Part shown: one piece after another, positions 1 to 64,000 of the stretch
Layout: every line of letters starts with the position of its first letter
Position numbering within the stretch: position 1 is the stretch's first letter
Assembly: GCA_039545335.1 (NCBI GenBank)
Contig: BCIN01000010.1
Coordinates: 62,001 to 126,000 of the forward strand
Reading direction: 5' to 3'
Origin: Kondoa subrosea
Lineage: Eukaryota
Length of the DNA stretch: 64,000 nucleotides
Notes under the pieces: generated by a model
Seen by the model: the letters and a program-made list of their open reading frames with translations, nothing else
The model's database searches: none
What the model was told of the DNA's origin: nothing
Translations under genes and position numbers: made by a program

Positions 1-609
1 AATTCCCTATCTCGGTTGCACGAGCTAATATGCTGGTCGTAGAGTAGTTCCTTTCACTGCTACTGGTAAGTTCAATTGCATCTTTGTCATTCTCCATATG
101 CTGAAATTGTATTAGCCAAAATCCGTTCTATACTTCTGCGAACCGAAGGCGATGACTCGACGCCTTTGCACATGCACGTCTTTGTTAATCCGGATCAAAT
201 GGATTTCGATGATTGCGCGAACAAGGAACCGCAAGAGAAGATCGATGTAGTGCTTTCTTCTGAAGTGGTCGAATATCCAGTTAGACCGAGCAAGTTTCCA
301 GCGTGAGTGGTGATGTGCTTCTTCAGCTTCGTGCTGATTTGAAAGTCGTCTCATCCACAGTTGTCATTCCATCACACTCTTCTTCCCTGACAATCGAGGA
401 TCCGATACAACCAAACTCTACTACATAGGGTTCAAAGGTAGTTCTACTCTATACACCAGGGAAGCAGTCAATGTGGTTTACGAGGCACAGGCCAATCCTG
501 CGTGAGTCTCCTGCGTGCGCTCTATAATTACGCGCAATCCTGAGCTTTTATTAGCGATCATCCGAAGATTCAAGGGATGGATGCTGCTCGCTCGAACTTG
601 GGCAACTGA
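1..609 (+). CDS. PITH domain-containing protein (PITHD1-like), 5' end outside window
   Basis: Spliced reading VPFTATAKIRSILLRTEG...MDFDD...VEYPVRPSKFPA|CHSITLFFPDNRGSDTTKLYYIGFKG...VYEAQANPA|DHPKIQG..., matching PITH-family motifs. GT-AG introns; stop TGA 607-609. Confidence 0.85.
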
Positions 610-697
610 GATAAAGAGTAACGGGAATGCAAATGGGAATAATAGCTGTAGATACTGAACTTGCATTCTCTTTTGTCATTGCCTTTCGTTCACAACC

Positions 698-3208
698 ATG
701 TCGAATCCCGAAGAGCAGAATGTCGAGACAGTGTCAGAGCAGACGCAAGTCACTGAACATCAGCAAAGCGAGCCTCAAGCAGAACAGATACCAGCAACAA
801 CAGAGTCTGGGGTTGCAACCGTTAAAGCGTCTGGGAATGAAGAAGGAGCTGCTCCTATAGTTGAAGAAGCTCCTCAGACTTCCTCACCAGTAGCAGAAGA
901 GCCAGAGCCCATCCAAGAACAGGAGCAAGAACAAAAGCAGCCAGAGCCAGTCTCGCCAGCTACGAAAGCACTCGAGCTTGGGCAGGATTTCTTTTCAGTG
1001 TTTGGGTCTGTAGATGTACCGAATGAAGTGAGTGCTAGATCTATCTGAGTATACTGTAATGCTTATATGGTTATACAGGGTTCTGTATGTGATGCATGCG
1101 AATCGCGGGTAGGCAATACTCATCCTCTTATGGCAGCTACCTTTCCCTGGACCTACTTACGAGACGGCCAAGATGGCCCAAACTCTGCTGACAGAGAATC
1201 ACGTCAAATGGCATTGCTTTATGCATGAAACTGGTGGCCTTCACAACCATGTCTCGCATCACATTCTTGCTGCCTATAGCTTAGGTGCACCAATACATAC
1301 TTTACAAGCAGCCTATGAACTTCATTTACCTTCCATGCGACCTCTACAAGCGCCCAAATACAAGATAGACGAATTCAACTTCTCTCACTACTTGGGAGAG
1401 GACGAAGCATACTCGTCATACTTGGCTTTCTTCCACTTGAAAGTTCAGCAATCTTCCTCAGCTGAAGTCATTGAGCAATTCCTCTTCAGCGACAGTATCA
1501 ATCGAATTCTCGTTCGAATGGTTTCCGGTGCTATTCATCCTCTAATTCAAATGGGTTATGGGGTAGAGTTTGGCTTGGACGCACTAGTGTGCGAAGGGTT
1601 GGCTCAAGCTTGCGTACATTCCACAATGGCAAGTCAACTATTCCCATCTACTTGGCCCTTGAACAAAGCAGAACGCTTTCGCTCACCTTCAATCTCTACT
1701 TCTTTTTCTTCTTTCACTCAACGTTTAAGTACAATTACTGGAGGAAACAAGAAGATGAACTTCGCTGCAACTGCTAAATCAATGAATAAGAGTAGACAGA
1801 GAGTTAACAACTTGGGTTTGAGTGGGTTCACCATCTTGGCGCAATGTCTGAAAGATCCGGAGCTGGCTCCTGGTGCTGCTAATAAGATGGACGATTCGTC
1901 AAAGTTTACTTCTGCGTGCGTTTCTTGCGCCAGTGGTATCGGAGCATAAGCTGATTTTGAGAGTAGGTTGGAAAATAAGGGTGATGTGATCAGGAGATGG
2001 ACTGAAGAAGTGAGTCGTTTCCATGTCAAGCAGACGCTAGCTAAGTAGTGTATAGTGGGTCATTGATTCTGACGGAGTCAGTGGTTTACTTTCGTCTCTC
2101 CTGCTTTATCTGATTTTGTTTCAGGGATGGGAAGAAATTGTTGCGCGTACCGAGGAGTTGTTCTGGTCAGTCGCGTCTTATTGAAGTCTTGGATGTTGTC
2201 TGATAATATTACAGGCTGGCCACAGTGATCTTTGCATCTGTATCACGTCCAGGCTATGAAGAAATCAAGCTTGATTTCTTCCTTATGTCAGTCCTAGACT
2301 CAGATTGGCCTGATATTGGCTTACTCTATTCTTCGGATTGACAGGCATGCGTTGACTTCTGTTCTATTCCTTCCTCCGCTACTCGAAGTTCTGAAACCAG
2401 CTTCTCGCATAGCACTGCTACACTCGCACTTCAGAGTGATGGTCGGCTATGTATGTTTAGATTTGATTCAGCAGTAATTATGCTTGCTGATATATGCTGT
2501 TTTGAATACCATAGTGGATATCCCGCGGCAGACCAGCGTTGCACATTAAAGACACTTTAATAGCAGCCTCTTCCACTCCTACGCCTCCCAACACAGCAAC
2601 TTACAATCCAGGAGCATTGGAAAAGAAAGTCATGGAACAGAAACTTTCAGCCGAGGGGAAAGGAAAAGGAAAAGCTACCGAGCAAGACTCCAAAACACCT
2701 ACATTATCTTCTTACCCTTCTAGTACTACGACGAGAATCACTTCTACTAATCCTTGGACAGCTGTTATAGCTAGTGCGGCTGATCATCCGGATGAACATC
2801 TTACGAAGGTTTGTCCCAAGTTTTCGATTTTCGCCAGTGGTGCTCATAATTGCAATTCAGGTCGTAAGAAGCTTAGCGTACGCTGCTTCACTTTTTGGAA
2901 ACACGCCCGGCGGAGTGTGGAAATCTGCTTTACCCGAATCAAACCTACTTGACGGTCAGGTCTTTGTCAAGGTCAGTTCTGAAAGCTCTACTAGCGTATT
3001 ATCGCGCTAAGGCTTCGATCGAATTGACAGGCAGCTGGCTTGGCTGTAAGCTGCAGCCTTGTCACACTTGGTTAATGAAGCTGATCTCGGATGAATATAG
3101 CTGGACAGAATGGGTTGGGCAAGAGAAGACGAGGAGAGAGCGACAGATTGGGATCGTTCAGTTTTGGGCTTTGATAAGGCATGGGAAGGATTACAGAAGA
3201 AGGAGTGA
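698..3208 (+). CDS. Questin oxidase / HypA / AflY-like oxidoreductase (DUF4243 family), multi-exon
   Basis: Motifs GLHNHVSHHILAAYSLGA, GAIHPLIQMGYGVEFG, EGLAQA, LDFFL|MHALTS, YISRG-like (Y|WISRGRP) and DEHLTK|VVRSL. Acidic low-complexity first exon; 6-nt micro-exon at 1079-1084. Confidence 0.8.
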
Positions 3209-3497
3209 AGAAGATTACGTCTGTTGTACACTTTCTTCCCGGGAAAAACGCTTCGTTATATTGAACGGAAGTGCTACTCTGATTCTTCTTTACGTGTATC
3301 TCATGTCACAGCGCAATATCGTACACCTATAGTACGTACCTTGAGAATTGCAATTCTGTAAGTATGCGCGTCATTCCCGATTTCTTGCGTAATTTGCCCT
3401 TTCGCACAAATTGTGGGCATCCGCTTGAACCGACAACGGCGATCCGGTCCATCGTTGCTCTCGAGCACCATTCCACATAGAAGCATACCCATATAAT

Positions 3498-3905
3498 ATG
3501 GCACAAATACAAGAGCAAGCATCGCAAGTCCATATATTACCCAATACGGTCGAAGAGGGAGAACAAGAAGTTCGAGTGGCTCTAGTTCAATATCGTCGTA
3601 CGTTTCCTCAACACCACCTTTAGCTATACTCTTACAGTAGGCTAACTTTCCTATGAGCAGGCGATCTTATCAAATTCACTAAGAATCGATTAAGAGCTTG
3701 GAGAGCTGATTTAGAAGCAGCTGAAAAAGCACAACGATTACAAGTTATCAATCCTAGCAATATTCAATCATATGAACAAGATGAAGAACGGGATAGAAAG
3801 AGGCAGGAGAAGATAAAAGCTTTGGAAATTAAACGGAAGAAGGAACAACAGTTTAAAGCTCATATTCTGGATCGACCTATATGTTCTCCTCCTATCACTG
3901 CGTAG
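3498..3905 (+). CDS. Small hypothetical charged protein (2 exons)
   Basis: MAQIQEQASQ...VQYR, then a GTACGT..CAG intron with GCTAAC branch, then DLIKFTKNRLRAW...CSPPITA*. No family recognised. Confidence 0.45.
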
Positions 3906-4428
3906 AGTCCTCCAGGCTATTCTCTCATATGGGGAAAAGCAAGAGTGGAATGGAAATTACGTGTCAGATCGATCAAGGTTTATATAAGCAAGTAAAGGGG
4001 AAGAAAGTATAGCAGTAGAAGTATCAGTACGTGGAAGCAGTAAGAAAAGAGCTGTGTAAAATAGCACCTTGTTTCATAGGCATAGAGGTTCGGTATTCGT
4101 TTGCATTAGATTCGTTTGATACTGCTGCATTCTTCTCGGTGAAATGACTCTTCACACTCGTAACATACCAAACTGGGAACATATCCGAACACAAGATGGA
4201 CGCAGACAGCAGATAAGTAAGTAGTCGACGATCTAACATGAGATACGGGTATCCGCGAGATAGCTGTCACGAAGGATGCTAGCACATGCAGAGAGAGAGA
4301 ACAAGAGCGAAAGACAAAGCGAGGAGAGTTTGCAAATACAGAGGACGGAATAGAGAACAACGAGTGAAATCAACTCCAAGATGAATGCAAAGGTATACAT
4401 ATGCACAAATGGGAATCCATATATACTT

Positions 4429-5070
4429 TCAGAACGGCAGTTGAGGTCTTCGCTTCTGTTTCGCTCCCACTTTCGTCTGCAGAAAGACTTCAGCTTAGAG
4501 AGATGATGCACTATTGAGATCAATCAAACGCACCTTCTTCCACTCTGCTATCCTATCGCTCATTCTTTCCATCCTCACTTTGATCTCCTGCTCCCTTTCA
4601 ACCTTCTTCACTTCCCATTTATGACCCTTGAATGCTTTAGCCATATTTCTCCCTTTATACGGTCCTCGTTGTATCAAGTAGGCATTCCTCTCTTCCACAC
4701 TCATATCAACCACAGCCGATTCGTTCTCTTCACTTGACTGCTGCTGTTGTTGAGGAGGCCAATGCTGCCATGCCAAACCCATCAACTTATCTTCATGCAA
4801 TTGAGCTTCAATTCTTTTAGATTCCCTCTCTTGCATTTTCTTTTCATAACCTTTTGGAGCTCTAGGTAAACCTTGACCACCATTTGAAGCCAAGTATAAA
4901 CGTTTCCAATTCCTAATCCCAATTCGAGGTCGAATGGAAGATAGTCTGCCTGCTGGTTTCCAAGGTAAGAAGGGAGAAGGAGCATTAGGTGGTAGTTTGG
5001 CTCGGGATGCTAGAAATCGGGATAGGTAGGCTGCATCTAATAGAGCTCGCTTGGAAGTTGAGGCTGACAT
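4429..5070 (-). CDS. MRPL25: Mitochondrial ribosomal protein mL59 (MRPL25-like)
   Basis: SPFLPWK and FKGHKWE motifs and RMERMSDRIAEWKK. An intron leads to a short last exon ending ...RPQLPF*. Confidence 0.75.
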
Positions 5071-5650
5071 TTTTGGTTTGTGGTCAAGCTGAAGGGGTTG
5101 CTCTCAAACAGTTCAAAAGTGCTTCCTGTTTTGTGTGCTATATTTCTCTCGTTTGCTGTCCTCTCGTCTTGCTGCTGTCTGACTGCGCGGTTGCTGCTTG
5201 TCGTGTCACCGTACAATTCTACCTTTTTTTCTTTCCTCATTCCTTCGTCTGGATTATAGTATTATGGATGTACATCCCATTGATGCAAGCGTCTTTCGAG
5301 GCATTAGGTTTGCTTCCTTCTACATGATTTACATGAGAAGGGAAACGGAGCAATGGTAGAATGAAATACTTCTGATACCTTTCGCAATTCAAGAGCTGGT
5401 CTATCAAGTCTCAGAGAGAGGAATGGAGCGGCTAGGCGGAAGGAGAAGGAACATCGAATGTTTAATGAAATGAAATTCTTTTTCGGCAAATGATGTCCTT
5501 GCAACTTTCGATCCTGCTCTCTTTTGGAACCGTCAGTTTCTTCCTGTTTTGTTGCTGTACCTAAATGCGGCAGAACACAAAGATCCAGCCATAAGGCTAA
5601 TTGAAGCTCTACACGCATTGCGTATTGCTAGCGACCTCTATGTTACAGCT

Positions 5651-8600
5651 CTACTTCTTTGCCCTTGCTGCTTTGATCAATGGCTTTAAACTTGTCAATG
5701 GCTCTGCAAGCTTGAAGAAACGATGCTGCCGTGTGCTTGTTCAACAACTGCATTTCAAAGTTCAAGAATAGACTCACATGCAAAAGCTGAGCAGCATCTG
5801 GACGTTGGGCGACATCGACCGAAAGACACACAGCCAAGAAATCTTTGAAGGTTGACGAAAGCTTCTCAGGCTCTTGAATAGTTGGTGTCCCATGCGTAGC
5901 GATCAAGAATAGAGCTCGAAGTGGGTTCTCGTTCTGTGAAAGCAAGTCAGCAGAGTTCTTTCGCATTGTTTGACATGGCGTACGAGATAAGGCGGTTCTC
6001 CTGTACAGCCAAGTTAGTTTAATTTGCATCGGATGACAGGCAAAGCCGACCTTCGACCATTTCGATGCACATGACTGAGCAAATCGTCAGCCTTGCCTCG
6101 AAGAGTGTCATTTAACTTACTGCCAAGCGACCAAATGTCCTGAACACAAGTTTGAGATCCATGTGACAAGTATTGAAGGTATTACTTACAACTTTAGATC
6201 CGTATTCTTTGCGTCCAACCACCTCAGGCGCCATCCTGAATCTAATTTAGATGATGCAAGGCCAAGCACTAATCGACGTACCAGTATGGTGTACCGACCA
6301 TCGTCGTCCGCTTTGATTGAGCGTCATTAATCTGGGCGCAGAAACCAAAATCGGCTGCTCAAACCTATCAGGTGATTTCGACTGGTACGAATCGAGACAT
6401 ACTGAGTTTGATGTCTCCATTCAGACTCAGCAGCACATTGTCAGACTTGATGTCTCGATGTATCACGCCATGTTCATGCAAGTGCAGCAGACCTTCCGCA
6501 ACCTCTTTAGCGACGGCTGAGATTTGCCCTTCAGACATCAGATTCGCGGTAACAACATCGGTTCTGGAAAAGTATCAGATGCACTGCTTCTTTCGGATTG
6601 ACTATAGACTCACAGACTACCGCCTTCCATATACTCCATGACGACCCAAAGATCGGCTTTGACCAAGAAAGAATCAATGAAGTTGACCACATTCTTGTGT
6701 TTTGCTTCTTTCATCACCAAAATTTCGTTGATGATGAGGTCCTGCTCAGGCATTGAGCTGATCTGTCTTGAGTCTGGTACTAGACAGCCTACCTTCTTCG
6801 GCTGATCCTCGAGCTTCATCTGTTTGATAGCTACAGATAAATTGGTTCCTACCTGATAAGCAGTATAGACACCACCAGATGCTCTTTATGAGGTCATTCA
6901 GCTTAAACAATGCAAATACAAATAGTTAAACTCACCCTTGACCAATCTTGACGAGACTGCGATAAAGCTTGGTCGGATCGGCATCAGTGCAAATGAGCTT
7001 CAGTTTCTCGATCACTTCGGCATCTTTCATCTTTGGAACTTTAGCTTTTCTGGTAATCGGTGCGGAAGCTCCAGCTGCAGGTTTGGATGATGATGATGAT
7101 TCGTCATGCTGTGTACGACTCGTCGACGGAACAAGAGCAGCTTTATTGCCTGACGACGAAGCAGACCGACCCAATTCACGTTGGGCTGCAGAGCTACTTG
7201 GTGCACGAGATAGCTTCTCTTTCTGAGGAACAGGCGGCGGGCTTTGAGCGCGGAAGGGAGGTTGAGCAGGCGCTTGAATACGAGGACCGTCAAGCGAGGA
7301 ATTGGTCGGTGCCCAAGCTGGACCATTAGGGTCATAAGAAGGTGATCTTCGTCCGCTTGATGATTGACTAGGAGGAGGAGGTGCAGGTCGAGGTGGTGCC
7401 CAGCGATCTTGCTGCGGCTCTTCTGGTCCACCAAACTTGGCCCAGACTGAGTCATCGGCTGCACCAGGCCTTGACGATTCTTTCTTTGTAGCATCCTATA
7501 AGCCTCCTTATGAGTAAGATGAACAAGCTCGAAGTCGCATTAAATTACCTGATAGAAGGCAACGATATCTACTACAGCTTGTGGATGAGAGGCCTGCTCT
7601 TGAGTTGTAATACCAGAATCCGAAAGCATTTGTTGCCATTGTTTAGGAAGACCCTAAAAGGCAAAGTCAGCCTATAATGCGCCAGGATTGATGTACACGC
7701 ACTGAATATTCGCCCGTATCAGCATTGAAGCCAACATGTGTTAGATGAACAGGGTCATATGGAGTACTGATATCCATCTTCTTTTGAGCGGAAAGAAGAT
7801 CTACCCACTCCTGCGATCAGAATACAATCCGGCACATCAAGTCTCCAAACACACCAGTCATACCTCCCAGTAAAGAACCCCAAACACCTTTGATACTGCT
7901 ATTTCTCGACTCGTTGGTTTTCCTTCTCGTAGTAGAAGGTCTTCGACTTGAACTCCCACTACTACTTCCTTCAGCTTGATCAGGCGCCGGATCGCTTGTC
8001 CTTTCGTTACTCCCATAAGATTGATAAGTAGCCGCACCGCTCGGATTGGGTAAGTAAGATTCTGAAGCTCTTCTACTTGAGTAAGGATGTGCTTGATCTG
8101 ATGAATCCATTGGCATGCCATCATAGGCCGCATAAGAAGCAGCAGCAGCTGTAGCAGGATCATTCAGAAGCGAAAGAGGTTGATTAGGTGAAGGAGGAGG
8201 TAGTTGAGGGGGATAAGCTCGACTGGCGGAAGGTGGTGGAGCGGAAGTTGAACTCTTTCGAATTTTCTTGCTTCCCGATATTGATGAGGAAGAGTAGTTT
8301 TGAGGTGCGTAAGCTGCGTCCAAGCCAGTTGGTGAAGGTACTTCATCCTGAACTAGATCCCAGGCTCCTCCTAAACCAGGCTCTTTCTGTAGAGCCATCA
8401 AGTTCTGAGCAGATGTGCTTGTACCAACACCCCATGTGGCAGGCGAAGGAGGATTGCTGGGACGACGTGTGGTCAATTTGCTGGAAGAAGGCGAAGTTGG
8501 ACTAGAGATGTTTGCAGAGGAGTTACCGGGACTAAAAGGCGGTCGAGATCCAGCAATATAAGAGCTTCGTTGAGGTTTGAGACCACCATTCGATATACTT

Positions 8601-9415
8601 CTGCGTTTGCTTGAATTGGACATTGGCGCGCCGGCCTGGATTTGAGGTAAAACGAAATCTGAATTGCCATTAGTCTGCAGCGAGAAGTAGGAGCTTGACG
8701 AAGCTGGTATTGGACCTGATGGCGGCGGAGGAGGCGCTGGTCTTTGAGGCATCAGATTGCTGCTATAGCCTTGGGAAGGGGAAGTAGTATTAGCCCTAAA
8801 TTGACTAGAAGAAGTTGTTGGCGGTGAATAGTCGGAAGTTGAAGTTACTAAACCATTGGCTTGACGATCAGGACTTGTTGGATTAGAGAAAGAAGTGTAG
8901 GCTGCATTATAATCCCTTTCTTCATGTCTTGGTGGCGATGTGGGTGGACTCCTGACACTGCCATACTGCTTTGATAAACGATTTGTTCGACCAATTGGTT
9001 GAGCGCCTGTTGCGAGGAACAAGCGTGTTGGTGGCATTTGAGGATAAGGTGAGAGATGCATGGTAGAATGTGGGGATCGCAGAACGGGTTCACGAGCAGG
9101 CCGTAGTTGTGTTTCAGATAGAGTGGATCGAAGCGGACGTTGTTGCGGCGGTGATATATAAGTCGTTGGCACGGGGAAAGCATAAGTTGAATTAGGTGTT
9201 GATGCATTGGAGTTGGGAACGTCAATAGAGCAGAATGATTCGTCAGAGTCGTTTCGATGGAAATTTGGCCGAGAAGCAAAGGGGTGTTTCAGAGCGTCGG
9301 GGAAATGCAGTAATGTCAGGCGTTTGTGATTATGTCGAGTTAGATCAGTTGAAGCACGACGTTTGAAGAAGGAATGACGATTTGAATCAGGTGAATTAGG
9401 TACCGAGATTGCCAT
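5651..9415 (-). CDS. STE20: p21-activated kinase Ste20 (CRIB domain + Ser/Thr kinase)
   Basis: CRIB motif [29 protein letters not shown]. Kinase motifs [42 protein letters not shown]-terminal G-beta-binding motif TSLKPLI. No PH domain seen, so Ste20 rather than Cla4. Confidence 0.92.
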
Positions 9416-10114
9416 ATTGAATAGTATTAAGTCGTATTAAGGTGTGAAAGTATTATGTTGACACCAGATTGAAAATATATAAGAAAGATGAGGAGCAAAA
9501 TCAATTAGTTCGTTGTTCGTTGCATAAGGGTAGCATTCTAAAGTGACGAAAGCAAGATCTGCCGCAACAAGACAGGAGCTCGCCGTTTAGTCTATCGCCA
9601 GGCGATGCATTGGTGAAACGTTCTTCGAAGTCTAGCAGACAGGAGGCCAGCTACCAGAGCCATTTGACTGATACAATGACGTATGATGAGTAGAGCAGAT
9701 AGCGGAAGCAGAGATAGCAAGGGAAGAATATGCAACGACACTGACCTGTAAAGCTAGATTGGTGTCGGATGATAGGCTTGCTATTGCTGGAACCAGAGGA
9801 AGTCATCTTTCAGTCAAGCTCTTGCGGTGTCGTCGTCTACCAAGCTTGCATTCCCTTGGATATGCCTTGCAATTAATGCGAACGCAAGCAAATAAGCTTC
9901 GACCGCCCTCTGAGGCAATTCAGACAGGAGTCAATGGTATACGCTGATTCAGAAAATCACAGGCAGGGTATTTCTTTCGTTCAAAGATAGAGTGTTCGTC
10001 ACAAGTCAAGTGTTGAACAAAAAAACACATGCATTCGCGACTTTCACCAACTTGGGATGCAATCATACGCGCCACTAATACAGCAGACCACAGCACTCGA
10101 TCGCCTTCCATTCC

Positions 10115-10761
10115 TCAGCCTTGTCTACTTCCCATGACGATTCTGGGTCGAGGTGAACCAACTGAACTGAAGGTGGGTCTCCTCTTTCTTTTGGGAATCA
10201 ATGCATTAGCGCTCGCTTCCGACACCTCCCATCTCATATCCCCTGACTGTTTCGTCTGAGTATAAACTTCTTTTGGTTTTCTGCTTGCTTTCGAAGGGAA
10301 AGAGAGTAGATTGATTCCTTTGAGTGAATCAACGATTCCAGTACTTGGACGTCGTTTATGACCTTTTCTAGCTAGAGGTAGCATAGTGACGAATGCTTCT
10401 TTCTCACTTTGGAATCTGTGACGTTCGAAGTTAGCACTTGGGTGAAAATATCACAAATGGGAACGAACAGCTTTCCTTCCTCCCATGCTGACTGATCTTC
10501 TACCAAAGGAGGAGAAGAAGCATGACGAGAATGATTTGCGAGACGAAGATGACTGAGATCTTCGCTCATCGGAAGCATACGAATTTCAGGTGTGAAAGGT
10601 AAGTATAGTGATGGAGGATATTGCTCCAGCATGCTGAAGGTAGGCAAAGTAGAGTTTGCATTAGTTGATGTGATTGGTGCGGAGTCGTCTGTCAAAGACG
10701 CGGTAAGATAGGCCTGAGCGGTCTGAAATCTTGAACCTGGTTTTAATCGATTTTGATACAT
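10115..10761 (-). CDS. Hypothetical low-complexity protein (probably two exons)
   Basis: Two adjacent minus-strand ORFs (129 aa and 89 aa) with possible splice sites between them; basic HKRRPS/KRKRRP segments. No domain recognised. Confidence 0.3.
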
Positions 10762-11101
10762 TGTAATGTTTATGAAAAGCAGATAAGAGGTGTGCAGACC
10801 AGGGATACAAGATAAAAGACCTCCAAGGCTATGACTGAGCGGACTGCCATTGGAATTTTTAACCTCGGCTGTGCTAATGCTTCATCTTGTGACTTATGCA
10901 AACAAAAGACAGAAGCACTTGTACAAGAAGGTTTGTCGCGGTGCGATATTGCGATGCTAGCGTTGTCTTCGCTCTTTTGTACGTCCCAAGGTAATTTACT
11001 GTATGATGTATAAAGGAGAGTGGTGATTTGTCTCTGAAGTTGAAACGTCAGCGGAGCAGAAAGAGAGGAACAATAGACCTACATAGTGATAACCTAAGCG
11101 A

Positions 11102-11764
11102 TTAATCGCATCTGCCATCTGAAGGGCCGTCCTTCCAGCGTTCATCAACCTTTGCACAATCGAATTCTTCTTTGCTAAGTCGGCGATTGACTTCATTATG
11201 GATTCGGCACATCCATAGACTGAGAGTATTTCTGTCCTGTACAGCAGGTTCTGGCGGATCGCGCTTGATTTCTTCCTTCAACTCCGAAGCACATGACGAG
11301 CACGGGTAGAGAACAGGCAAGGACCGCAGAAGAGAGAGCATCGAAGACTTCTGGGTCTCGTCAGGATTAGCAGGATAGTAGGCTGCTGTCGTATGCAAAA
11401 AAGTCCAAGTATGTCGACCAAGCTTTTCGACATCTGCCGGACAATCTTTGCGCTTCTCTTCTTCGCTCAACGGCGTCGCTTTCACTTTCGAAGTAGTTGC
11501 TTTGCCCCCAGGACCTCCTTTGAATTGCGCCCATGCCTTGAAGCCAGTACAGACCTGCAATCAATCAGTCAGCACATCGCACATCTTTGTCTAGTCAATT
11601 TACTTTGCATGGCTTGCCGTCTGGCCCTAGCACCATTCCTGGTTCCAATGGAGCGCTTTTGCCTTCCTTGGCCGCTTCCTGCGGCATTGGACTCGTTGAC
11701 TTGGCTTGACCTGCAACGAAATTGTGCCAGTGGATCGAATGCTTTGCTTACCTGATGAGCTCAT
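11102..11764 (-). CDS. ERV1: Mitochondrial FAD-linked sulfhydryl oxidase Erv1/ALR
   Basis: GPDGKPCK|VC shuttle motif, CPADVEKLGRHTWTFLHT, YPCSSCA, WMCRIHNEVN, FDC...RWKDG. The start may be 11764/11803 (with intron 11711-11751) or 11687. Confidence 0.93.
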
Positions 11765-13289
11765 ACTCAGTTCCCTCACGCTTGGACTTGACGAGGATGT
11801 CATCTGGAGAAGGGAGCTTGCGCACCTGTCTTGCACGAATAGTCCGCTCTCACTTCACTTCTCCGCATTATAATCTCGCACTCACATAGGTAATGCAGAG
11901 CGGCTGAATAGCATAGCAAATGAGATCATGTATCGTGATCTGATTTATGATGAAGATCTGGACAACGATCTGTTGCGCAGGAGCATTAGAAGGAATCCCT
12001 CCTTGGGCAAACTGGTGAAGTCATGTCGCCTAATTATGGAACTCCGGGAAGATGTGGAAGATTGCCAAGACTTTACAATGGGACAAGCACTCGACAGAGC
12101 AACGGTTGCAACCAGAGTTTTCGGAACAATTCTTAGGGAACAGCGAGAAGACCTGAGCTCGAAAGTCCGTGTGCTCATGCTGTTCCCCAACTTAAGAACA
12201 TTGGACGTTCATTTGAAGACACCCAAGCTTCATAGCCGATATCGTCTTTCCCCTGAACACTTTCCTTATCTACGTCCCGAGTTGAAAACGTTGCTACACT
12301 TGCCATTCTGTTCTACACTGGAGCAAGTCATCTTCAGTACCGACTTATCATTCCCTTCTATGGATGCTCATCCTCTGGACTGCTATCGCCCGATAGGCGA
12401 CTGGATATTTTCCTTCCCTGCGTTGACCAGCTTAGATTTACGCAATGTACCAGTATCTCTTGGATCCATGGTCAAGTCTCCCTATATCAAAGAGTTCAGG
12501 GTCGAGCATACACTTCAATTTCAACATCAGCGTAATCCACCTCTGATAATTGGACCTGCAAATATCCATACTGTAACTCATTTGACACTTAGATGTAGCA
12601 AAATTGCCGAGGACATCGGCCCTCTCCATAGATATCTGCGATCTTTTCCGGATCAACCACTACAGAAGCTCGAATACCTAAAATTGACAGTCTGGTTTGA
12701 TAATGACAGCGCATCAGACTTGCATAATCTATCCACAATGGTCCCTAATGTCAAGCATCTCACGTTCAAGCTGCGAACATGGAGTCTGATTCTTCTCGAA
12801 GAGACACCCGAAGACGGTCCTATAGCCATTCTGCTAGATCACCTCAATTTACCACATTTGACCCATTTGGTGGTCAAGTGTGACTTCTGGGCAAACAAAG
12901 AAGCACAAGGTTCTCCCATTTCTGCGCTCCTACCACTCTTCGATCCCCGCCGTTACCCGGCGCTTCAACACGCTGTAATCGATTGTCTTCCGAATGAAAA
13001 TTGGCTGCCATCTGCATCTGTAGACCTTTTAGAACGTTATCCCAATCCCCAACGCCAAAATTTAGAAATCAGGAAGGAAAGACCTCATTGGATGCGCCCT
13101 CGGTCAATTCCTTATGGAACCAAAGAGATAGAAGCTATGTGGAAATGGGATGACTTGATATCCGATTCGGTCAGAGCGATTCAAGAAGGTCACTCCTACC
13201 GACGGGCAGGGCTGAAGGTACAGTTCAGGTTTAAATACGAACATCCTGGACGTAAACAATATGTGATCAAAGATGTATGGGGATATTGA
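11739..13289 (+). CDS. F-box / RNI-like LRR protein (paralog A1)
   Basis: Exon 1 MLCLPDELILSSLTL...ELAHLSCTN, intron 11842-11898, then (K)RLNSIANEIMYRDL in frame with the 453-aa ORF. LRR-like repeats FPNLRTLDV, FPALTSLDL, LPHLTHLVV. Confidence 0.75.
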
Positions 13290-13447
13290 CATCGGTGAGG
13301 TCTTCATTGTTCATCGAATCAGTATTCTAAATATTGATGTAGCCGCTGGTTGAATTCGATATTATATTTTCGCCCCTTCTCGGTTTCAAATACCCTGTGC
13401 GTTGAATCATCGCGAACTTGCCCTCCAGATCGACGCAAAACCTAATC

Positions 13448-15085
13448 ATGCTATCATTGTGAGCTCTGAACACTGTTGAAATGACAGTCCATCTGACAAA
13501 TTGTTCTCAGACCAAATGAAAAGATTTTGGACGTGCTCGAGGAAGTAGCTGCATTGGCCCGTAGACGTGCTAATCTTGTGAATCTGGGTCGGACGTGCAG
13601 TGCGTACAATATATCTTTACCTGTTTGTGACCTTAAATCCTGACGTTAGTCGATCAGAACGCTTGCACTACCTGTCGAATCCGATCCTCTATCGCACTCT
13701 GGATGTAAAGGATCTCAATAATGCAAGCCTTCGACAGAATTTGAGCAAAGACGGTGCTAGACTAGCTTGTTTCGTAAGAAGCTTTGGATGGGACATCCGA
13801 TTTCGACCTGCTAGAAGATCAGTACTGGCTGCAAGTTTTATAAGTAAGGGAGGAAGGAAGGTTTATGGGCGACCGATGGACGAAGCGCTTCAAGCTCATG
13901 TCGAGCACAACGACATGATTATGGATACTTTAGCTCACTTCAGCAATCTTGGTACGAATTGTTCTGTACTGGCATACATACAGCTTATCGTTCTCTACAG
14001 CTCACTTACGCATTTACGTTGGTGAAACTCTGAGCAGATACGGTTTCACTGCAGAGGAAGAAATTCAACTGTGTCCCAACATAGGCAACAGATCACCTTT
14101 TCCGTGTATCAGTACTTTAACAAGTGCCAATCTCGAATTTGACGACGACCTCTACACGTATAATGGATTTCAGCAACTCGTGACTTGGCTCTTTTCGCTA
14201 CCCAAATTACAAATCCTAAATCTGTCGAGGACTCCAACCATCCTTTCCTGTCCTGTCACATCGAGTTGTCTTCAGAAGCTTTCCTACGAAACAATCTACG
14301 ATGGCGAGTTCATAAATGGACTCTATTCTGTCAACTCGCCTGCAGCGTGGGGACGTGTATTAGGTCCAGCTGATCTCCCGCGTCTTACCCATCTAGAATT
14401 GAATGGCAACTATCTCATGTCGAAACTTCTGGCTATCTTTCCATCAAGGCCTTTGCTTCACCTTCGACATCTGGAGATTAACGAGATCGAAGAACTTGGA
14501 GAGAGAAAAGATTGGCGCAAATTATTCGAAGCTATGCCAAATTGTCAAGAGCTGTGGATCCATATTTATCCCCGGCAACCTTCTACATATCAAGATTATC
14601 TCGACATCATCCTGCAGGAGCTAAATATGCCTCAATTACGCTACCTGAAGATCACTGCTGGCCGTACCCATACGTTTGATCCTCAACTACTACCGCTGTA
14701 TCTCAATCAACCCCGTTTTTCGGCTCTGCAAGGTATCAAGCTCTCTTTTGGTGCATCGGGCGATTTCGAAACGACACGCGCTCGATTGCTAGCCAAGTTT
14801 CCTGACGACAAGGTCTGGCTCCAAAGCAGAAAGGCTCAATCACCACCTTGGGCGGACGACACTCCATATGGCACATATGGAGGATGGCCAAAGTCAGCAG
14901 AAGAATGGATACTGCAATGGAATTGGCATGATCTAGTACCTCTGTTGGTCCGAGAATTGCGAGATATTCAATTCGCACGAAATGGCTTGCAAGTGAGAAT
15001 AGAGTTTCATAAGGTAGCGTATGGGCCAGTTGGAGAGCAAGTGTTGTGGCCCAGTTGTGAGAACGCAATTCCGGAACCAGCTTGA
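13448..15085 (+). CDS. F-box / RNI-like LRR protein (paralog A2)
   Basis: Spliced MLSL|PNEKILDVL...LVNLGRTC|KRLHYLSNPILYRTL. LRR-like LPKLQILNL, LPRLTHLEL, MPQLRYLKI. Shares PYGT..WxWxDL..GLxV with A1. Confidence 0.75.
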
Positions 15086-15382
15086 TCAGATTGATATCGG
15101 GTATGTCTCAAACAACATAGTCTACGCATTAGTATCTTTAGTGTATTTCCTGCCGTGTCCGTGCTTGCGCTCTTTCGCAGCCTGTCTTTCCTTCTGCCCT
15201 TCCCACATGTCTCTGAAATCTGCATCTGCAAATCACCGAGAACTACTGCGCGTCGATGTAAGACTCGCCTCGCTATGGCTTGGTATGCCTGCAGGCCCAG
15301 GTTTTCTCTCTGCAATCATTTGCTGGACGCTGCAGCGTTGAAACTTTCTCAAACGCTTTGATTTCATTGTGCAGCTTCGGAG

Positions 15383-16989
15383 ATGATTTTATTCCGAGCA
15401 GTAAGTCCAGGCAAGCATCCTCGCTCCTCGGAGATGCCTTCGGCTTATACTTTTCCGACCAGGAACCCTGTTGATAGTGATTTCGACAGTCCTGCTGGTT
15501 CTGGTCACCACAGTGAGTGCACGTTGTTTGATTGCCAATTTACTTTTTAATGCTAGCTTTCAGTCCACGCCTATTGTCAAAGGCATCTACTTTCTGTCTG
15601 CGACTTACTCTGGAAGCAAGAACAATGTTACGGTTGCTGGTCGTGTCACTCTAGGGACGCTAGGTTACTGCACCAATTCTGGATGCTCGCCTCTCACTTT
15701 GGGCTACGACTTGAGCTCAGACACTTTGCTTGCACTCCTGAACGAGTGAGTCCAGAGTAATCGTTCTTCCAAGTACTCCTTCTTACTGTTAAGTAGATTC
15801 GTGACTCTGCCCAAGTGAGCTTAAAGATTGCGCAGCACAAGGCTTTTGCTGACAACAGGTATTAGTGAATTGATAAGATGGTTGACGTGAGTGTCCGTTG
15901 TCCTTGCATTGTTCCAACGCGACTGAAAACTCAAATGTCTCAGCTACGTTCTTATCATCCATCCAATCACCGCTGGCTTCGGCGCAATCACTCTAGCTCT
16001 AGGGCTCATCGGGCACTGCCATACGACAGCTGGACTTCTACTTGCCTTGGTTTGGTTCTCTTCGCTTACTACAATACTCGCTTTCCTCGCTTTTGTCTTC
16101 GATATCGTTGTCTTCACCATTGTCAAGTCCAAGATCTCATCTATCGCCAATCAAATCGACGGTGTTCGAGTATCCACTGCAGCTAGTTATGGCATAGCAA
16201 TATGGCTTACCCTGGCAAGTTTCGTTGTTTTCTTCATTGCTACTTGTTGCTTCTGCTCTGGACGAAGACTGGTCAAGAGCAGACGTGTGAGAAGATCTCT
16301 TCCTGTCAAACCTTCTGTAGCACAGTGGTACGCTGCCCAAAATCGATTAGCTGCACAAGAAGCAGAAAATGCAAGAGAAGTTGAGCAAGTCGATAATGAA
16401 CAGAACACAACTATGGTTGAGATTGCACCAAGTGTAGTACAGGAGGAAGAACAGGATGCGTTCACAAGAGGAAGGATATTGAGTTCGTATCCTGCTGGCG
16501 AGCAGCTTCCAGCAAATACAGGTTTGGACCGAAGAGTTTCCAGCAGAAGTAATGCACCTCCAAGGCCGGTAACAAGCACGCTTGAGACGTTGCCTGTACG
16601 TTGCGAACAATTACTGTCATGTTGTAACTAAGTGTTGGTTTCCTTCATAGGAACAGCACGCAACAAATGATCAATACAGTCGGGCCATCCTTCCTATCAA
16701 CGAAGTCCAGAGTAACACTCAAGCTCCTCTGCGATATTCTGCTCCTCCTACAGTGCCCACTACACCTCGCATCCCAGTTCCAACAGCTTACCCGCTTCTT
16801 CACCAGCGATCTCAGAGCCATCAATACCCGACATATCAAAACCTCAACATGTCACGTCCACTTCCTGCTTCTTCCAACCCGAATTATCTTCTTTACCCTT
16901 CAATTCCAAATACCACTCGAGTGCAAAATCAAGATATGGGATATCAGCATAGACCAAGTCAACGGAGATCGGGCGGTGCGATAGTATAA
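15383..16989 (+). CDS. SUR7/PalI (Rim9-like) tetraspan membrane protein
   Basis: MILFRAVSP|GTLLIVISTVLLVLVTT|STPIVKGIYFL, LGTLGYC...C.PLTLGY, LIIHPITAG, SYGIAIWLTL, and a Pro-rich tail. First intron is GC-AG (15411-15462). Confidence 0.8.
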
Positions 16990-17306
16990 GGACAATGGAT
17001 AGGTAGTTTCGATCACGGACAAAACCAATGTAACAAAATAGTCAGCCATAGGGTCACAAATGCATGAGGGTGCAAGTGCTCATTCAAGCTGATTTATTGA
17101 AACATGCAAGAGCTCTTCACGAGCAATACGATCAGCAGCAAAACATATCCTCAGTCAGAAAGAGTTATAATATAATGAAAAGGAATCTTTGGTATGAATA
17201 TGGTTTCTTATATGATATGAATGGGATCTGCCTGAGCAGCGCTAAGTCAGTCTAGTCGATGTACGTGGAAGTAGTATGAAAGACTCACCCTGGCTTAGCT
17301 TGAATC

Positions 17307-18055
17307 TCACCTAGCAACAATGAACCGGCGCGCTTCCCTCCCAGTATCATGACCGTTCACACCCCAAGTGGCTTCATTATCTCGGCGTCCCTTGGATTTC
17401 TACAAGCATGAAGTCAGATTCGATTGCTTTGGTAGTCGAGCATAAGGGCAGAAAACATACAGGTTTACCTTCCTCAATACGTTTCTTCTCAAAGAAGTAG
17501 TACGCAGCAGCATAAGTTCCGTTCTCTTGACCTCCATTAGGTCCTTTTAGCTTCATCTATTCCATCTATGAGTATTGCAAGGTATTATATATGCACTCGA
17601 AAGACCTACGAAGCGACCGCAACTATTTGGATAGAATTAAGCAAAAAGAGGAAAACAGAGCACAATACTGACCTATTGCTGTTAATACCGCCGATATCAC
17701 GCAAGAAGTGAGTGACTTTATTGCCTGGTGCTTAGCGCATAAGTTTTGATTCTCCTTTGGATGTAGGAAGATATGCACCCTCAAGCAAGGTAAGCTCGAA
17801 TCTTTCGACGAATCTATGAACAGATGATTCAGGTCTGTTCTGCGCCAATGATGAAAGGCTTAAACCTACCATATTGCAATCATCGAAAATCGCGGCATCG
17901 GGATCAAACACCTCTTTGACTTTGCTAGTACGTGCTTTCTTAGCTGGGGCTTTGGTAGTCTTGACAGCTGAAGCGGAGGAAGAAGAGGAGGAAGCTTGGC
18001 TGCTGTTACTGGTAGGCGCGCCAAAGTGTAAGGTAAGGGTAGGTTGGGGTGTCAT
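17307..18055 (-). CDS. Conserved fungal hypothetical protein (IFDDC-IRRKIR...YAAAYYFFEKKR family)
   Basis: Spliced IFDDCNM|IRRKIRAYL..NKVTHFLRDIGGINSN..GRF..MKLKGPNGGQENGTYAAAYYFFEKKRIEEGKP|KSK. One splice junction is non-canonical (see findings). Confidence 0.65.
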
Positions 18056-18473
18056 AGTCTATCAGGCCGAGTCAGAATGCGGTAATAAAGACGACACGAG
18101 AGCTTACTTATGTGTCTGTTCTAAGTGGTCAGTATGGTTGTGCAGAAGAGAGTGCTTCGACCTTGTTGTTTTGTGAGTCGGCTTAGTCGGCTAATGACGC
18201 GTAGAAGGCATGCGAATACTTGATTCTGATGCAGAGCAAGCGCTGAATGTGTAAAGAAGGCTTATACACGCGTGAGAGATCAGAGAAAACGAGCAAGAAA
18301 AGATGCAAAGTCAAATTGTGCATTCGCCGGGAGCTCTACCTTATGAATCGGAGCAGATATGAGGACATTGTGAAGTGTTCAGGCAGCAGTGGAGTATAAG
18401 AGCCTCGCACAAGACAACACAGCTCAGAACTGCAGAAACAGCCGCTCTCTTGATTCAACAACGATTTTTTTGC

Positions 18474-20405
18474 ATGAAGGCTACATGTCGACGCTGTGTG
18501 CAATTGGCTAAGGCAGCAAGTCAAGTGGAGAAACGAAGCTATTGGTGGTCCACAACTCAAACAGCGACAGCGCAAGACGTCGTCGCTCCGATTGAACAGC
18601 ATGATTTAGTGATCGTGGGCGGAGGCATCGCTGGTCTGACTCTAGCATCTGCTCTAGGTGTGTGCAAGAGACTCTGAAACGTGCTATATCTGTGCTGATC
18701 CGTGTCAACCCAAGGCGCCAATCCTGCAATTTCGAAAGATCACAAAATTACTTTGCTGGAAGCAAGCAATCTGGATGATCACAGACACTGGAGACCTGAT
18801 CCTACAGTCTACTCGAATAGAGTTAGCTCAATTACAGCTCAATCGAAAGCTTTGCTAGAAGGTCAGCTTGCTTCAAATAAGCTCTATGCGAAGCTAATTC
18901 CTTCCTTCCAGATATTGGCGTATGGCAACATGTGAATCAAGATCGTGTCAGGGGTATAGAGGAGATGAGGGTTGGTTGAGCCGTTGACAAGTGTACAGAC
19001 TTCTGATATTTGGATGACAGATCTGGGATGGCCTTACGGGTGCTAGACTCGAGTTCAATATCAATGACATCCATCCTCGAGCAGCCGTAACATTAAATGA
19101 CGACCTTCTGGAAGAAGATGCTCTGCAGAAGATCGAAAGACCGGCAATGGCTTGGTTGACGGAGAATCTCAATCTTCAATCCGCCTTAATGAAGCATCTA
19201 GATAATCTTTCCGATAGAACAGAACTCATATCAAAAGCCAAAGTGGAGAAAATAGAAGCTGAAGCGATAGATCAAGGAGGTTGGCCGATAGTGACATTGA
19301 ACAACGGACGAAGATTGCGAGCAAGGTTGTTGATAGGCGCAGATGGCTTCAATTCCCCTGTCCGCAAGTATGCAAATATTGAATCTTTTGGTTGGCCTTA
19401 CGATACGCATGGTGTCGTTGCTACTTTGGATCTAGCGCCATCGTCACACAACTATACTGCTTTCCAACGCTTTCTACCAACAGGACCCATTGCTTTCTTA
19501 CCGGTACGTCATCTGCGATTCGTTTTGTCTATGCTATAGCTGATTCATGCGCGCAGCTTACTGACACGAAAGCATCTTTGGTCTGGTCTACTAAACCTGA
19601 AATTGCAAGCGCGATCAAGAGACTCGACCATACTGTCTTGACAGAGCTAGTCAACGCAGCTTTCCGTCTTCCTCGGCATTCGATGAACCTAATAGAAGGT
19701 CTCATGACATGTAAACCTGAAGCTTCTCAAGCTGAAATCCTCCAAGTCATTCGCTGGAGATCTTCTCCTGCTACTACGATCTCCTTACCTTCCGAAAATG
19801 GCTATGACATACCTCCACTAGTAAAAGGAATTCAACCTCGAAGCGTCGCTTCTTTCCCACTACGTTTCTCTCACGCAATGTCTTACATCGGTCAATCTCC
19901 GCCAGGTATCGAATTACCGAATCGTACTGTCCTTATTGGTGACGCGGCACATACTATGCACCCTTTAGCAGGTCAAGGTCTCAACACCGGTTTATCCGAC
20001 GTTCGATCTTTGAGGGATTCATTAGAAGTAGCAGCTAAAGAAGGAGCCGATTTAGGTCACTTGACTTCTTTAAGAGCTTACCCTAAAGAAAGATATTTCG
20101 AAAATCACAAAATGCTCAGCGCGACGGATAAGTTGCACAAATTGTTCGAAAGGCAAGAAAGTCCGATTGTTTGGTTGAGAAGTTCAGGAATGGAATTGAT
20201 TAATGAATGGACTGGGTTAAAGAATCTGTTCATGCGTCAAGCTGGAGCAAAAGAGGTTGGCAAAAGTGGACAATCACTCAGAGATCAATTATGGACTGGA
20301 GGATTATTGAGTGCTATGAAAGCAAGTACAACAGTAACGGAAGCGAGCAAGATGGCTGTTGGTCTAATTAAGAGCAAGATCACGGAGAGAAGAGTCAAGG
20401 AGTAA
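18474..20405 (+). CDS. COQ6: Ubiquinone biosynthesis monooxygenase Coq6
   Basis: DLVIVGGGIAGL, SNRVSSIT, LLIGADGFNSPVR, AFQRFLPTGPIAFLP, VASFPLR, LIGDAAHTMHPLAGQGLNTG; basic N-terminal presequence. Confidence 0.93.
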
Positions 20406-20512
20406 AGTCTCGCGGTAACAAAACAATGTATATATTAACCTCATATACGCCTGAACTACACCCACCACATATGACAAACACACAATACATATAATACCCT
20501 ATGAGACTCCAC

Positions 20513-22426
20513 TCAAAACACTTTGTGACCGCCTTCGAATTTCGATGATGGAGGCGAAGCGAATTGCGAAGGCGAAAGATCGTTCGTGGTTCCCCCAGGA
20601 GACATATCACCTCCAGGCGAAGTAGGAGATTGTCGATCAATGTGTTTGAAAGCTCTGGACTGGAAAGAGAAGTTGCCGAAAGTTGAAGGCATAGTTGAGT
20701 TGTCTGGGACGGCGAAAGGAGGAGAATCTTGAATTGGTGAAGCGCTTCGAACAGGTTTCTCCTTCAAGGCAACAGCAGAAGCACGACGGCGAATCGACCA
20801 ACCACTGAAAGCAGTAAGAGAAGGACTGGATTCAGCTACTTTGCGTTCTGGTGTATTGGCCAATGATTGTGCTCTGTTGTAAACTGCTGCTCTGGGAGGA
20901 GTGACTTCTTCTTTGGCTGGCGAAGGAGTAGCTGAGAATGCAGGTAGTCTCCACATGCTCGCTCTTCGAGCGGGTTGTGTTGGTTCTTCATACTCATCTG
21001 CGGTGTCATCAGTCGGCAGAGGAGGGAGTTTGAGCGCGGAAGATTGAGTTGGTGAGTCTTTAGGCAGAGCGATGTATTCCTTCAAGGCTGATAAACAAGT
21101 ATCGCTAGCGAGCTTCGCTTCCTGAGCTTCTGCCAGTTTGGCTTGAGCAGCAGCAAGTTGAGCTTTGAGAAGGAGAACTTCTCCATGTTCAACACCTTGC
21201 GAGGCGTGGATTTCGGGCATAGAACCTCGCCCGATAGGTCTTCCATTGAGCTTTGCGCCGTAGTCGACCGATGCGCGGAAACTCGATCGCATGCTGGAAC
21301 GAGCTGGATTGTAATCATTGCCCTCTTCGTCGATACTGACGACAGCCAAACTAGGTTTGCGAGAATGACGGCGAGCTTGTATAGAAGAAGGAGGAGGAGC
21401 TTCGAAGGGATCTTCGTTGGCATTATGCTTGTCTGCTGAATTGAGAAGCATTGTCTTGAGGCCAGTCCGACCTTCTTCGTCAACTGTAGTAGTGGAGCTG
21501 AGACGAGAACGTTGAGTAAGACCGATGACCGAAGCTCTTCTGTTGACTGGAGTGACGGGATCAACTGCGACACCTTCTAAACCCAAACCAACACTCGCTT
21601 CTGAACTTCGTCTAGTAGAATTGAAGTCGACAGTGTTACGTCTCATAGCATCTAGACCAAGAGCAGATCCAGCCAAGGAAGCGCGTCGAATGTCAGAGGC
21701 CAGCCTTTGGTTTTCGACAGCATTCGTAACCGAAACTCTTCGACCAAGGTTGACGCTGGCTCGACGAGAATCCGGACCGAAAGAGGGAGTGAAAGTCAAG
21801 GAGCTACGACGAGATTCGTTGCTTGATTTCTTGGCTGCTTCCTCTTGTAAACGCATAATGGCTCTTCGACTTTCCTCCATCTTTTGCCTTAAAGTTGCAA
21901 CTTTCTCAGCTTCTGCCAATTTTTCCGCTTCTGCTGCTTCCCTCTTTTTACGTTCCAATTCAACTTCATTTTCCAAACATCCAGCTTTATCCCTTAAAAT
22001 AGTCAATTCATCCGTAACGTCTGAAGTAGCTGCTTTGAGATTGGCATGCGAGCAACGTAATTCGCCTAATTGAGATAAGAGTTGATCTTGAACAGCAGCT
22101 TGAGCAGCTAATTGACTCTTGAACAGTTCGACTACTGCTTGCATAGCTGAATCCTTATCGAAAGCTAGAGCTGATAATCCAAGATTGAGAGTGCTGAGAG
22201 CATTGTTACTTGTAGCAGGAGGAGGTAGAGGTGTAATTGGTTTGAAAGGTAGAGAATCGGTTGAAGCGGAGGGATGTAGAACAGGAGAAGAAGGTTCGGA
22301 AAGGGATTTCTCTGTTGCTGGTGGTGAAGCTGGCATAGAACCGTTTTGACTTTGTACCAGAGCACGTAGTTTAGCGTTCTCTTCAGCCAGAGAGAGTAGT
22401 AGAGTGGGATCTTGGGTATTGATCAT
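20513..22426 (-). CDS. Intronless coiled-coil / disordered protein, unknown function
   Basis: Long uninterrupted ORF (about 637 aa from ATG 22426) with coiled-coil segments and Ser/Pro-rich linkers. Confidence 0.8.
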   Translation of the reverse strand: MINTQDPTLLLSLAEENAKLRALVQSQNGSMPASPPATEKSLSEPSSPVLHPSASTDSLPFKPITPLPPPATSNNALSTLNLGLSALAFDKDSAMQAVVELFKSQLAAQAAVQDQLLSQLGELRCSHANLKAATSDVTDELTILRDKAGCLENEVELERKKREAAEAEKLAEAEKVATLRQKMEESRRAIMRLQEEAAKKSSNESRRSSLTFTPSFGPDSRRASVNLGRRVSVTNAVENQRLASDIRRASLAGSALGLDAMRRNTVDFNSTRRSSEASVGLGLEGVAVDPVTPVNRRASVIGLTQRSRLSSTTTVDEEGRTGLKTMLLNSADKHNANEDPFEAPPPSSIQARRHSRKPSLAVVSIDEEGNDYNPARSSMRSSFRASVDYGAKLNGRPIGRGSMPEIHASQGVEHGEVLLLKAQLAAAQAKLAEAQEAKLASDTCLSALKEYIALPKDSPTQSSALKLPPLPTDDTADEYEEPTQPARRASMWRLPAFSATPSPAKEEVTPPRAAVYNRAQSLANTPERKVAESSPSLTAFSGWSIRRRASAVALKEKPVRSASPIQDSPPFAVPDNSTMPSTFGNFSFQSRAFKHIDRQSPTSPGGDMSPGGTTNDLSPSQFASPPSSKFEGGHKVF

Positions 22427-22972
22427 ATTCTGCGCAAAGTAGGTGAGCGAGAGTGCGGGGTAAGATTTACAGGCTGCGACGTACATGAATGGATGAATGT
22501 AGTGATTATTGAGAGCTATCAAAGCTTGTGGGTTTCTGTGGCACCAGAAAGGGAACAGCCGATCAGGAGACTGTGCCAATGTTGTTGGATCCGTCTAGGA
22601 TTTCGAATTGAACGACGGAATTTGTGATCAAGATAACGATGTGGTCGTTCTGTGGCACCTCAAGAGCCAGCTAGAGATGCGAGACAGATGAATGGAGGAG
22701 AGATAGAAAGGCTTGAAAAGGCAAAATGGCTTGAGTGAGGCTTGTCGGCGTATGGAATGGAGGAGTAAGAGAGAAAAGAGGGGGCTGACGAATCAAGATA
22801 ACAGCGGTGATCTCTAAGTTCCAGAAGCGCTGAAAGCATAATTGTCAATATTTCCATTTCCGTCGGTTTTTGGCAAAAGATGAACGAATTCATTATGACA
22901 TTATACTCGCTACAATGTTTCAGCCTCAAGCCGTACTAAGACTATATACACACGGTCACCAGAAGAATGCCC

Positions 22973-23789
22973 TTAGCCTGCTAGGACTACAGATCGATTG
23001 CGCAGATGTTGACGATTCGCGGAGGGGAATCGAGTGTGGGATGAAGACTTTGAATGCATGAGCCAAACGGGCGTCTTCTCTTGCGATTCTTCGCGCTTCT
23101 CTTCCTGCTTCCTCTCCTCGTGTTCTTCTACCAACAAATCCCTTGTACTTGCTGACCATCGTATTAGTCCATTGTCGTGCTTTAGCCAGACAATGTAGCC
23201 AGATAGAGATAGAGATGCGATGGGTGCAAAGGCAGAGAGCCAAGCAAAGGCTTGTTGAGCTGCTATAATCTGTATCATCCATCAGATCTCATAAGAAGAA
23301 GATTATCAGATGAACTCACTTGACAAAGACTGATTTCACGACAGCCCATCAATTCTGAGCCAGAGAAGTCCACCGAAAGAGAAATAGCGCTGCCAAAAGA
23401 GAAAGAGAATAGAAAGACTTGGGCGAAAGCTTCAACCAGGAAGAAATCGATAGGTTTACAGCTGATTCGTTCCAGCGATTGAGCGAGACTAAGGCTTGAT
23501 CAGCACGGCACGATGTATGTAAGAAGGTCTCACTAGTATGCACTGATGATGGCGCAGAAGATAGAAGAGCATAAAACAGCGATAACCTGGGTTCAGAATC
23601 AGTTTGTGTTTTCTCGATGATCGCGACTGGACTCACAGCTTCGACATATCCACCTGTATAGTAAGTGAATTTCTTGACCGCTTCATCGACCTGATGAGCG
23701 CAAGATATTGATATAGCCAAAAGCACAATCGAAAGAAGCAAAAGAATGGACCAGAATAAGGAACGTAGAGTTGAAAGATTGAAATACAT
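22973..23789 (-). CDS. Small multi-pass membrane protein (MARVEL-like)
   Basis: Hydrophobic N-terminal helix FWSILLLLSIVLLAISIS, further hydrophobic exons, AAQQAFAWLSAFA motif and charged C-tail; several GT-AG introns. Confidence 0.5.
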
Positions 23790-24083
23790 GCTGGGCCTGC
23801 AGTCGGATGTTTACATACAATGGTATACGAAGAAAAGGGGAGAGGGGCAACAGAACAAATCGAACAGGCATGAAACGCAGTACTTCTGTACAGAAGCGGT
23901 GCATGGCAACGAAATTGACGTATGAATCGGTGAAGAATAGAAACAGAGGGAGCAAAAGCAGCACCTTATTGACAGCATGTGCGAATATACAGAGTTGGCA
24001 GTTTCGGTCTGAGGCAGAAACGCAAAACCTCTCAAAAGTATTGTACAACATGTAACATTGCAAACTTGAAGCAAATACAGATT

Positions 24084-27000
24084 CTATACATACAACCAAT
24101 CGCCAGTCGAGTTAGCCCAGCTCTGCAATTCCGCCCCGGTTGCATGAACAAAACGCATTCGATCCGGCACGACTTGAACTTCAGATCCACCTTCCGCTGA
24201 CTCTCTTTGCGATGAAGCATTACCACCCAGAAGCACACCAAATCCAGATCCGCCGACCAGTGTCTCGTAGCAGACAAATCCAGCCGAGGTGAGTTCTTGC
24301 TTTAGCGCTTCAAGTTTGCTAGATGAGAAGCCTGTTCGACCGACGTTAGCTTGCGCCTAGACAGAAACGTGATGGCCAACCATCAGGGATAAGAGTCACT
24401 GCACAGCCTCCACCTCCAGCTCCAGTCAGCTTAGTCTTTAGACCATAAGGCTGAGCAGCGGTTTTGACACGAATCGTTTCTAGTGCAGGATGCGATACTT
24501 GCAGCGTATCGAGATGCTTGCTGTTCTGTTCTATCAAAGACTGCGAAGCGATATCTGGATTAGATTCTGGCAATCAAACCAAATCGTCCTCCTTACTTGA
24601 AGGGTATCGAGCTGCTGCAGTCTGGACATATCACTATCCGCCAAACATCTTTGAGCCTCATCCGAGATCTCTTGTATAGACTGCAGTATCCCTTGAACCA
24701 ATTCTGGCTGAGCATCTTTGAGCGTTTGTACTTTCGCAACCAATTCTTTCGTATTGCGCGGAATCTTGGTATCGGTCAAGAGGAATCGCAAACTCTTGAA
24801 GCCTCTAACGCCTTCTAGCGTAGCTTTTCCTCCTTGTGTTTTGGACCGGGTGAATGCTAGTGCTCCACCGTGACTTGCTACTGAATTATCGACACCGCTA
24901 GGTTTGCCATGAATAATTTTTTCAGCCAAGAAAGCCCACGAATTGACTGTATCAGCTTGATCGAAAGAAAGAGATCTTCGACCGGCATGCTCTTTCGAGT
25001 GCAGTGATGAAGGAAGTGTAAGGCGTTGATGTGTATATAGAAGAGATGAAGCGATGCAGACGGAATAGGCAGCCGAAGAGCCAAGGCCTGCAGAGATCGG
25101 TAGCGCTGTGCGAATAGTGAAGCTTTGACCCATTCTATTACAGATAATTAACGTAAGTCGAATGGAGATTAACAACTCACTTCCTGCTGTGGTCGGCTAA
25201 GCGAATGTAAAGATATAGGAATGCTTGAACTGCGTGAACTGCTCTTTTGTCCAAGCCATTAACAAAAGGTTCCAGTCGCTGTAATAGGCCTTCATCAGGT
25301 TGTTCATCCGGTGTTGAAGAGAATTCATGATCGAGAGGGAGATCAGATAAGTTCCAGTCGTGCGAAAGTTCAAAGTCGGACAGATGGAGAGTGACAATTT
25401 CATCACTTCTTGCTTCTGTCAGACAGTAGCAGCGAAGATCCACTGATCCAGCAATTGCTGTCTGTCAAACCAGACCAACAAGCCAGGTCAGGAGCGATTT
25501 AGTTAGTGGCACCCGGACTCACCACTCCGTGTACTACCGCATGTTCACCAAAGAGAATGACTTTGCCCGGTGCAGAGACAAGTAAATTTGCAGAACTCTT
25601 TGGAACAAGGGAAGTTCGAGCTAGAGATTGGGCAAGTTGATCTGCATGACTGCCTGTCCGAGCGATAGTACCATCTTCCGAAACCGTGATTGCTCCAGCT
25701 TCTTGTAATGCGAATTCTAAATCATCCAACAAATCATCCGTATCTTCGATTCCAACGCATAGTCGAATGAGGTCTTCTTGTAGACCACGAGCAGCTCTGA
25801 CAGCCGGATCGATGGAAGCATGTCTGTACAAATCACCCTAAAAGTAAGATTTGACAATCTGCATAGTGGGGGCAAACGTACGACATCAAACAAGGCATGC
25901 TTATCAGGCTGTTGACACAACCAAAGCTGACACTGATTCCCCATAATCTAGCCGCCGCTACTATCCGTTCACTGAGCGCTTTATCATCCGTTACAAAGCT
26001 CAAGACCGCTCCTGGACCTCTTGCTAATCGATCATGAATGTCTTTGTTTGGATGTGAAGCTAGACCAGGGAAATGAACTTTGAAGCCTAAACTATGCAGG
26101 TATTCAGCTACTACTTGAGCTGAACGTTGTTGCTGTTCTAATCGTAAGGCTAGAGTTTTGATACCGCGAAGTAAAAGAAAAGAATCGATAGGTGCCAAAC
26201 CGTTTCCGATAGAGTTGATGACAAAAGCGATGCGCTATAGATTATCAAGATCTGAGTTTTCAACACTGCTTTGAAGCACAGCAATAGAAAACTGACTTTG
26301 GCTACATCATCTCGATCGCAAACAACTATGCCTGCCATGAGATCGTGATGACCGCTGAGATATTTCGTTCCAGAATCATAAACTAGATCTGCACCATGCT
26401 CGAGCGGTCTTTGCAAGTATGGGCTCATCATAGTATTGTCAACCACGACCAGGCATTCTCGAATATGTTTATGTACTAGATCAGCAATAGCTGCCAAGTC
26501 TGCTATTTGAAGTAAAGGATTGGTAGGCGATTCGAGCAGAACCATGGCAACTTTGGAGTCTGGTTTGGACAGATGAGGGATTAGGATGTCGGGTTGAGTA
26601 GTATCTAAATGATGGACTATAATGCCGTTGTGCTCTTTGAGATATGCCAGTAATCTGTTTGAGCCGCCGTAAAGATCATTGCCTATGACTACATCAGCAT
26701 TCGAGTCACACCATCAGAACCTTTGCAGAGCTAACCAGCGATAACTTCATCTCCTGGCTTCAGCAATCTGAAGATCACATCCAATGCACCCATTCCAGAT
26801 GAGACAGCGAATGCATGCTGAGAACCAGAGATCTTGGCTACATGATGTTCAAGAAAACTCCGAGTTGGGTTGCCTGAGCGAGTATAATCGTATTGCCCTC
26901 CCATTCCTTTGAAAGTAGCGGTCTGATATATAGGAACAGAAGAGCTGCCCCATTGATCCTGATGCTGTGGATCTGGGTTTTCGACATTCACGCATTGCGT

Positions 27001-27129
27001 GCTCAAACGATATCTGCTGGACTTGGCTCGCCTGCTATGCGATGCTACTGAGGTAGCTGGTGTTTCTGAGGTTGTAGGCGACCCAGGGAAGCTTGCTAGA
27101 GAAGCAACAGAAGTAGCCAGGGATTCCAT
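24084..27129 (-). CDS. STR3-ERG12: Fused cystathionine beta-lyase (N-term) - mevalonate kinase (C-term)
   Basis: CBL motifs PIYQTATF, YTRSGNPT, LESPTNP, VDNT, PLP-Lys SGTKYLSGHHD, LIRLCVGIE. The same exon continues into MVK VSAPGKVILFGEHAVVHG; later LPISAGLGSSAA, HGKPSGVDN, KLTGAGGGGC. Confidence 0.93.
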
Positions 27130-28131
27130 GTTGGTGCAAGATCAAGACAAGTTCGGCGCGGGCTTATCACTGGTCGACGACCTTGCTTACTCATCGATGC
27201 AGAATTCTTGCGCTACACATTCGACTCACGAGACTGACTTAGAGCTGCACACTGTTTCCATTCTCCCTTCGCGTCTCATGACTTAATCAAGTTCTGCATG
27301 TCACCATAAATCTCACACTTCTCAATCTGATCACGCCTTTCTGCGTATCTATGCGATGAGCAATCGCGTTTTTTTCTGATGTTCCTGTATTCTTTGCGGC
27401 GACTCGGATGCGCCAAACGGCTATGCGACTAAGCAGTGTTATGCACAATGCACGAGAAGCCGTAAGAGGAGCGACAGCCTAGGCTTCTCGCGTCGTCAGA
27501 AGAGTCTGTTTCGGTTTCTGCTTGCACTCTTCTGACAGTCTAAAGTATCCTCAATATACATTCATCTTTCTGTTTGGCGCGAGCTTCAAAAAGTCGACCT
27601 GTGTGCTCTTTTCCTCTCCCTCTTCAGCTCCGATACTGCGCAGAAACGAATGTGCAGCACGTTATGCCTTACATTCACATACAGATATCCCTTCTCCTCC
27701 GAAGCGATAAGCGCGATCTCCTGACCAATGCAATCTCAGTACGAGCAGATTACTAACGCATCTGTGCTGATTATAGGCCGCGTATTGTACTACTAGACTC
27801 GCGCGAGGAGACTTACTTAATGAGCCCGCATTATTCTTCATCGGATGCTCAAATTTGGGTCAAACTTAAAGCTTTTGCAATATATGATCATTGAGAATGC
27901 TTATCTGACTTATCAACCTTTCGCTGATCCTCTCCGGATCACTTTGTGCGACAGAACGTGCGGTTTAAAAATGGGTTCAATTCAAATGCCCAGACAATCG
28001 GGAACTTCACTCAGATTTTATCCGCCCTCTAAGTTTTTTCTTCTTTCTCACGCCTTTCCACTTCTACCTACCTTCCTTTACATTCGCAACAGTAGACCAA
28101 CTTTGATCTAACTCGCAAACAATTTGCAAGC

Positions 28132-30620
28132 ATGTCATCGTCTCTGGAACAAGGTCATGTGCGCCGTTCTGGGCTGGCTCCCATAGAAGATGAGGACAAG
28201 CCAAAGTACTTCCTTACCAAGCAAGAGGTTAGTCTCTAGATTACATAACCATTCTTTGCTCAAGGGCACATTTCTTGGGACTTAGTTCAAAGTTTTGGCA
28301 ATTGCGTCAACTGGATTCTTTGTGGATGCATATGATTTGTGTTAGTACTTCTCCTCATTCAAATGGTATACTCGCTGATTCATGTTGGGCTACAGTCATC
28401 ATCAATATGATCGTCCCGTGAGCCAACTTCAAATTTCAATATTGGGCTACGGAGACTTATATATGATGTCGCCAGAATCCTGAGCGTCGTTTACACTGGT
28501 CGCTTAAGTGGAAGTATCAAAGAGATTCCTTTGAGCGGTGGTCTGCTCAAGGCGGGAACGAATATCGGTAAGTTGTAATTCGTAGTTTGCTTACCTATGG
28601 CGGTAAACTTATCCATCACATAGGCTGTGTCATTGGACAGATCGCCTTTGGTTTCGTGCGTTCGAACAGAGAAGGAGCAAGATTTAGAAATGCTGACAAC
28701 CAAATTCTTAGGCTGGAGACTACTTTGGTCGAGGCAAAGTCTACGGCAAAGAATTGGCTGTTACGATCCTTGGAACAATCTTGTTCATCTCTTGCCCTAG
28801 TCCTGGATCATTGTATGGCTTTGTACAAGTAATTATGCGCAAGTGCTGATTTCCTTGTTCAGGTCGATCAATGGCGTCTTCACCTACTTGACTTGCTTCC
28901 GTATTCTGATGGGTATTGGTATCGGAGGCGACTACCCAAACTCTTCCGGAACTGTTTCTGACCGCGCAAACATCAAGCGCCGAGGAATCATGTTGGCATT
29001 CATCTTCAGTTTTCAAGGATGGGGAAGTTTCCTCGGATCCGTCCTTGCCATCGTCCTGCTCGAAATCTACAAAAGCAGCGTCTTCACCAATGGAAACGTC
29101 AGCCATTTGAACAGTTTATGGCGTTTACTTGCTGGTCTTATCATTGCACCGGCTTTCGTCACCATGATCTACCGTTTCCGTCTTGGTTCTTCCGTCAGAG
29201 AAAAGAACGTTCAAGCTATTCGAGCTGACCCAACACTCATCGAGAAGGAGAAAGACTTTTACTCTAAAGATGGTTCGGAATCACCTAAAGAGAAAGCCGC
29301 CCTTGCCGATGATGTCCCCTCGGAATCTACTGGTGTACCTGCCACTGCTGATACATGGGAAACACTTCACTATTTCTCTGAGTGGAGACATCTCAAATTG
29401 TTGTTGGGAACTGCTTTGTCTTGGTTTTTGGTGGACAGTGAGTAGCGTGTCGGTCTCTCATAGTATAAGATGCTCATCCAATCTTTCCAGTCACCTTCTA
29501 TGGCGAGTATTATAGCTTTGTCAAATGGTTTCATTCCTAACCTCAGCTCTTCCTTAGGTATCAACTTGAACCAGAGCATCGTCATTCAAAGCGTTGGATT
29601 GGCGGGTAGCAAAGACCCTTGGCAATATCTGTTCGACTTAGCGAAAGCAAACATCATGTAGGTCTTACAAATGTTGAGATATCGCCAGTTGTTGATTCAG
29701 GTGTCTTTTGATTGTAGCATTGCCGCCGCTGGATTCTTACCGGGGTTTGTGCTTTCTCTGCACCTCAGTATCGCCTCTGACTTTGCAGCAGATACTACCT
29801 CACCATGATCTTCATCGAAAAACTCGGCAGAAAGAACATTCAGTTATTGGGTTTCACTATGAACGCTCTGTTCTTGGGTATCCTTGCAGGCGATTTCATG
29901 TCTCTGAAAACAAAGCCAGCTGCGTTCATTGTGTGCTTCGCATTCTTGCAGTATGTCCATTCTTCTCAGCATGTTGACTTCAGAAACTGATAATGATCGC
30001 AGACTCTTCTTCAACTTGTGAGTCGGTGATATGCGACGCGATCAATAACTAATTCCGTCTATCTCCTTCTTAGTGGTGCCAATGGTAGGTCACTACCGCT
30101 TTTCATTCTGTACTTTACTAAAATCTGGGTCCTACAGCAACGACATTCGTGAGCTTAGACATAATGCAGCCATATCTGATGCTGACGAATTGATCAGATC
30201 GTTCCTGCTGAAATCTTCCCAACCCGGGTTCGTGGTGGTGCTCAGTCAGTCCTTTCGATGTACTGTTGAAAATCCCGTCCTGACTTTCTTTCAGTGGTTT
30301 TTCTGCTGCGTGCGGCAAGTGCGGAGCTATCCTCAGTGCTCTTGGGTTCTCTGAATGGCAAAAGCAAATCGGGTCAGTTAATCTCCTATTTCAATGTCTC
30401 CTCCGCTCACGTTGGAGATGAAGCACAAGCAACGTATTGTGGATCTTGTAAGTACCTTTTGCTCTGTGTGTCAGCGAAGCTCATATGCTTTTCTAGCTTT
30501 GCCATCTCTTTCCTCGGTATCGGCTCTACACTTCTGATCGAGGACACCACCGGGCGCGATGCTGATGCTATCGATATGCGGGAGCGACAAGAAAAGGCTG
30601 CCATGGCCTCGTATAAGTGA
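28132..30620 (+). CDS. MFS phosphate / organophosphate permease (Pho84-family, divergent copy)
   Basis: GFFVDAYDL, DYFGRGKVYGKEL, RILMGIGIGGDYP, RRGIMLAFIFSFQGWG, LLGTALSWFLVD, IEKLGRKNIQLLGF, PAEIFPTR; many introns. Confidence 0.85.
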
Positions 30621-31016
30621 AGAAGGGTTGTAAGCCAAAATGTCAGTTAGTGACTATTTTTCTCGTACAAGCTGTATATAGCATATTGTGCATTGTTCAT
30701 CGAGCTATGTGCTTGTAATCTGGTTAGATCACTGCCCTGTCTGTCTGTCTGCTCCTTCGAGCTTCATATCAACATTGCTTTAAGCTGTCGCAGAACTTCT
30801 CCATTTCGCACCAAGTTCGATATCTTCAGCTCTTCGAAATCCGCGATGAGTCTCTTTATATATTTGTGTTATCCTTCCGACTGCTGTCCTCGCTGCTCAT
30901 CGTAAAGTGATTATTTTCTTCGAATCTGAACTTTGGACTTTGCAGACCTGCTTCAACTCTGCTTTACCTTGCATTGTTGCCTCGCACCCACTTCATTTGC
31001 ACTTCATTTGCAAGCA

Positions 31017-31032
31017 CTCTCTCTCTCTCTCT
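31017..31032. repeat. (CT)8 microsatellite
   Basis: ctctctctctctctct in the intergenic region between the two permeases. Confidence 0.7.
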
Positions 31033-31486
31033 TTACACTTGCCGCGTAATTCCATATTACGCAAGTTTGCACGGGCTCATGTTCTGTGCAATGCATTACA
31101 GCTGTTTAATCTCCCTTATCAGTACCCAGCTGATTCTCTGAACTTCTACATACAATTGTTGCTATTTCCTGCCTCTTCTACTCTACTTCTCACCTTGCCT
31201 AGGAGCTTGAACAAGATGTTGCAGAAACTTGCAAAATCCTCCTCTAATTGTACCTTATTCCACAAGCTCCACAATGGTTTCTTCGCTTGTGATTCCGGAG
31301 TCTGGACTATGTACTGCTCAATGCCGATTTCTTCCTTATCGACACGTTCCGAGGAGGATTATCGTTTGCTATTTTAAGATCTTTTATGGATCAGCTCAGC
31401 AACGTGCCAGGCAACAGCATGATACCAAGCTTTTGCTTTTCGTGTCCTCTCTTTTAACATACCGCACCTTCAGCAATACAGCAAAG

Positions 31487-34335
31487 ATGGGTTTGGCAGA
31501 AAAGAAAGATTTGGAGTATGATCAGGCCTCCCTGGAAAATGAATTGGATCAGAACAGAAGATCTGCTTTGGCTGCCTTCGATGAAGCAAAGTTCAACAGG
31601 TTTCATGTAAAAACTGTGCTTGTTGCGTATGTCTCAGCTTCTTCCTCCAATGCACACAATCTGAGTTCTTGTATAGCGGTGCCGGGTTCTTCACAGGTTT
31701 GTACTGCCTCACTTCTGATGAACAAGATCCGCTGAGCGATCCTGCGCATCTTAGATGCATACGAGTCAGTTTCCTATCTGCCTACATTGTCCGATGTCTG
31801 ATTTGTAACCCGCTAGTATCTTTGCCATCAACATCGCAAGTACTATGATCGGTTATGTGTATGGCAACAAGGGGGCTTTAACGTTAGTCTTCTATCTTCG
31901 CTTGTTCAGCAACAGCTGACAAACCAATTAGGGCAAACCAAGATCTCGGATTGAAGATCGCTACTCCAGTTGGTACTTTAGTTGGACAGCTCTTATTCGG
32001 TTGGTTAGCGGATCGATATGGACGAAAGAAGATGTACGGTATTGGTCAGTCGCGCTGTGTGTTTCTGCTGGAACTCGTCATTGACCTTTGTACAGAACTC
32101 ATCATCATTCTCATCTCTACTCTTGGTCAAGCTGTCGCTGGTCACGGTCCTGGTGTATCTATCATTGGTGTCCTGATCATGTGGAGATTCATCAGTCAGT
32201 CTAAACTTCTGATTCGTTTCAAGCCTTTCTGACAGGTTTACGCAGTGGGTGTTGGTATTGGGTTTGTTGGGCCTCCATGAAAGCGTCCACCTTTGACTCA
32301 CCCTGGACATTTGTAGAGGCGACTATCCCTTGTCGGCCTGTATCACTTCAGAGTGTACGGCTGAAAGCTTCTTGCAACATTCGAATCGCTTGCTCATGTT
32401 TATGTCTTTTTATAGTCGCAGCAACTCGAATCAGAGGTCGTATGATGACTGCTGTCTTCGCTATGCAAGGTCTGCTCACGCTCACAATTCAGTTATTCCC
32501 TGACTGAATCTGAATGTCGCAGGCTGGGGTAATCTCGCAGCTTCCCTTGTTGCAATAATCGTATTAGGTGCTTACAAAGGAAAGATCGAAGGACAAGAGT
32601 CAGTGTTCGCTTTATATCAGCCAGCGTACTTTGCCTGATGCTTACTTTGAAGCTTCCAACCCGGAGGCTTACATCATGTGGATGCGTGCTGGAGATGGTT
32701 ACTAGGCTGTTTGTTTTCTCCTCGCTGCCTTGAAAATACAGTGACATATCTTGTGATTTAGTGGGATGTGTTCCGGCTGCTATTGCCCTCTACTTCCGGT
32801 AATTTTACACATATGATATGAACCCGCAAGCATGAGCTGATAGTTTTCGCAGATTGACTATTCCAGAGTCGCCTCGATACACCATGGATGTCAAAAACAA
32901 CTTGGAAAAGGCTACTCGTGATATCGACAATGTGCAAAAGGCCAACGGAGCACTCGCTGTTCAGCGCGATCTTCACAACGTACCAGTCGCTGTACCTAAA
33001 GCCACCTGGGCTGAATTCAGGCAATACATTGGCCAGTGAGTTTCGCCCTAGCTTGGAATTATTAGTCCGTCCAACTGACCTCTACCAGATGGAAAAACGG
33101 CAAGATCCTTATCGGTACAGCTTACTCCTGGTTTGCTCTGGATGCAAGTTGAATCTTCCTCGATCCGAGGCTAAAAGTTTCTCACACCCGTCACTTTACC
33201 TAGGTCGCCTTCTACGGACTTGGTCTCAATTCATCGATCGTATTGACTGCTATTGGCTTCGGTAGCGTCAGCCAAGGAGCTGCTCGCACTACAGTCAGTT
33301 CTGTCCACTACCATGATTTTATCTAGACTGAGAGCTCTATTCGCCCGCAGGTCATCTGGCAAAACTTGCGAAACGTATCAGTAGGAAATATCATCTTGGC
33401 CGTTGCTGGACTCATCCGTTAGTTCCGTTGGTTCTGCAACGTGAACAATGTATTCATTATGTTGCTAACAGCTGGCTACTGGGTTTCTTTCTTATTCATC
33501 GACTTCTGGGGAAGAAAACCCATCCAGATCATGGTTTGTTCATTTCACTTTGATGATAAGACTGCTCTGACCGATAGGCAATAACTATCCAGGGTTTTAC
33601 GATGCTTACTGTAACTCCTTTTCTGTATTTGTGCCGGTCTCTTGCTTACCTACTTATCTAGATCCTCTTCTGCATCCTTGGTTTCGCGTACCACCCTATA
33701 AAGAACAATTCTGTAGCTGCTTTTACAGTGCTCTACTGCCTGTAAGTCAAGAGCCTCCTCAACAGCAACTTCTGTTCGCTCATGTTTACGCTTCTTGACT
33801 GCCATAGGATCAACTTCTTCCAAAACTTCGGACCCAATACAACAACCTTTGTTGTTCCTGGAGAATGCTTCCCAACCAGATTCCGCTCCACATGCCAGTA
33901 AGCCTCCTCTTCAATCAACACCTGACACGTTCTCACCCCTGCTTCAGCGGGATCTCAGCGGCTAGCGGCAAATGTGAGTTTCCACCCTACCAGAAAGTAT
34001 GAGACTCAGCTCATTGTTTATTTTCACAGTTGGTGCTATCGTATGTCAAACAACACATGATCGACGTTTCTAAATGTTCCCGCTATGGTAGATTGCTCAA
34101 ATTATTGCGTTCAAACTCAAAGATCGTGGAGGAAAGAATAACTGGATCAACCACATTCTTGAGATCTTGTGAGGCTCACGGTGTTCTTCACATTTCCTGT
34201 ACTGATCAATCATTCAGCGCACTTTTCATGTTGACTGGGTTATTCTCTTCCTTCCTTATACCCGAAACGAAAAACAGAACTCTCGAAGAGCTGTCAAATG
34301 AAGAGCAGGAAGGTTTCGTCAAAACTCAGCATTAA
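31487..34335 (+). CDS. PHO84: High-affinity phosphate:H+ symporter Pho84
   Basis: [104 protein letters not shown]; about 24 exons. Confidence 0.92.
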
Positions 34336-34549
34336 AACGGGATGGGAAAGTTTCCATGATCAGGGTCCTTTGGGAGTATTTCGATTAGATTGTCTGTCGT
34401 TTATCAATAGTACTGTTCTTTTGTACGACTTCTTTCCCACGAGACATCGACTTTCGGCTGCCCCTTTTGTGACAAGGCTAACAAGATTGTATATATTGCA
34501 GACTTTTTCCTTAGACACATTGTACAAAATAGACCTCCAAAATCCCTCT

Positions 34550-36599
34550 TCACTCGAATGATGATAGGTGCGACTCGACAATTTTCTCGACTTCTGGGAA
34601 TCTCGGCTTGATATCAGATTGGAACTGTCATTCACATAATTTAGATCTCAATCAATTTCTTTTCCTAAATGAACTCACACTCAAAGGATGAGAAGAGAAT
34701 CCTTCCGAAAACGCATCTACATCCAGCATGATAGGGTTGCCATTGCTGTCGACCTTGTTCTTGATGTCGAAAGCCCACATGATCCGCGAGAAGACAATGA
34801 AGAGCGACCGATCAGCGATCTGTACATCTTATCAGCCTGATAGAGAGTCCTCCTTGATAACATCACGTACATGTAGACCTGGGCTAATCAGCGAAACGCA
34901 CATGAGCGAACAGCGGGCATTTCAGAGCTTGCTCAACATACCAAATCCTTCGTCCCTGTAACAGAAATCAGTCTCTACGCAAATGCAACAAAAGGCAAAA
35001 CATACGAAACCAAAACCATGATGACCTTTATCAGAGTATTTCGTTCCAATCAATTTACCATTTTGCATGAAGCGATCTGGGTCGAAAGCTTCCGGGTTAG
35101 GGTAGACTTCAGGATCCATATGAATCGACCAATGATTAGCGAGAACATTAGATCCTTTGGGAATGAAGTAGCCGTTGTAGACATCATCTTCTGTTGTTGC
35201 GTGACTCAGACCTGGACAACTTAATTAGCAGACTTCAAAAAGAATAGCTTATAACTGACCTCCGGCAATAACAGATCTCCATCTCATGATTTCCCGAATT
35301 ACAGCATTGCAGTATGGCAGATCTTCCTGATCAGCGAATTCAGGCATACGATCTCTTCCGATGACTCGATCCAATTCAGCATGAGCTTTAGGTAGGACAT
35401 GTGGTTGAGAAGTCAGAGTAAAGATGCAAGTAGAAATAGCATCAGCAGTCTGTAAACAGAAATTAGCAGACATAGGGTCTCCATGGTAGTGTACTAACTG
35501 TGTCAGATCCCGCGCCATACATGGCACCAGCCATGAAAACAGATTGGTTATCGGTCAACTGATATTCCTTTTGTGATTGCAGGATAGACTTGGCGAAACA
35601 GTTGGTATCTTTGCCTTCAGATAGATCCTTGCGGACTTTATTGACATGTTTGGAAAAGAGTCGAAGGGTATCGTTGAAAATAGCATCAGCTTCGACTTTC
35701 CAAGGAGCAAGGAATCGAGGTAGATAGTTTAGGAAAGGCAGAGTGTCGACAATGTATGATCCTGGAACTGCTGTCTTTGTCATCTATAGCAAGAAGGATG
35801 AGTAAAGCAGCTTCGATATTGCGAAAATCGCTCTTACAGCTTCGTTGATCTTGCGCATCTACATAATGGGAACAGTCAGAGCGGTCACAAGTCTCATCAT
35901 TGACGACTCACATCAGTAATGGCTGCATCTTCAGGTGTTGGTGCACGAGTATTGAATGCAATTTGCATAATAGTGCTTCCAGCGTATCTTTCAGACAGAG
36001 TGAGTGGAGTCAGACCAGCATAAAAGAGATTATATTACCTTTGAGCATGTCCCCAGAAAGCCTCAGGTCTCTTGCAAAGATCACGAAGGAGAGTTGTACT
36101 TTCCCAATCTTGAATTGGTTCGTAAGTAGAAGAAGGTTTTGGTGCAGTGAGCTGATGCAGAAGCTTGCGTTCTCTTCTCCAGAGATCACCATATTGCATG
36201 AAAGTCAAACGAAGACCGCGTGAGACCAGCTCGGAAGTCATAATCTGCCTTGGTCGTGAAGAATAGATTGCTGATCGTTTGTCAAGAAGTTCCATAGCTG
36301 CTTCGGCTGTACCAAGAACGATGATCTTCCTTCTTCCGAGCTGTACTTGATAGATTGGTCCATACTCTCTTGACCATTCAGCAAGTTTCACCCAAGGGCG
36401 CTTCTTGGGCAATTGGAACATGTTACCCACGAAGGGCAAGCCCGGCTAAAGGGAAGGTGAGCTGATTGTATTCTAGTACAAGGAGAAAGCCACTGACTGG
36501 CCCAGGCAGTTTGGGGTTCTTGCGATCATTTACACGATTGCGGAGTATAAGGGTCGCAAAGACAACAACTCCGACAGCGATCCAAACAGCGGGTTCCAT
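34550..36599 (-). CDS. Cytochrome P450 monooxygenase (CYP64/OrdA-like group)
   Basis: N-terminal TM anchor + LPGP, ELLDKRSAIYSSRP, I-helix AGSDT|T, EIMR (ExxR), FDPDRF, heme motif FGF|GRRIC|PG. Confidence 0.92.
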
Positions 36600-37145
36600 C
36601 TTTGCTTCGTTGCTGCTGTTAAAACGATAGCATCCAGGCTCGAGGGATAGCAGTACATCCCTTGATGAGGCTAATAAGAAGTGGAAGAATGGTTTTCGCT
36701 ATTGCGCTGGACTCGACTGGACTGCAGTAGTGGACTGGTTGAGCTTCAGGCGGAAAAGAAACTCCTGGCAGCAGTGCAGCTTCAAGATGCTGAACAGCGA
36801 TAGCGAACAAATGGATCATTGCTCGAGACAAGGGAGCATTACTTGGAAATTCTTGTGTTCTCTTTTTACCAAAACAACCGACAGGAAACCATACCTGCTA
36901 TTGCTATGCTCGGGCGTAGTTTTGGACCGTTCTATGACGCGTTGAATAGCTCGGAGATCCACAAAGCGGATCTTATCGCATTAGTGATCGATCCCTGAAA
37001 ATTATCAAGAAATGCTTGTTCTCTTGACTTGCTTGGCGTACAGCGCCCAATCCCCTTGATTGCTCCTTGGTCTGATGGCTTTCCTTCTCGCTTTTGTACT
37101 GTTCTGCCTTGCTCAATACCGATCCTACTGCATTGAGAATCTGTC

Positions 37146-38486
37146 ATGTTCCGTTCCACCCAAATGGAGATCTATACAGATCAGGAGATCTACTTCATGT
37201 ACATTCCGCTTGCCCTTTGTCTTCTGCTTGCTCAATTTCATTGCCTAGTCATCCCCCATCCAGCATAATCGAGTCAAATATGCCGCCCGAGGATGAAACT
37301 ACCGTGACTGGACACGTTCGTATCACTCTCAACAAAGCGAAAGCTCTTGCGGCTCTCACAGTCAAGCTCGAAACGTCTTACGCTTATCATGGTATGAGCA
37401 TATCTTCCGAACAATCAGGTTTGCTGCACAAGAGGTAAATGTCCGGTTGGACTCTCACCAGAACAGTGTACTGACCAAGAGATAGACATCACAAGATAGA
37501 TCTAGGAAACAAGATCTATGCAGCTGGCGAAGCACATCTTTTCTCCTTCTCTTTCACTCTGCCTTCTTCTCTTCCCGCGACTGAAAGAAGGGGCCCATCC
37601 GCAATGATCGAGACAAAAGTCGTCGTAAGTAATCTGAGCGTATAGCAGTGTACATCAGCTCATTGTGTATTAGGCGGCTTTGACCATTTCCCGACAAGTG
37701 CGAAAAACAATTACATCGGAAAAGAAAGTGGAGTGCATAATCAGTCCTCATGGACCAAATACACTACCTCAAGGACTTGAGATCACAATTGAAGAAGTCT
37801 CGCCGAATCTAGGAGTAAGTATTTGCGCTTCCCATCTGGATTTACAACTGATTACAATGTAGCCGTATCGCGTCGAGCTGGCATCCGAAAATCTACTTAT
37901 CGGCGGCTTACTCAATCTTCGACTCCTCTTTAGCGATCCTACTAAGCATTGTCAAATACAGCAAATCATGTCGCAAATTATTTCCAGTACAGATATTCCT
38001 GGAGGAATGAAAGCTTGGTTCGATCATACAGATATATTTCGTCTCAAAGATACCTTTTTATCGAATTCGCAAGTATTGAAATCCGATACAAGACTGCCTT
38101 CTTTACAACCTGGCCGTTCTTCCTCTTTTACTCTTACTTCTCGTCTACCCCTTTGTGACAAGCTCAGACCGTCAACGCACGAAGGAACAAAAACAGTCTC
38201 TCGTGCGACTCATGAACTATTAGTGACGATCCTTTATACAACTCCGGGCAAGAGTAAAGCTCAAGCTGTAACGATTCGCAAACCGATTCAATTAGCAAGC
38301 TGTAAATGTGTAACGGAAAATCTCCTCTTACCGACATATTCTCCTACTCCTGTTAAACAACTGATGGGAACGAAGTGTTTGTGCCAATCGAGCATGAGCA
38401 GTTTGGTCAGAGATTCTTTGCTTGCGAGGGACTGGGCTAGTAGACACGGACTGGCGATGCAAGCTGGCGAGCTGGTGAAGAAGTGA
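37146..38486 (+). CDS. Arrestin-N-like (ART/Ldb19-like) adaptor protein
   Basis: VTGHVRITL..LTVKL, GEAHLFSFSFTLPSSLPATE, LRPST..G, HELLVTILY, and an LPTY PY-like motif near the C-terminus. Confidence 0.6.
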
Positions 38487-38974
38487 CGAAGAGGTTTCAG
38501 CGAAGATTGTCTTTTTCGAGTGTATATAGAGTGTATATATATGAGATTATGTAATCGTACGAGCTGTGCAATGTAGCCTTTATACAAGATTTAGGACCAG
38601 GTAACGCCTTGTCGGGTGTGAGTGAATGTACCTGGCTCCTAATCATAAAGCACACTCTTCCACTGTGACACAGATCTTGAGTAATCTTGGAAGACAGATG
38701 ATTTCTGGTTGAAGCTCTTATATTGATGTTGAGATATTGATGATCGATCAATTGTTGACATGTCGTCTGGTCATGCTTTCCACTGCTGACCTTGGACAGC
38801 ATGCTTGTGCGGATAACCTCTGAGAACCGAGAGGACTTAATCGATCAGGCTAGACACACGACTGATGAGATGTCACAAGGACTTGAATGGAATCAGCACT
38901 GACCAGAAGTGTAGATACCTCTGCAAGTCACATCCCAAAATTTTGAAGCTATATGTCATATAAACATACTTCGC

Positions 38975-40480
38975 CTATTCCGGGTCGCGCGCGGTTCTGC
39001 CAGGACATTGTATCTTGTGGGTTTTCCATTCTGCCTTGGCGCACTTCGAATCGCAATAGGCTATTAAATCTGAAATCAGTAACAGGCAGTGAGACAGCAC
39101 AAAGCAGAAAAGACTTACACGCGATACCACAAAGGCCACAATACTTGAAAGCACGACCAGCGTGTTGTCTCTGTTCCTCGCTGTGCGCTGCCAGAACCAC
39201 TTTCCCACAATGCAAACAGCCCGCTCTGCTCGATGTGTTCAATTTCATTTTGTAGACATCCGTTTCCTTGTACAATCGTATTCGTTCTGTGGAGTCTGAG
39301 ATATTGGCAAGTTGGATATCGGAAGCCCGCGAAATGACTAATTTGCCATCTTTAGCGCATCCAAGTATAGTCAAAAGACTTTCATAAGTTATCAAAACGG
39401 AAGCTAAGTCGACTAGTCGGTCTACCGGTGGAGCTGGTAACCGCCCTGACGAAGCTTAGTACTATTGATAATCTTTCAGGTTCGTTGTCTTCCTCGCAAG
39501 TATAACATGAAATTGCTGTAAGGTTGACACCAGTGTATGATCGTTCTCAACCACTGTGACGCAGGATTCCGGTTGGGCATTTGCAAGAAGAAAAACGGCT
39601 GTAACATGCTCTCTCATAGCAAATTTGAAACCGAATTCGATTGTGAAAGCGTTCATTTCCTTGAGCAAGGCATGCTTGGGGTGTCTCGAAGATGATCCAC
39701 TCTTGGAACAGAGCCACTAGTCGGGAGAAGAGAGCTTTGACAGGCGATGCGGGGGCTTTGCGCATATCGCCTACGCTAGAGAGAATGTCGCAGACACCTA
39801 CATACATTCTTTTAGGAATTGTCCAGAGCGTGGCACGGGTGACAAATACCTTCAATGGGAATGCTCATTGGCATGCTCTTCTTACCATTGTTTTTTATCA
39901 AGACATCCAAAGAGCTTGATTCAGCCTCAACTTCAGCTGCAATATGACTAGCTCTTAACAGCTCAGTACGCACCTCAACAACGTAGCCGAGTGATCGCTT
40001 AGAATCTTTCTCTCCACCAGAGCTCTCAACTCTGTATCTTCCTCCCAATCAGAAGCATTGAGGTGCTCCAGGAATGCCGGCTTCATTCCATACTTGATTG
40101 ATGCTGCTGCCTCATCCATCCATTTCTTGCGACTTCTCATAGTCTCCCTCATAGACTGCTCGTCATGTTGCAGGCAGGGACACCCATTGCGCAGGATATA
40201 CTGATTTGGGAACTTGACATGCATGACTATTTTGGTAGCGACGAGCTCCGTCCAGTCCGTGTGACAGCTGCAAAGACTAACAATCGCCTTTCGCATATGC
40301 AGAAACCATATCCTCCGTTAAATCATTCGCCAGCGCTATCAATGCTGGATTGGCCTCTGTGATATTAGAGACGCCATTATTGCTGTTCCTTCCGAAGCTG
40401 TCTACTAAGCAACAATGCCGAAACGATGGACGAGGTTCTCGATGGGCTTCGCAGTCTGCTGCAGAGGATAAGTACGGTAC
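38975..40480 (-). CDS. MYND-type zinc finger protein, 5' end uncertain
   Basis: C-terminal CLHCGK...KYCGLCGIA|YCDSKCAKAEWKTHKIQC. Upstream ORF blocks at 39462-40296 are joined by GT-AG introns. Confidence 0.65.
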
Positions 40481-40959
40481 AAGAGAAACAGTTCATCGCT
40501 GTAGATGTGCATGAACATCATAGCTTACAAAAAGTCACGTGAGGAACTCAATCAAGTCAAGAATTTAGTCTTGAGCGCAGTATAGCATAAGCTTTGTCAA
40601 TCCTTGTGCTGTTTGGATACTGTAACGAGAAGCGTCGATTGCGCGCAAAAAAGCGTGAGAAGGTCAACCTGCCCTGCCTTGACGCGGCTGTACACACTAG
40701 GCTCCCAATTTAGGCCATTGACTTAATGGAACATGAGTGGATAGCAAGGAATGAGGCTGAATCCGTAGCAAAGCACCCAACAAAACATCCTGCATGGCCT
40801 TCTATGATGATTGCTGGCATAACAGCGCGCATATGCAGGTCCAGGATGATGTTGTTGCGCCCAAAGTACGAGAGTATGAAAGCGACCATGAAGCATTGTA
40901 AGCTGTAGGTGTAGTTGTCGAATGACATAAAATGATGAAGATGCATAAGTACATTAAAT

Positions 40960-41629
40960 CTACAAGCTGAACCTGTAAAGCACGGCGATATTGTATCAGC
41001 GATAGTCTGAGGTATGTAACATCCCATGACTTACGACTCTTTACAACCACATTCGCTGCTCACATTCGGATTATTGAAAACGAAGCGTTGACTGAGCCTT
41101 GTATCTTCCCAATCCATTTCACTTCCTATCACGCTGAACAACGCCTTGCTATCAATCACTACCGTCACTCCATCCTGTACTACCACTTCATCGAACCGTT
41201 CTGGCTTCTTGACGTATTCCAAATTATAAGACATGCCCGCACATCCCTTGTTCTTAACTCCTACTCTTATCAATTGAGGATTGTCGCCTACTGAAAGTGC
41301 TCGTAACCGTTCTAATGCAGTAGGTGTCTGATTCGCACAATCATCAGTATTAAACGCTTGCCACTGCATTTACTAAGAAACCGTACAAGGGTGATAGCGG
41401 CTTTCTTGAATCTCGGTGAAGTCCTTGGTTTATGCTGCGTGACTATAGGTTGTTGCAGATCCGCTGTTGTAGCTTGAGAGGTTGAAGCGACAGGTTGAAC
41501 GGAAGCCATATAAGATCGGCAATTTCTAGGAGGTGTAGGGAGAGAGCAATGCCTTTGTGCCAGTAAAGGGCTCAGCAGCGATAGCAGAGGATGTTCATGT
41601 TGCCTGTAGGCGGCTCGAAGTATTGACAT
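40960..41629 (-). CDS. ISA1: Fe-S cluster assembly A-type carrier Isa1
   Basis: AAITL|TP, IRVGVKNKGCAGMSY, VIDSKAL, GSEMDW, FVFNNPN...CGCKES|FSL*. Confidence 0.93.
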
Positions 41630-41686
41630 GGTTGAGTGTAAGAGACGGTAATTATGCGCGAATCAAATTGAATACAATTCGGGTTT

Positions 41687-43134
41687 TTACACTCTTTGAT
41701 CTGTTTCTGCTTCCGGAGGTGTACCTACTGGTCGCAGAGCTGTATCCTCTTGCTTTCCGCCCTTATCCATCTGCGCGGAGAAGGGCAGATTCGTTTCGAT
41801 CTTGGCAGATGTTGGAGGTGGACCCTGTCAAGTAAATGATTAGCTGTTCGTCACAACATGCACGAATGAGCACATACGAAAGGATCATCATCGTTCACTT
41901 CCACTTTCGCTTTCTTTGCAGCTCGTTTGTCTTCTAGTAGCGCTTCTGCTTCAGCTTGTCTCTTCTTATACCTATCTCAAACTTCAGCATCCGTAAAAGA
42001 AGAGCTCGAACACATGAGTACTCACAAAGCAGAATTAGGATCCTTTTCAGGGTTCTTGCAGTATTTCAACCTCTTATCCACATCCCTAACTCTTTCAATA
42101 TTAACACCTTGTTTCCCCTTTTCCAACAAAGGTTTGATCTCTTTAATCAACTCCCTCATATCTTGCATATTCATTCCACCTTCTTGAGTATTCAAAACCG
42201 CTTTAACGGACATCCAACTTTCAGCTAAACTTTCTTCAACAGTATGAAAAGCAGCTAAAGCTATTTGACTTGGTAAGTATAAGAATTCCAAATCTGGGTT
42301 CAATCTTGAATTTTTCAGAATCGGATCCACTTTCTTCATTAATCCTTCCAATTCTTCAGTTGTTGGTGGAAGAGGTAAAGCGTTTTGCAAGTCTAGGAAA
42401 ATACCATAAGCTGCTAAGAAGGAATGATGGACTTTGTATTGAAAGCGTAAGGATTGGGAAACTAGGAATTCGAGGGATAAGACTGCAGATGGCAAGGTGC
42501 CTTTTATCTTGGAAGCAAATTGAGCGATAGTGATGACTTGATTTTCTGTTTTCGTAGCCAGAAACAGACATGTGAGCCTGAATATATCATTTCAGCTTGC
42601 GAATACTAGATGAAAGCAAGGGTAAGACGTACATGACATTCTTCGGATGATAATCCATGCAGGTGTTTCGCAAGTAGAAACGCTTGAGATAAGTCATTGC
42701 AGTCGAAGCAACAGCATCATTGAAACCAAAAGCTTTAGCCAATTGTGGGATCTTGGTTAGGTAGAAAGTAACGAGATCCAGTTCATCTTGAACTGTCAAG
42801 TATTGGATCTCGGTAGGAAGAGATTGTTCTGTTGCAGTGGATGATTCCGCAGTAGTCTAAATACGACGAAGTATAGGCAAGAAGACAGAGAAACACCGAG
42901 ATGATCATATGAGACCTACTCGCTCTTCTTCGACTTTGGTTCGCACTCGATCTACAGCTGATTGATTCAGCTCATTTCGTAGCTGCTCGAGTTGTTGAGC
43001 CGAATATCGCCAGTTCCTGCGACAGAAGAGCGACGAATCAGCATATTGTGTTGTTCTCCAGGCTCCAAGATGACCAACCTGAATTGACTGGATTGTTCGA
43101 ACAGCGATATTGGCTGCTGCTGAGCTACAGTCAT
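41687..43134 (-). CDS. CCL1: Cyclin H (TFIIH/CAK cyclin, Ccl1/Mcs2)
   Basis: LFEQSSQF|RNWRY, YLTVQDELDLV, TAMTYLKRFYLRN..MDYHPKNVM, FLATKTEN, LEFLVSQSLRF, FLYLPSQIALAA. Confidence 0.9.
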
Positions 43135-43270
43135 CTGACTTGTTTTGATCCAGCGAGAATGCCGTGTGGCTCCAAGATCAGCGAGTACGAGCTGGAACAA
43201 GGTTGGAGAGAAACCACCGAGAACGAAGAGAGTAGATTGACCAGCATCCTCTCAAGAACACTGTATAGCA

Positions 43271-44579
43271 ATGGCAGCACCTCAGATTCACGAATTATCC
43301 TTGCAGCCGCTCACGGCGCACTCGTTCAATGGAGACAGATCATTAGGTCAGTATACCTCATCATACGGTCCATCTACTGGTCAAGCTGACGTCCGAGCAC
43401 AGTCGCCGTGTGCGAGAATACTAATGAAGCTCAAATCTACAACACTTCTACTTGGAAACTCGAGCAAACTTTGGCCGAGCATGACAAGCTCATCACTTCA
43501 ATCGACTTTGCACCTCAATCCAACAGAATAGTCACCTGCTCACAAGATCGTAACGCTTACGTCTGGAACCCAACTCAAGATGGAACTTGGAAACCTACTT
43601 TGGTCTTGTTGCGCATCAACCGTTCTGCGACTTTCGTTCGTTGGTCACCTAGCGAAACTAAATTCGCTGTTGCAAGCGGTGCGAGAACTATTGCGGTCTG
43701 CAATTATGACGAAGAGAGTGATTGGTGGGTTGCGAAACATATCAAGAAACCTTTGAGAAGTACCGTCTTGAGTCTGGATTGGCATCCGAATGGTGTACTT
43801 TTGGCTGCTGGTAGCGCGGATATGAAAGCAAGGGTCTTCTCTGCTTTCCTCAAGGGTGATGAGAAGTGAGTCGGAATACGAAAGTGTTAGCTTCCTGCTA
43901 ATCTCTTTCATCTCCAATTCACAGACCCGCTCCATCTGTTTGGGGAACTAAGCTACCATTCAATACTGTCTGTGGGGAATACTCTTCTCCTGCCGGTGGA
44001 TGGGTTCATGCTGTAGCCTTCTCTCCTTCAGGTGATTGTCTCGCTTTCGCAGGTCAGTCCAATCTATTTCGACCGCTCAACCACAACTGACCTATGATAA
44101 AAGCTCACGACTCGACTATCACTCTGGTCTACCCTTCTGGACCAGAAGCTGAACCCCAAGCACTCTACACTATCAGATCCTCTTCTTTGCCATTCATGAC
44201 CCTCACTTTCTTAACCGAATCGACCCTCATCGCAGCAGGTCACGATTGCCAACCTATTCTCTTCTCTGGTTCTGTAGATCAAGGTTGGGAACAAACTCGT
44301 TCACTAGATGATTCGAAATCTTCTACTGCTGGAACATCCAAAGTTGGTGTAGGAAGACTAAACAACGAAGCTTTCAATAGATTCAAAGCTGCCGATTCTA
44401 GAGGAGCTCCTCCTGTACCTGGTGCTAAACCAGGTAGTTTGAGTGGGAAAGAAAAGGAAACGATTCATCAGAATACTATCACTAGCGTTAGAGCTTATGA
44501 GGGACAAAGCGGGAATGTCAAGAAAGTCAGCACTAGTGGTGTGGATGGTCGCTTGGTTATTTGGACCGTGGGCCAGTGA
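43271..44579 (+). CDS. ARC40: Arp2/3 complex WD40 subunit ARPC1
   Basis: [71 protein letters not shown]. Confidence 0.95.
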
Positions 44580-44909
44580 AGAACGGATTGGGCAAGTGAA
44601 AGAACGTACAACGAATTTTGAGTCACTTGATCACAATATATATGCTTACGAATGAAGTACAACAAGGGATTCAACACAGGGTCTGAATTTCCATCTCTCA
44701 TGTGTTGTTCTGTACGTTGTGTTCATTCAGACCGGCCCGTCTACCTACTTTCCTGTTCTGAATACTAGAAAGGGCTGAATCTCCTCTACACTAGCGTAAG
44801 GTCCTCTTGTGACGAACAACCTGTTTTGTCGGACAACTTCCTGACTCGGTATCTAGCTGGCGCTTTATCTCCCTGTATCGTGTCTTAGGTAGATGTCTTG
44901 AACCAGGGG

Positions 44910-46735
44910 TCATGCTTGACCATTATTGTTTCTTGGATCCTGCGAGAAGTATTGACATATGCTTGTTTGCTACACTCGCATGAGGGCAGTGTGGGACAAA
45001 GCAGCAGAGTAACGGGACTCACCTTGAGGGGTTCCGCCCGTCTCAGAGCTGTCTGCTTGTGTGCCCGAGATTGCTGGTCCTTCTTGGGTTTCCACTTCTC
45101 TTGTTTGCTAATATGATTTGACAGGTACTTGAGAATCAGAATTTGCTGTTTCGATAGTCAACAGCGCTCTGCGAGTTATGGCCAGTGACATACATCGGGC
45201 GTAACAGGATCAAAGGGATCCGCAATACCAGTGATCATCAAGCGAAGTCCTTCTTTGCGACATAGATGCTGCACTTCGAAGACCAAGCAACGCTTGAGAT
45301 CACAGGTTTGATAGTCATCAGCCAGATACAGCCAGACCCGGATTGCATGGCGAATAATCTCAGGTTGAATATTCTCTTCCTGGTTAAAGTCGCCAAACAA
45401 TTCGAAAAAGGTAGGTGCTAAGAAGTTGCTGCCCAAGCTCGAGCTCTTGACGAAATCGCAAAGATCATGGATTAGGTCAGTATTATTATACATGTAGAAG
45501 TCTTCTTCTAATTCGTTCCAAGACTCCCAACGAACGTCCAGGCTGATTTCTAGATCTTGCCAAAGTGGCAGCTGTCCGCACCTTTTCGCTTCAATCCATC
45601 TATGCAGCCCAGCCAATTGTAGAGTTGACTGCGAGTCGCATTCGACGTATATCTTCTCTATACCAGGAGGAAGGTGCATAGAGAATATCTTTGTACTCTG
45701 GTATTCGTTCGGCTGAAACAGATTCAATTCTCTTAACGACGCGCAATTATGCAAGGGAAGGAGATATTGGTCCAGATAATACGTGGATAGCCGTAAGCGT
45801 TGAACGGAGGTGCAGAGCAGATCGAAAGCCTTTGGAAAATCTTGCGTAGTATCAATTGCACACACATCGTCTATATTGACAGTCGTAATATGTTCAAATT
45901 TTGCTTTGTCCATTGCCAAAATAGCGGGCCATTTGCCGACATATCGCTCGTTCACATAAAAATTCATGCAATCCTCCTTCTCTTCTGTGTGTCGCGCATC
46001 GACATGACCACAAGAATCGCCATGTATTTCCAATTCCGTCACAAGCTGTCCATCCCGGAGTAGTGAGGTCTCATACAGTCCTCCGGTGTCTCGTATGATG
46101 TACTCTATGACTCGTTGCTCCAGGTCGTCTTTGAGTCTATCAAGGCTTAATCAAGCAAGCCTTGATAATACCGTACTTCAGAATCACGAAGCTTGACCCA
46201 CATGTCGAGAGTGAAAAACGACAGACGAGGAAGAGGACTAGACCGAATTACGCCGTGTAGAGCTTTAATCCTGTGACAGAGAGTTGAATACGGCTGGTGA
46301 GCGTCGAGGATAAGAACATGAAGATCTTCTGGGCAGACTTCAGCTGCAATCTTGTAAGGTGAGTGTATGTCTCTGAGTACGAGAGTACGATCGCGGATCC
46401 GTTTGACTACAGAGAGCATTTCTGAATTCACCAAAGCGAGTTGCGAGAGTTGCGCAAAATAGTCGTGAGACAGATCGGCTAAAGGCACAGAGAGCTCAGG
46501 AGGCATGTATTCGAGCGCTGGGGAAGGTTAAGTCTAGACTCCGTTTTATATGTTTGGCTCGACTCACTTTCTCTGTCAAAATGCCTAAGCGACCGTGGTT
46601 TGCGCGCAGCTGCCAAAGCTATGATATACTGCCGTAGCTCTGAAGCGGCGTTTCAGCTGTGCCTTCAGACAAAGAGCTTCAAAAGTATTGACCTGCGGGT
46701 AATTGAGGATACAACAGGAACGCGTCAACAGCCAT
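44910..46735 (-). CDS. F-box-like / LRR-like protein (paralog B1) with C-terminal PIP-like motif
   Basis: Spliced N-terminus MAVDAFLLYPQLPA|ELRQYIIALA; ORFs 46147-46506 and 45176-46042. Two further phase-0 introns give QILILKYL... and QTSICQYFSQDPRNNNGQA*. Confidence 0.65.
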
Positions 46736-47285
46736 CGCTGTGAGCTTCCTTCCTGTAGTCGACGATGTACACTGCCGCGTGCTGCCAGGCAGGCGAGCCA
46801 CGGTCCACGGACTCTTCAAATAATATTCGACGCGGTTGTTTATGCTCAAGAGGATCAATTCGCAGCTAGAACTACGCTGGCAGGCAGAATTGATTGACGA
46901 GTATCTGGAAAATGGCACAATTTTCGCAAATGCCTTTAGGTAAGGTAAGCTCTAGCATAAGATTACGTAAGCATGCGTAGACGAGGAACTGGTATGATCA
47001 GAGCCGCAGCAAGGAGCCTTTCTTCGTCGTGCGGGAGCGAGTCAGGCTTGGAGCAGACCCAGAGAAGTAGCCGATGCCCTGTGTCGGTCTCCTGTCTTTT
47101 GCTCCGCCCATACAATTCGTCAACCGAAGGTCTGTTGCTGCAACTAGGCTCAGGTTGTGCAATACGAGATAGGCTCAACATGTGACCGGACACTTTCGCT
47201 GATTTAGCTTCCCTTGGAATGATAGAGGAATCCCGGTTAAATCGTAGATTGCACTGCATTCTGCGAGGGAAGATCTTCGTGAACT

Positions 47286-48624
47286 TCACTTGCTGATTTG
47301 GCTCGGCCGGCAGCACGGCGAGTGGATTCGCTCGTAGTAATCAGTGAGTCGGGTTTGCTGTTTACCATGCAATTAGCATCGCGCGCACAGACAAAAGAGT
47401 ATTCACCAACATTGGCTTCGACAGGCAGAACGAAGGGATTGCTGATGCCATGAATCTGAAGCGATACGCCGCTTATTTGCAGCCGACGTCGTAGGTAGAA
47501 GAGGAACCAGGTCTTGAATTCTTCCAGGCCCGTTGCCTCAGCGCTTGCATACCAATCCCATACAGCGTTCTCGCAGTCCGTTTCAACAGCATCAAAAAAT
47601 GCGAGCAGAGATTCCGAAGGGAATCCAACCAGATTTGCATATGTCCTGGCTTCGTCCATCCGGTCTTTGACTTCCCATTCAAATAGATTGTCATCGTCGA
47701 CGTGATCCTGCCGCCAATCCTTGCTCAAATGTATATCCAGCTTCGACCAACTTTGCGCCTTGCCTTGCTTCTTTTCCCAGACCCAGTCCAGAACTGCCAC
47801 TAGTCTCAATACAGACAACTCTTGCATTATCAAGCGTACGCTGGTTAATGATTTGGGCAGTTCATCAACTCCGATACAAGTATATCGGCTGCTGGGTAGG
47901 AAGATTATCAATTGCTGAAGTTCGGTGCATTTTCTGAGAGAGATGCGTTCATCTAGATCCGCATGACACAATTCGAGACGGAGTCAACGGGCTGAAGTTG
48001 CAACCAGAGAAATGATGCCTTGAGTATAATCATTATGCGCATCACAGCTGAGACCTCGAATATCCAAATCGGTCACAGCTGTCAGTATGTCAGGTTTAAT
48101 CAGCTCGATATCTCCCGATAAGGTTGTTTAATGGCTGCGACACAAGCGGCCAGGTCTTCGATGTTGTCTTCTATCGAGAAATGTAACTCGAGCAAGTGTT
48201 GCAGATGCCTCTTAACACGGACTGAATCTTGTGGTTCATGCGGGAAAGCGATGAGATCTGATTCTATCTGAAGTTTTATGACATGCATTGTCTGTGCGAA
48301 CTAACAAGCCTACCTGTATCATCGGCCCATTCGCGATACCAAAATTGATCAACCACAGGATAGAATTCCGGATGTATGGTGCTGAAATACAGGAGTCGCT
48401 TGTATTGAACGTCCGGCTGTATTAGAGTATACAGCATTGTAGGTGTCGAGTGCGCTGCATGACTTCGATGTAAGGTTGGGAAATTTGACCTGGAAAACAG
48501 TTGGCTCACGAGACAAGTAGTCAAAGTCGCGTATACCAGCGTCGACAGCAAAGAATAGGATGAGTTCGCGAATTTCCAAAGGCAGATTTGGAAAATAAGG
48601 AAACGATTTGCACAGAGATGCCAT
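47286..48624 (-). pseudogene. F-box-like protein (paralog B2), apparently disrupted
   Basis: N-terminus FPYFPNLPLEIRELILFFA; aligns with B1. In-frame TGA at 47984-47986 and a frame discontinuity near 48110-48140. Last exon QTRLTDYYERIHSPCCRPSQISK*. Confidence 0.55.
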
Positions 48625-48793
48625 GCCGCGTTCGCTCATGCGAAGCTAGAACTATTTGTGCGGTGACTATCCTTGAGGTCTGGTACAGATTCTACGACCT
48701 ATTCGCCGTGCAAAGGCAAAACTTCACGAATATTGAAATCCGGGGTGAGAAAGCAACAGCGACGCGAAGCTCATCCTTTGGCTATACAGAAGC

Positions 48794-51084
48794 ATGAGTG
48801 ACATCCAGATCAAAGGAACATCGCATTCTGTCAAGTCTGGCTTGTATATTGGCGGAGAATGGACGCAAGGCAGGTCATCGTTTTAAGAACAGCTCGGATG
48901 CTAAGCCTACAGGATTTAGGACATGGAGACAAGCTGGAGTCTATAAATCCAGCTACTGAAGAGATAATTGCGACTGTACAAACTGCTAGTGAGGACGATA
49001 TAAATCGAGCGGTTTCTGTTGCCCGAGAAGCTTTCGAGAATACTGTGAGTTCCCCGTAGCACAAGTGAAAGAGATCTTATACTCTTATCAGTGGGGCACA
49101 AATACTACTGGAACAGAACGAGGCAGACTGCTCTTTGCATTCGCAGACGTGAGACCCAAATATAGCTTCTCACGAATATGCCCTCTGATCTGCTGAAAAC
49201 AGGCTGTAGAGAAACATACAGATGTAAGCTCATTGCACCGCTCTCTCGAAAAGGTCATTTGAAGCATCTCAGGAATTGGGTCTCATCGAATCAGTGGATA
49301 CCGGCAAGCCCATATCTTGGTGCAAGGCAGACGTTGGAGATGCAGTAACTTGCTTGCGATACTTTGCAGGCGCTGCGGACAAGATTCAAGGCGTCAGCAT
49401 CGAGATTGAAGATGGTCAGAAGAGCGCTACAGTGCGTAAAGAGCCTGTGGGCGTAGTTGCACAAATAGTACCTTGGAAGTGAGCGTTTACCTCTCGTCAC
49501 TCGATTGTGCGCTGATAGTGTCGTCCAAGCTATCCTATCGTGGTATGGGTCTCTTGTCCTTGACTCGCCAGCTTCTCTCAGCTTCATTCAGATGTGGTCC
49601 TGGAAAGTCGCGCCAGCACTCGCTGCAGGTTGTGCAATTATCTTTAAACCAGCGTGAGTGTCCGTCATCCTCATTTCTTACGGGCTCATACTTTGGCTGA
49701 AGAGAAAATACACCTCTTTCTACGCTCAAACTGGCCGAGATCTACGACACAATAGGTTTCCCCAAGTATGCCATCGCCCTCTTGCTAATGACTTCATCCG
49801 CTGATTTGTGTTTATTGCAACAGAGGCTCTTTCAATGTCCTCAACGGCACTGGTCAAGCCGTAGGCAAACTTCTCAGCGAGCATATGGATATTGACAAGA
49901 TCGCTTTCACCGGATCGACTGTCGTCGGAAGACAGATCGCTGTGGCTGCTGCTCAATCCAACCTGAAAAGATGTACTCTCGAACTAGGTATGGCAATCAG
50001 TGCACGTCATCAAAGATGATGGGCTGATTCTAAATTCTGTCAGGCGGCAAATCGCCAAATGTCGTCTTTGAAAGCGCCAACCTCAAAGAAGCAGCTAAAT
50101 GGGTGAGCTGAATTAGCTCAGATTGTCTCATCCTGGCTAAATTCTCGTTGATTAGGCTGCGTTTGGTGTCTTCGAGAATATGGTAAGCTTATCTTCCAGC
50201 CTCACTTGTTCACCAATTCACACCGGACATGTCTTCTTAAGGGACAATCATGCACTGCCGGTTCGAGGGTCTTGGTCCAGAATAGCGTTTACGACGAATT
50301 CCTCAAGCTTTTCATAGAAGCTGCCAACGCTTGCAAAGTCGGAGACCCTTTGGATACAGATACTTTTACTGGAGCACTGGTCTCAAAAGTCCAATTCGAT
50401 AAAGTTTTAGGATACATTGAGAAAGGCAAACAGCAAGGTGCTAAAGTCGTTGCTGGAGGAGAACGAGTTGGATCAAAGGGCTTCTTTGTTCGAGTGAGTT
50501 TGCCGTTGTCGTTGTATGCAGTGACTTTCGCTGAACGTCCGCTGGCAAAATAGCCTACTATTCTGACGGAGGTTTCTAAAGGTAGATCGCCTGCTTCATG
50601 TTGAGCTCTCGTAAGCAAGCTAATTTCGGATACTTTAGACAACATTGTTGGGAAAGAAGAGATCTTTGGTCCTGTAGCTTGTTGTATCAGATTCGATACG
50701 GAAGAGGAAGCCATCCAGATCGCCAATGATACGAATGTGCGCCAGTCTGAATTTCTTCTTCCCGAGTCTCGCTTACAAGTTTTGTGATAGTATGGTCTGG
50801 CAGCAGGTATCCACACATCAGACTGGAGACAGATGCAACGCGTCTCGCGCAAAGTCAAAGCTGGTACTATATGGCAAAATCAATACGTAGCTGCAGATAG
50901 TCGTATACCTTTTGGTGGATTCAAGTCGTCTGGTTGGGGTAGAGAACTCGGACTACAAGGACTGGACGCATACCTTGAGACGAAAGTGAGGCGTTTCGCT
51001 ATATCAAACGAAATTAGCTGACGGTTCTGCAAGGCTATTCATTCGTACTATGGTGATGATCTTGATTGGCCAATACAGCTTTGA
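48794..51084 (+). CDS. NAD-dependent aldehyde dehydrogenase (ALDH1/2-type)
   Basis: LYIGGEW, SINPATEE, LRYFAGAADKIQG, EPVGVVAQIVPW, KIAFTGST, TLEL|GGKSP, catalytic GQSCTAGSR, EEIFGPV, PFGGFKSSGWGRELG. Confidence 0.95.
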
Positions 51085-51530
51085 TATGATCTTACAGAAG
51101 ATAGGAATCACCATGCGAGAAATGGAACCAAAGTATGGTATTGATTGTAAAGATAGCGCTGAACATATTTTGTACACACATTTGTCGCTTTGCACAAAAA
51201 GAGTTCGATTGCACATTCTGCACCCGGGCAAGGGGCAAAGACGTCAGAAAGATAGCGGATCTGTCAGCAGCCCAACTGATAATTTCCATCTGATCCTTGC
51301 TATTCCCCAAAGAGGATGACCATGGCAATTGATGAAAGCTCAGAGGACAGCACACATTGCGGTACCATTCAATATCAAGCGGACAGCTCCAGCGCGGAGA
51401 GACATAGGTAAAAGCAGTAGCTCTGGAATGAAAAGGTGGAAAGAGAAGAGAATTTGAATGCTGAATGCTAATCTCAATGATGCATTGCGCCGATCTGACC
51501 CAATACATTCCAATACATGTCGACCAACGT

Positions 51531-52463
51531 CTACTTGAGAGGGATGAATCGAGAAGAGTTGGTACTGGATTCCGTCTTTTTAGCTATAGGTTCTTGTCCT
51601 AGCTAGAAAGTCTACTCACGCTCCGATACCTGGGCGACCATGGCGAACTATCCAACGAGAATGAGCGACTGTCAATGGGCAGAATGATATAAAATACCAG
51701 GCTTGTAGGAGATGGAATACTCTCCCAAGTAGGTTGCCAGCATCTCTGGCTATTTAAGCGCAAACGTATTAGCTATTGATAGAAAGCCATGCTAGGGGAC
51801 CACCAACCTTGATTTCGACAGTGTTGAAGACCTTTCCGCTGAGAAGGACCAGAATCAGTCTTGTTCGTAAGCTGTAGCTCAGCTAGCTGGCTAGTGCATG
51901 ACACTGCCAGCCAGCCTTGTCTGTCTTGGACTAACTTGTAAATACCAACCTGTCAAATTAAAGTCAGCACAATCGATGCATCACCGAGTGATCCGCCTAC
52001 AATTGATCCAATCATTCTAATGAAGCAAGCAGAGATGAGCAGAGCTTATTGAGCGATAGCCTTTGAACATACTCAGGAAGACTGTGGTCATGGCCAATCG
52101 CACATTAGCGCTACAACGCAACACTCGAACAACGCCAAACTCACACAAGCATGTTTCTCAAGTGAGTCTTGACTACAGCAGGCTTGTCACCGGCTGGTGC
52201 TTCCTTTTTAGCCTTTCTCAATTTCTTGATGAGACCCATTGGCTTCCTCTTGAGACCTCTCTGGAAACGCCTTCTTGCTCTAGCGTGAACCAAATCCATC
52301 AATTGTTCGGTGCTGAGGTCGAGTAAAGCATCGAGCTCGATTCTGTATATGTTTGCCGTAATGCAACATCAGATCAAACTTTCCCTTGGATTTCGACAAT
52401 TGCTGACCCTCTGTAGGAATATTTTCTGAATGTGCGCCTCTTGGCGGGTTCCGAGTCAGCCAT
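51531..52463 (-). CDS. RPS15: 40S ribosomal protein S15 (uS19)
   Basis: [29 protein letters not shown]...VVKTHLRNM..., [13 protein letters not shown]...[31 protein letters not shown]. Confidence 0.95.
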
Positions 52464-52693
52464 TATTGGTTAGGGAGAGAGAGCCATGCAAGACAAGACT
52501 CAAAATCTGCTCGGAACTTAACAAACTTAACATAACGAGTTGGTTAACAGGCTTGAAATTGGCCTTCCCTTCCCTTTCTCCCAGAACCCAGGCAGTCTTA
52601 GACTTAAATACGCTTGTGTGAACAGGTAAGCTGATCTATCAATGACCATTTTCTGCAAGTAGATTGACTTTGGAAATTTTCCTATGCAGAAAA

Positions 52694-53258
52694 ATGAAGT
52701 ACATCGCTGCGTGAGCTAGATTGCAGCACCAGTGCCAGCGGTTGCTCATATACGGATTACAGCTACCTACTCCTCACCGCCGGCGGTAACTCGTCACCTT
52801 CAGCTGAAGATATCAAGGGTCTCTTGAGCACCGTTGGGTTAGTCTGGCTCAATCTCATCAAGATGGCCTTGAGCTAATTCCAAGGTCAACAGTATTGACG
52901 CTGATGAAGAACGTCTTTCCAAGCTCCTTTCAGAAGTTGAAGGCAAAGATATCAACACTTTGATCAGCGAAGGTTCTTCCAAGCTTGCTTCCGTTCCATC
53001 TGGTGGAGGAGGAGGAGCTGCTGCTGCAAGTGGAAGTGCACCTGCCGCTGGTGGTGCTGCGTGAGTGTCCATTGCTTGGCAGATGATTGACATCTAAATT
53101 TGACTGGACTCTCACAGCGAAGAGAAGGAAGCCGAGAAGCCAAAGGAAGAAGAAAAGGAAGAGTCAGACGACGACATGGGCTTCGGTCTCTTGTGAGCGA
53201 ATACTTCCTGCACACTGAGAAATTTACTAAAGTTGTTCTTTCAATTTGCAGCGACTAA
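52694..53258 (+). CDS. RPP2: 60S acidic ribosomal protein P2
   Basis: MKYIA|AYLLL...SPSAEDIK...KLASVPSGG...[17 protein letters not shown]. Probable 5'-UTR intron 52626-52689. Confidence 0.95.
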
Positions 53259-54164
53259 TCGTGTCGCCCTATACTTCAATAGGATAAAACGCCGGAGGGA
53301 TGCTATTGATGATGATGCAATTCACATTCGCAAAGGCAGATCCAGCAGACTACTCCACTCCTTTGAAGCGTTGTTTCTTTCTTTGCTTTGCGCTTGTTTC
53401 TCTCTCTCTCTATTCTCCAGCTAAATCGCTCACCTCTCGCTGGTAAAGGTCGCTGATATCCAGTGTTGCACTCCTTCTCAGCATTCGCCAGCGTAGCATT
53501 CCAAATCTGGCTTGATCGGACTTCTCCTCTCCTTCAATTCCTTGTGTACCTCGTCCTCTAGTAGCACTCCTGCTGAATATGATTCTCAACAACCTTAAAT
53601 CCTGCGCATTGGGTGATACAAAGCTTACAACAAGCGGCATACACGAGTAGCTTCGCGTTTCTTCAGACATTGTATAGCGCGTTAGCATTGTAGCTTGACC
53701 TCAGCAGCACGCGCGCGCAGATTGACGAAGATCACATCTAAAATGTGGCAGATTCCTTGCTCCAAATTTCAGAGCTTCAGCGGTTTGCATTTGACCCAAA
53801 CTCCTCGATCTGTCTAGCCATGCGGGCCGACCGCACGCTTACTGTACCCGAGCGCTGTGCCTCTGAACTGCAGATTCCAGCATCCATCTCTTCACATTGA
53901 TCACAGAAACTGATGCCAAAGAAACTTGCCAGATCTGATACTGTTTCCTCTTCTCTACCTTAACTTTGATAACCTGTGCTCTGTGTATTGCTCTGTGTTG
54001 TGACTGCGGAACGCGGGACAGTTTATGGTTTACTCGGGACCCTCCGCTTCAATTAAATCAGTTGATGCGCTACCGGACTATCGCGTCTAATCAATATTAA
54101 TTATGTGATGCTATTTCTCAACGTCCGTAACCTAATTCATTGTTTTCTTTCTGCTGAGCGTGCG

Positions 54165-54170
54165 TATAAG
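54165..54170 (+). promoter_or_regulatory. Putative TATA box followed by a pyrimidine-rich tract
   Basis: TATAAG about 165 nt upstream of ATG 54332, followed by a CT-rich stretch. Confidence 0.4.
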
Positions 54171-54331
54171 ATGCGTTGTTTTCTCCTTCCTCTTCTTCTT
54201 CTCCATCAAATCAAAAGTCAACTTCCAAGAAACTTTCAATTCTCTTCTTCTGCTTGAACACTCACACTCTTTTGCAACACTCCCAGTCTTTACTCTAAGC
54301 TTTCTCTAATCCAACAAGAACTCTATCCAAG

Positions 54332-55223
54332 ATGAAATTCACTGTAGCAACCATTTTCATTGCAGCTTCCTCTCTAGTCAGCGCCTCTGCTGATATGAAC
54401 AATGTCATTGCCAAGCGTCAAGTCAACACTCGTGATCTTCGCATGGGTAAGTTCAGATATCTATCGCGTTTCAAATGATATTGATTTTAACTTGTCTGTT
54501 ATAGGTACTCGCCGTCTTAGTGCTCGTCAAGCTGGTATTTCTGCAGTTCCTGCTATCTTGCTCTCGCAATACATTGTCAGTCTTTTTGTTATTTTCCAGC
54601 TATAACAAACCTGAAAATACTGAACAGGATTGCCCTACCGCTGCTGTTGGCTCTCAATTCCAATCTGGATCAGCTTCACGTTCAGCTGTCGATGGCACCG
54701 TAGCAACTGTGTCTTGTCAATACCGTGATCTAACGGATGCTACTGTTCAAGTATGTTGATCGCTTCACATCCATCGAGAAAAAGCTAATCAAAGGTTTTC
54801 GTCTATAGTACGGCTGCACTTACAATGGCGACAGCGGTAAACTCAGCTCAGCTCCACCTCTCAATGGTATTGGATCTTGCCCCGATCAGATTCCAGTTGC
54901 TGGTACAAGCGGTGCATGTGCGCAAGCCTGCCCAAGAAGAAGCGGTTCTGACTGGTACACTTCCTCCACTTTCAACAACGCTGCCGGGTGAGCATCTTTT
55001 TCACGAATCATTTCCTTACCAAGTGCCTGATCTATTCTTGAATAGCAAAACTGAAACCTCTTGCAAATATGCTGCTACTCAAGCCGAAGCCGAACAAGGT
55101 CAAAGCCAATACGCCTGCACCTACTCAGCTGCAAGCGGAGCTTTCGTCAGCCAGACTGGTACTGGCAATTGCCCAACTGCTCTTGGTATCAGCTCGTACT
55201 GCGCTGCCAACCTGGCTCAATAA
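54332..55223 (+). CDS. Small secreted cysteine-rich protein with two internal repeats
   Basis: Signal peptide MKFTVATIFIAASSLVSA, KR/RR pro-region, four GT-AG introns, and 10 Cys in two homologous units. Confidence 0.8.
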
Positions 55224-55452
55224 ACGGGGTCGTACTTCCTTTGTAGCTTCTTTCCATTGTATAGACTGCCTTACTTCGTTGTCTCCTTTGTTGCACAAAT
55301 AGATACTTTTATGTTATTCATGAGTTTACACTTTCCCCTACCTTTTTTTACACTTTTACCTCCATTTAAAGATCCGGACATCTCTATTGTTTCCGTTCCT
55401 GCCCTTCCAATTTTTTTTCACCAGTGTATAAAGTAACCGTCCTGATTTTGCG

Positions 55453-56538
55453 TTATCCCGTTTGAACCACATGAACTTCCTGATCCCAAGCACAACTCGC
55501 CAATACACCAGGTTCAAAGAAGCTCCAAGCCAAACCACTAACAAACTCCGAATGACCATCATGCAACCCTCTTGCTCTCACATCAGGCGGTAAACCCGTC
55601 ATCTTTGCTTGTAAACCATTTAATTCCCATACCCTTACAGTCATATCGTAACTTGCGCTTGCCAAGATCGTAGGTGAGTGAGGCGACCAAACTACTTTTC
55701 TCACTGCATAAGCATGACCTGGTAATGCAGCCAAAACGATTGGTCGATTTGTCATTCGCAAATCATGAATTTTTATGGATCGATCTACTGATCCAGTTGC
55801 AATCAAGTTTGGAATGTATTTGTTCCAATCTAGAGCGAGAACTTCAGTTTGATGAGCGAGAATGGAAGTAATTGGTGGAGAGATGGAAGGTTGACGAAGA
55901 TCCCATAAGTTAAGATAGCCATCGGTTGAACAGGAAGCGAGGACATCTGGTGCGTGTGGTGAAAAGAGAGCGGAATAGACACAAGCTGCGTGAGCATGAA
56001 TGGTGGAAATAGATGCAGCTAATTCAGGTGTCCACTGTTTGCAATGTATTAGCACAATATATAGCAAGGGCGATCGATAAACCGAACAATCTTTATAGTC
56101 TGATCCCAAGAAGCAGTAGCAAAGATCTCCTTGCGAAGATTATTCCAATCCGCTGAATAAACTTCCCTTTGATGTTCTTTCCACTTTCGGACAGGGAACT
56201 GATCCAGCGTGACATCCCATAGCTTCACACTACCATCTCCAGATACCGAGACCAGTTGATTTTCGTGTACTTCTGACCAGGCCAAGTCATATATTCCATC
56301 TTGCGTATCGAAGCTGCTTCAGTCAGTCTCTTCGCGCTCAGTGCAGATGATAAAAGGCAACTCACACCTTCTCAACTCGTAGCCCAGACTGTGGATTGCT
56401 ATGAAGAAGATGCAGACGACCGTTACCAACCAGACCAAAGTTCTGAGCAGATGCGACAGCTAATCGATCTGGGAAGAAAGGGCTGTATTTGATAGAATAG
56501 TTTGCGAAACCTTCAGTCCTTGCTCGAAGGAAAGTCAT
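55453..56538 (-). CDS. PEX7: Peroxisomal PTS2 receptor Pex7
   Basis: YSPFFPDRLAVASAQNFGLVGNGRL, AWSEVHENQLV, EHQREVYS, EVLALDWNKY, GHAYAVRKVVWSPH, HSEFVSG, ASCAWD. Confidence 0.95.
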
Positions 56539-56812
56539 AGCATAATCTGACGTTTCAAGCTCCTCAACGCATCAAATCACACGAAACAAATGGAAACGTA
56601 AGAGCGGAAGGAAGATAGAAGGAGACAGGAGACAGGCTATCTCTTGATGCTTGAAGCAGAGCCTACACAGGAGACAGCAAGCTTCCTTGAGACCGTGGCA
56701 CGCCAATAAGGTTGATTTTCTGATCTCACGACTTGTCCCGTACCATCCAAACACATTCCAGGATTGGTGACATTTGACCAACAAGACATACACCATATAG
56801 CTGCACCTTCAA

Positions 56813-59686
56813 ATGCAGGCTCAGACTCCCCAAACTCCGAGTCGAAGGCCAATGCCAAAACAACAGCCTTCGGGCTTCCCTTTCGACAAAGCTTTACTAG
56901 GCAGCCATAACGGTTCTCCATATAGTCCAACAGAGTCTATCAAGGATGTTCGAATGGCCGTACCAGCACCTTCACCTTTGATCGCTCGAAACCAAATTTG
57001 CGATGAGCCATCGTCAAGCGCGGATCATGCATTAGAATATGGCACAAAGAGGGACTCGTGAGTGCTCTGACACATTGTTGATATTCTCTGAGCTCAGCGA
57101 TGGTCCAGTTTGGCTGCATCTATTGACAATTCCGTCGACTTGGTGAAATCCTTCGATTCATTCAATACTCAACATTGGTCTGTCCAATATCGGGCTGAAT
57201 GGCTCGTGCCATCTTCTGCGTCTCTCAATACTACTTCTGCGTCATGTCCTTCCACTCCAAAACGTATGGGTCTCAACAGAACTCAGACTATGACAAGTGG
57301 CGAGCAACCCGTCAAGCGACCTGAACATATCCGAGCTTTCTCTACGATGGCTTCCACTCACTCTCGTGAATCTTCAGCTGCCTCGGAAACTCCTGTTTCG
57401 GATGGTCTCGCTGTTCTGTCAATTGATCTGAAACTCGGAACTCACGCGACTGGTCCAGCAACTTTACCCGCTTTGCTAGAAACATTGTCGCAAGATACGT
57501 TAGCTCAAATGCTGTCTCGCAAGCTGGCTTCTACCTCGCAACATCTCGGTGCTCTCAAGCTTCGAGTTTTGGACGTTTCTTCCAAGGTTTTGGTCACTGG
57601 CGATTTGAACGCTGGTAAATCTACTTTTGTCAATGCTCTTCTTCAACGCGATCTTCTACCTGTCGACCAACAACCTTGCACCACAGTCTTCACAGAAGTT
57701 CTCGATGCAAAAGCACATAACGAAGGCAAGGAAGAAGTTCATGCAGTCAGCAAAGCAAACTTGGATCGCTATTCTGCTACTGATGCATCAACATATACTC
57801 AATTTGGTATGGATCAACTCGATGCTGCTTGCATCGATGGAGAAGATGATTTCGCTTTGGTCAAAATTTACGTCAATGATGTTCGTGCTGATGAAGAAGC
57901 GTTGGCAAAAGGCGAATCAAGTCCATCTTTCGTTCGCAACGGATTGGTCTCTATTTCTCTAATCGATGCACCAGGTCTCAATAGAGATACTCTTTCCACT
58001 ACTGCTGTTTTCGCTCGCCAAGATGAAATTGATGTTATAGTCTTTGTTGTTTCTGCCGAGAATCACTTCACCTTGTCAGCGAAAGAATTCTTGTGGACTG
58101 CTTCAAGAGAAAAGGCGTACGTTTTTGTTGTGGTCAATAAGTTTGGTGGAATTAGGGATAAGAAGCGATGCGAAAGATTGGTTGGAGAACAGATTCGTCA
58201 ACTTTCACCAGCAACATGGGAGAATAGGAGTGAATTGGTTCATTTCGTCGATGCTGCTTCTTCCGTACCTGAATCCGAAAAGCAATCAACTGAAGCTTTG
58301 CAAGATTCTTTCGATCATCTCGAGACTTCTTTGAGATCTTTCGTCCTTCTCAAACGAGCAAAGAGCAAGTTGGCACCAGCGAAACATTATCTTCTCAACC
58401 TTTTGACCGATTTGGGCTTGTTGGCTGAAGCGAATTTAGAAGCTGCTGATGCCGAATTGCAACAAGCTCTAGCTGATCTAGAGAAGGTTCGACCTATTCA
58501 TGAGAGGTTGACCAAGATGAAAGAGGAGGTTGAAGAAGGCATCAACAGCGTTGAGGAAGTTAAAGTAGAGGAAAGCAAGAAAGCTGCTTTGGGTCGTTTG
58601 GATCGAGCTTTGGCTTTCATTGGCATGGGTCAAGTCGTTCCACCTACTCAAGAACCAATCCCATCTTTCGCTGGTGTTGAAGCATATGAAGCACCCGAAG
58701 AACTTCCAGCTTATCCCGGTGTCTTGGGTATTTGGTCTTGGGCAGCTGATGTCAGATCAACTCTTCTCGCTTCATTGGAAGGTCAAGTTCGTGCAGCCGA
58801 AGAAGAAGCCAGACAAGCTACTGTCGAAGGTGTTTCCGAAATCACTGAAACAATGGCAAAACGATTCTTGCCTGAAGAAGGGCAACAAATGTCTGAAGGA
58901 AGAGTCTTCAAACCCGAAGTCATGTACGCCAAACGTCGTCGCGTGGCTTCTGCGCAAAACATTCGACCAAAGACTACTTCTGCCGTTGGTCTGGATCTCG
59001 CTAATTCCTACTCTTCTGCTACCGAAATCTCAGTATTGGACTTGTTTGATCTGGAACGTTTATTACCCTTCAACAAGAACAAACAATCGAGCGAAGACGC
59101 TGAGGCGGAAGCTGCTGGTGCCTTGAGCGTTGTCTCATTAGGTGTTGGAGCTGTCACCATGTTCGGAAGCCGAGCTGTGGGTGTCAAGGGATTGGTCGAC
59201 TCGATTGCTAGAGTGTGCGAAGTGTTTGGAAGTCCTCAAGCCAGGAAATGGGCAGGTCCAGTCATTGGTGTTTTGAGTGAGTTATGAGTCTTCGATATGG
59301 CAAGGGACCTGCTGATATTCTCACCTCTCGCAGCTGCTGGTCTTGCTGTGTACATCATCGTCGATCTACCTCGAGCAGTACCAAGAAATATCGGTCGCAA
59401 GCTTCAACTTTCTATGACAGCAAGCGGCGATGCTTCAGCTCAAGCTCAATCATACACCGCACAAGAAGCTGATCGAATCTCAAAAGAAAGCCGTAAGGTA
59501 CTCCGCATGGCTGGTTATGATCTTCGTGAACGTTTCAGAGCTGCTTTGGAGAAGAGCGAGCAAGAAAGAAAGCAAGTCGAAGGTAGTCGAGACAAGGCTG
59601 TTCATGCTATCGAGTGGTTCGGCTCTTTCAGCAGCAAAGTGGAAGCAGAGGAAGCAAGCGTACGAGCTGTAGACCTGGAGTCTTGA
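56813..59686 (+). CDS. FZO1: Mitofusin GTPase Fzo1
   Basis: SKVLVTGDLNAGKSTFVNALL, PVDQQPCT, LIDAPGLN, EIDVIVFVVSAENHFTLSAKEF, VVNKF, SKLAPAKHYL, and a C-terminal TM hairpin. Confidence 0.95.
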
Positions 59687-59903
59687 GATATATTCGATAC
59701 GAACTCATTCCGTGTATAATAAATGATAAGGGAAGACGATACTTGATGTGCTATTTGTGTAATTATATAACTATTCACTCCTTTTATTACAGAGCTACAC
59801 CGCATAATTTTCCCGATCAAAACCAATGCATTTGTGAAAGGGTATCGTATGCAATTATCCCATTACGAAGGAGCTCTTTATGCCTGTACCCTAGCACTCT
59901 TTC

Positions 59904-62076
59904 TCATTGTTGCGTGCTGGCTGTCAATTGTTCCGCAATTTGCACCATCGCATCCGCTTTCTGCCTGAATCCTGGCCAGGAATAGCTCAATGCACGGTAA
60001 GCTGTGATATAGGCATTGAGAGCTCTAATTTTGGCTTGCGAGTCGAAATGAGCGAGACCTGCACGGAATGCATCGGTTGAGCTGAAGCCAAGAGCCTCGG
60101 TGAAGAATATGTATACCTCCTTCAGACGCCAAAGGTGCTTCTTTCAACAATTCAACCCAATCGTCCAAAGTCGCTTGCAGTATTTCGATAGAAGGCATTA
60201 GAGTGATATTGTCCGTAGTAGCTGTCAGAAGCTGTGACAAACGAAATCCAGCTCAGTCCAGCTTACTGACGCATAAGACAAAGGAACTGACCTCCAAGTG
60301 ATCAGCCAGAAATATAGCTCCAGCATTTAACCTGTCTTTGGACAAAGAAATCACGCTTGTCAATACTTGTATTTCATTCGGATCTTTGGATCCGGTCGAT
60401 CTTCTGACGAGAGCATTGTGACAGCCCATAAGCGAGTAGAGCATACAACAACGACAGAACTCGACATGTGCGCTTGTCAAGGCAAACGCCGAGCTCTCTT
60501 TAGCTCGAGGTGCGAGGTGTAGCCGTGCAAAAGTAGTGAAGCTCCATAGCGCGTCATAACGATTCCAAAATCCTTGCAAGAGTTCGAGATTGAAGGGTAA
60601 CTTCCGAGCCAGAGGGCCCGTGATTTCTCGGACCAGCTTGCGAGTGGAGAGAATGAAAGTGAACCACATAGTTTGGGAAATGGTCGTTCCCGGTCCAACT
60701 GGCCCATAAACTGGGTAAGCAATCAAGCGATGAACTAGATCTTCAGTCAAGGGAACAGTCTTGGAGGTTGCTTTGCGAAGAAAGAGCATAATATCGTCAT
60801 CAGACCTGCATGTAAGTGAGTAAGACTTTACTTTCCTAGAGAGACATTGCTTTACAATTGCAAAGATCCACCCATGTAGGCTGATACCATAGCATCTGTT
60901 GCACATAAAGCTAAAGGCCAACATTTTCAATCCTAGTAGAGCCTAAGTCAAGGCGTAGCAACTCACTCATGTTCACATAATTAGAAAACAAAGGCTGATG
61001 CTGCTGACTATTCTGGTCTAGATCGTGTAATTGCCGAAGATGACTGATGGCTAGAGCGGTATATTGTCTCTTCTTCATATTTTCTTCCGTATTGGAGTTG
61101 TTTGCTGGGCGATATCGATGTGGTAAGTTAACAGAATCGGGAGTCACTATGCGATCTACTCCATACCATTCTCAAGCGTAAAAAGCAAGTATAGTGCGGC
61201 AATAGTTTCCGCTGATGGCGTGATAAGAAGATCGGCTTCGCTCAATTTGGCTTGAGCTTGCTTGACTAAAGTAGTGCAGATTGCATCTCGTTTCTCGCCA
61301 AGCAGTCCTAAGTCCAGGTCGACAGATAAAGGCAGAACTTGCATTGATTTGAGGGCTGAAGGACCGATAATACCTTCGTGTACAGCGACTCGCGAAGATA
61401 GAGCTATAATGACTGATAATAGTGCTTGACTGGAAAGGGACAACTCTGTCAAACGATAGCCGACAGATGTGAAGCGTTGACGTAGTTCAATCCAGTCTAT
61501 GCAGGGTTGCTGGAAGTAGGAATATCTGTAATAGCTAGAAACAACAGTCTAAAGAAGCCACTTAAGGCAAGTGTGGTCAGCTTACCTATCCACAAGAGCA
61601 GAGCAGAAACAAGCCGCTATTTGTGTCTCGTCTACCTGAGTAGCTATTGAACTCGGACTGAGGGAGACGGGATATTCTTCCGGACTGCTACTTGTTCGTG
61701 AATCATGGGCAGAAGAAGAAGGAGAAGTCGGATCAGGGTCAGCTTCACCCAGCACTTGCTTAGCAAATTCAATCCTTGAACCAGATCGCTCCTTATAAGT
61801 TCTTTTGCTACTTCGCACGCTGGGTTCCACTGCGACGCAAAGTATGTCCTTCTTCACGCATGAATGACACGGTTCTCCTTCGCTGGGTCGAACGCAACGA
61901 CTCTTTCTCTGGCGGCAAGCAGCGCATGATAAGCCTTGTTGACGAGTTGCATATGCCTTAGCAGGAATTCCAAGATCTAACTGCTGAGGAGGATGGGACT
62001 GTGAGCCTAGTGAGGTGAATGAGCCCTCGGTATCCATTGATACTGCGAGCTTTGGTTCGCGAGGAAAGAGAGCCAA
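59904..62076 (-). CDS. Zn(II)2Cys6 fungal transcription factor
   Basis: SCAACRQRKSRCVRPSEGEPCHSCVKKDILC binuclear cluster; downstream helical middle-homology-like exons. 3' end approximate. Confidence 0.85.
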
Positions 62077-62524
62077 TTTAGGAACCTGGGATCGAAGATC
62101 TTATGCGGTACACTTGCCTGGATCTACAACATTGGATACATAACCCAAATTCGTACATGCATGAAAGGTAGAATCCTTCATGTTTCGCTTTTCGGAGGTC
62201 TTTCGACTAGATTACGTAATCGCGCTTCCGACGATCTTGCTACTTCCTTGTCCCGGATCTTTGATGGAAGAGCGATAAGCTCAGATTGCAGCAGAAAGAG
62301 GACAAGTGATAAGCATGCATTATCTCACACTTCTTCCCGGTAGAGTCAATGACAACAAGAAGCAGAATCACAACGAGAGATTGAATAAAAAGCACGCTCA
62401 AACCAAGACAGAGGTTGCAAAAGCAGTACGAGCTCGGAAAACTGTTATTGGTTCATAGGTGACAGCACATGAATGTACATTTTCTGCACGGCATTCCATA
62501 CATCTGACTTGAAATCCAATTGGA

Positions 62525-63901
62525 TCATTCCGGTCTTGTTCCATGATAAGCACTAGAGGAATGTTTCAGCTTGTGTCTGCAGGCGAACTTTACAACTTAC
62601 TTAGTCAACAGTTTGAGCAACTTCTCTTTCTCGAGTGGCGCAGGATTAGGGTAAGGTGCTTTCGAAGCGATCTCAGCAGCTTTCTCCACATCTTCTTCCT
62701 TGAAACCCAATTCCTTCAAGCTCGTAGGCGCTCCTAGGTTTTTGGCTAGATCAAACAAGCCTTGCGCAGCGTTGTCTACGTTCATTGCTCTGGCAACTCG
62801 GGAGATAGCTTCTTTTGCATAAGGTGCGTTGTAAGCGACTGCGTGAGGTAGGATGACGGTATGCGTTTCCGCGTGAGGCATTCCGAATGAGCCGCCTGCA
62901 GAGATGTAAGTAGAGAAAGACAAATGTGAGATTCAATGTTTACCTAGCGTGTGACATAACTTGTGATGTAGCGACATGCCAACTGCTCCTAGACAGGTTC
63001 CGCATGCCCAAGCGCCATATAGCTATACACACAATGTCAGCATAGTCACAACTCGATCAAACAAACGAACGAACAGCATCAGATCTGGCCTCTTTGTCGC
63101 TTGAATCCTTGTGTATAACAGGCAGCGATTTTGCAATAGCTCGAATACCGTCTTCAGCCAATGAGTTGATGATAGGATTTGATTCAGTGGAGTAAAGAGC
63201 CTCAACACTATGAGCAATCGCATTGCATCCACTAGTAATGGTCATCTTCGCTGGCAGAGTCATTGTAAGGTCGATATCGTAGATAATGACTTCCGGTAAG
63301 ACTTTATTTGTCTTCTGCGTAGTCTTTCCTCCCTCTTTACTTGTTTGACCAATGATGGGAGTAGCTTCAGATCCAGCATAAGTAGTAGGAATGACGATTT
63401 GAGGTAGGTCTGTTTGAAGAGCGATAGCTTTGCCTAGTCCGACTGTAGATGACTATCGTCAGCGAGTACTCATGTTGCGTAATTGAGGAAGGAACTTACT
63501 TGTTGAACCTCCGCCTATCGCTACAAGTACGTCTGCCTTAGTTTCCTTGACCACTTTGAGCGCATCTTCTGTTACATCGAAAGCTGAAGAAGATCGTGCA
63601 GATCATCAACAACACGATTGCGATGAGTATAGACAAACTCACGAGTATGCATAGTCGCATTCGTGTATAACCCGCAAGCAGTTTCACCCAATTGCTTCTG
63701 AACATCCTGCCCAATGTCTGCTTGTTGTGGTGTAGTCCTATTGAACGATCAGCATCCTCACATACTCCCGTTCCTTGAGGAGACGCACAGGACCAAAGCT
63801 GCTTTACATCCCAACTTCGTGATTTCCGCCGACAGCTGTTTAAGCGTTCCAGAGCCAAAGATGACTCTTGCAGGTAATGCGTTATAGACAAAAGGTTGCA
63901 T
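62525..63901 (-). CDS. Maleylacetate reductase (iron-containing ADH family)
   Basis: MQPFVYNALPARVIFGSG, VAIGGGST, GLGKAIAL, IPTTYAGSE, SGCNAIAHSVEALY, MSLHHKLCHTL|GGSFGMPHAETHTVILPHA, YPNP. Confidence 0.9.
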
Positions 63902-64000
63902 GTTTTGAATCGTTGCGGTGCAAGAGGCCAGATCTAGCTCAGCACCTGAAGCTGACCGACGCGCATAAAAGATTAGCTAATTATCCTTAACCCCGCTCTA

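Follow-up and report, generated by a model that had tools for sequence, protein, structure and literature searches.

A diverged tandem gene pair in Kondoa subrosea with PIP-box-like strings at the starts of candidate terminal exons

Do two neighbouring genes of Kondoa subrosea end in short, separately spliced modules for docking on PCNA? A sequence-only reading of the locus had described an F-box-like paralog pair, each gene ending in a PIP-box-like motif on an exon of its own. We examined this proposal in a stretch of 64,000 nucleotides (assembly GCA_039545335.1, contig BCIN01000010.1, positions 62,001 to 126,000), hereafter the window, in which all coordinates below are counted.

The two genes, B1 (44910-46735) and B2 (about 47286-48639), are tandem neighbours on the minus strand. 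They share 22% identity over 204 residues (BLASTP E-value 1e-09), as diverged tandem paralogs. Common to both are an N-terminal motif, a Trp-rich block and the string GIx(D/N)PF; all three had been reported before, and both the coordinates and the strings are correct. The N-terminal motif, FPNLPLEIRELI, is uninterrupted in B2 (48559-48585). In B1 it is cut by a 53-nt intron, such that YPQLPA forms the end of exon 1 and ELRQYI lies in exon 2. The spliced B1 N-terminus aligns to the contiguous B2 N-terminus (tblastn E-value 0.009), which backs B1 intron 1. Within the Trp-rich block, the residues W, K, G, W, L, I, L and W are invariant between the two genes. The pattern proposed for this block is conserved except at its first L, which is V in B2. 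The conserved domain closes with GIADPF in B1 (45212-45229, minus strand) and with GISNPF in B2 (47432-47449, minus strand), both located by motif search. No other GIx[DN]PF string occurs anywhere in the window, and no further family members were found within it. The genes also have a second intron at a near-equivalent place: intron 2 of B1 and the candidate intron 1 of B2 share phase 1 and lie two codons apart.

B1 was modelled as six exons on the minus strand (46735-46693, 46639-46568, 46517-46202, 46136-45194, 45145-45023 and 44969-44910), which are predicted to form a single open frame of 518 codons. The five predicted introns measure 53, 50, 65, 48 and 53 nt, and their donors are GTCAAT, GTGAGT, GTGGGT, GTATGT and GTGAGT. 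Intron 4 (45146-45193, minus strand) is a phase-0 intron of 48 nt, GTATGT...AAACAG, that begins six codons past GIADPF. Reading through it adds five codons (VCHWP) before a stop. The predicted exon 5 (45023-45145, minus strand) has 123 nt, or 41 codons, with phase-0 introns on both sides. Lys, Arg and Gln are abundant in it, and it starts with QILILKYL (45122-45145), a relaxed PIP-like string. The predicted intron 5 (44970-45022, minus strand; phase 0, GTGAGT...GTGTAG, 53 nt) leads into the terminal exon 6 (44910-44969, minus strand), where 19 codons and a stop start with the strict string QTSICQYF (44946-44969). On this model B1 looks intact. Its tail is basic and hydrophilic, with a computed pI of 10.2 and a GRAVY of -1.33, a composition that fits a disordered docking tail.

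B2 occupies 47237-48639 on the minus strand, with a start at ATG 48639 or 48624. Plausible introns lie at 48509-48455 (GTGAGC, 55 nt) and 48313-48264 (GTAGGC), together with a weak third. The main ORF (47983-47237, minus strand) is preceded by an in-frame TGA (47984-47986, minus strand) that falls within B1-homologous sequence in the tblastn alignment. At this point B2 reads SAR, stop, LRLE against SVQRLRLS in B1, so that the stop lies opposite a B1 Arg codon (CGC). No intron path around the TGA was found with a donor +5 G and a length of 40-120 nt, and beyond it B2 remains open for 248 codons. B2 is disrupted by one nonsense codon in the present assembly and is probably a copy that was inactivated recently. 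B2 has a counterpart of B1 intron 4 at the homologous place, a candidate terminal intron (47358-47410, minus strand; phase 0, GTTGGT...AAACAG, 53 nt), the donor of which is weak. The candidate terminal exon behind it (47286-47357, minus strand) comprises 23 codons and a TGA, and starts with the strict string QTRLTDYY (47334-47357). The alternative is read-through (47237-47410, minus strand), which adds 57 open codons past the candidate donor up to a stop at 47239-47237. This read-through tail showed no residual homology to any frame downstream of B1, with 68, 315 and 486 of 500 shuffles reaching the observed score.

The family to which the pair belongs is probably not the one first proposed. 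The N-termini had been called F-box-like, and LPxE[IL] presumably resembles the start of an F-box. The Pfam scan, which covered the B2 N-terminus since that of B1 is split by introns, found instead a 2EXR-type start: PF20150 was the sole match (E-value 6e-4, 21.3 bits, profile positions 1-35 of 94), below its gathering cut-off of 24.8. The F-box families PF00646 and PF12937 did not match this N-terminus at E-values up to 1 or 10, and the scan returned no LRR. Among ESM Atlas clusters, the nearest to the B2 N-terminus were 2EXR clusters at 0.91, commonest in Ascomycota, with only 136-144 of 256 features in common. For the B1 domain, clusters without a name came first, at 0.91 and 0.90; one F-box cluster, which serves as a lead only, ranked 22nd at 0.86.

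The 2EXR family has many members in ascomycetes and no known function. Its likeness to B1 and B2 lies in the N-terminal F/YPxLPxE[IL]RxxI, while the rest of the two proteins matches no family. A full-text literature search on 2EXR gave no apparent study of the family and no description of a PIP-type tail, as far as the retrieved portions of the texts extend. The best explanation of the alignments and motifs is that B1 and B2 belong, as very diverged tandem members, to a branch of the ascomycete 2EXR family that is specific to their lineage. Their proposed plan would begin with a short LPxE[IL]R motif at the N-terminus. A domain of about 200-450 residues that fits no known class would come next, closing in GIx(D/N)PF and followed by a conserved phase-0 intron. 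Past this intron would come one mini-exon in B2 or two in B1, each starting Q-x-x-[IL]-x-x-Y-[FYL].

Searches for homologues and folds gave blanks. No homologues were found for the 324-aa ORF of B1 in a word-indexed search, nor for the 248-aa ORF of B2 with phmmer against 1.84 billion representatives. Metagenome contigs gave no match to B1 or to the B1 and B2 alignment, and a B1 and B2 profile matched none of the longer proteins searched. A neighbouring ORF without Pfam match (7817-9436), used as a control, found only two relatives at 53% identity, so close relatives are sparse in the libraries and these blanks say little. A PDB sequence search with the B2 N-terminus gave no matches at E-values up to 10. 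AlphaFold2 reached a mean pLDDT of 39.0 for the 324-aa ORF of B1 and of 50.9 with the two-sequence alignment. Foldseek comparison of these low-confidence models with the PDB gave no match at E-value ≤0.001 and TM-scores below 0.3.

The three PIP-like strings lie on the minus strand exactly where the sequence-only reading had placed them. The PIP-box consensus is QXXhXXaa, and QTSICQYF and QTRLTDYY fit it (PMC7225939, in the part available). The same two strings match the strict pattern Q-x-x-[ILM]-x-x-[FYW]-[FYW], and QILILKYL matches a relaxed pattern only. Phase-0 introns had been described as following directly on GIx(D/N)PF. The candidate introns are present, but they set in six to seven codons past PF. 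Intron retention would lose the motifs as proposed: B1 would end five codons on and B2 would run on in another frame. By position, the B2 motif corresponds not to the strict B1 motif in exon 6 but to exon 5, which carries only the relaxed form. A PIP-like tail motif is present in both of the two known members.

We then asked how often such strings occur, and in what context. Across about 128,000 six-frame codon positions of the window, the strict Qxx[ILM]xx[FY][FY] pattern occurs six times, once with an internal stop, and two of the six are QTSICQYF and QTRLTDYY. One or more motifs turned up in 34 of 20000 dinucleotide shuffles of the B1 tail and in 30 of 20000 of the B2 tail. Relaxed PIP-like strings number 14 in the six frames of the window. 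Three of these have an AG directly before them and a GTNNGT donor 40-75 nt upstream, and all three are in the B1 and B2 tails, where the donors lie 48-53 nt upstream. The other 11 strings lack this context, which 918 of 127740 positions (0.7%) have. A GTNNGT donor sits at a homologous phase-0 site in both genes, after PV..[DN]. The acceptor context is identical in B1 intron 4 and the B2 terminal intron (AAACAG, then CAAA). Candidate introns in the window are commonly 48-62 nt long, and an unsupervised harvest of them was too noisy for a position weight matrix.

A DNA repeat was considered as the origin of the common motif and rejected. The best match between the tails is 10 nt, its score is equalled in 80 of 500 and 34 of 1000 shuffles, and a repeat search of the window returned short two-copy matches only.

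The arrangement of PIP-like strings at the starts of short phase-0 exons is not chance. These features have been kept despite 22% identity and with no DNA repeat common to the tails, which implies selection. Considering that only the three tail strings, of 14, stand in a splice context with a background of 0.7%, we regard the mini-exons as most likely real and selected coding exons, their splicing and translation being predicted from these signals.

What the mini-exons would do is a separate question. One possibility, which we rate tentatively and below even, is that they are real and selected but that the motif serves another purpose: a hub of the Rev1/Mlh1 type, a degron, a localisation signal or a fold-back on the protein's own domain. 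This would explain the non-random arrangement equally well. It would also suit a lineage-specific and fast-evolving family, unlike typical replication factors, and the string QILILKYL, which meets the relaxed pattern only. PIP-like motifs overlap with RIR and MIP motifs, and strict PIP strings are found in non-binders too, according to the accessible part of PMC7225939. On the other hand, the conserved Q1, aliphatic 4 and aromatic 7 and 8 are exactly the positions that define a PIP box, and two of the three strings fit the strict consensus.

A somewhat less probable alternative is that translation takes another course than the one proposed for the tails. B1 would then end in VCHWP, B2 would read to the stop at 47237, and the strings would be out-of-frame or 3'-UTR coincidences. 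This unlikely reading draws its strength from codon statistics, which at the B2 terminal intron favour read-through over splicing. The B2 PIP exon has a codon log-likelihood of -9.5. Among 541 in-frame windows of 23 codons from B1 and B2, none is as low; in comparison, 24 of 1387 chance-ORF tails score -9.5 or lower. The unspliced 57-codon frame scores +11.2, typical of in-frame sequence, although 34 of 360 chance ORFs also reach this value. For B1 exon 5 the score is -5.9, with two of 487 in-frame windows as low, and coding is not supported; the B1 terminal exon is neutral at 0.1. The weak B2 donor GTTGGT points the same way.

Against untranslated tails stands the nature of the codon score, which mainly reflects amino-acid composition (few GNN codons) and is therefore weak for short disordered tails. 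A synonymous-codon score was uninformative, as both main ORFs are negative in their true frames. The motifs are jointly rare, and all three, but none of the other 11 strings, stand behind AG and GTNNGT. The B1 donors GTATGT and GTGAGT are canonical, and the intron lengths fit those common in the window.

Quite unlikely is the view that the pair is in decay, both genes being remnants of a dispensable, fast-evolving family and the motifs relics without present function: the B2 TGA within a conserved region, the five introns that B1 requires, two of them with non-consensus donors (GTCAAT and GTGGGT), the lack of detected homologues and the atypical synonymous codon usage of both main ORFs would agree with it, but B1 is an unbroken 518-codon frame with introns of 48-65 nt, splice signals are retained at homologous positions despite 22% identity, and any decay would be recent since B2 stays open for 248 codons past its TGA.

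Returning to the preferred reading of translated mini-exons, docking of the B1 and B2 tails on PCNA is the likeliest role for them, yet a prediction that we offer tentatively, as possible but doubtful. The PIP-type short linear motif of a tail would enter the hydrophobic pocket and the Q-pocket of PCNA, and this would bring the protein to replicating or repairing DNA. Speaking against docking, rapidly evolving, orphan-like genes such as these are unusual among clamp partners. The TD pair of QTRLTDYY recalls the p21/Cdt1 PIP degron, and B1 has no such pair (degron definition in the available section of PMC7225939). The observation that the pair comes without a basic residue at +4 was borne out. 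A PIP degron carries the TD pair ahead of its two aromatic residues and K or R four residues past the second of them (+4); B2 has TD and H at these positions, and B1 has CQ and P. S-phase control gained no support: the MluI cell-cycle box ACGCGT occurs five times in the window against 7.6 expected, only once near the B1 ATG.

It is very unlikely that 2EXR proteins are F-box-like substrate receptors of which the B1/B2 branch is tethered to PCNA through cassette exons with one PIP box each. Under this model, inclusion or skipping of B1 exon 5 (123 nt, phase-0 flanks), or retention of the intron, would set the number of docking motifs, down to zero, with the frame kept. The recruitment to replication forks of a ubiquitin-ligase adaptor would in this way be tunable by splicing.

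The architecture so proposed is not new, as PCNA-docked E3 receptors are already known in principle from FBH1 and Cdt2. Cdt2, the WD40 DCAF that serves the CRL4 ligase, is conserved throughout eukaryotes. A PIP box at the very end of its C-terminus docks this E3 substrate receptor on PCNA (PMC6312923, in the part available), which is the architecture that the sequence-only reading had proposed for B1 and B2. Unlike Cdt2, B1 and B2 are orphan-like, and a ligase role is predicted only. FBH1, an F-box helicase bound to PCNA via a PIP box and an APIM, shows that PCNA can recruit an F-box protein (PMC3711418, in the portion at hand). In contrast to FBH1, B1 and B2 have neither an F-box Pfam match nor a helicase domain.

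A precedent for a PCNA-binding module on an isoform-specific terminal exon is offered by UNG1 and UNG2. There, alternative first exons and promoters set the N-terminus of a conserved repair enzyme. Each isoform has an N-terminus of its own (PMC6511853), and UNG2 is a PCNA binder (PMC13292882), both as stated in the accessible parts of these sources. The B1 and B2 modules differ in being C-terminal mini-exons, the alternative use of which is hypothetical.

Translation of the tails together with binding to PCNA would provide a first functional handle on the 2EXR family. It would also make the pair a fungal lineage-specific addition to the short list of clamp-sitting ligase-type receptors, Cdt2 and FBH1. 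Should the tails be untranslated, the locus would be a diverged 2EXR gene pair with one copy broken. Each motif lies exactly at a phase-0 exon start and one lies on a frame-neutral cassette exon, which makes the idea directly testable. The uninterrupted PIP-bearing frames of the two tails are 19 and 28 residues long.

B1 (44910-46735) and B2 (~47237-48639) are neighbouring minus-strand paralogs whose predicted tail exons carry strings resembling the PIP box, a PCNA-docking motif. The strings QTSICQYF (44946-44969, B1 exon 6) and QTRLTDYY (47334-47357, candidate terminal exon of B2) lie where the sequence-only reading had placed them. Six strict Qxx[ILM]xx[FY][FY] strings, one with an internal stop, occur in the six-frame translation of the 64 kb window (~128,000 positions), and these are two of them. 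Dinucleotide-shuffled tail DNA yielded at least one strict string in 34 of 20,000 shuffles for B1, and in 30 (192 nt) or 63 (320 nt) of 20,000 for B2. Strict strings occurred in 37 of 3184 320-nt segments of the window, a count that includes segments overlapping QTSICQYF and QTRLTDYY. Relaxing the motif gave 14 strings without a stop, for which we defined a splice context as AG directly before the string and GTNNGT starting 40-75 nt upstream. Exactly three had this context: QILILKYL in B1 exon 5 (GTATGT, 48 nt), QTSICQYF (GTGAGT, 53 nt) and QTRLTDYY (GTTGGT, 53 nt). It was found in none of the other 11, and at 918 of 127,740 background positions. The splice context is the strongest single result, and the motif observation is confirmed and not due to chance. 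B1 carries its strict motif on exon 6; the exon that corresponds in position to the B2 one is B1 exon 5, where the motif is only relaxed. The mini-exons of both genes are quite likely real.

A six-exon model of B1 (46735-46693, 46639-46568, 46517-46202, 46136-45194, 45145-45023 and 44969-44910, minus strand) gives a single 518-codon frame. Introns 1-5 measure 53, 50, 65, 48 and 53 nt, with donors GTCAAT, GTGAGT, GTGGGT, GTATGT and GTGAGT. The N-terminal motif reported earlier for B1 appears once intron 1 is removed, with YPQLPA closing exon 1 and ELRQYI opening exon 2. Since the spliced N-terminus aligns to the contiguous FPNLPLEIRELI region of B2 (E 0.009), intron 1 is supported. Exon 5 (123 nt) has phase-0 introns on both sides, and splicing past it, from 45193 to 44969 across a 224-nt intron, would likewise preserve the frame. 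Intron 3 (65 nt), without which the two largest B1 ORFs would not be joined, contains a perfect 10-nt inverted repeat seen by eye at 46139-46166 (minus strand; arms 46166-46157 and 46148-46139, 8-nt loop).

The two genes are a tandem paralog pair, as had been proposed: their C-terminal domains are 22% identical over 204 residues (BLASTP E 1e-09; tblastn 2e-11), with the Trp-rich block and GIx(D/N)PF conserved. Both have a donor at a homologous phase-0 position, which follows PVTPD in B1 and PVEAN in B2. The phase-1 introns B1 intron 2 and B2 intron 1 form a second, near-equivalent pair, offset by two codons in the alignment. The tails also have the same acceptor context, AAACAG followed by CAAA, which is their best local match at the DNA level, with a score that 80 of 500 and 34 of 1000 shuffles reach. 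A recent DNA repeat as the source of the common tail features is ruled out because the tails otherwise share no DNA similarity. The retention of splice signals and motif-defining residues at 22% protein identity leads us to infer selection. No third family member was found in the window, and searches of sequence libraries for B1 and B2 homologues were empty. Among 5.8 billion clusters, the control ORF at 7817-9436 had only two relatives, at 53% identity. This suggests a poorly sampled lineage, and the blank searches therefore mainly reflect relatives missing from the libraries.

The description of the N-terminus as F-box-like was not supported. The sole Pfam match of the first 91 residues of B2 was 2EXR (PF20150), which at 21.3 bits (E 6e-4) falls short of the 24.8 cut-off, and neither an F-box family nor a PDB sequence matched at E up to 10. 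Of the ESM Atlas clusters closest to B2, which are mostly from Ascomycota, 2EXR comes first (0.91) and DUF7730 next, with 'F-box' clusters at only 0.77. A full-text search for '2EXR' returned no apparent paper on this family, judged by titles and abstract openings. The central domain had no Pfam family, the AlphaFold2 models had low confidence (pLDDT 39.0 and 50.9), and Foldseek gave nothing at E <= 0.001. Given these missing F-box, Pfam, PDB and Foldseek matches and the low pLDDT, an LRR or F-box/LRR architecture is not established. The F-box/SCF reading and splice control of the PIP exons are unsupported speculation.

In PMC7225939, the PIP consensus is given as QXXhXXaa, and the degron form requires TD plus K/R at +4. 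All three strings fit the consensus, QILILKYL only in relaxed form. In B2, TD is present but +4 is H; B1 has neither TD nor K/R at +4. PCNA docking by the predicted tail motifs would be the leading mechanism, held tentatively. PCNA docking by ligase-type proteins has precedents: FBH1 uses a PIP box and APIM (PMC3711418) and Cdt2 a C-terminal PIP box (PMC6312923). UNG2 is described as having an isoform-specific PCNA module (PMC6511853, PMC13292882). The tail motif may equally have another role; PMC7225939 notes an overlap of PIP-like motifs with those that bind Rev1 and Mlh1.

Slightly less likely is that the tails with the motifs are not translated. We scored in-frame against off-frame codon log-likelihood, with 14 long ORFs of the window as the training set. 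The B2 PIP exon (23 codons) scored -9.5, a value as low as in none of 541 B1/B2 in-frame windows and 24 of 1387 chance-ORF tails. B1 exon 5 (41 codons) scored -5.9, matched by 2 of 487 in-frame windows and 117 of 649 chance ORFs. The open B2 read-through frame (57 codons), in contrast, scored +11.2, which is typical of in-frame windows and reached by 34 of 360 chance ORFs. B1 exon 6 (19 codons, 0.1) was uninformative, and a synonymous-only score was useless here. Because amino-acid composition, in particular few GNN codons, drives the score, we weighed this evidence against translation as real but weaker than the splice context common to all three strings. B2 may use both the spliced and the read-through form, or may have used read-through only.

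B2 starts at 48639 (or 48624). An in-frame path search gave three candidate introns on the minus strand, 48509-48455 (GTGAGC), 48313-48264 (GTAGGC) and a weak third, all with donor G at +5, along a path that keeps the reading frame between the ATG and codon 47987. The next codon is TGA (47986-47984), followed by C. It falls within B1-alignable sequence (SAR, stop, LRLE in B2 against SVQRLRLS in B1), opposite a CGC codon. When donors must have G at +5 and introns must span 40-120 nt, no path bypassed the TGA; with arbitrary GT donors, bypassing it takes 5-9 introns. Since the TGA interrupts B1-homologous sequence and a 248-codon open frame follows (47983-47237), B2 is disrupted in this assembly by a single nonsense change, probably a recent one. 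The TGA might instead reflect a strain polymorphism or an assembly or sequencing error. Decay of B1 and B2, which overlaps with the other alternatives, is improbable.

At 0.49-0.52, the GC3 of the B1 (45194-46136) and B2 (47411-47983) main ORFs exceeds that of the window's other long ORFs (0.40). The two main ORFs also have negative synonymous-codon scores in their true frames, and their codon usage is atypical for the window. A 17-nt direct repeat (88% identical; 46858-46874 and 48638-48654) lies in the 5' regions of both genes, abutting the B2 ATG (48639) and ~125 nt upstream of the B1 ATG (46735). A promoter or leader element common to the two genes would explain it, as would a chance match.

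Converging on the 3' end of B1 is a three-ORF, multi-exon gene run (42913-44579, plus strand), which we take from its translated sequence to be WD40/ARPC1-type; a Pfam scan of its last ORF gave no match. Divergent from B2, with only ~150 bp between the two starts, is an aldehyde dehydrogenase gene (48800-50400, plus strand). Short candidate introns of ~50 nt occur across the window. Four long ORFs (383-693 codons; 7817-9436, 20513-22594, 11874-13289 and 13934-15085) have no Pfam family; families matched by other long ORFs are SUR7/PalI, questin-oxidase-like, MFS transporter, WD40, aldehyde dehydrogenase and dynamin-family GTPase, among others. These Pfam matches, the short introns and the mostly ascomycete ESM Atlas clusters near B2 led us to infer that the DNA comes from a filamentous ascomycete. 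Three ORFs in the window's first half, questin-oxidase-like (1113-1949), FAD-binding monooxygenase (19383-20405) and MFS transporter (28801-29445), may together be part of a secondary-metabolite gene cluster.
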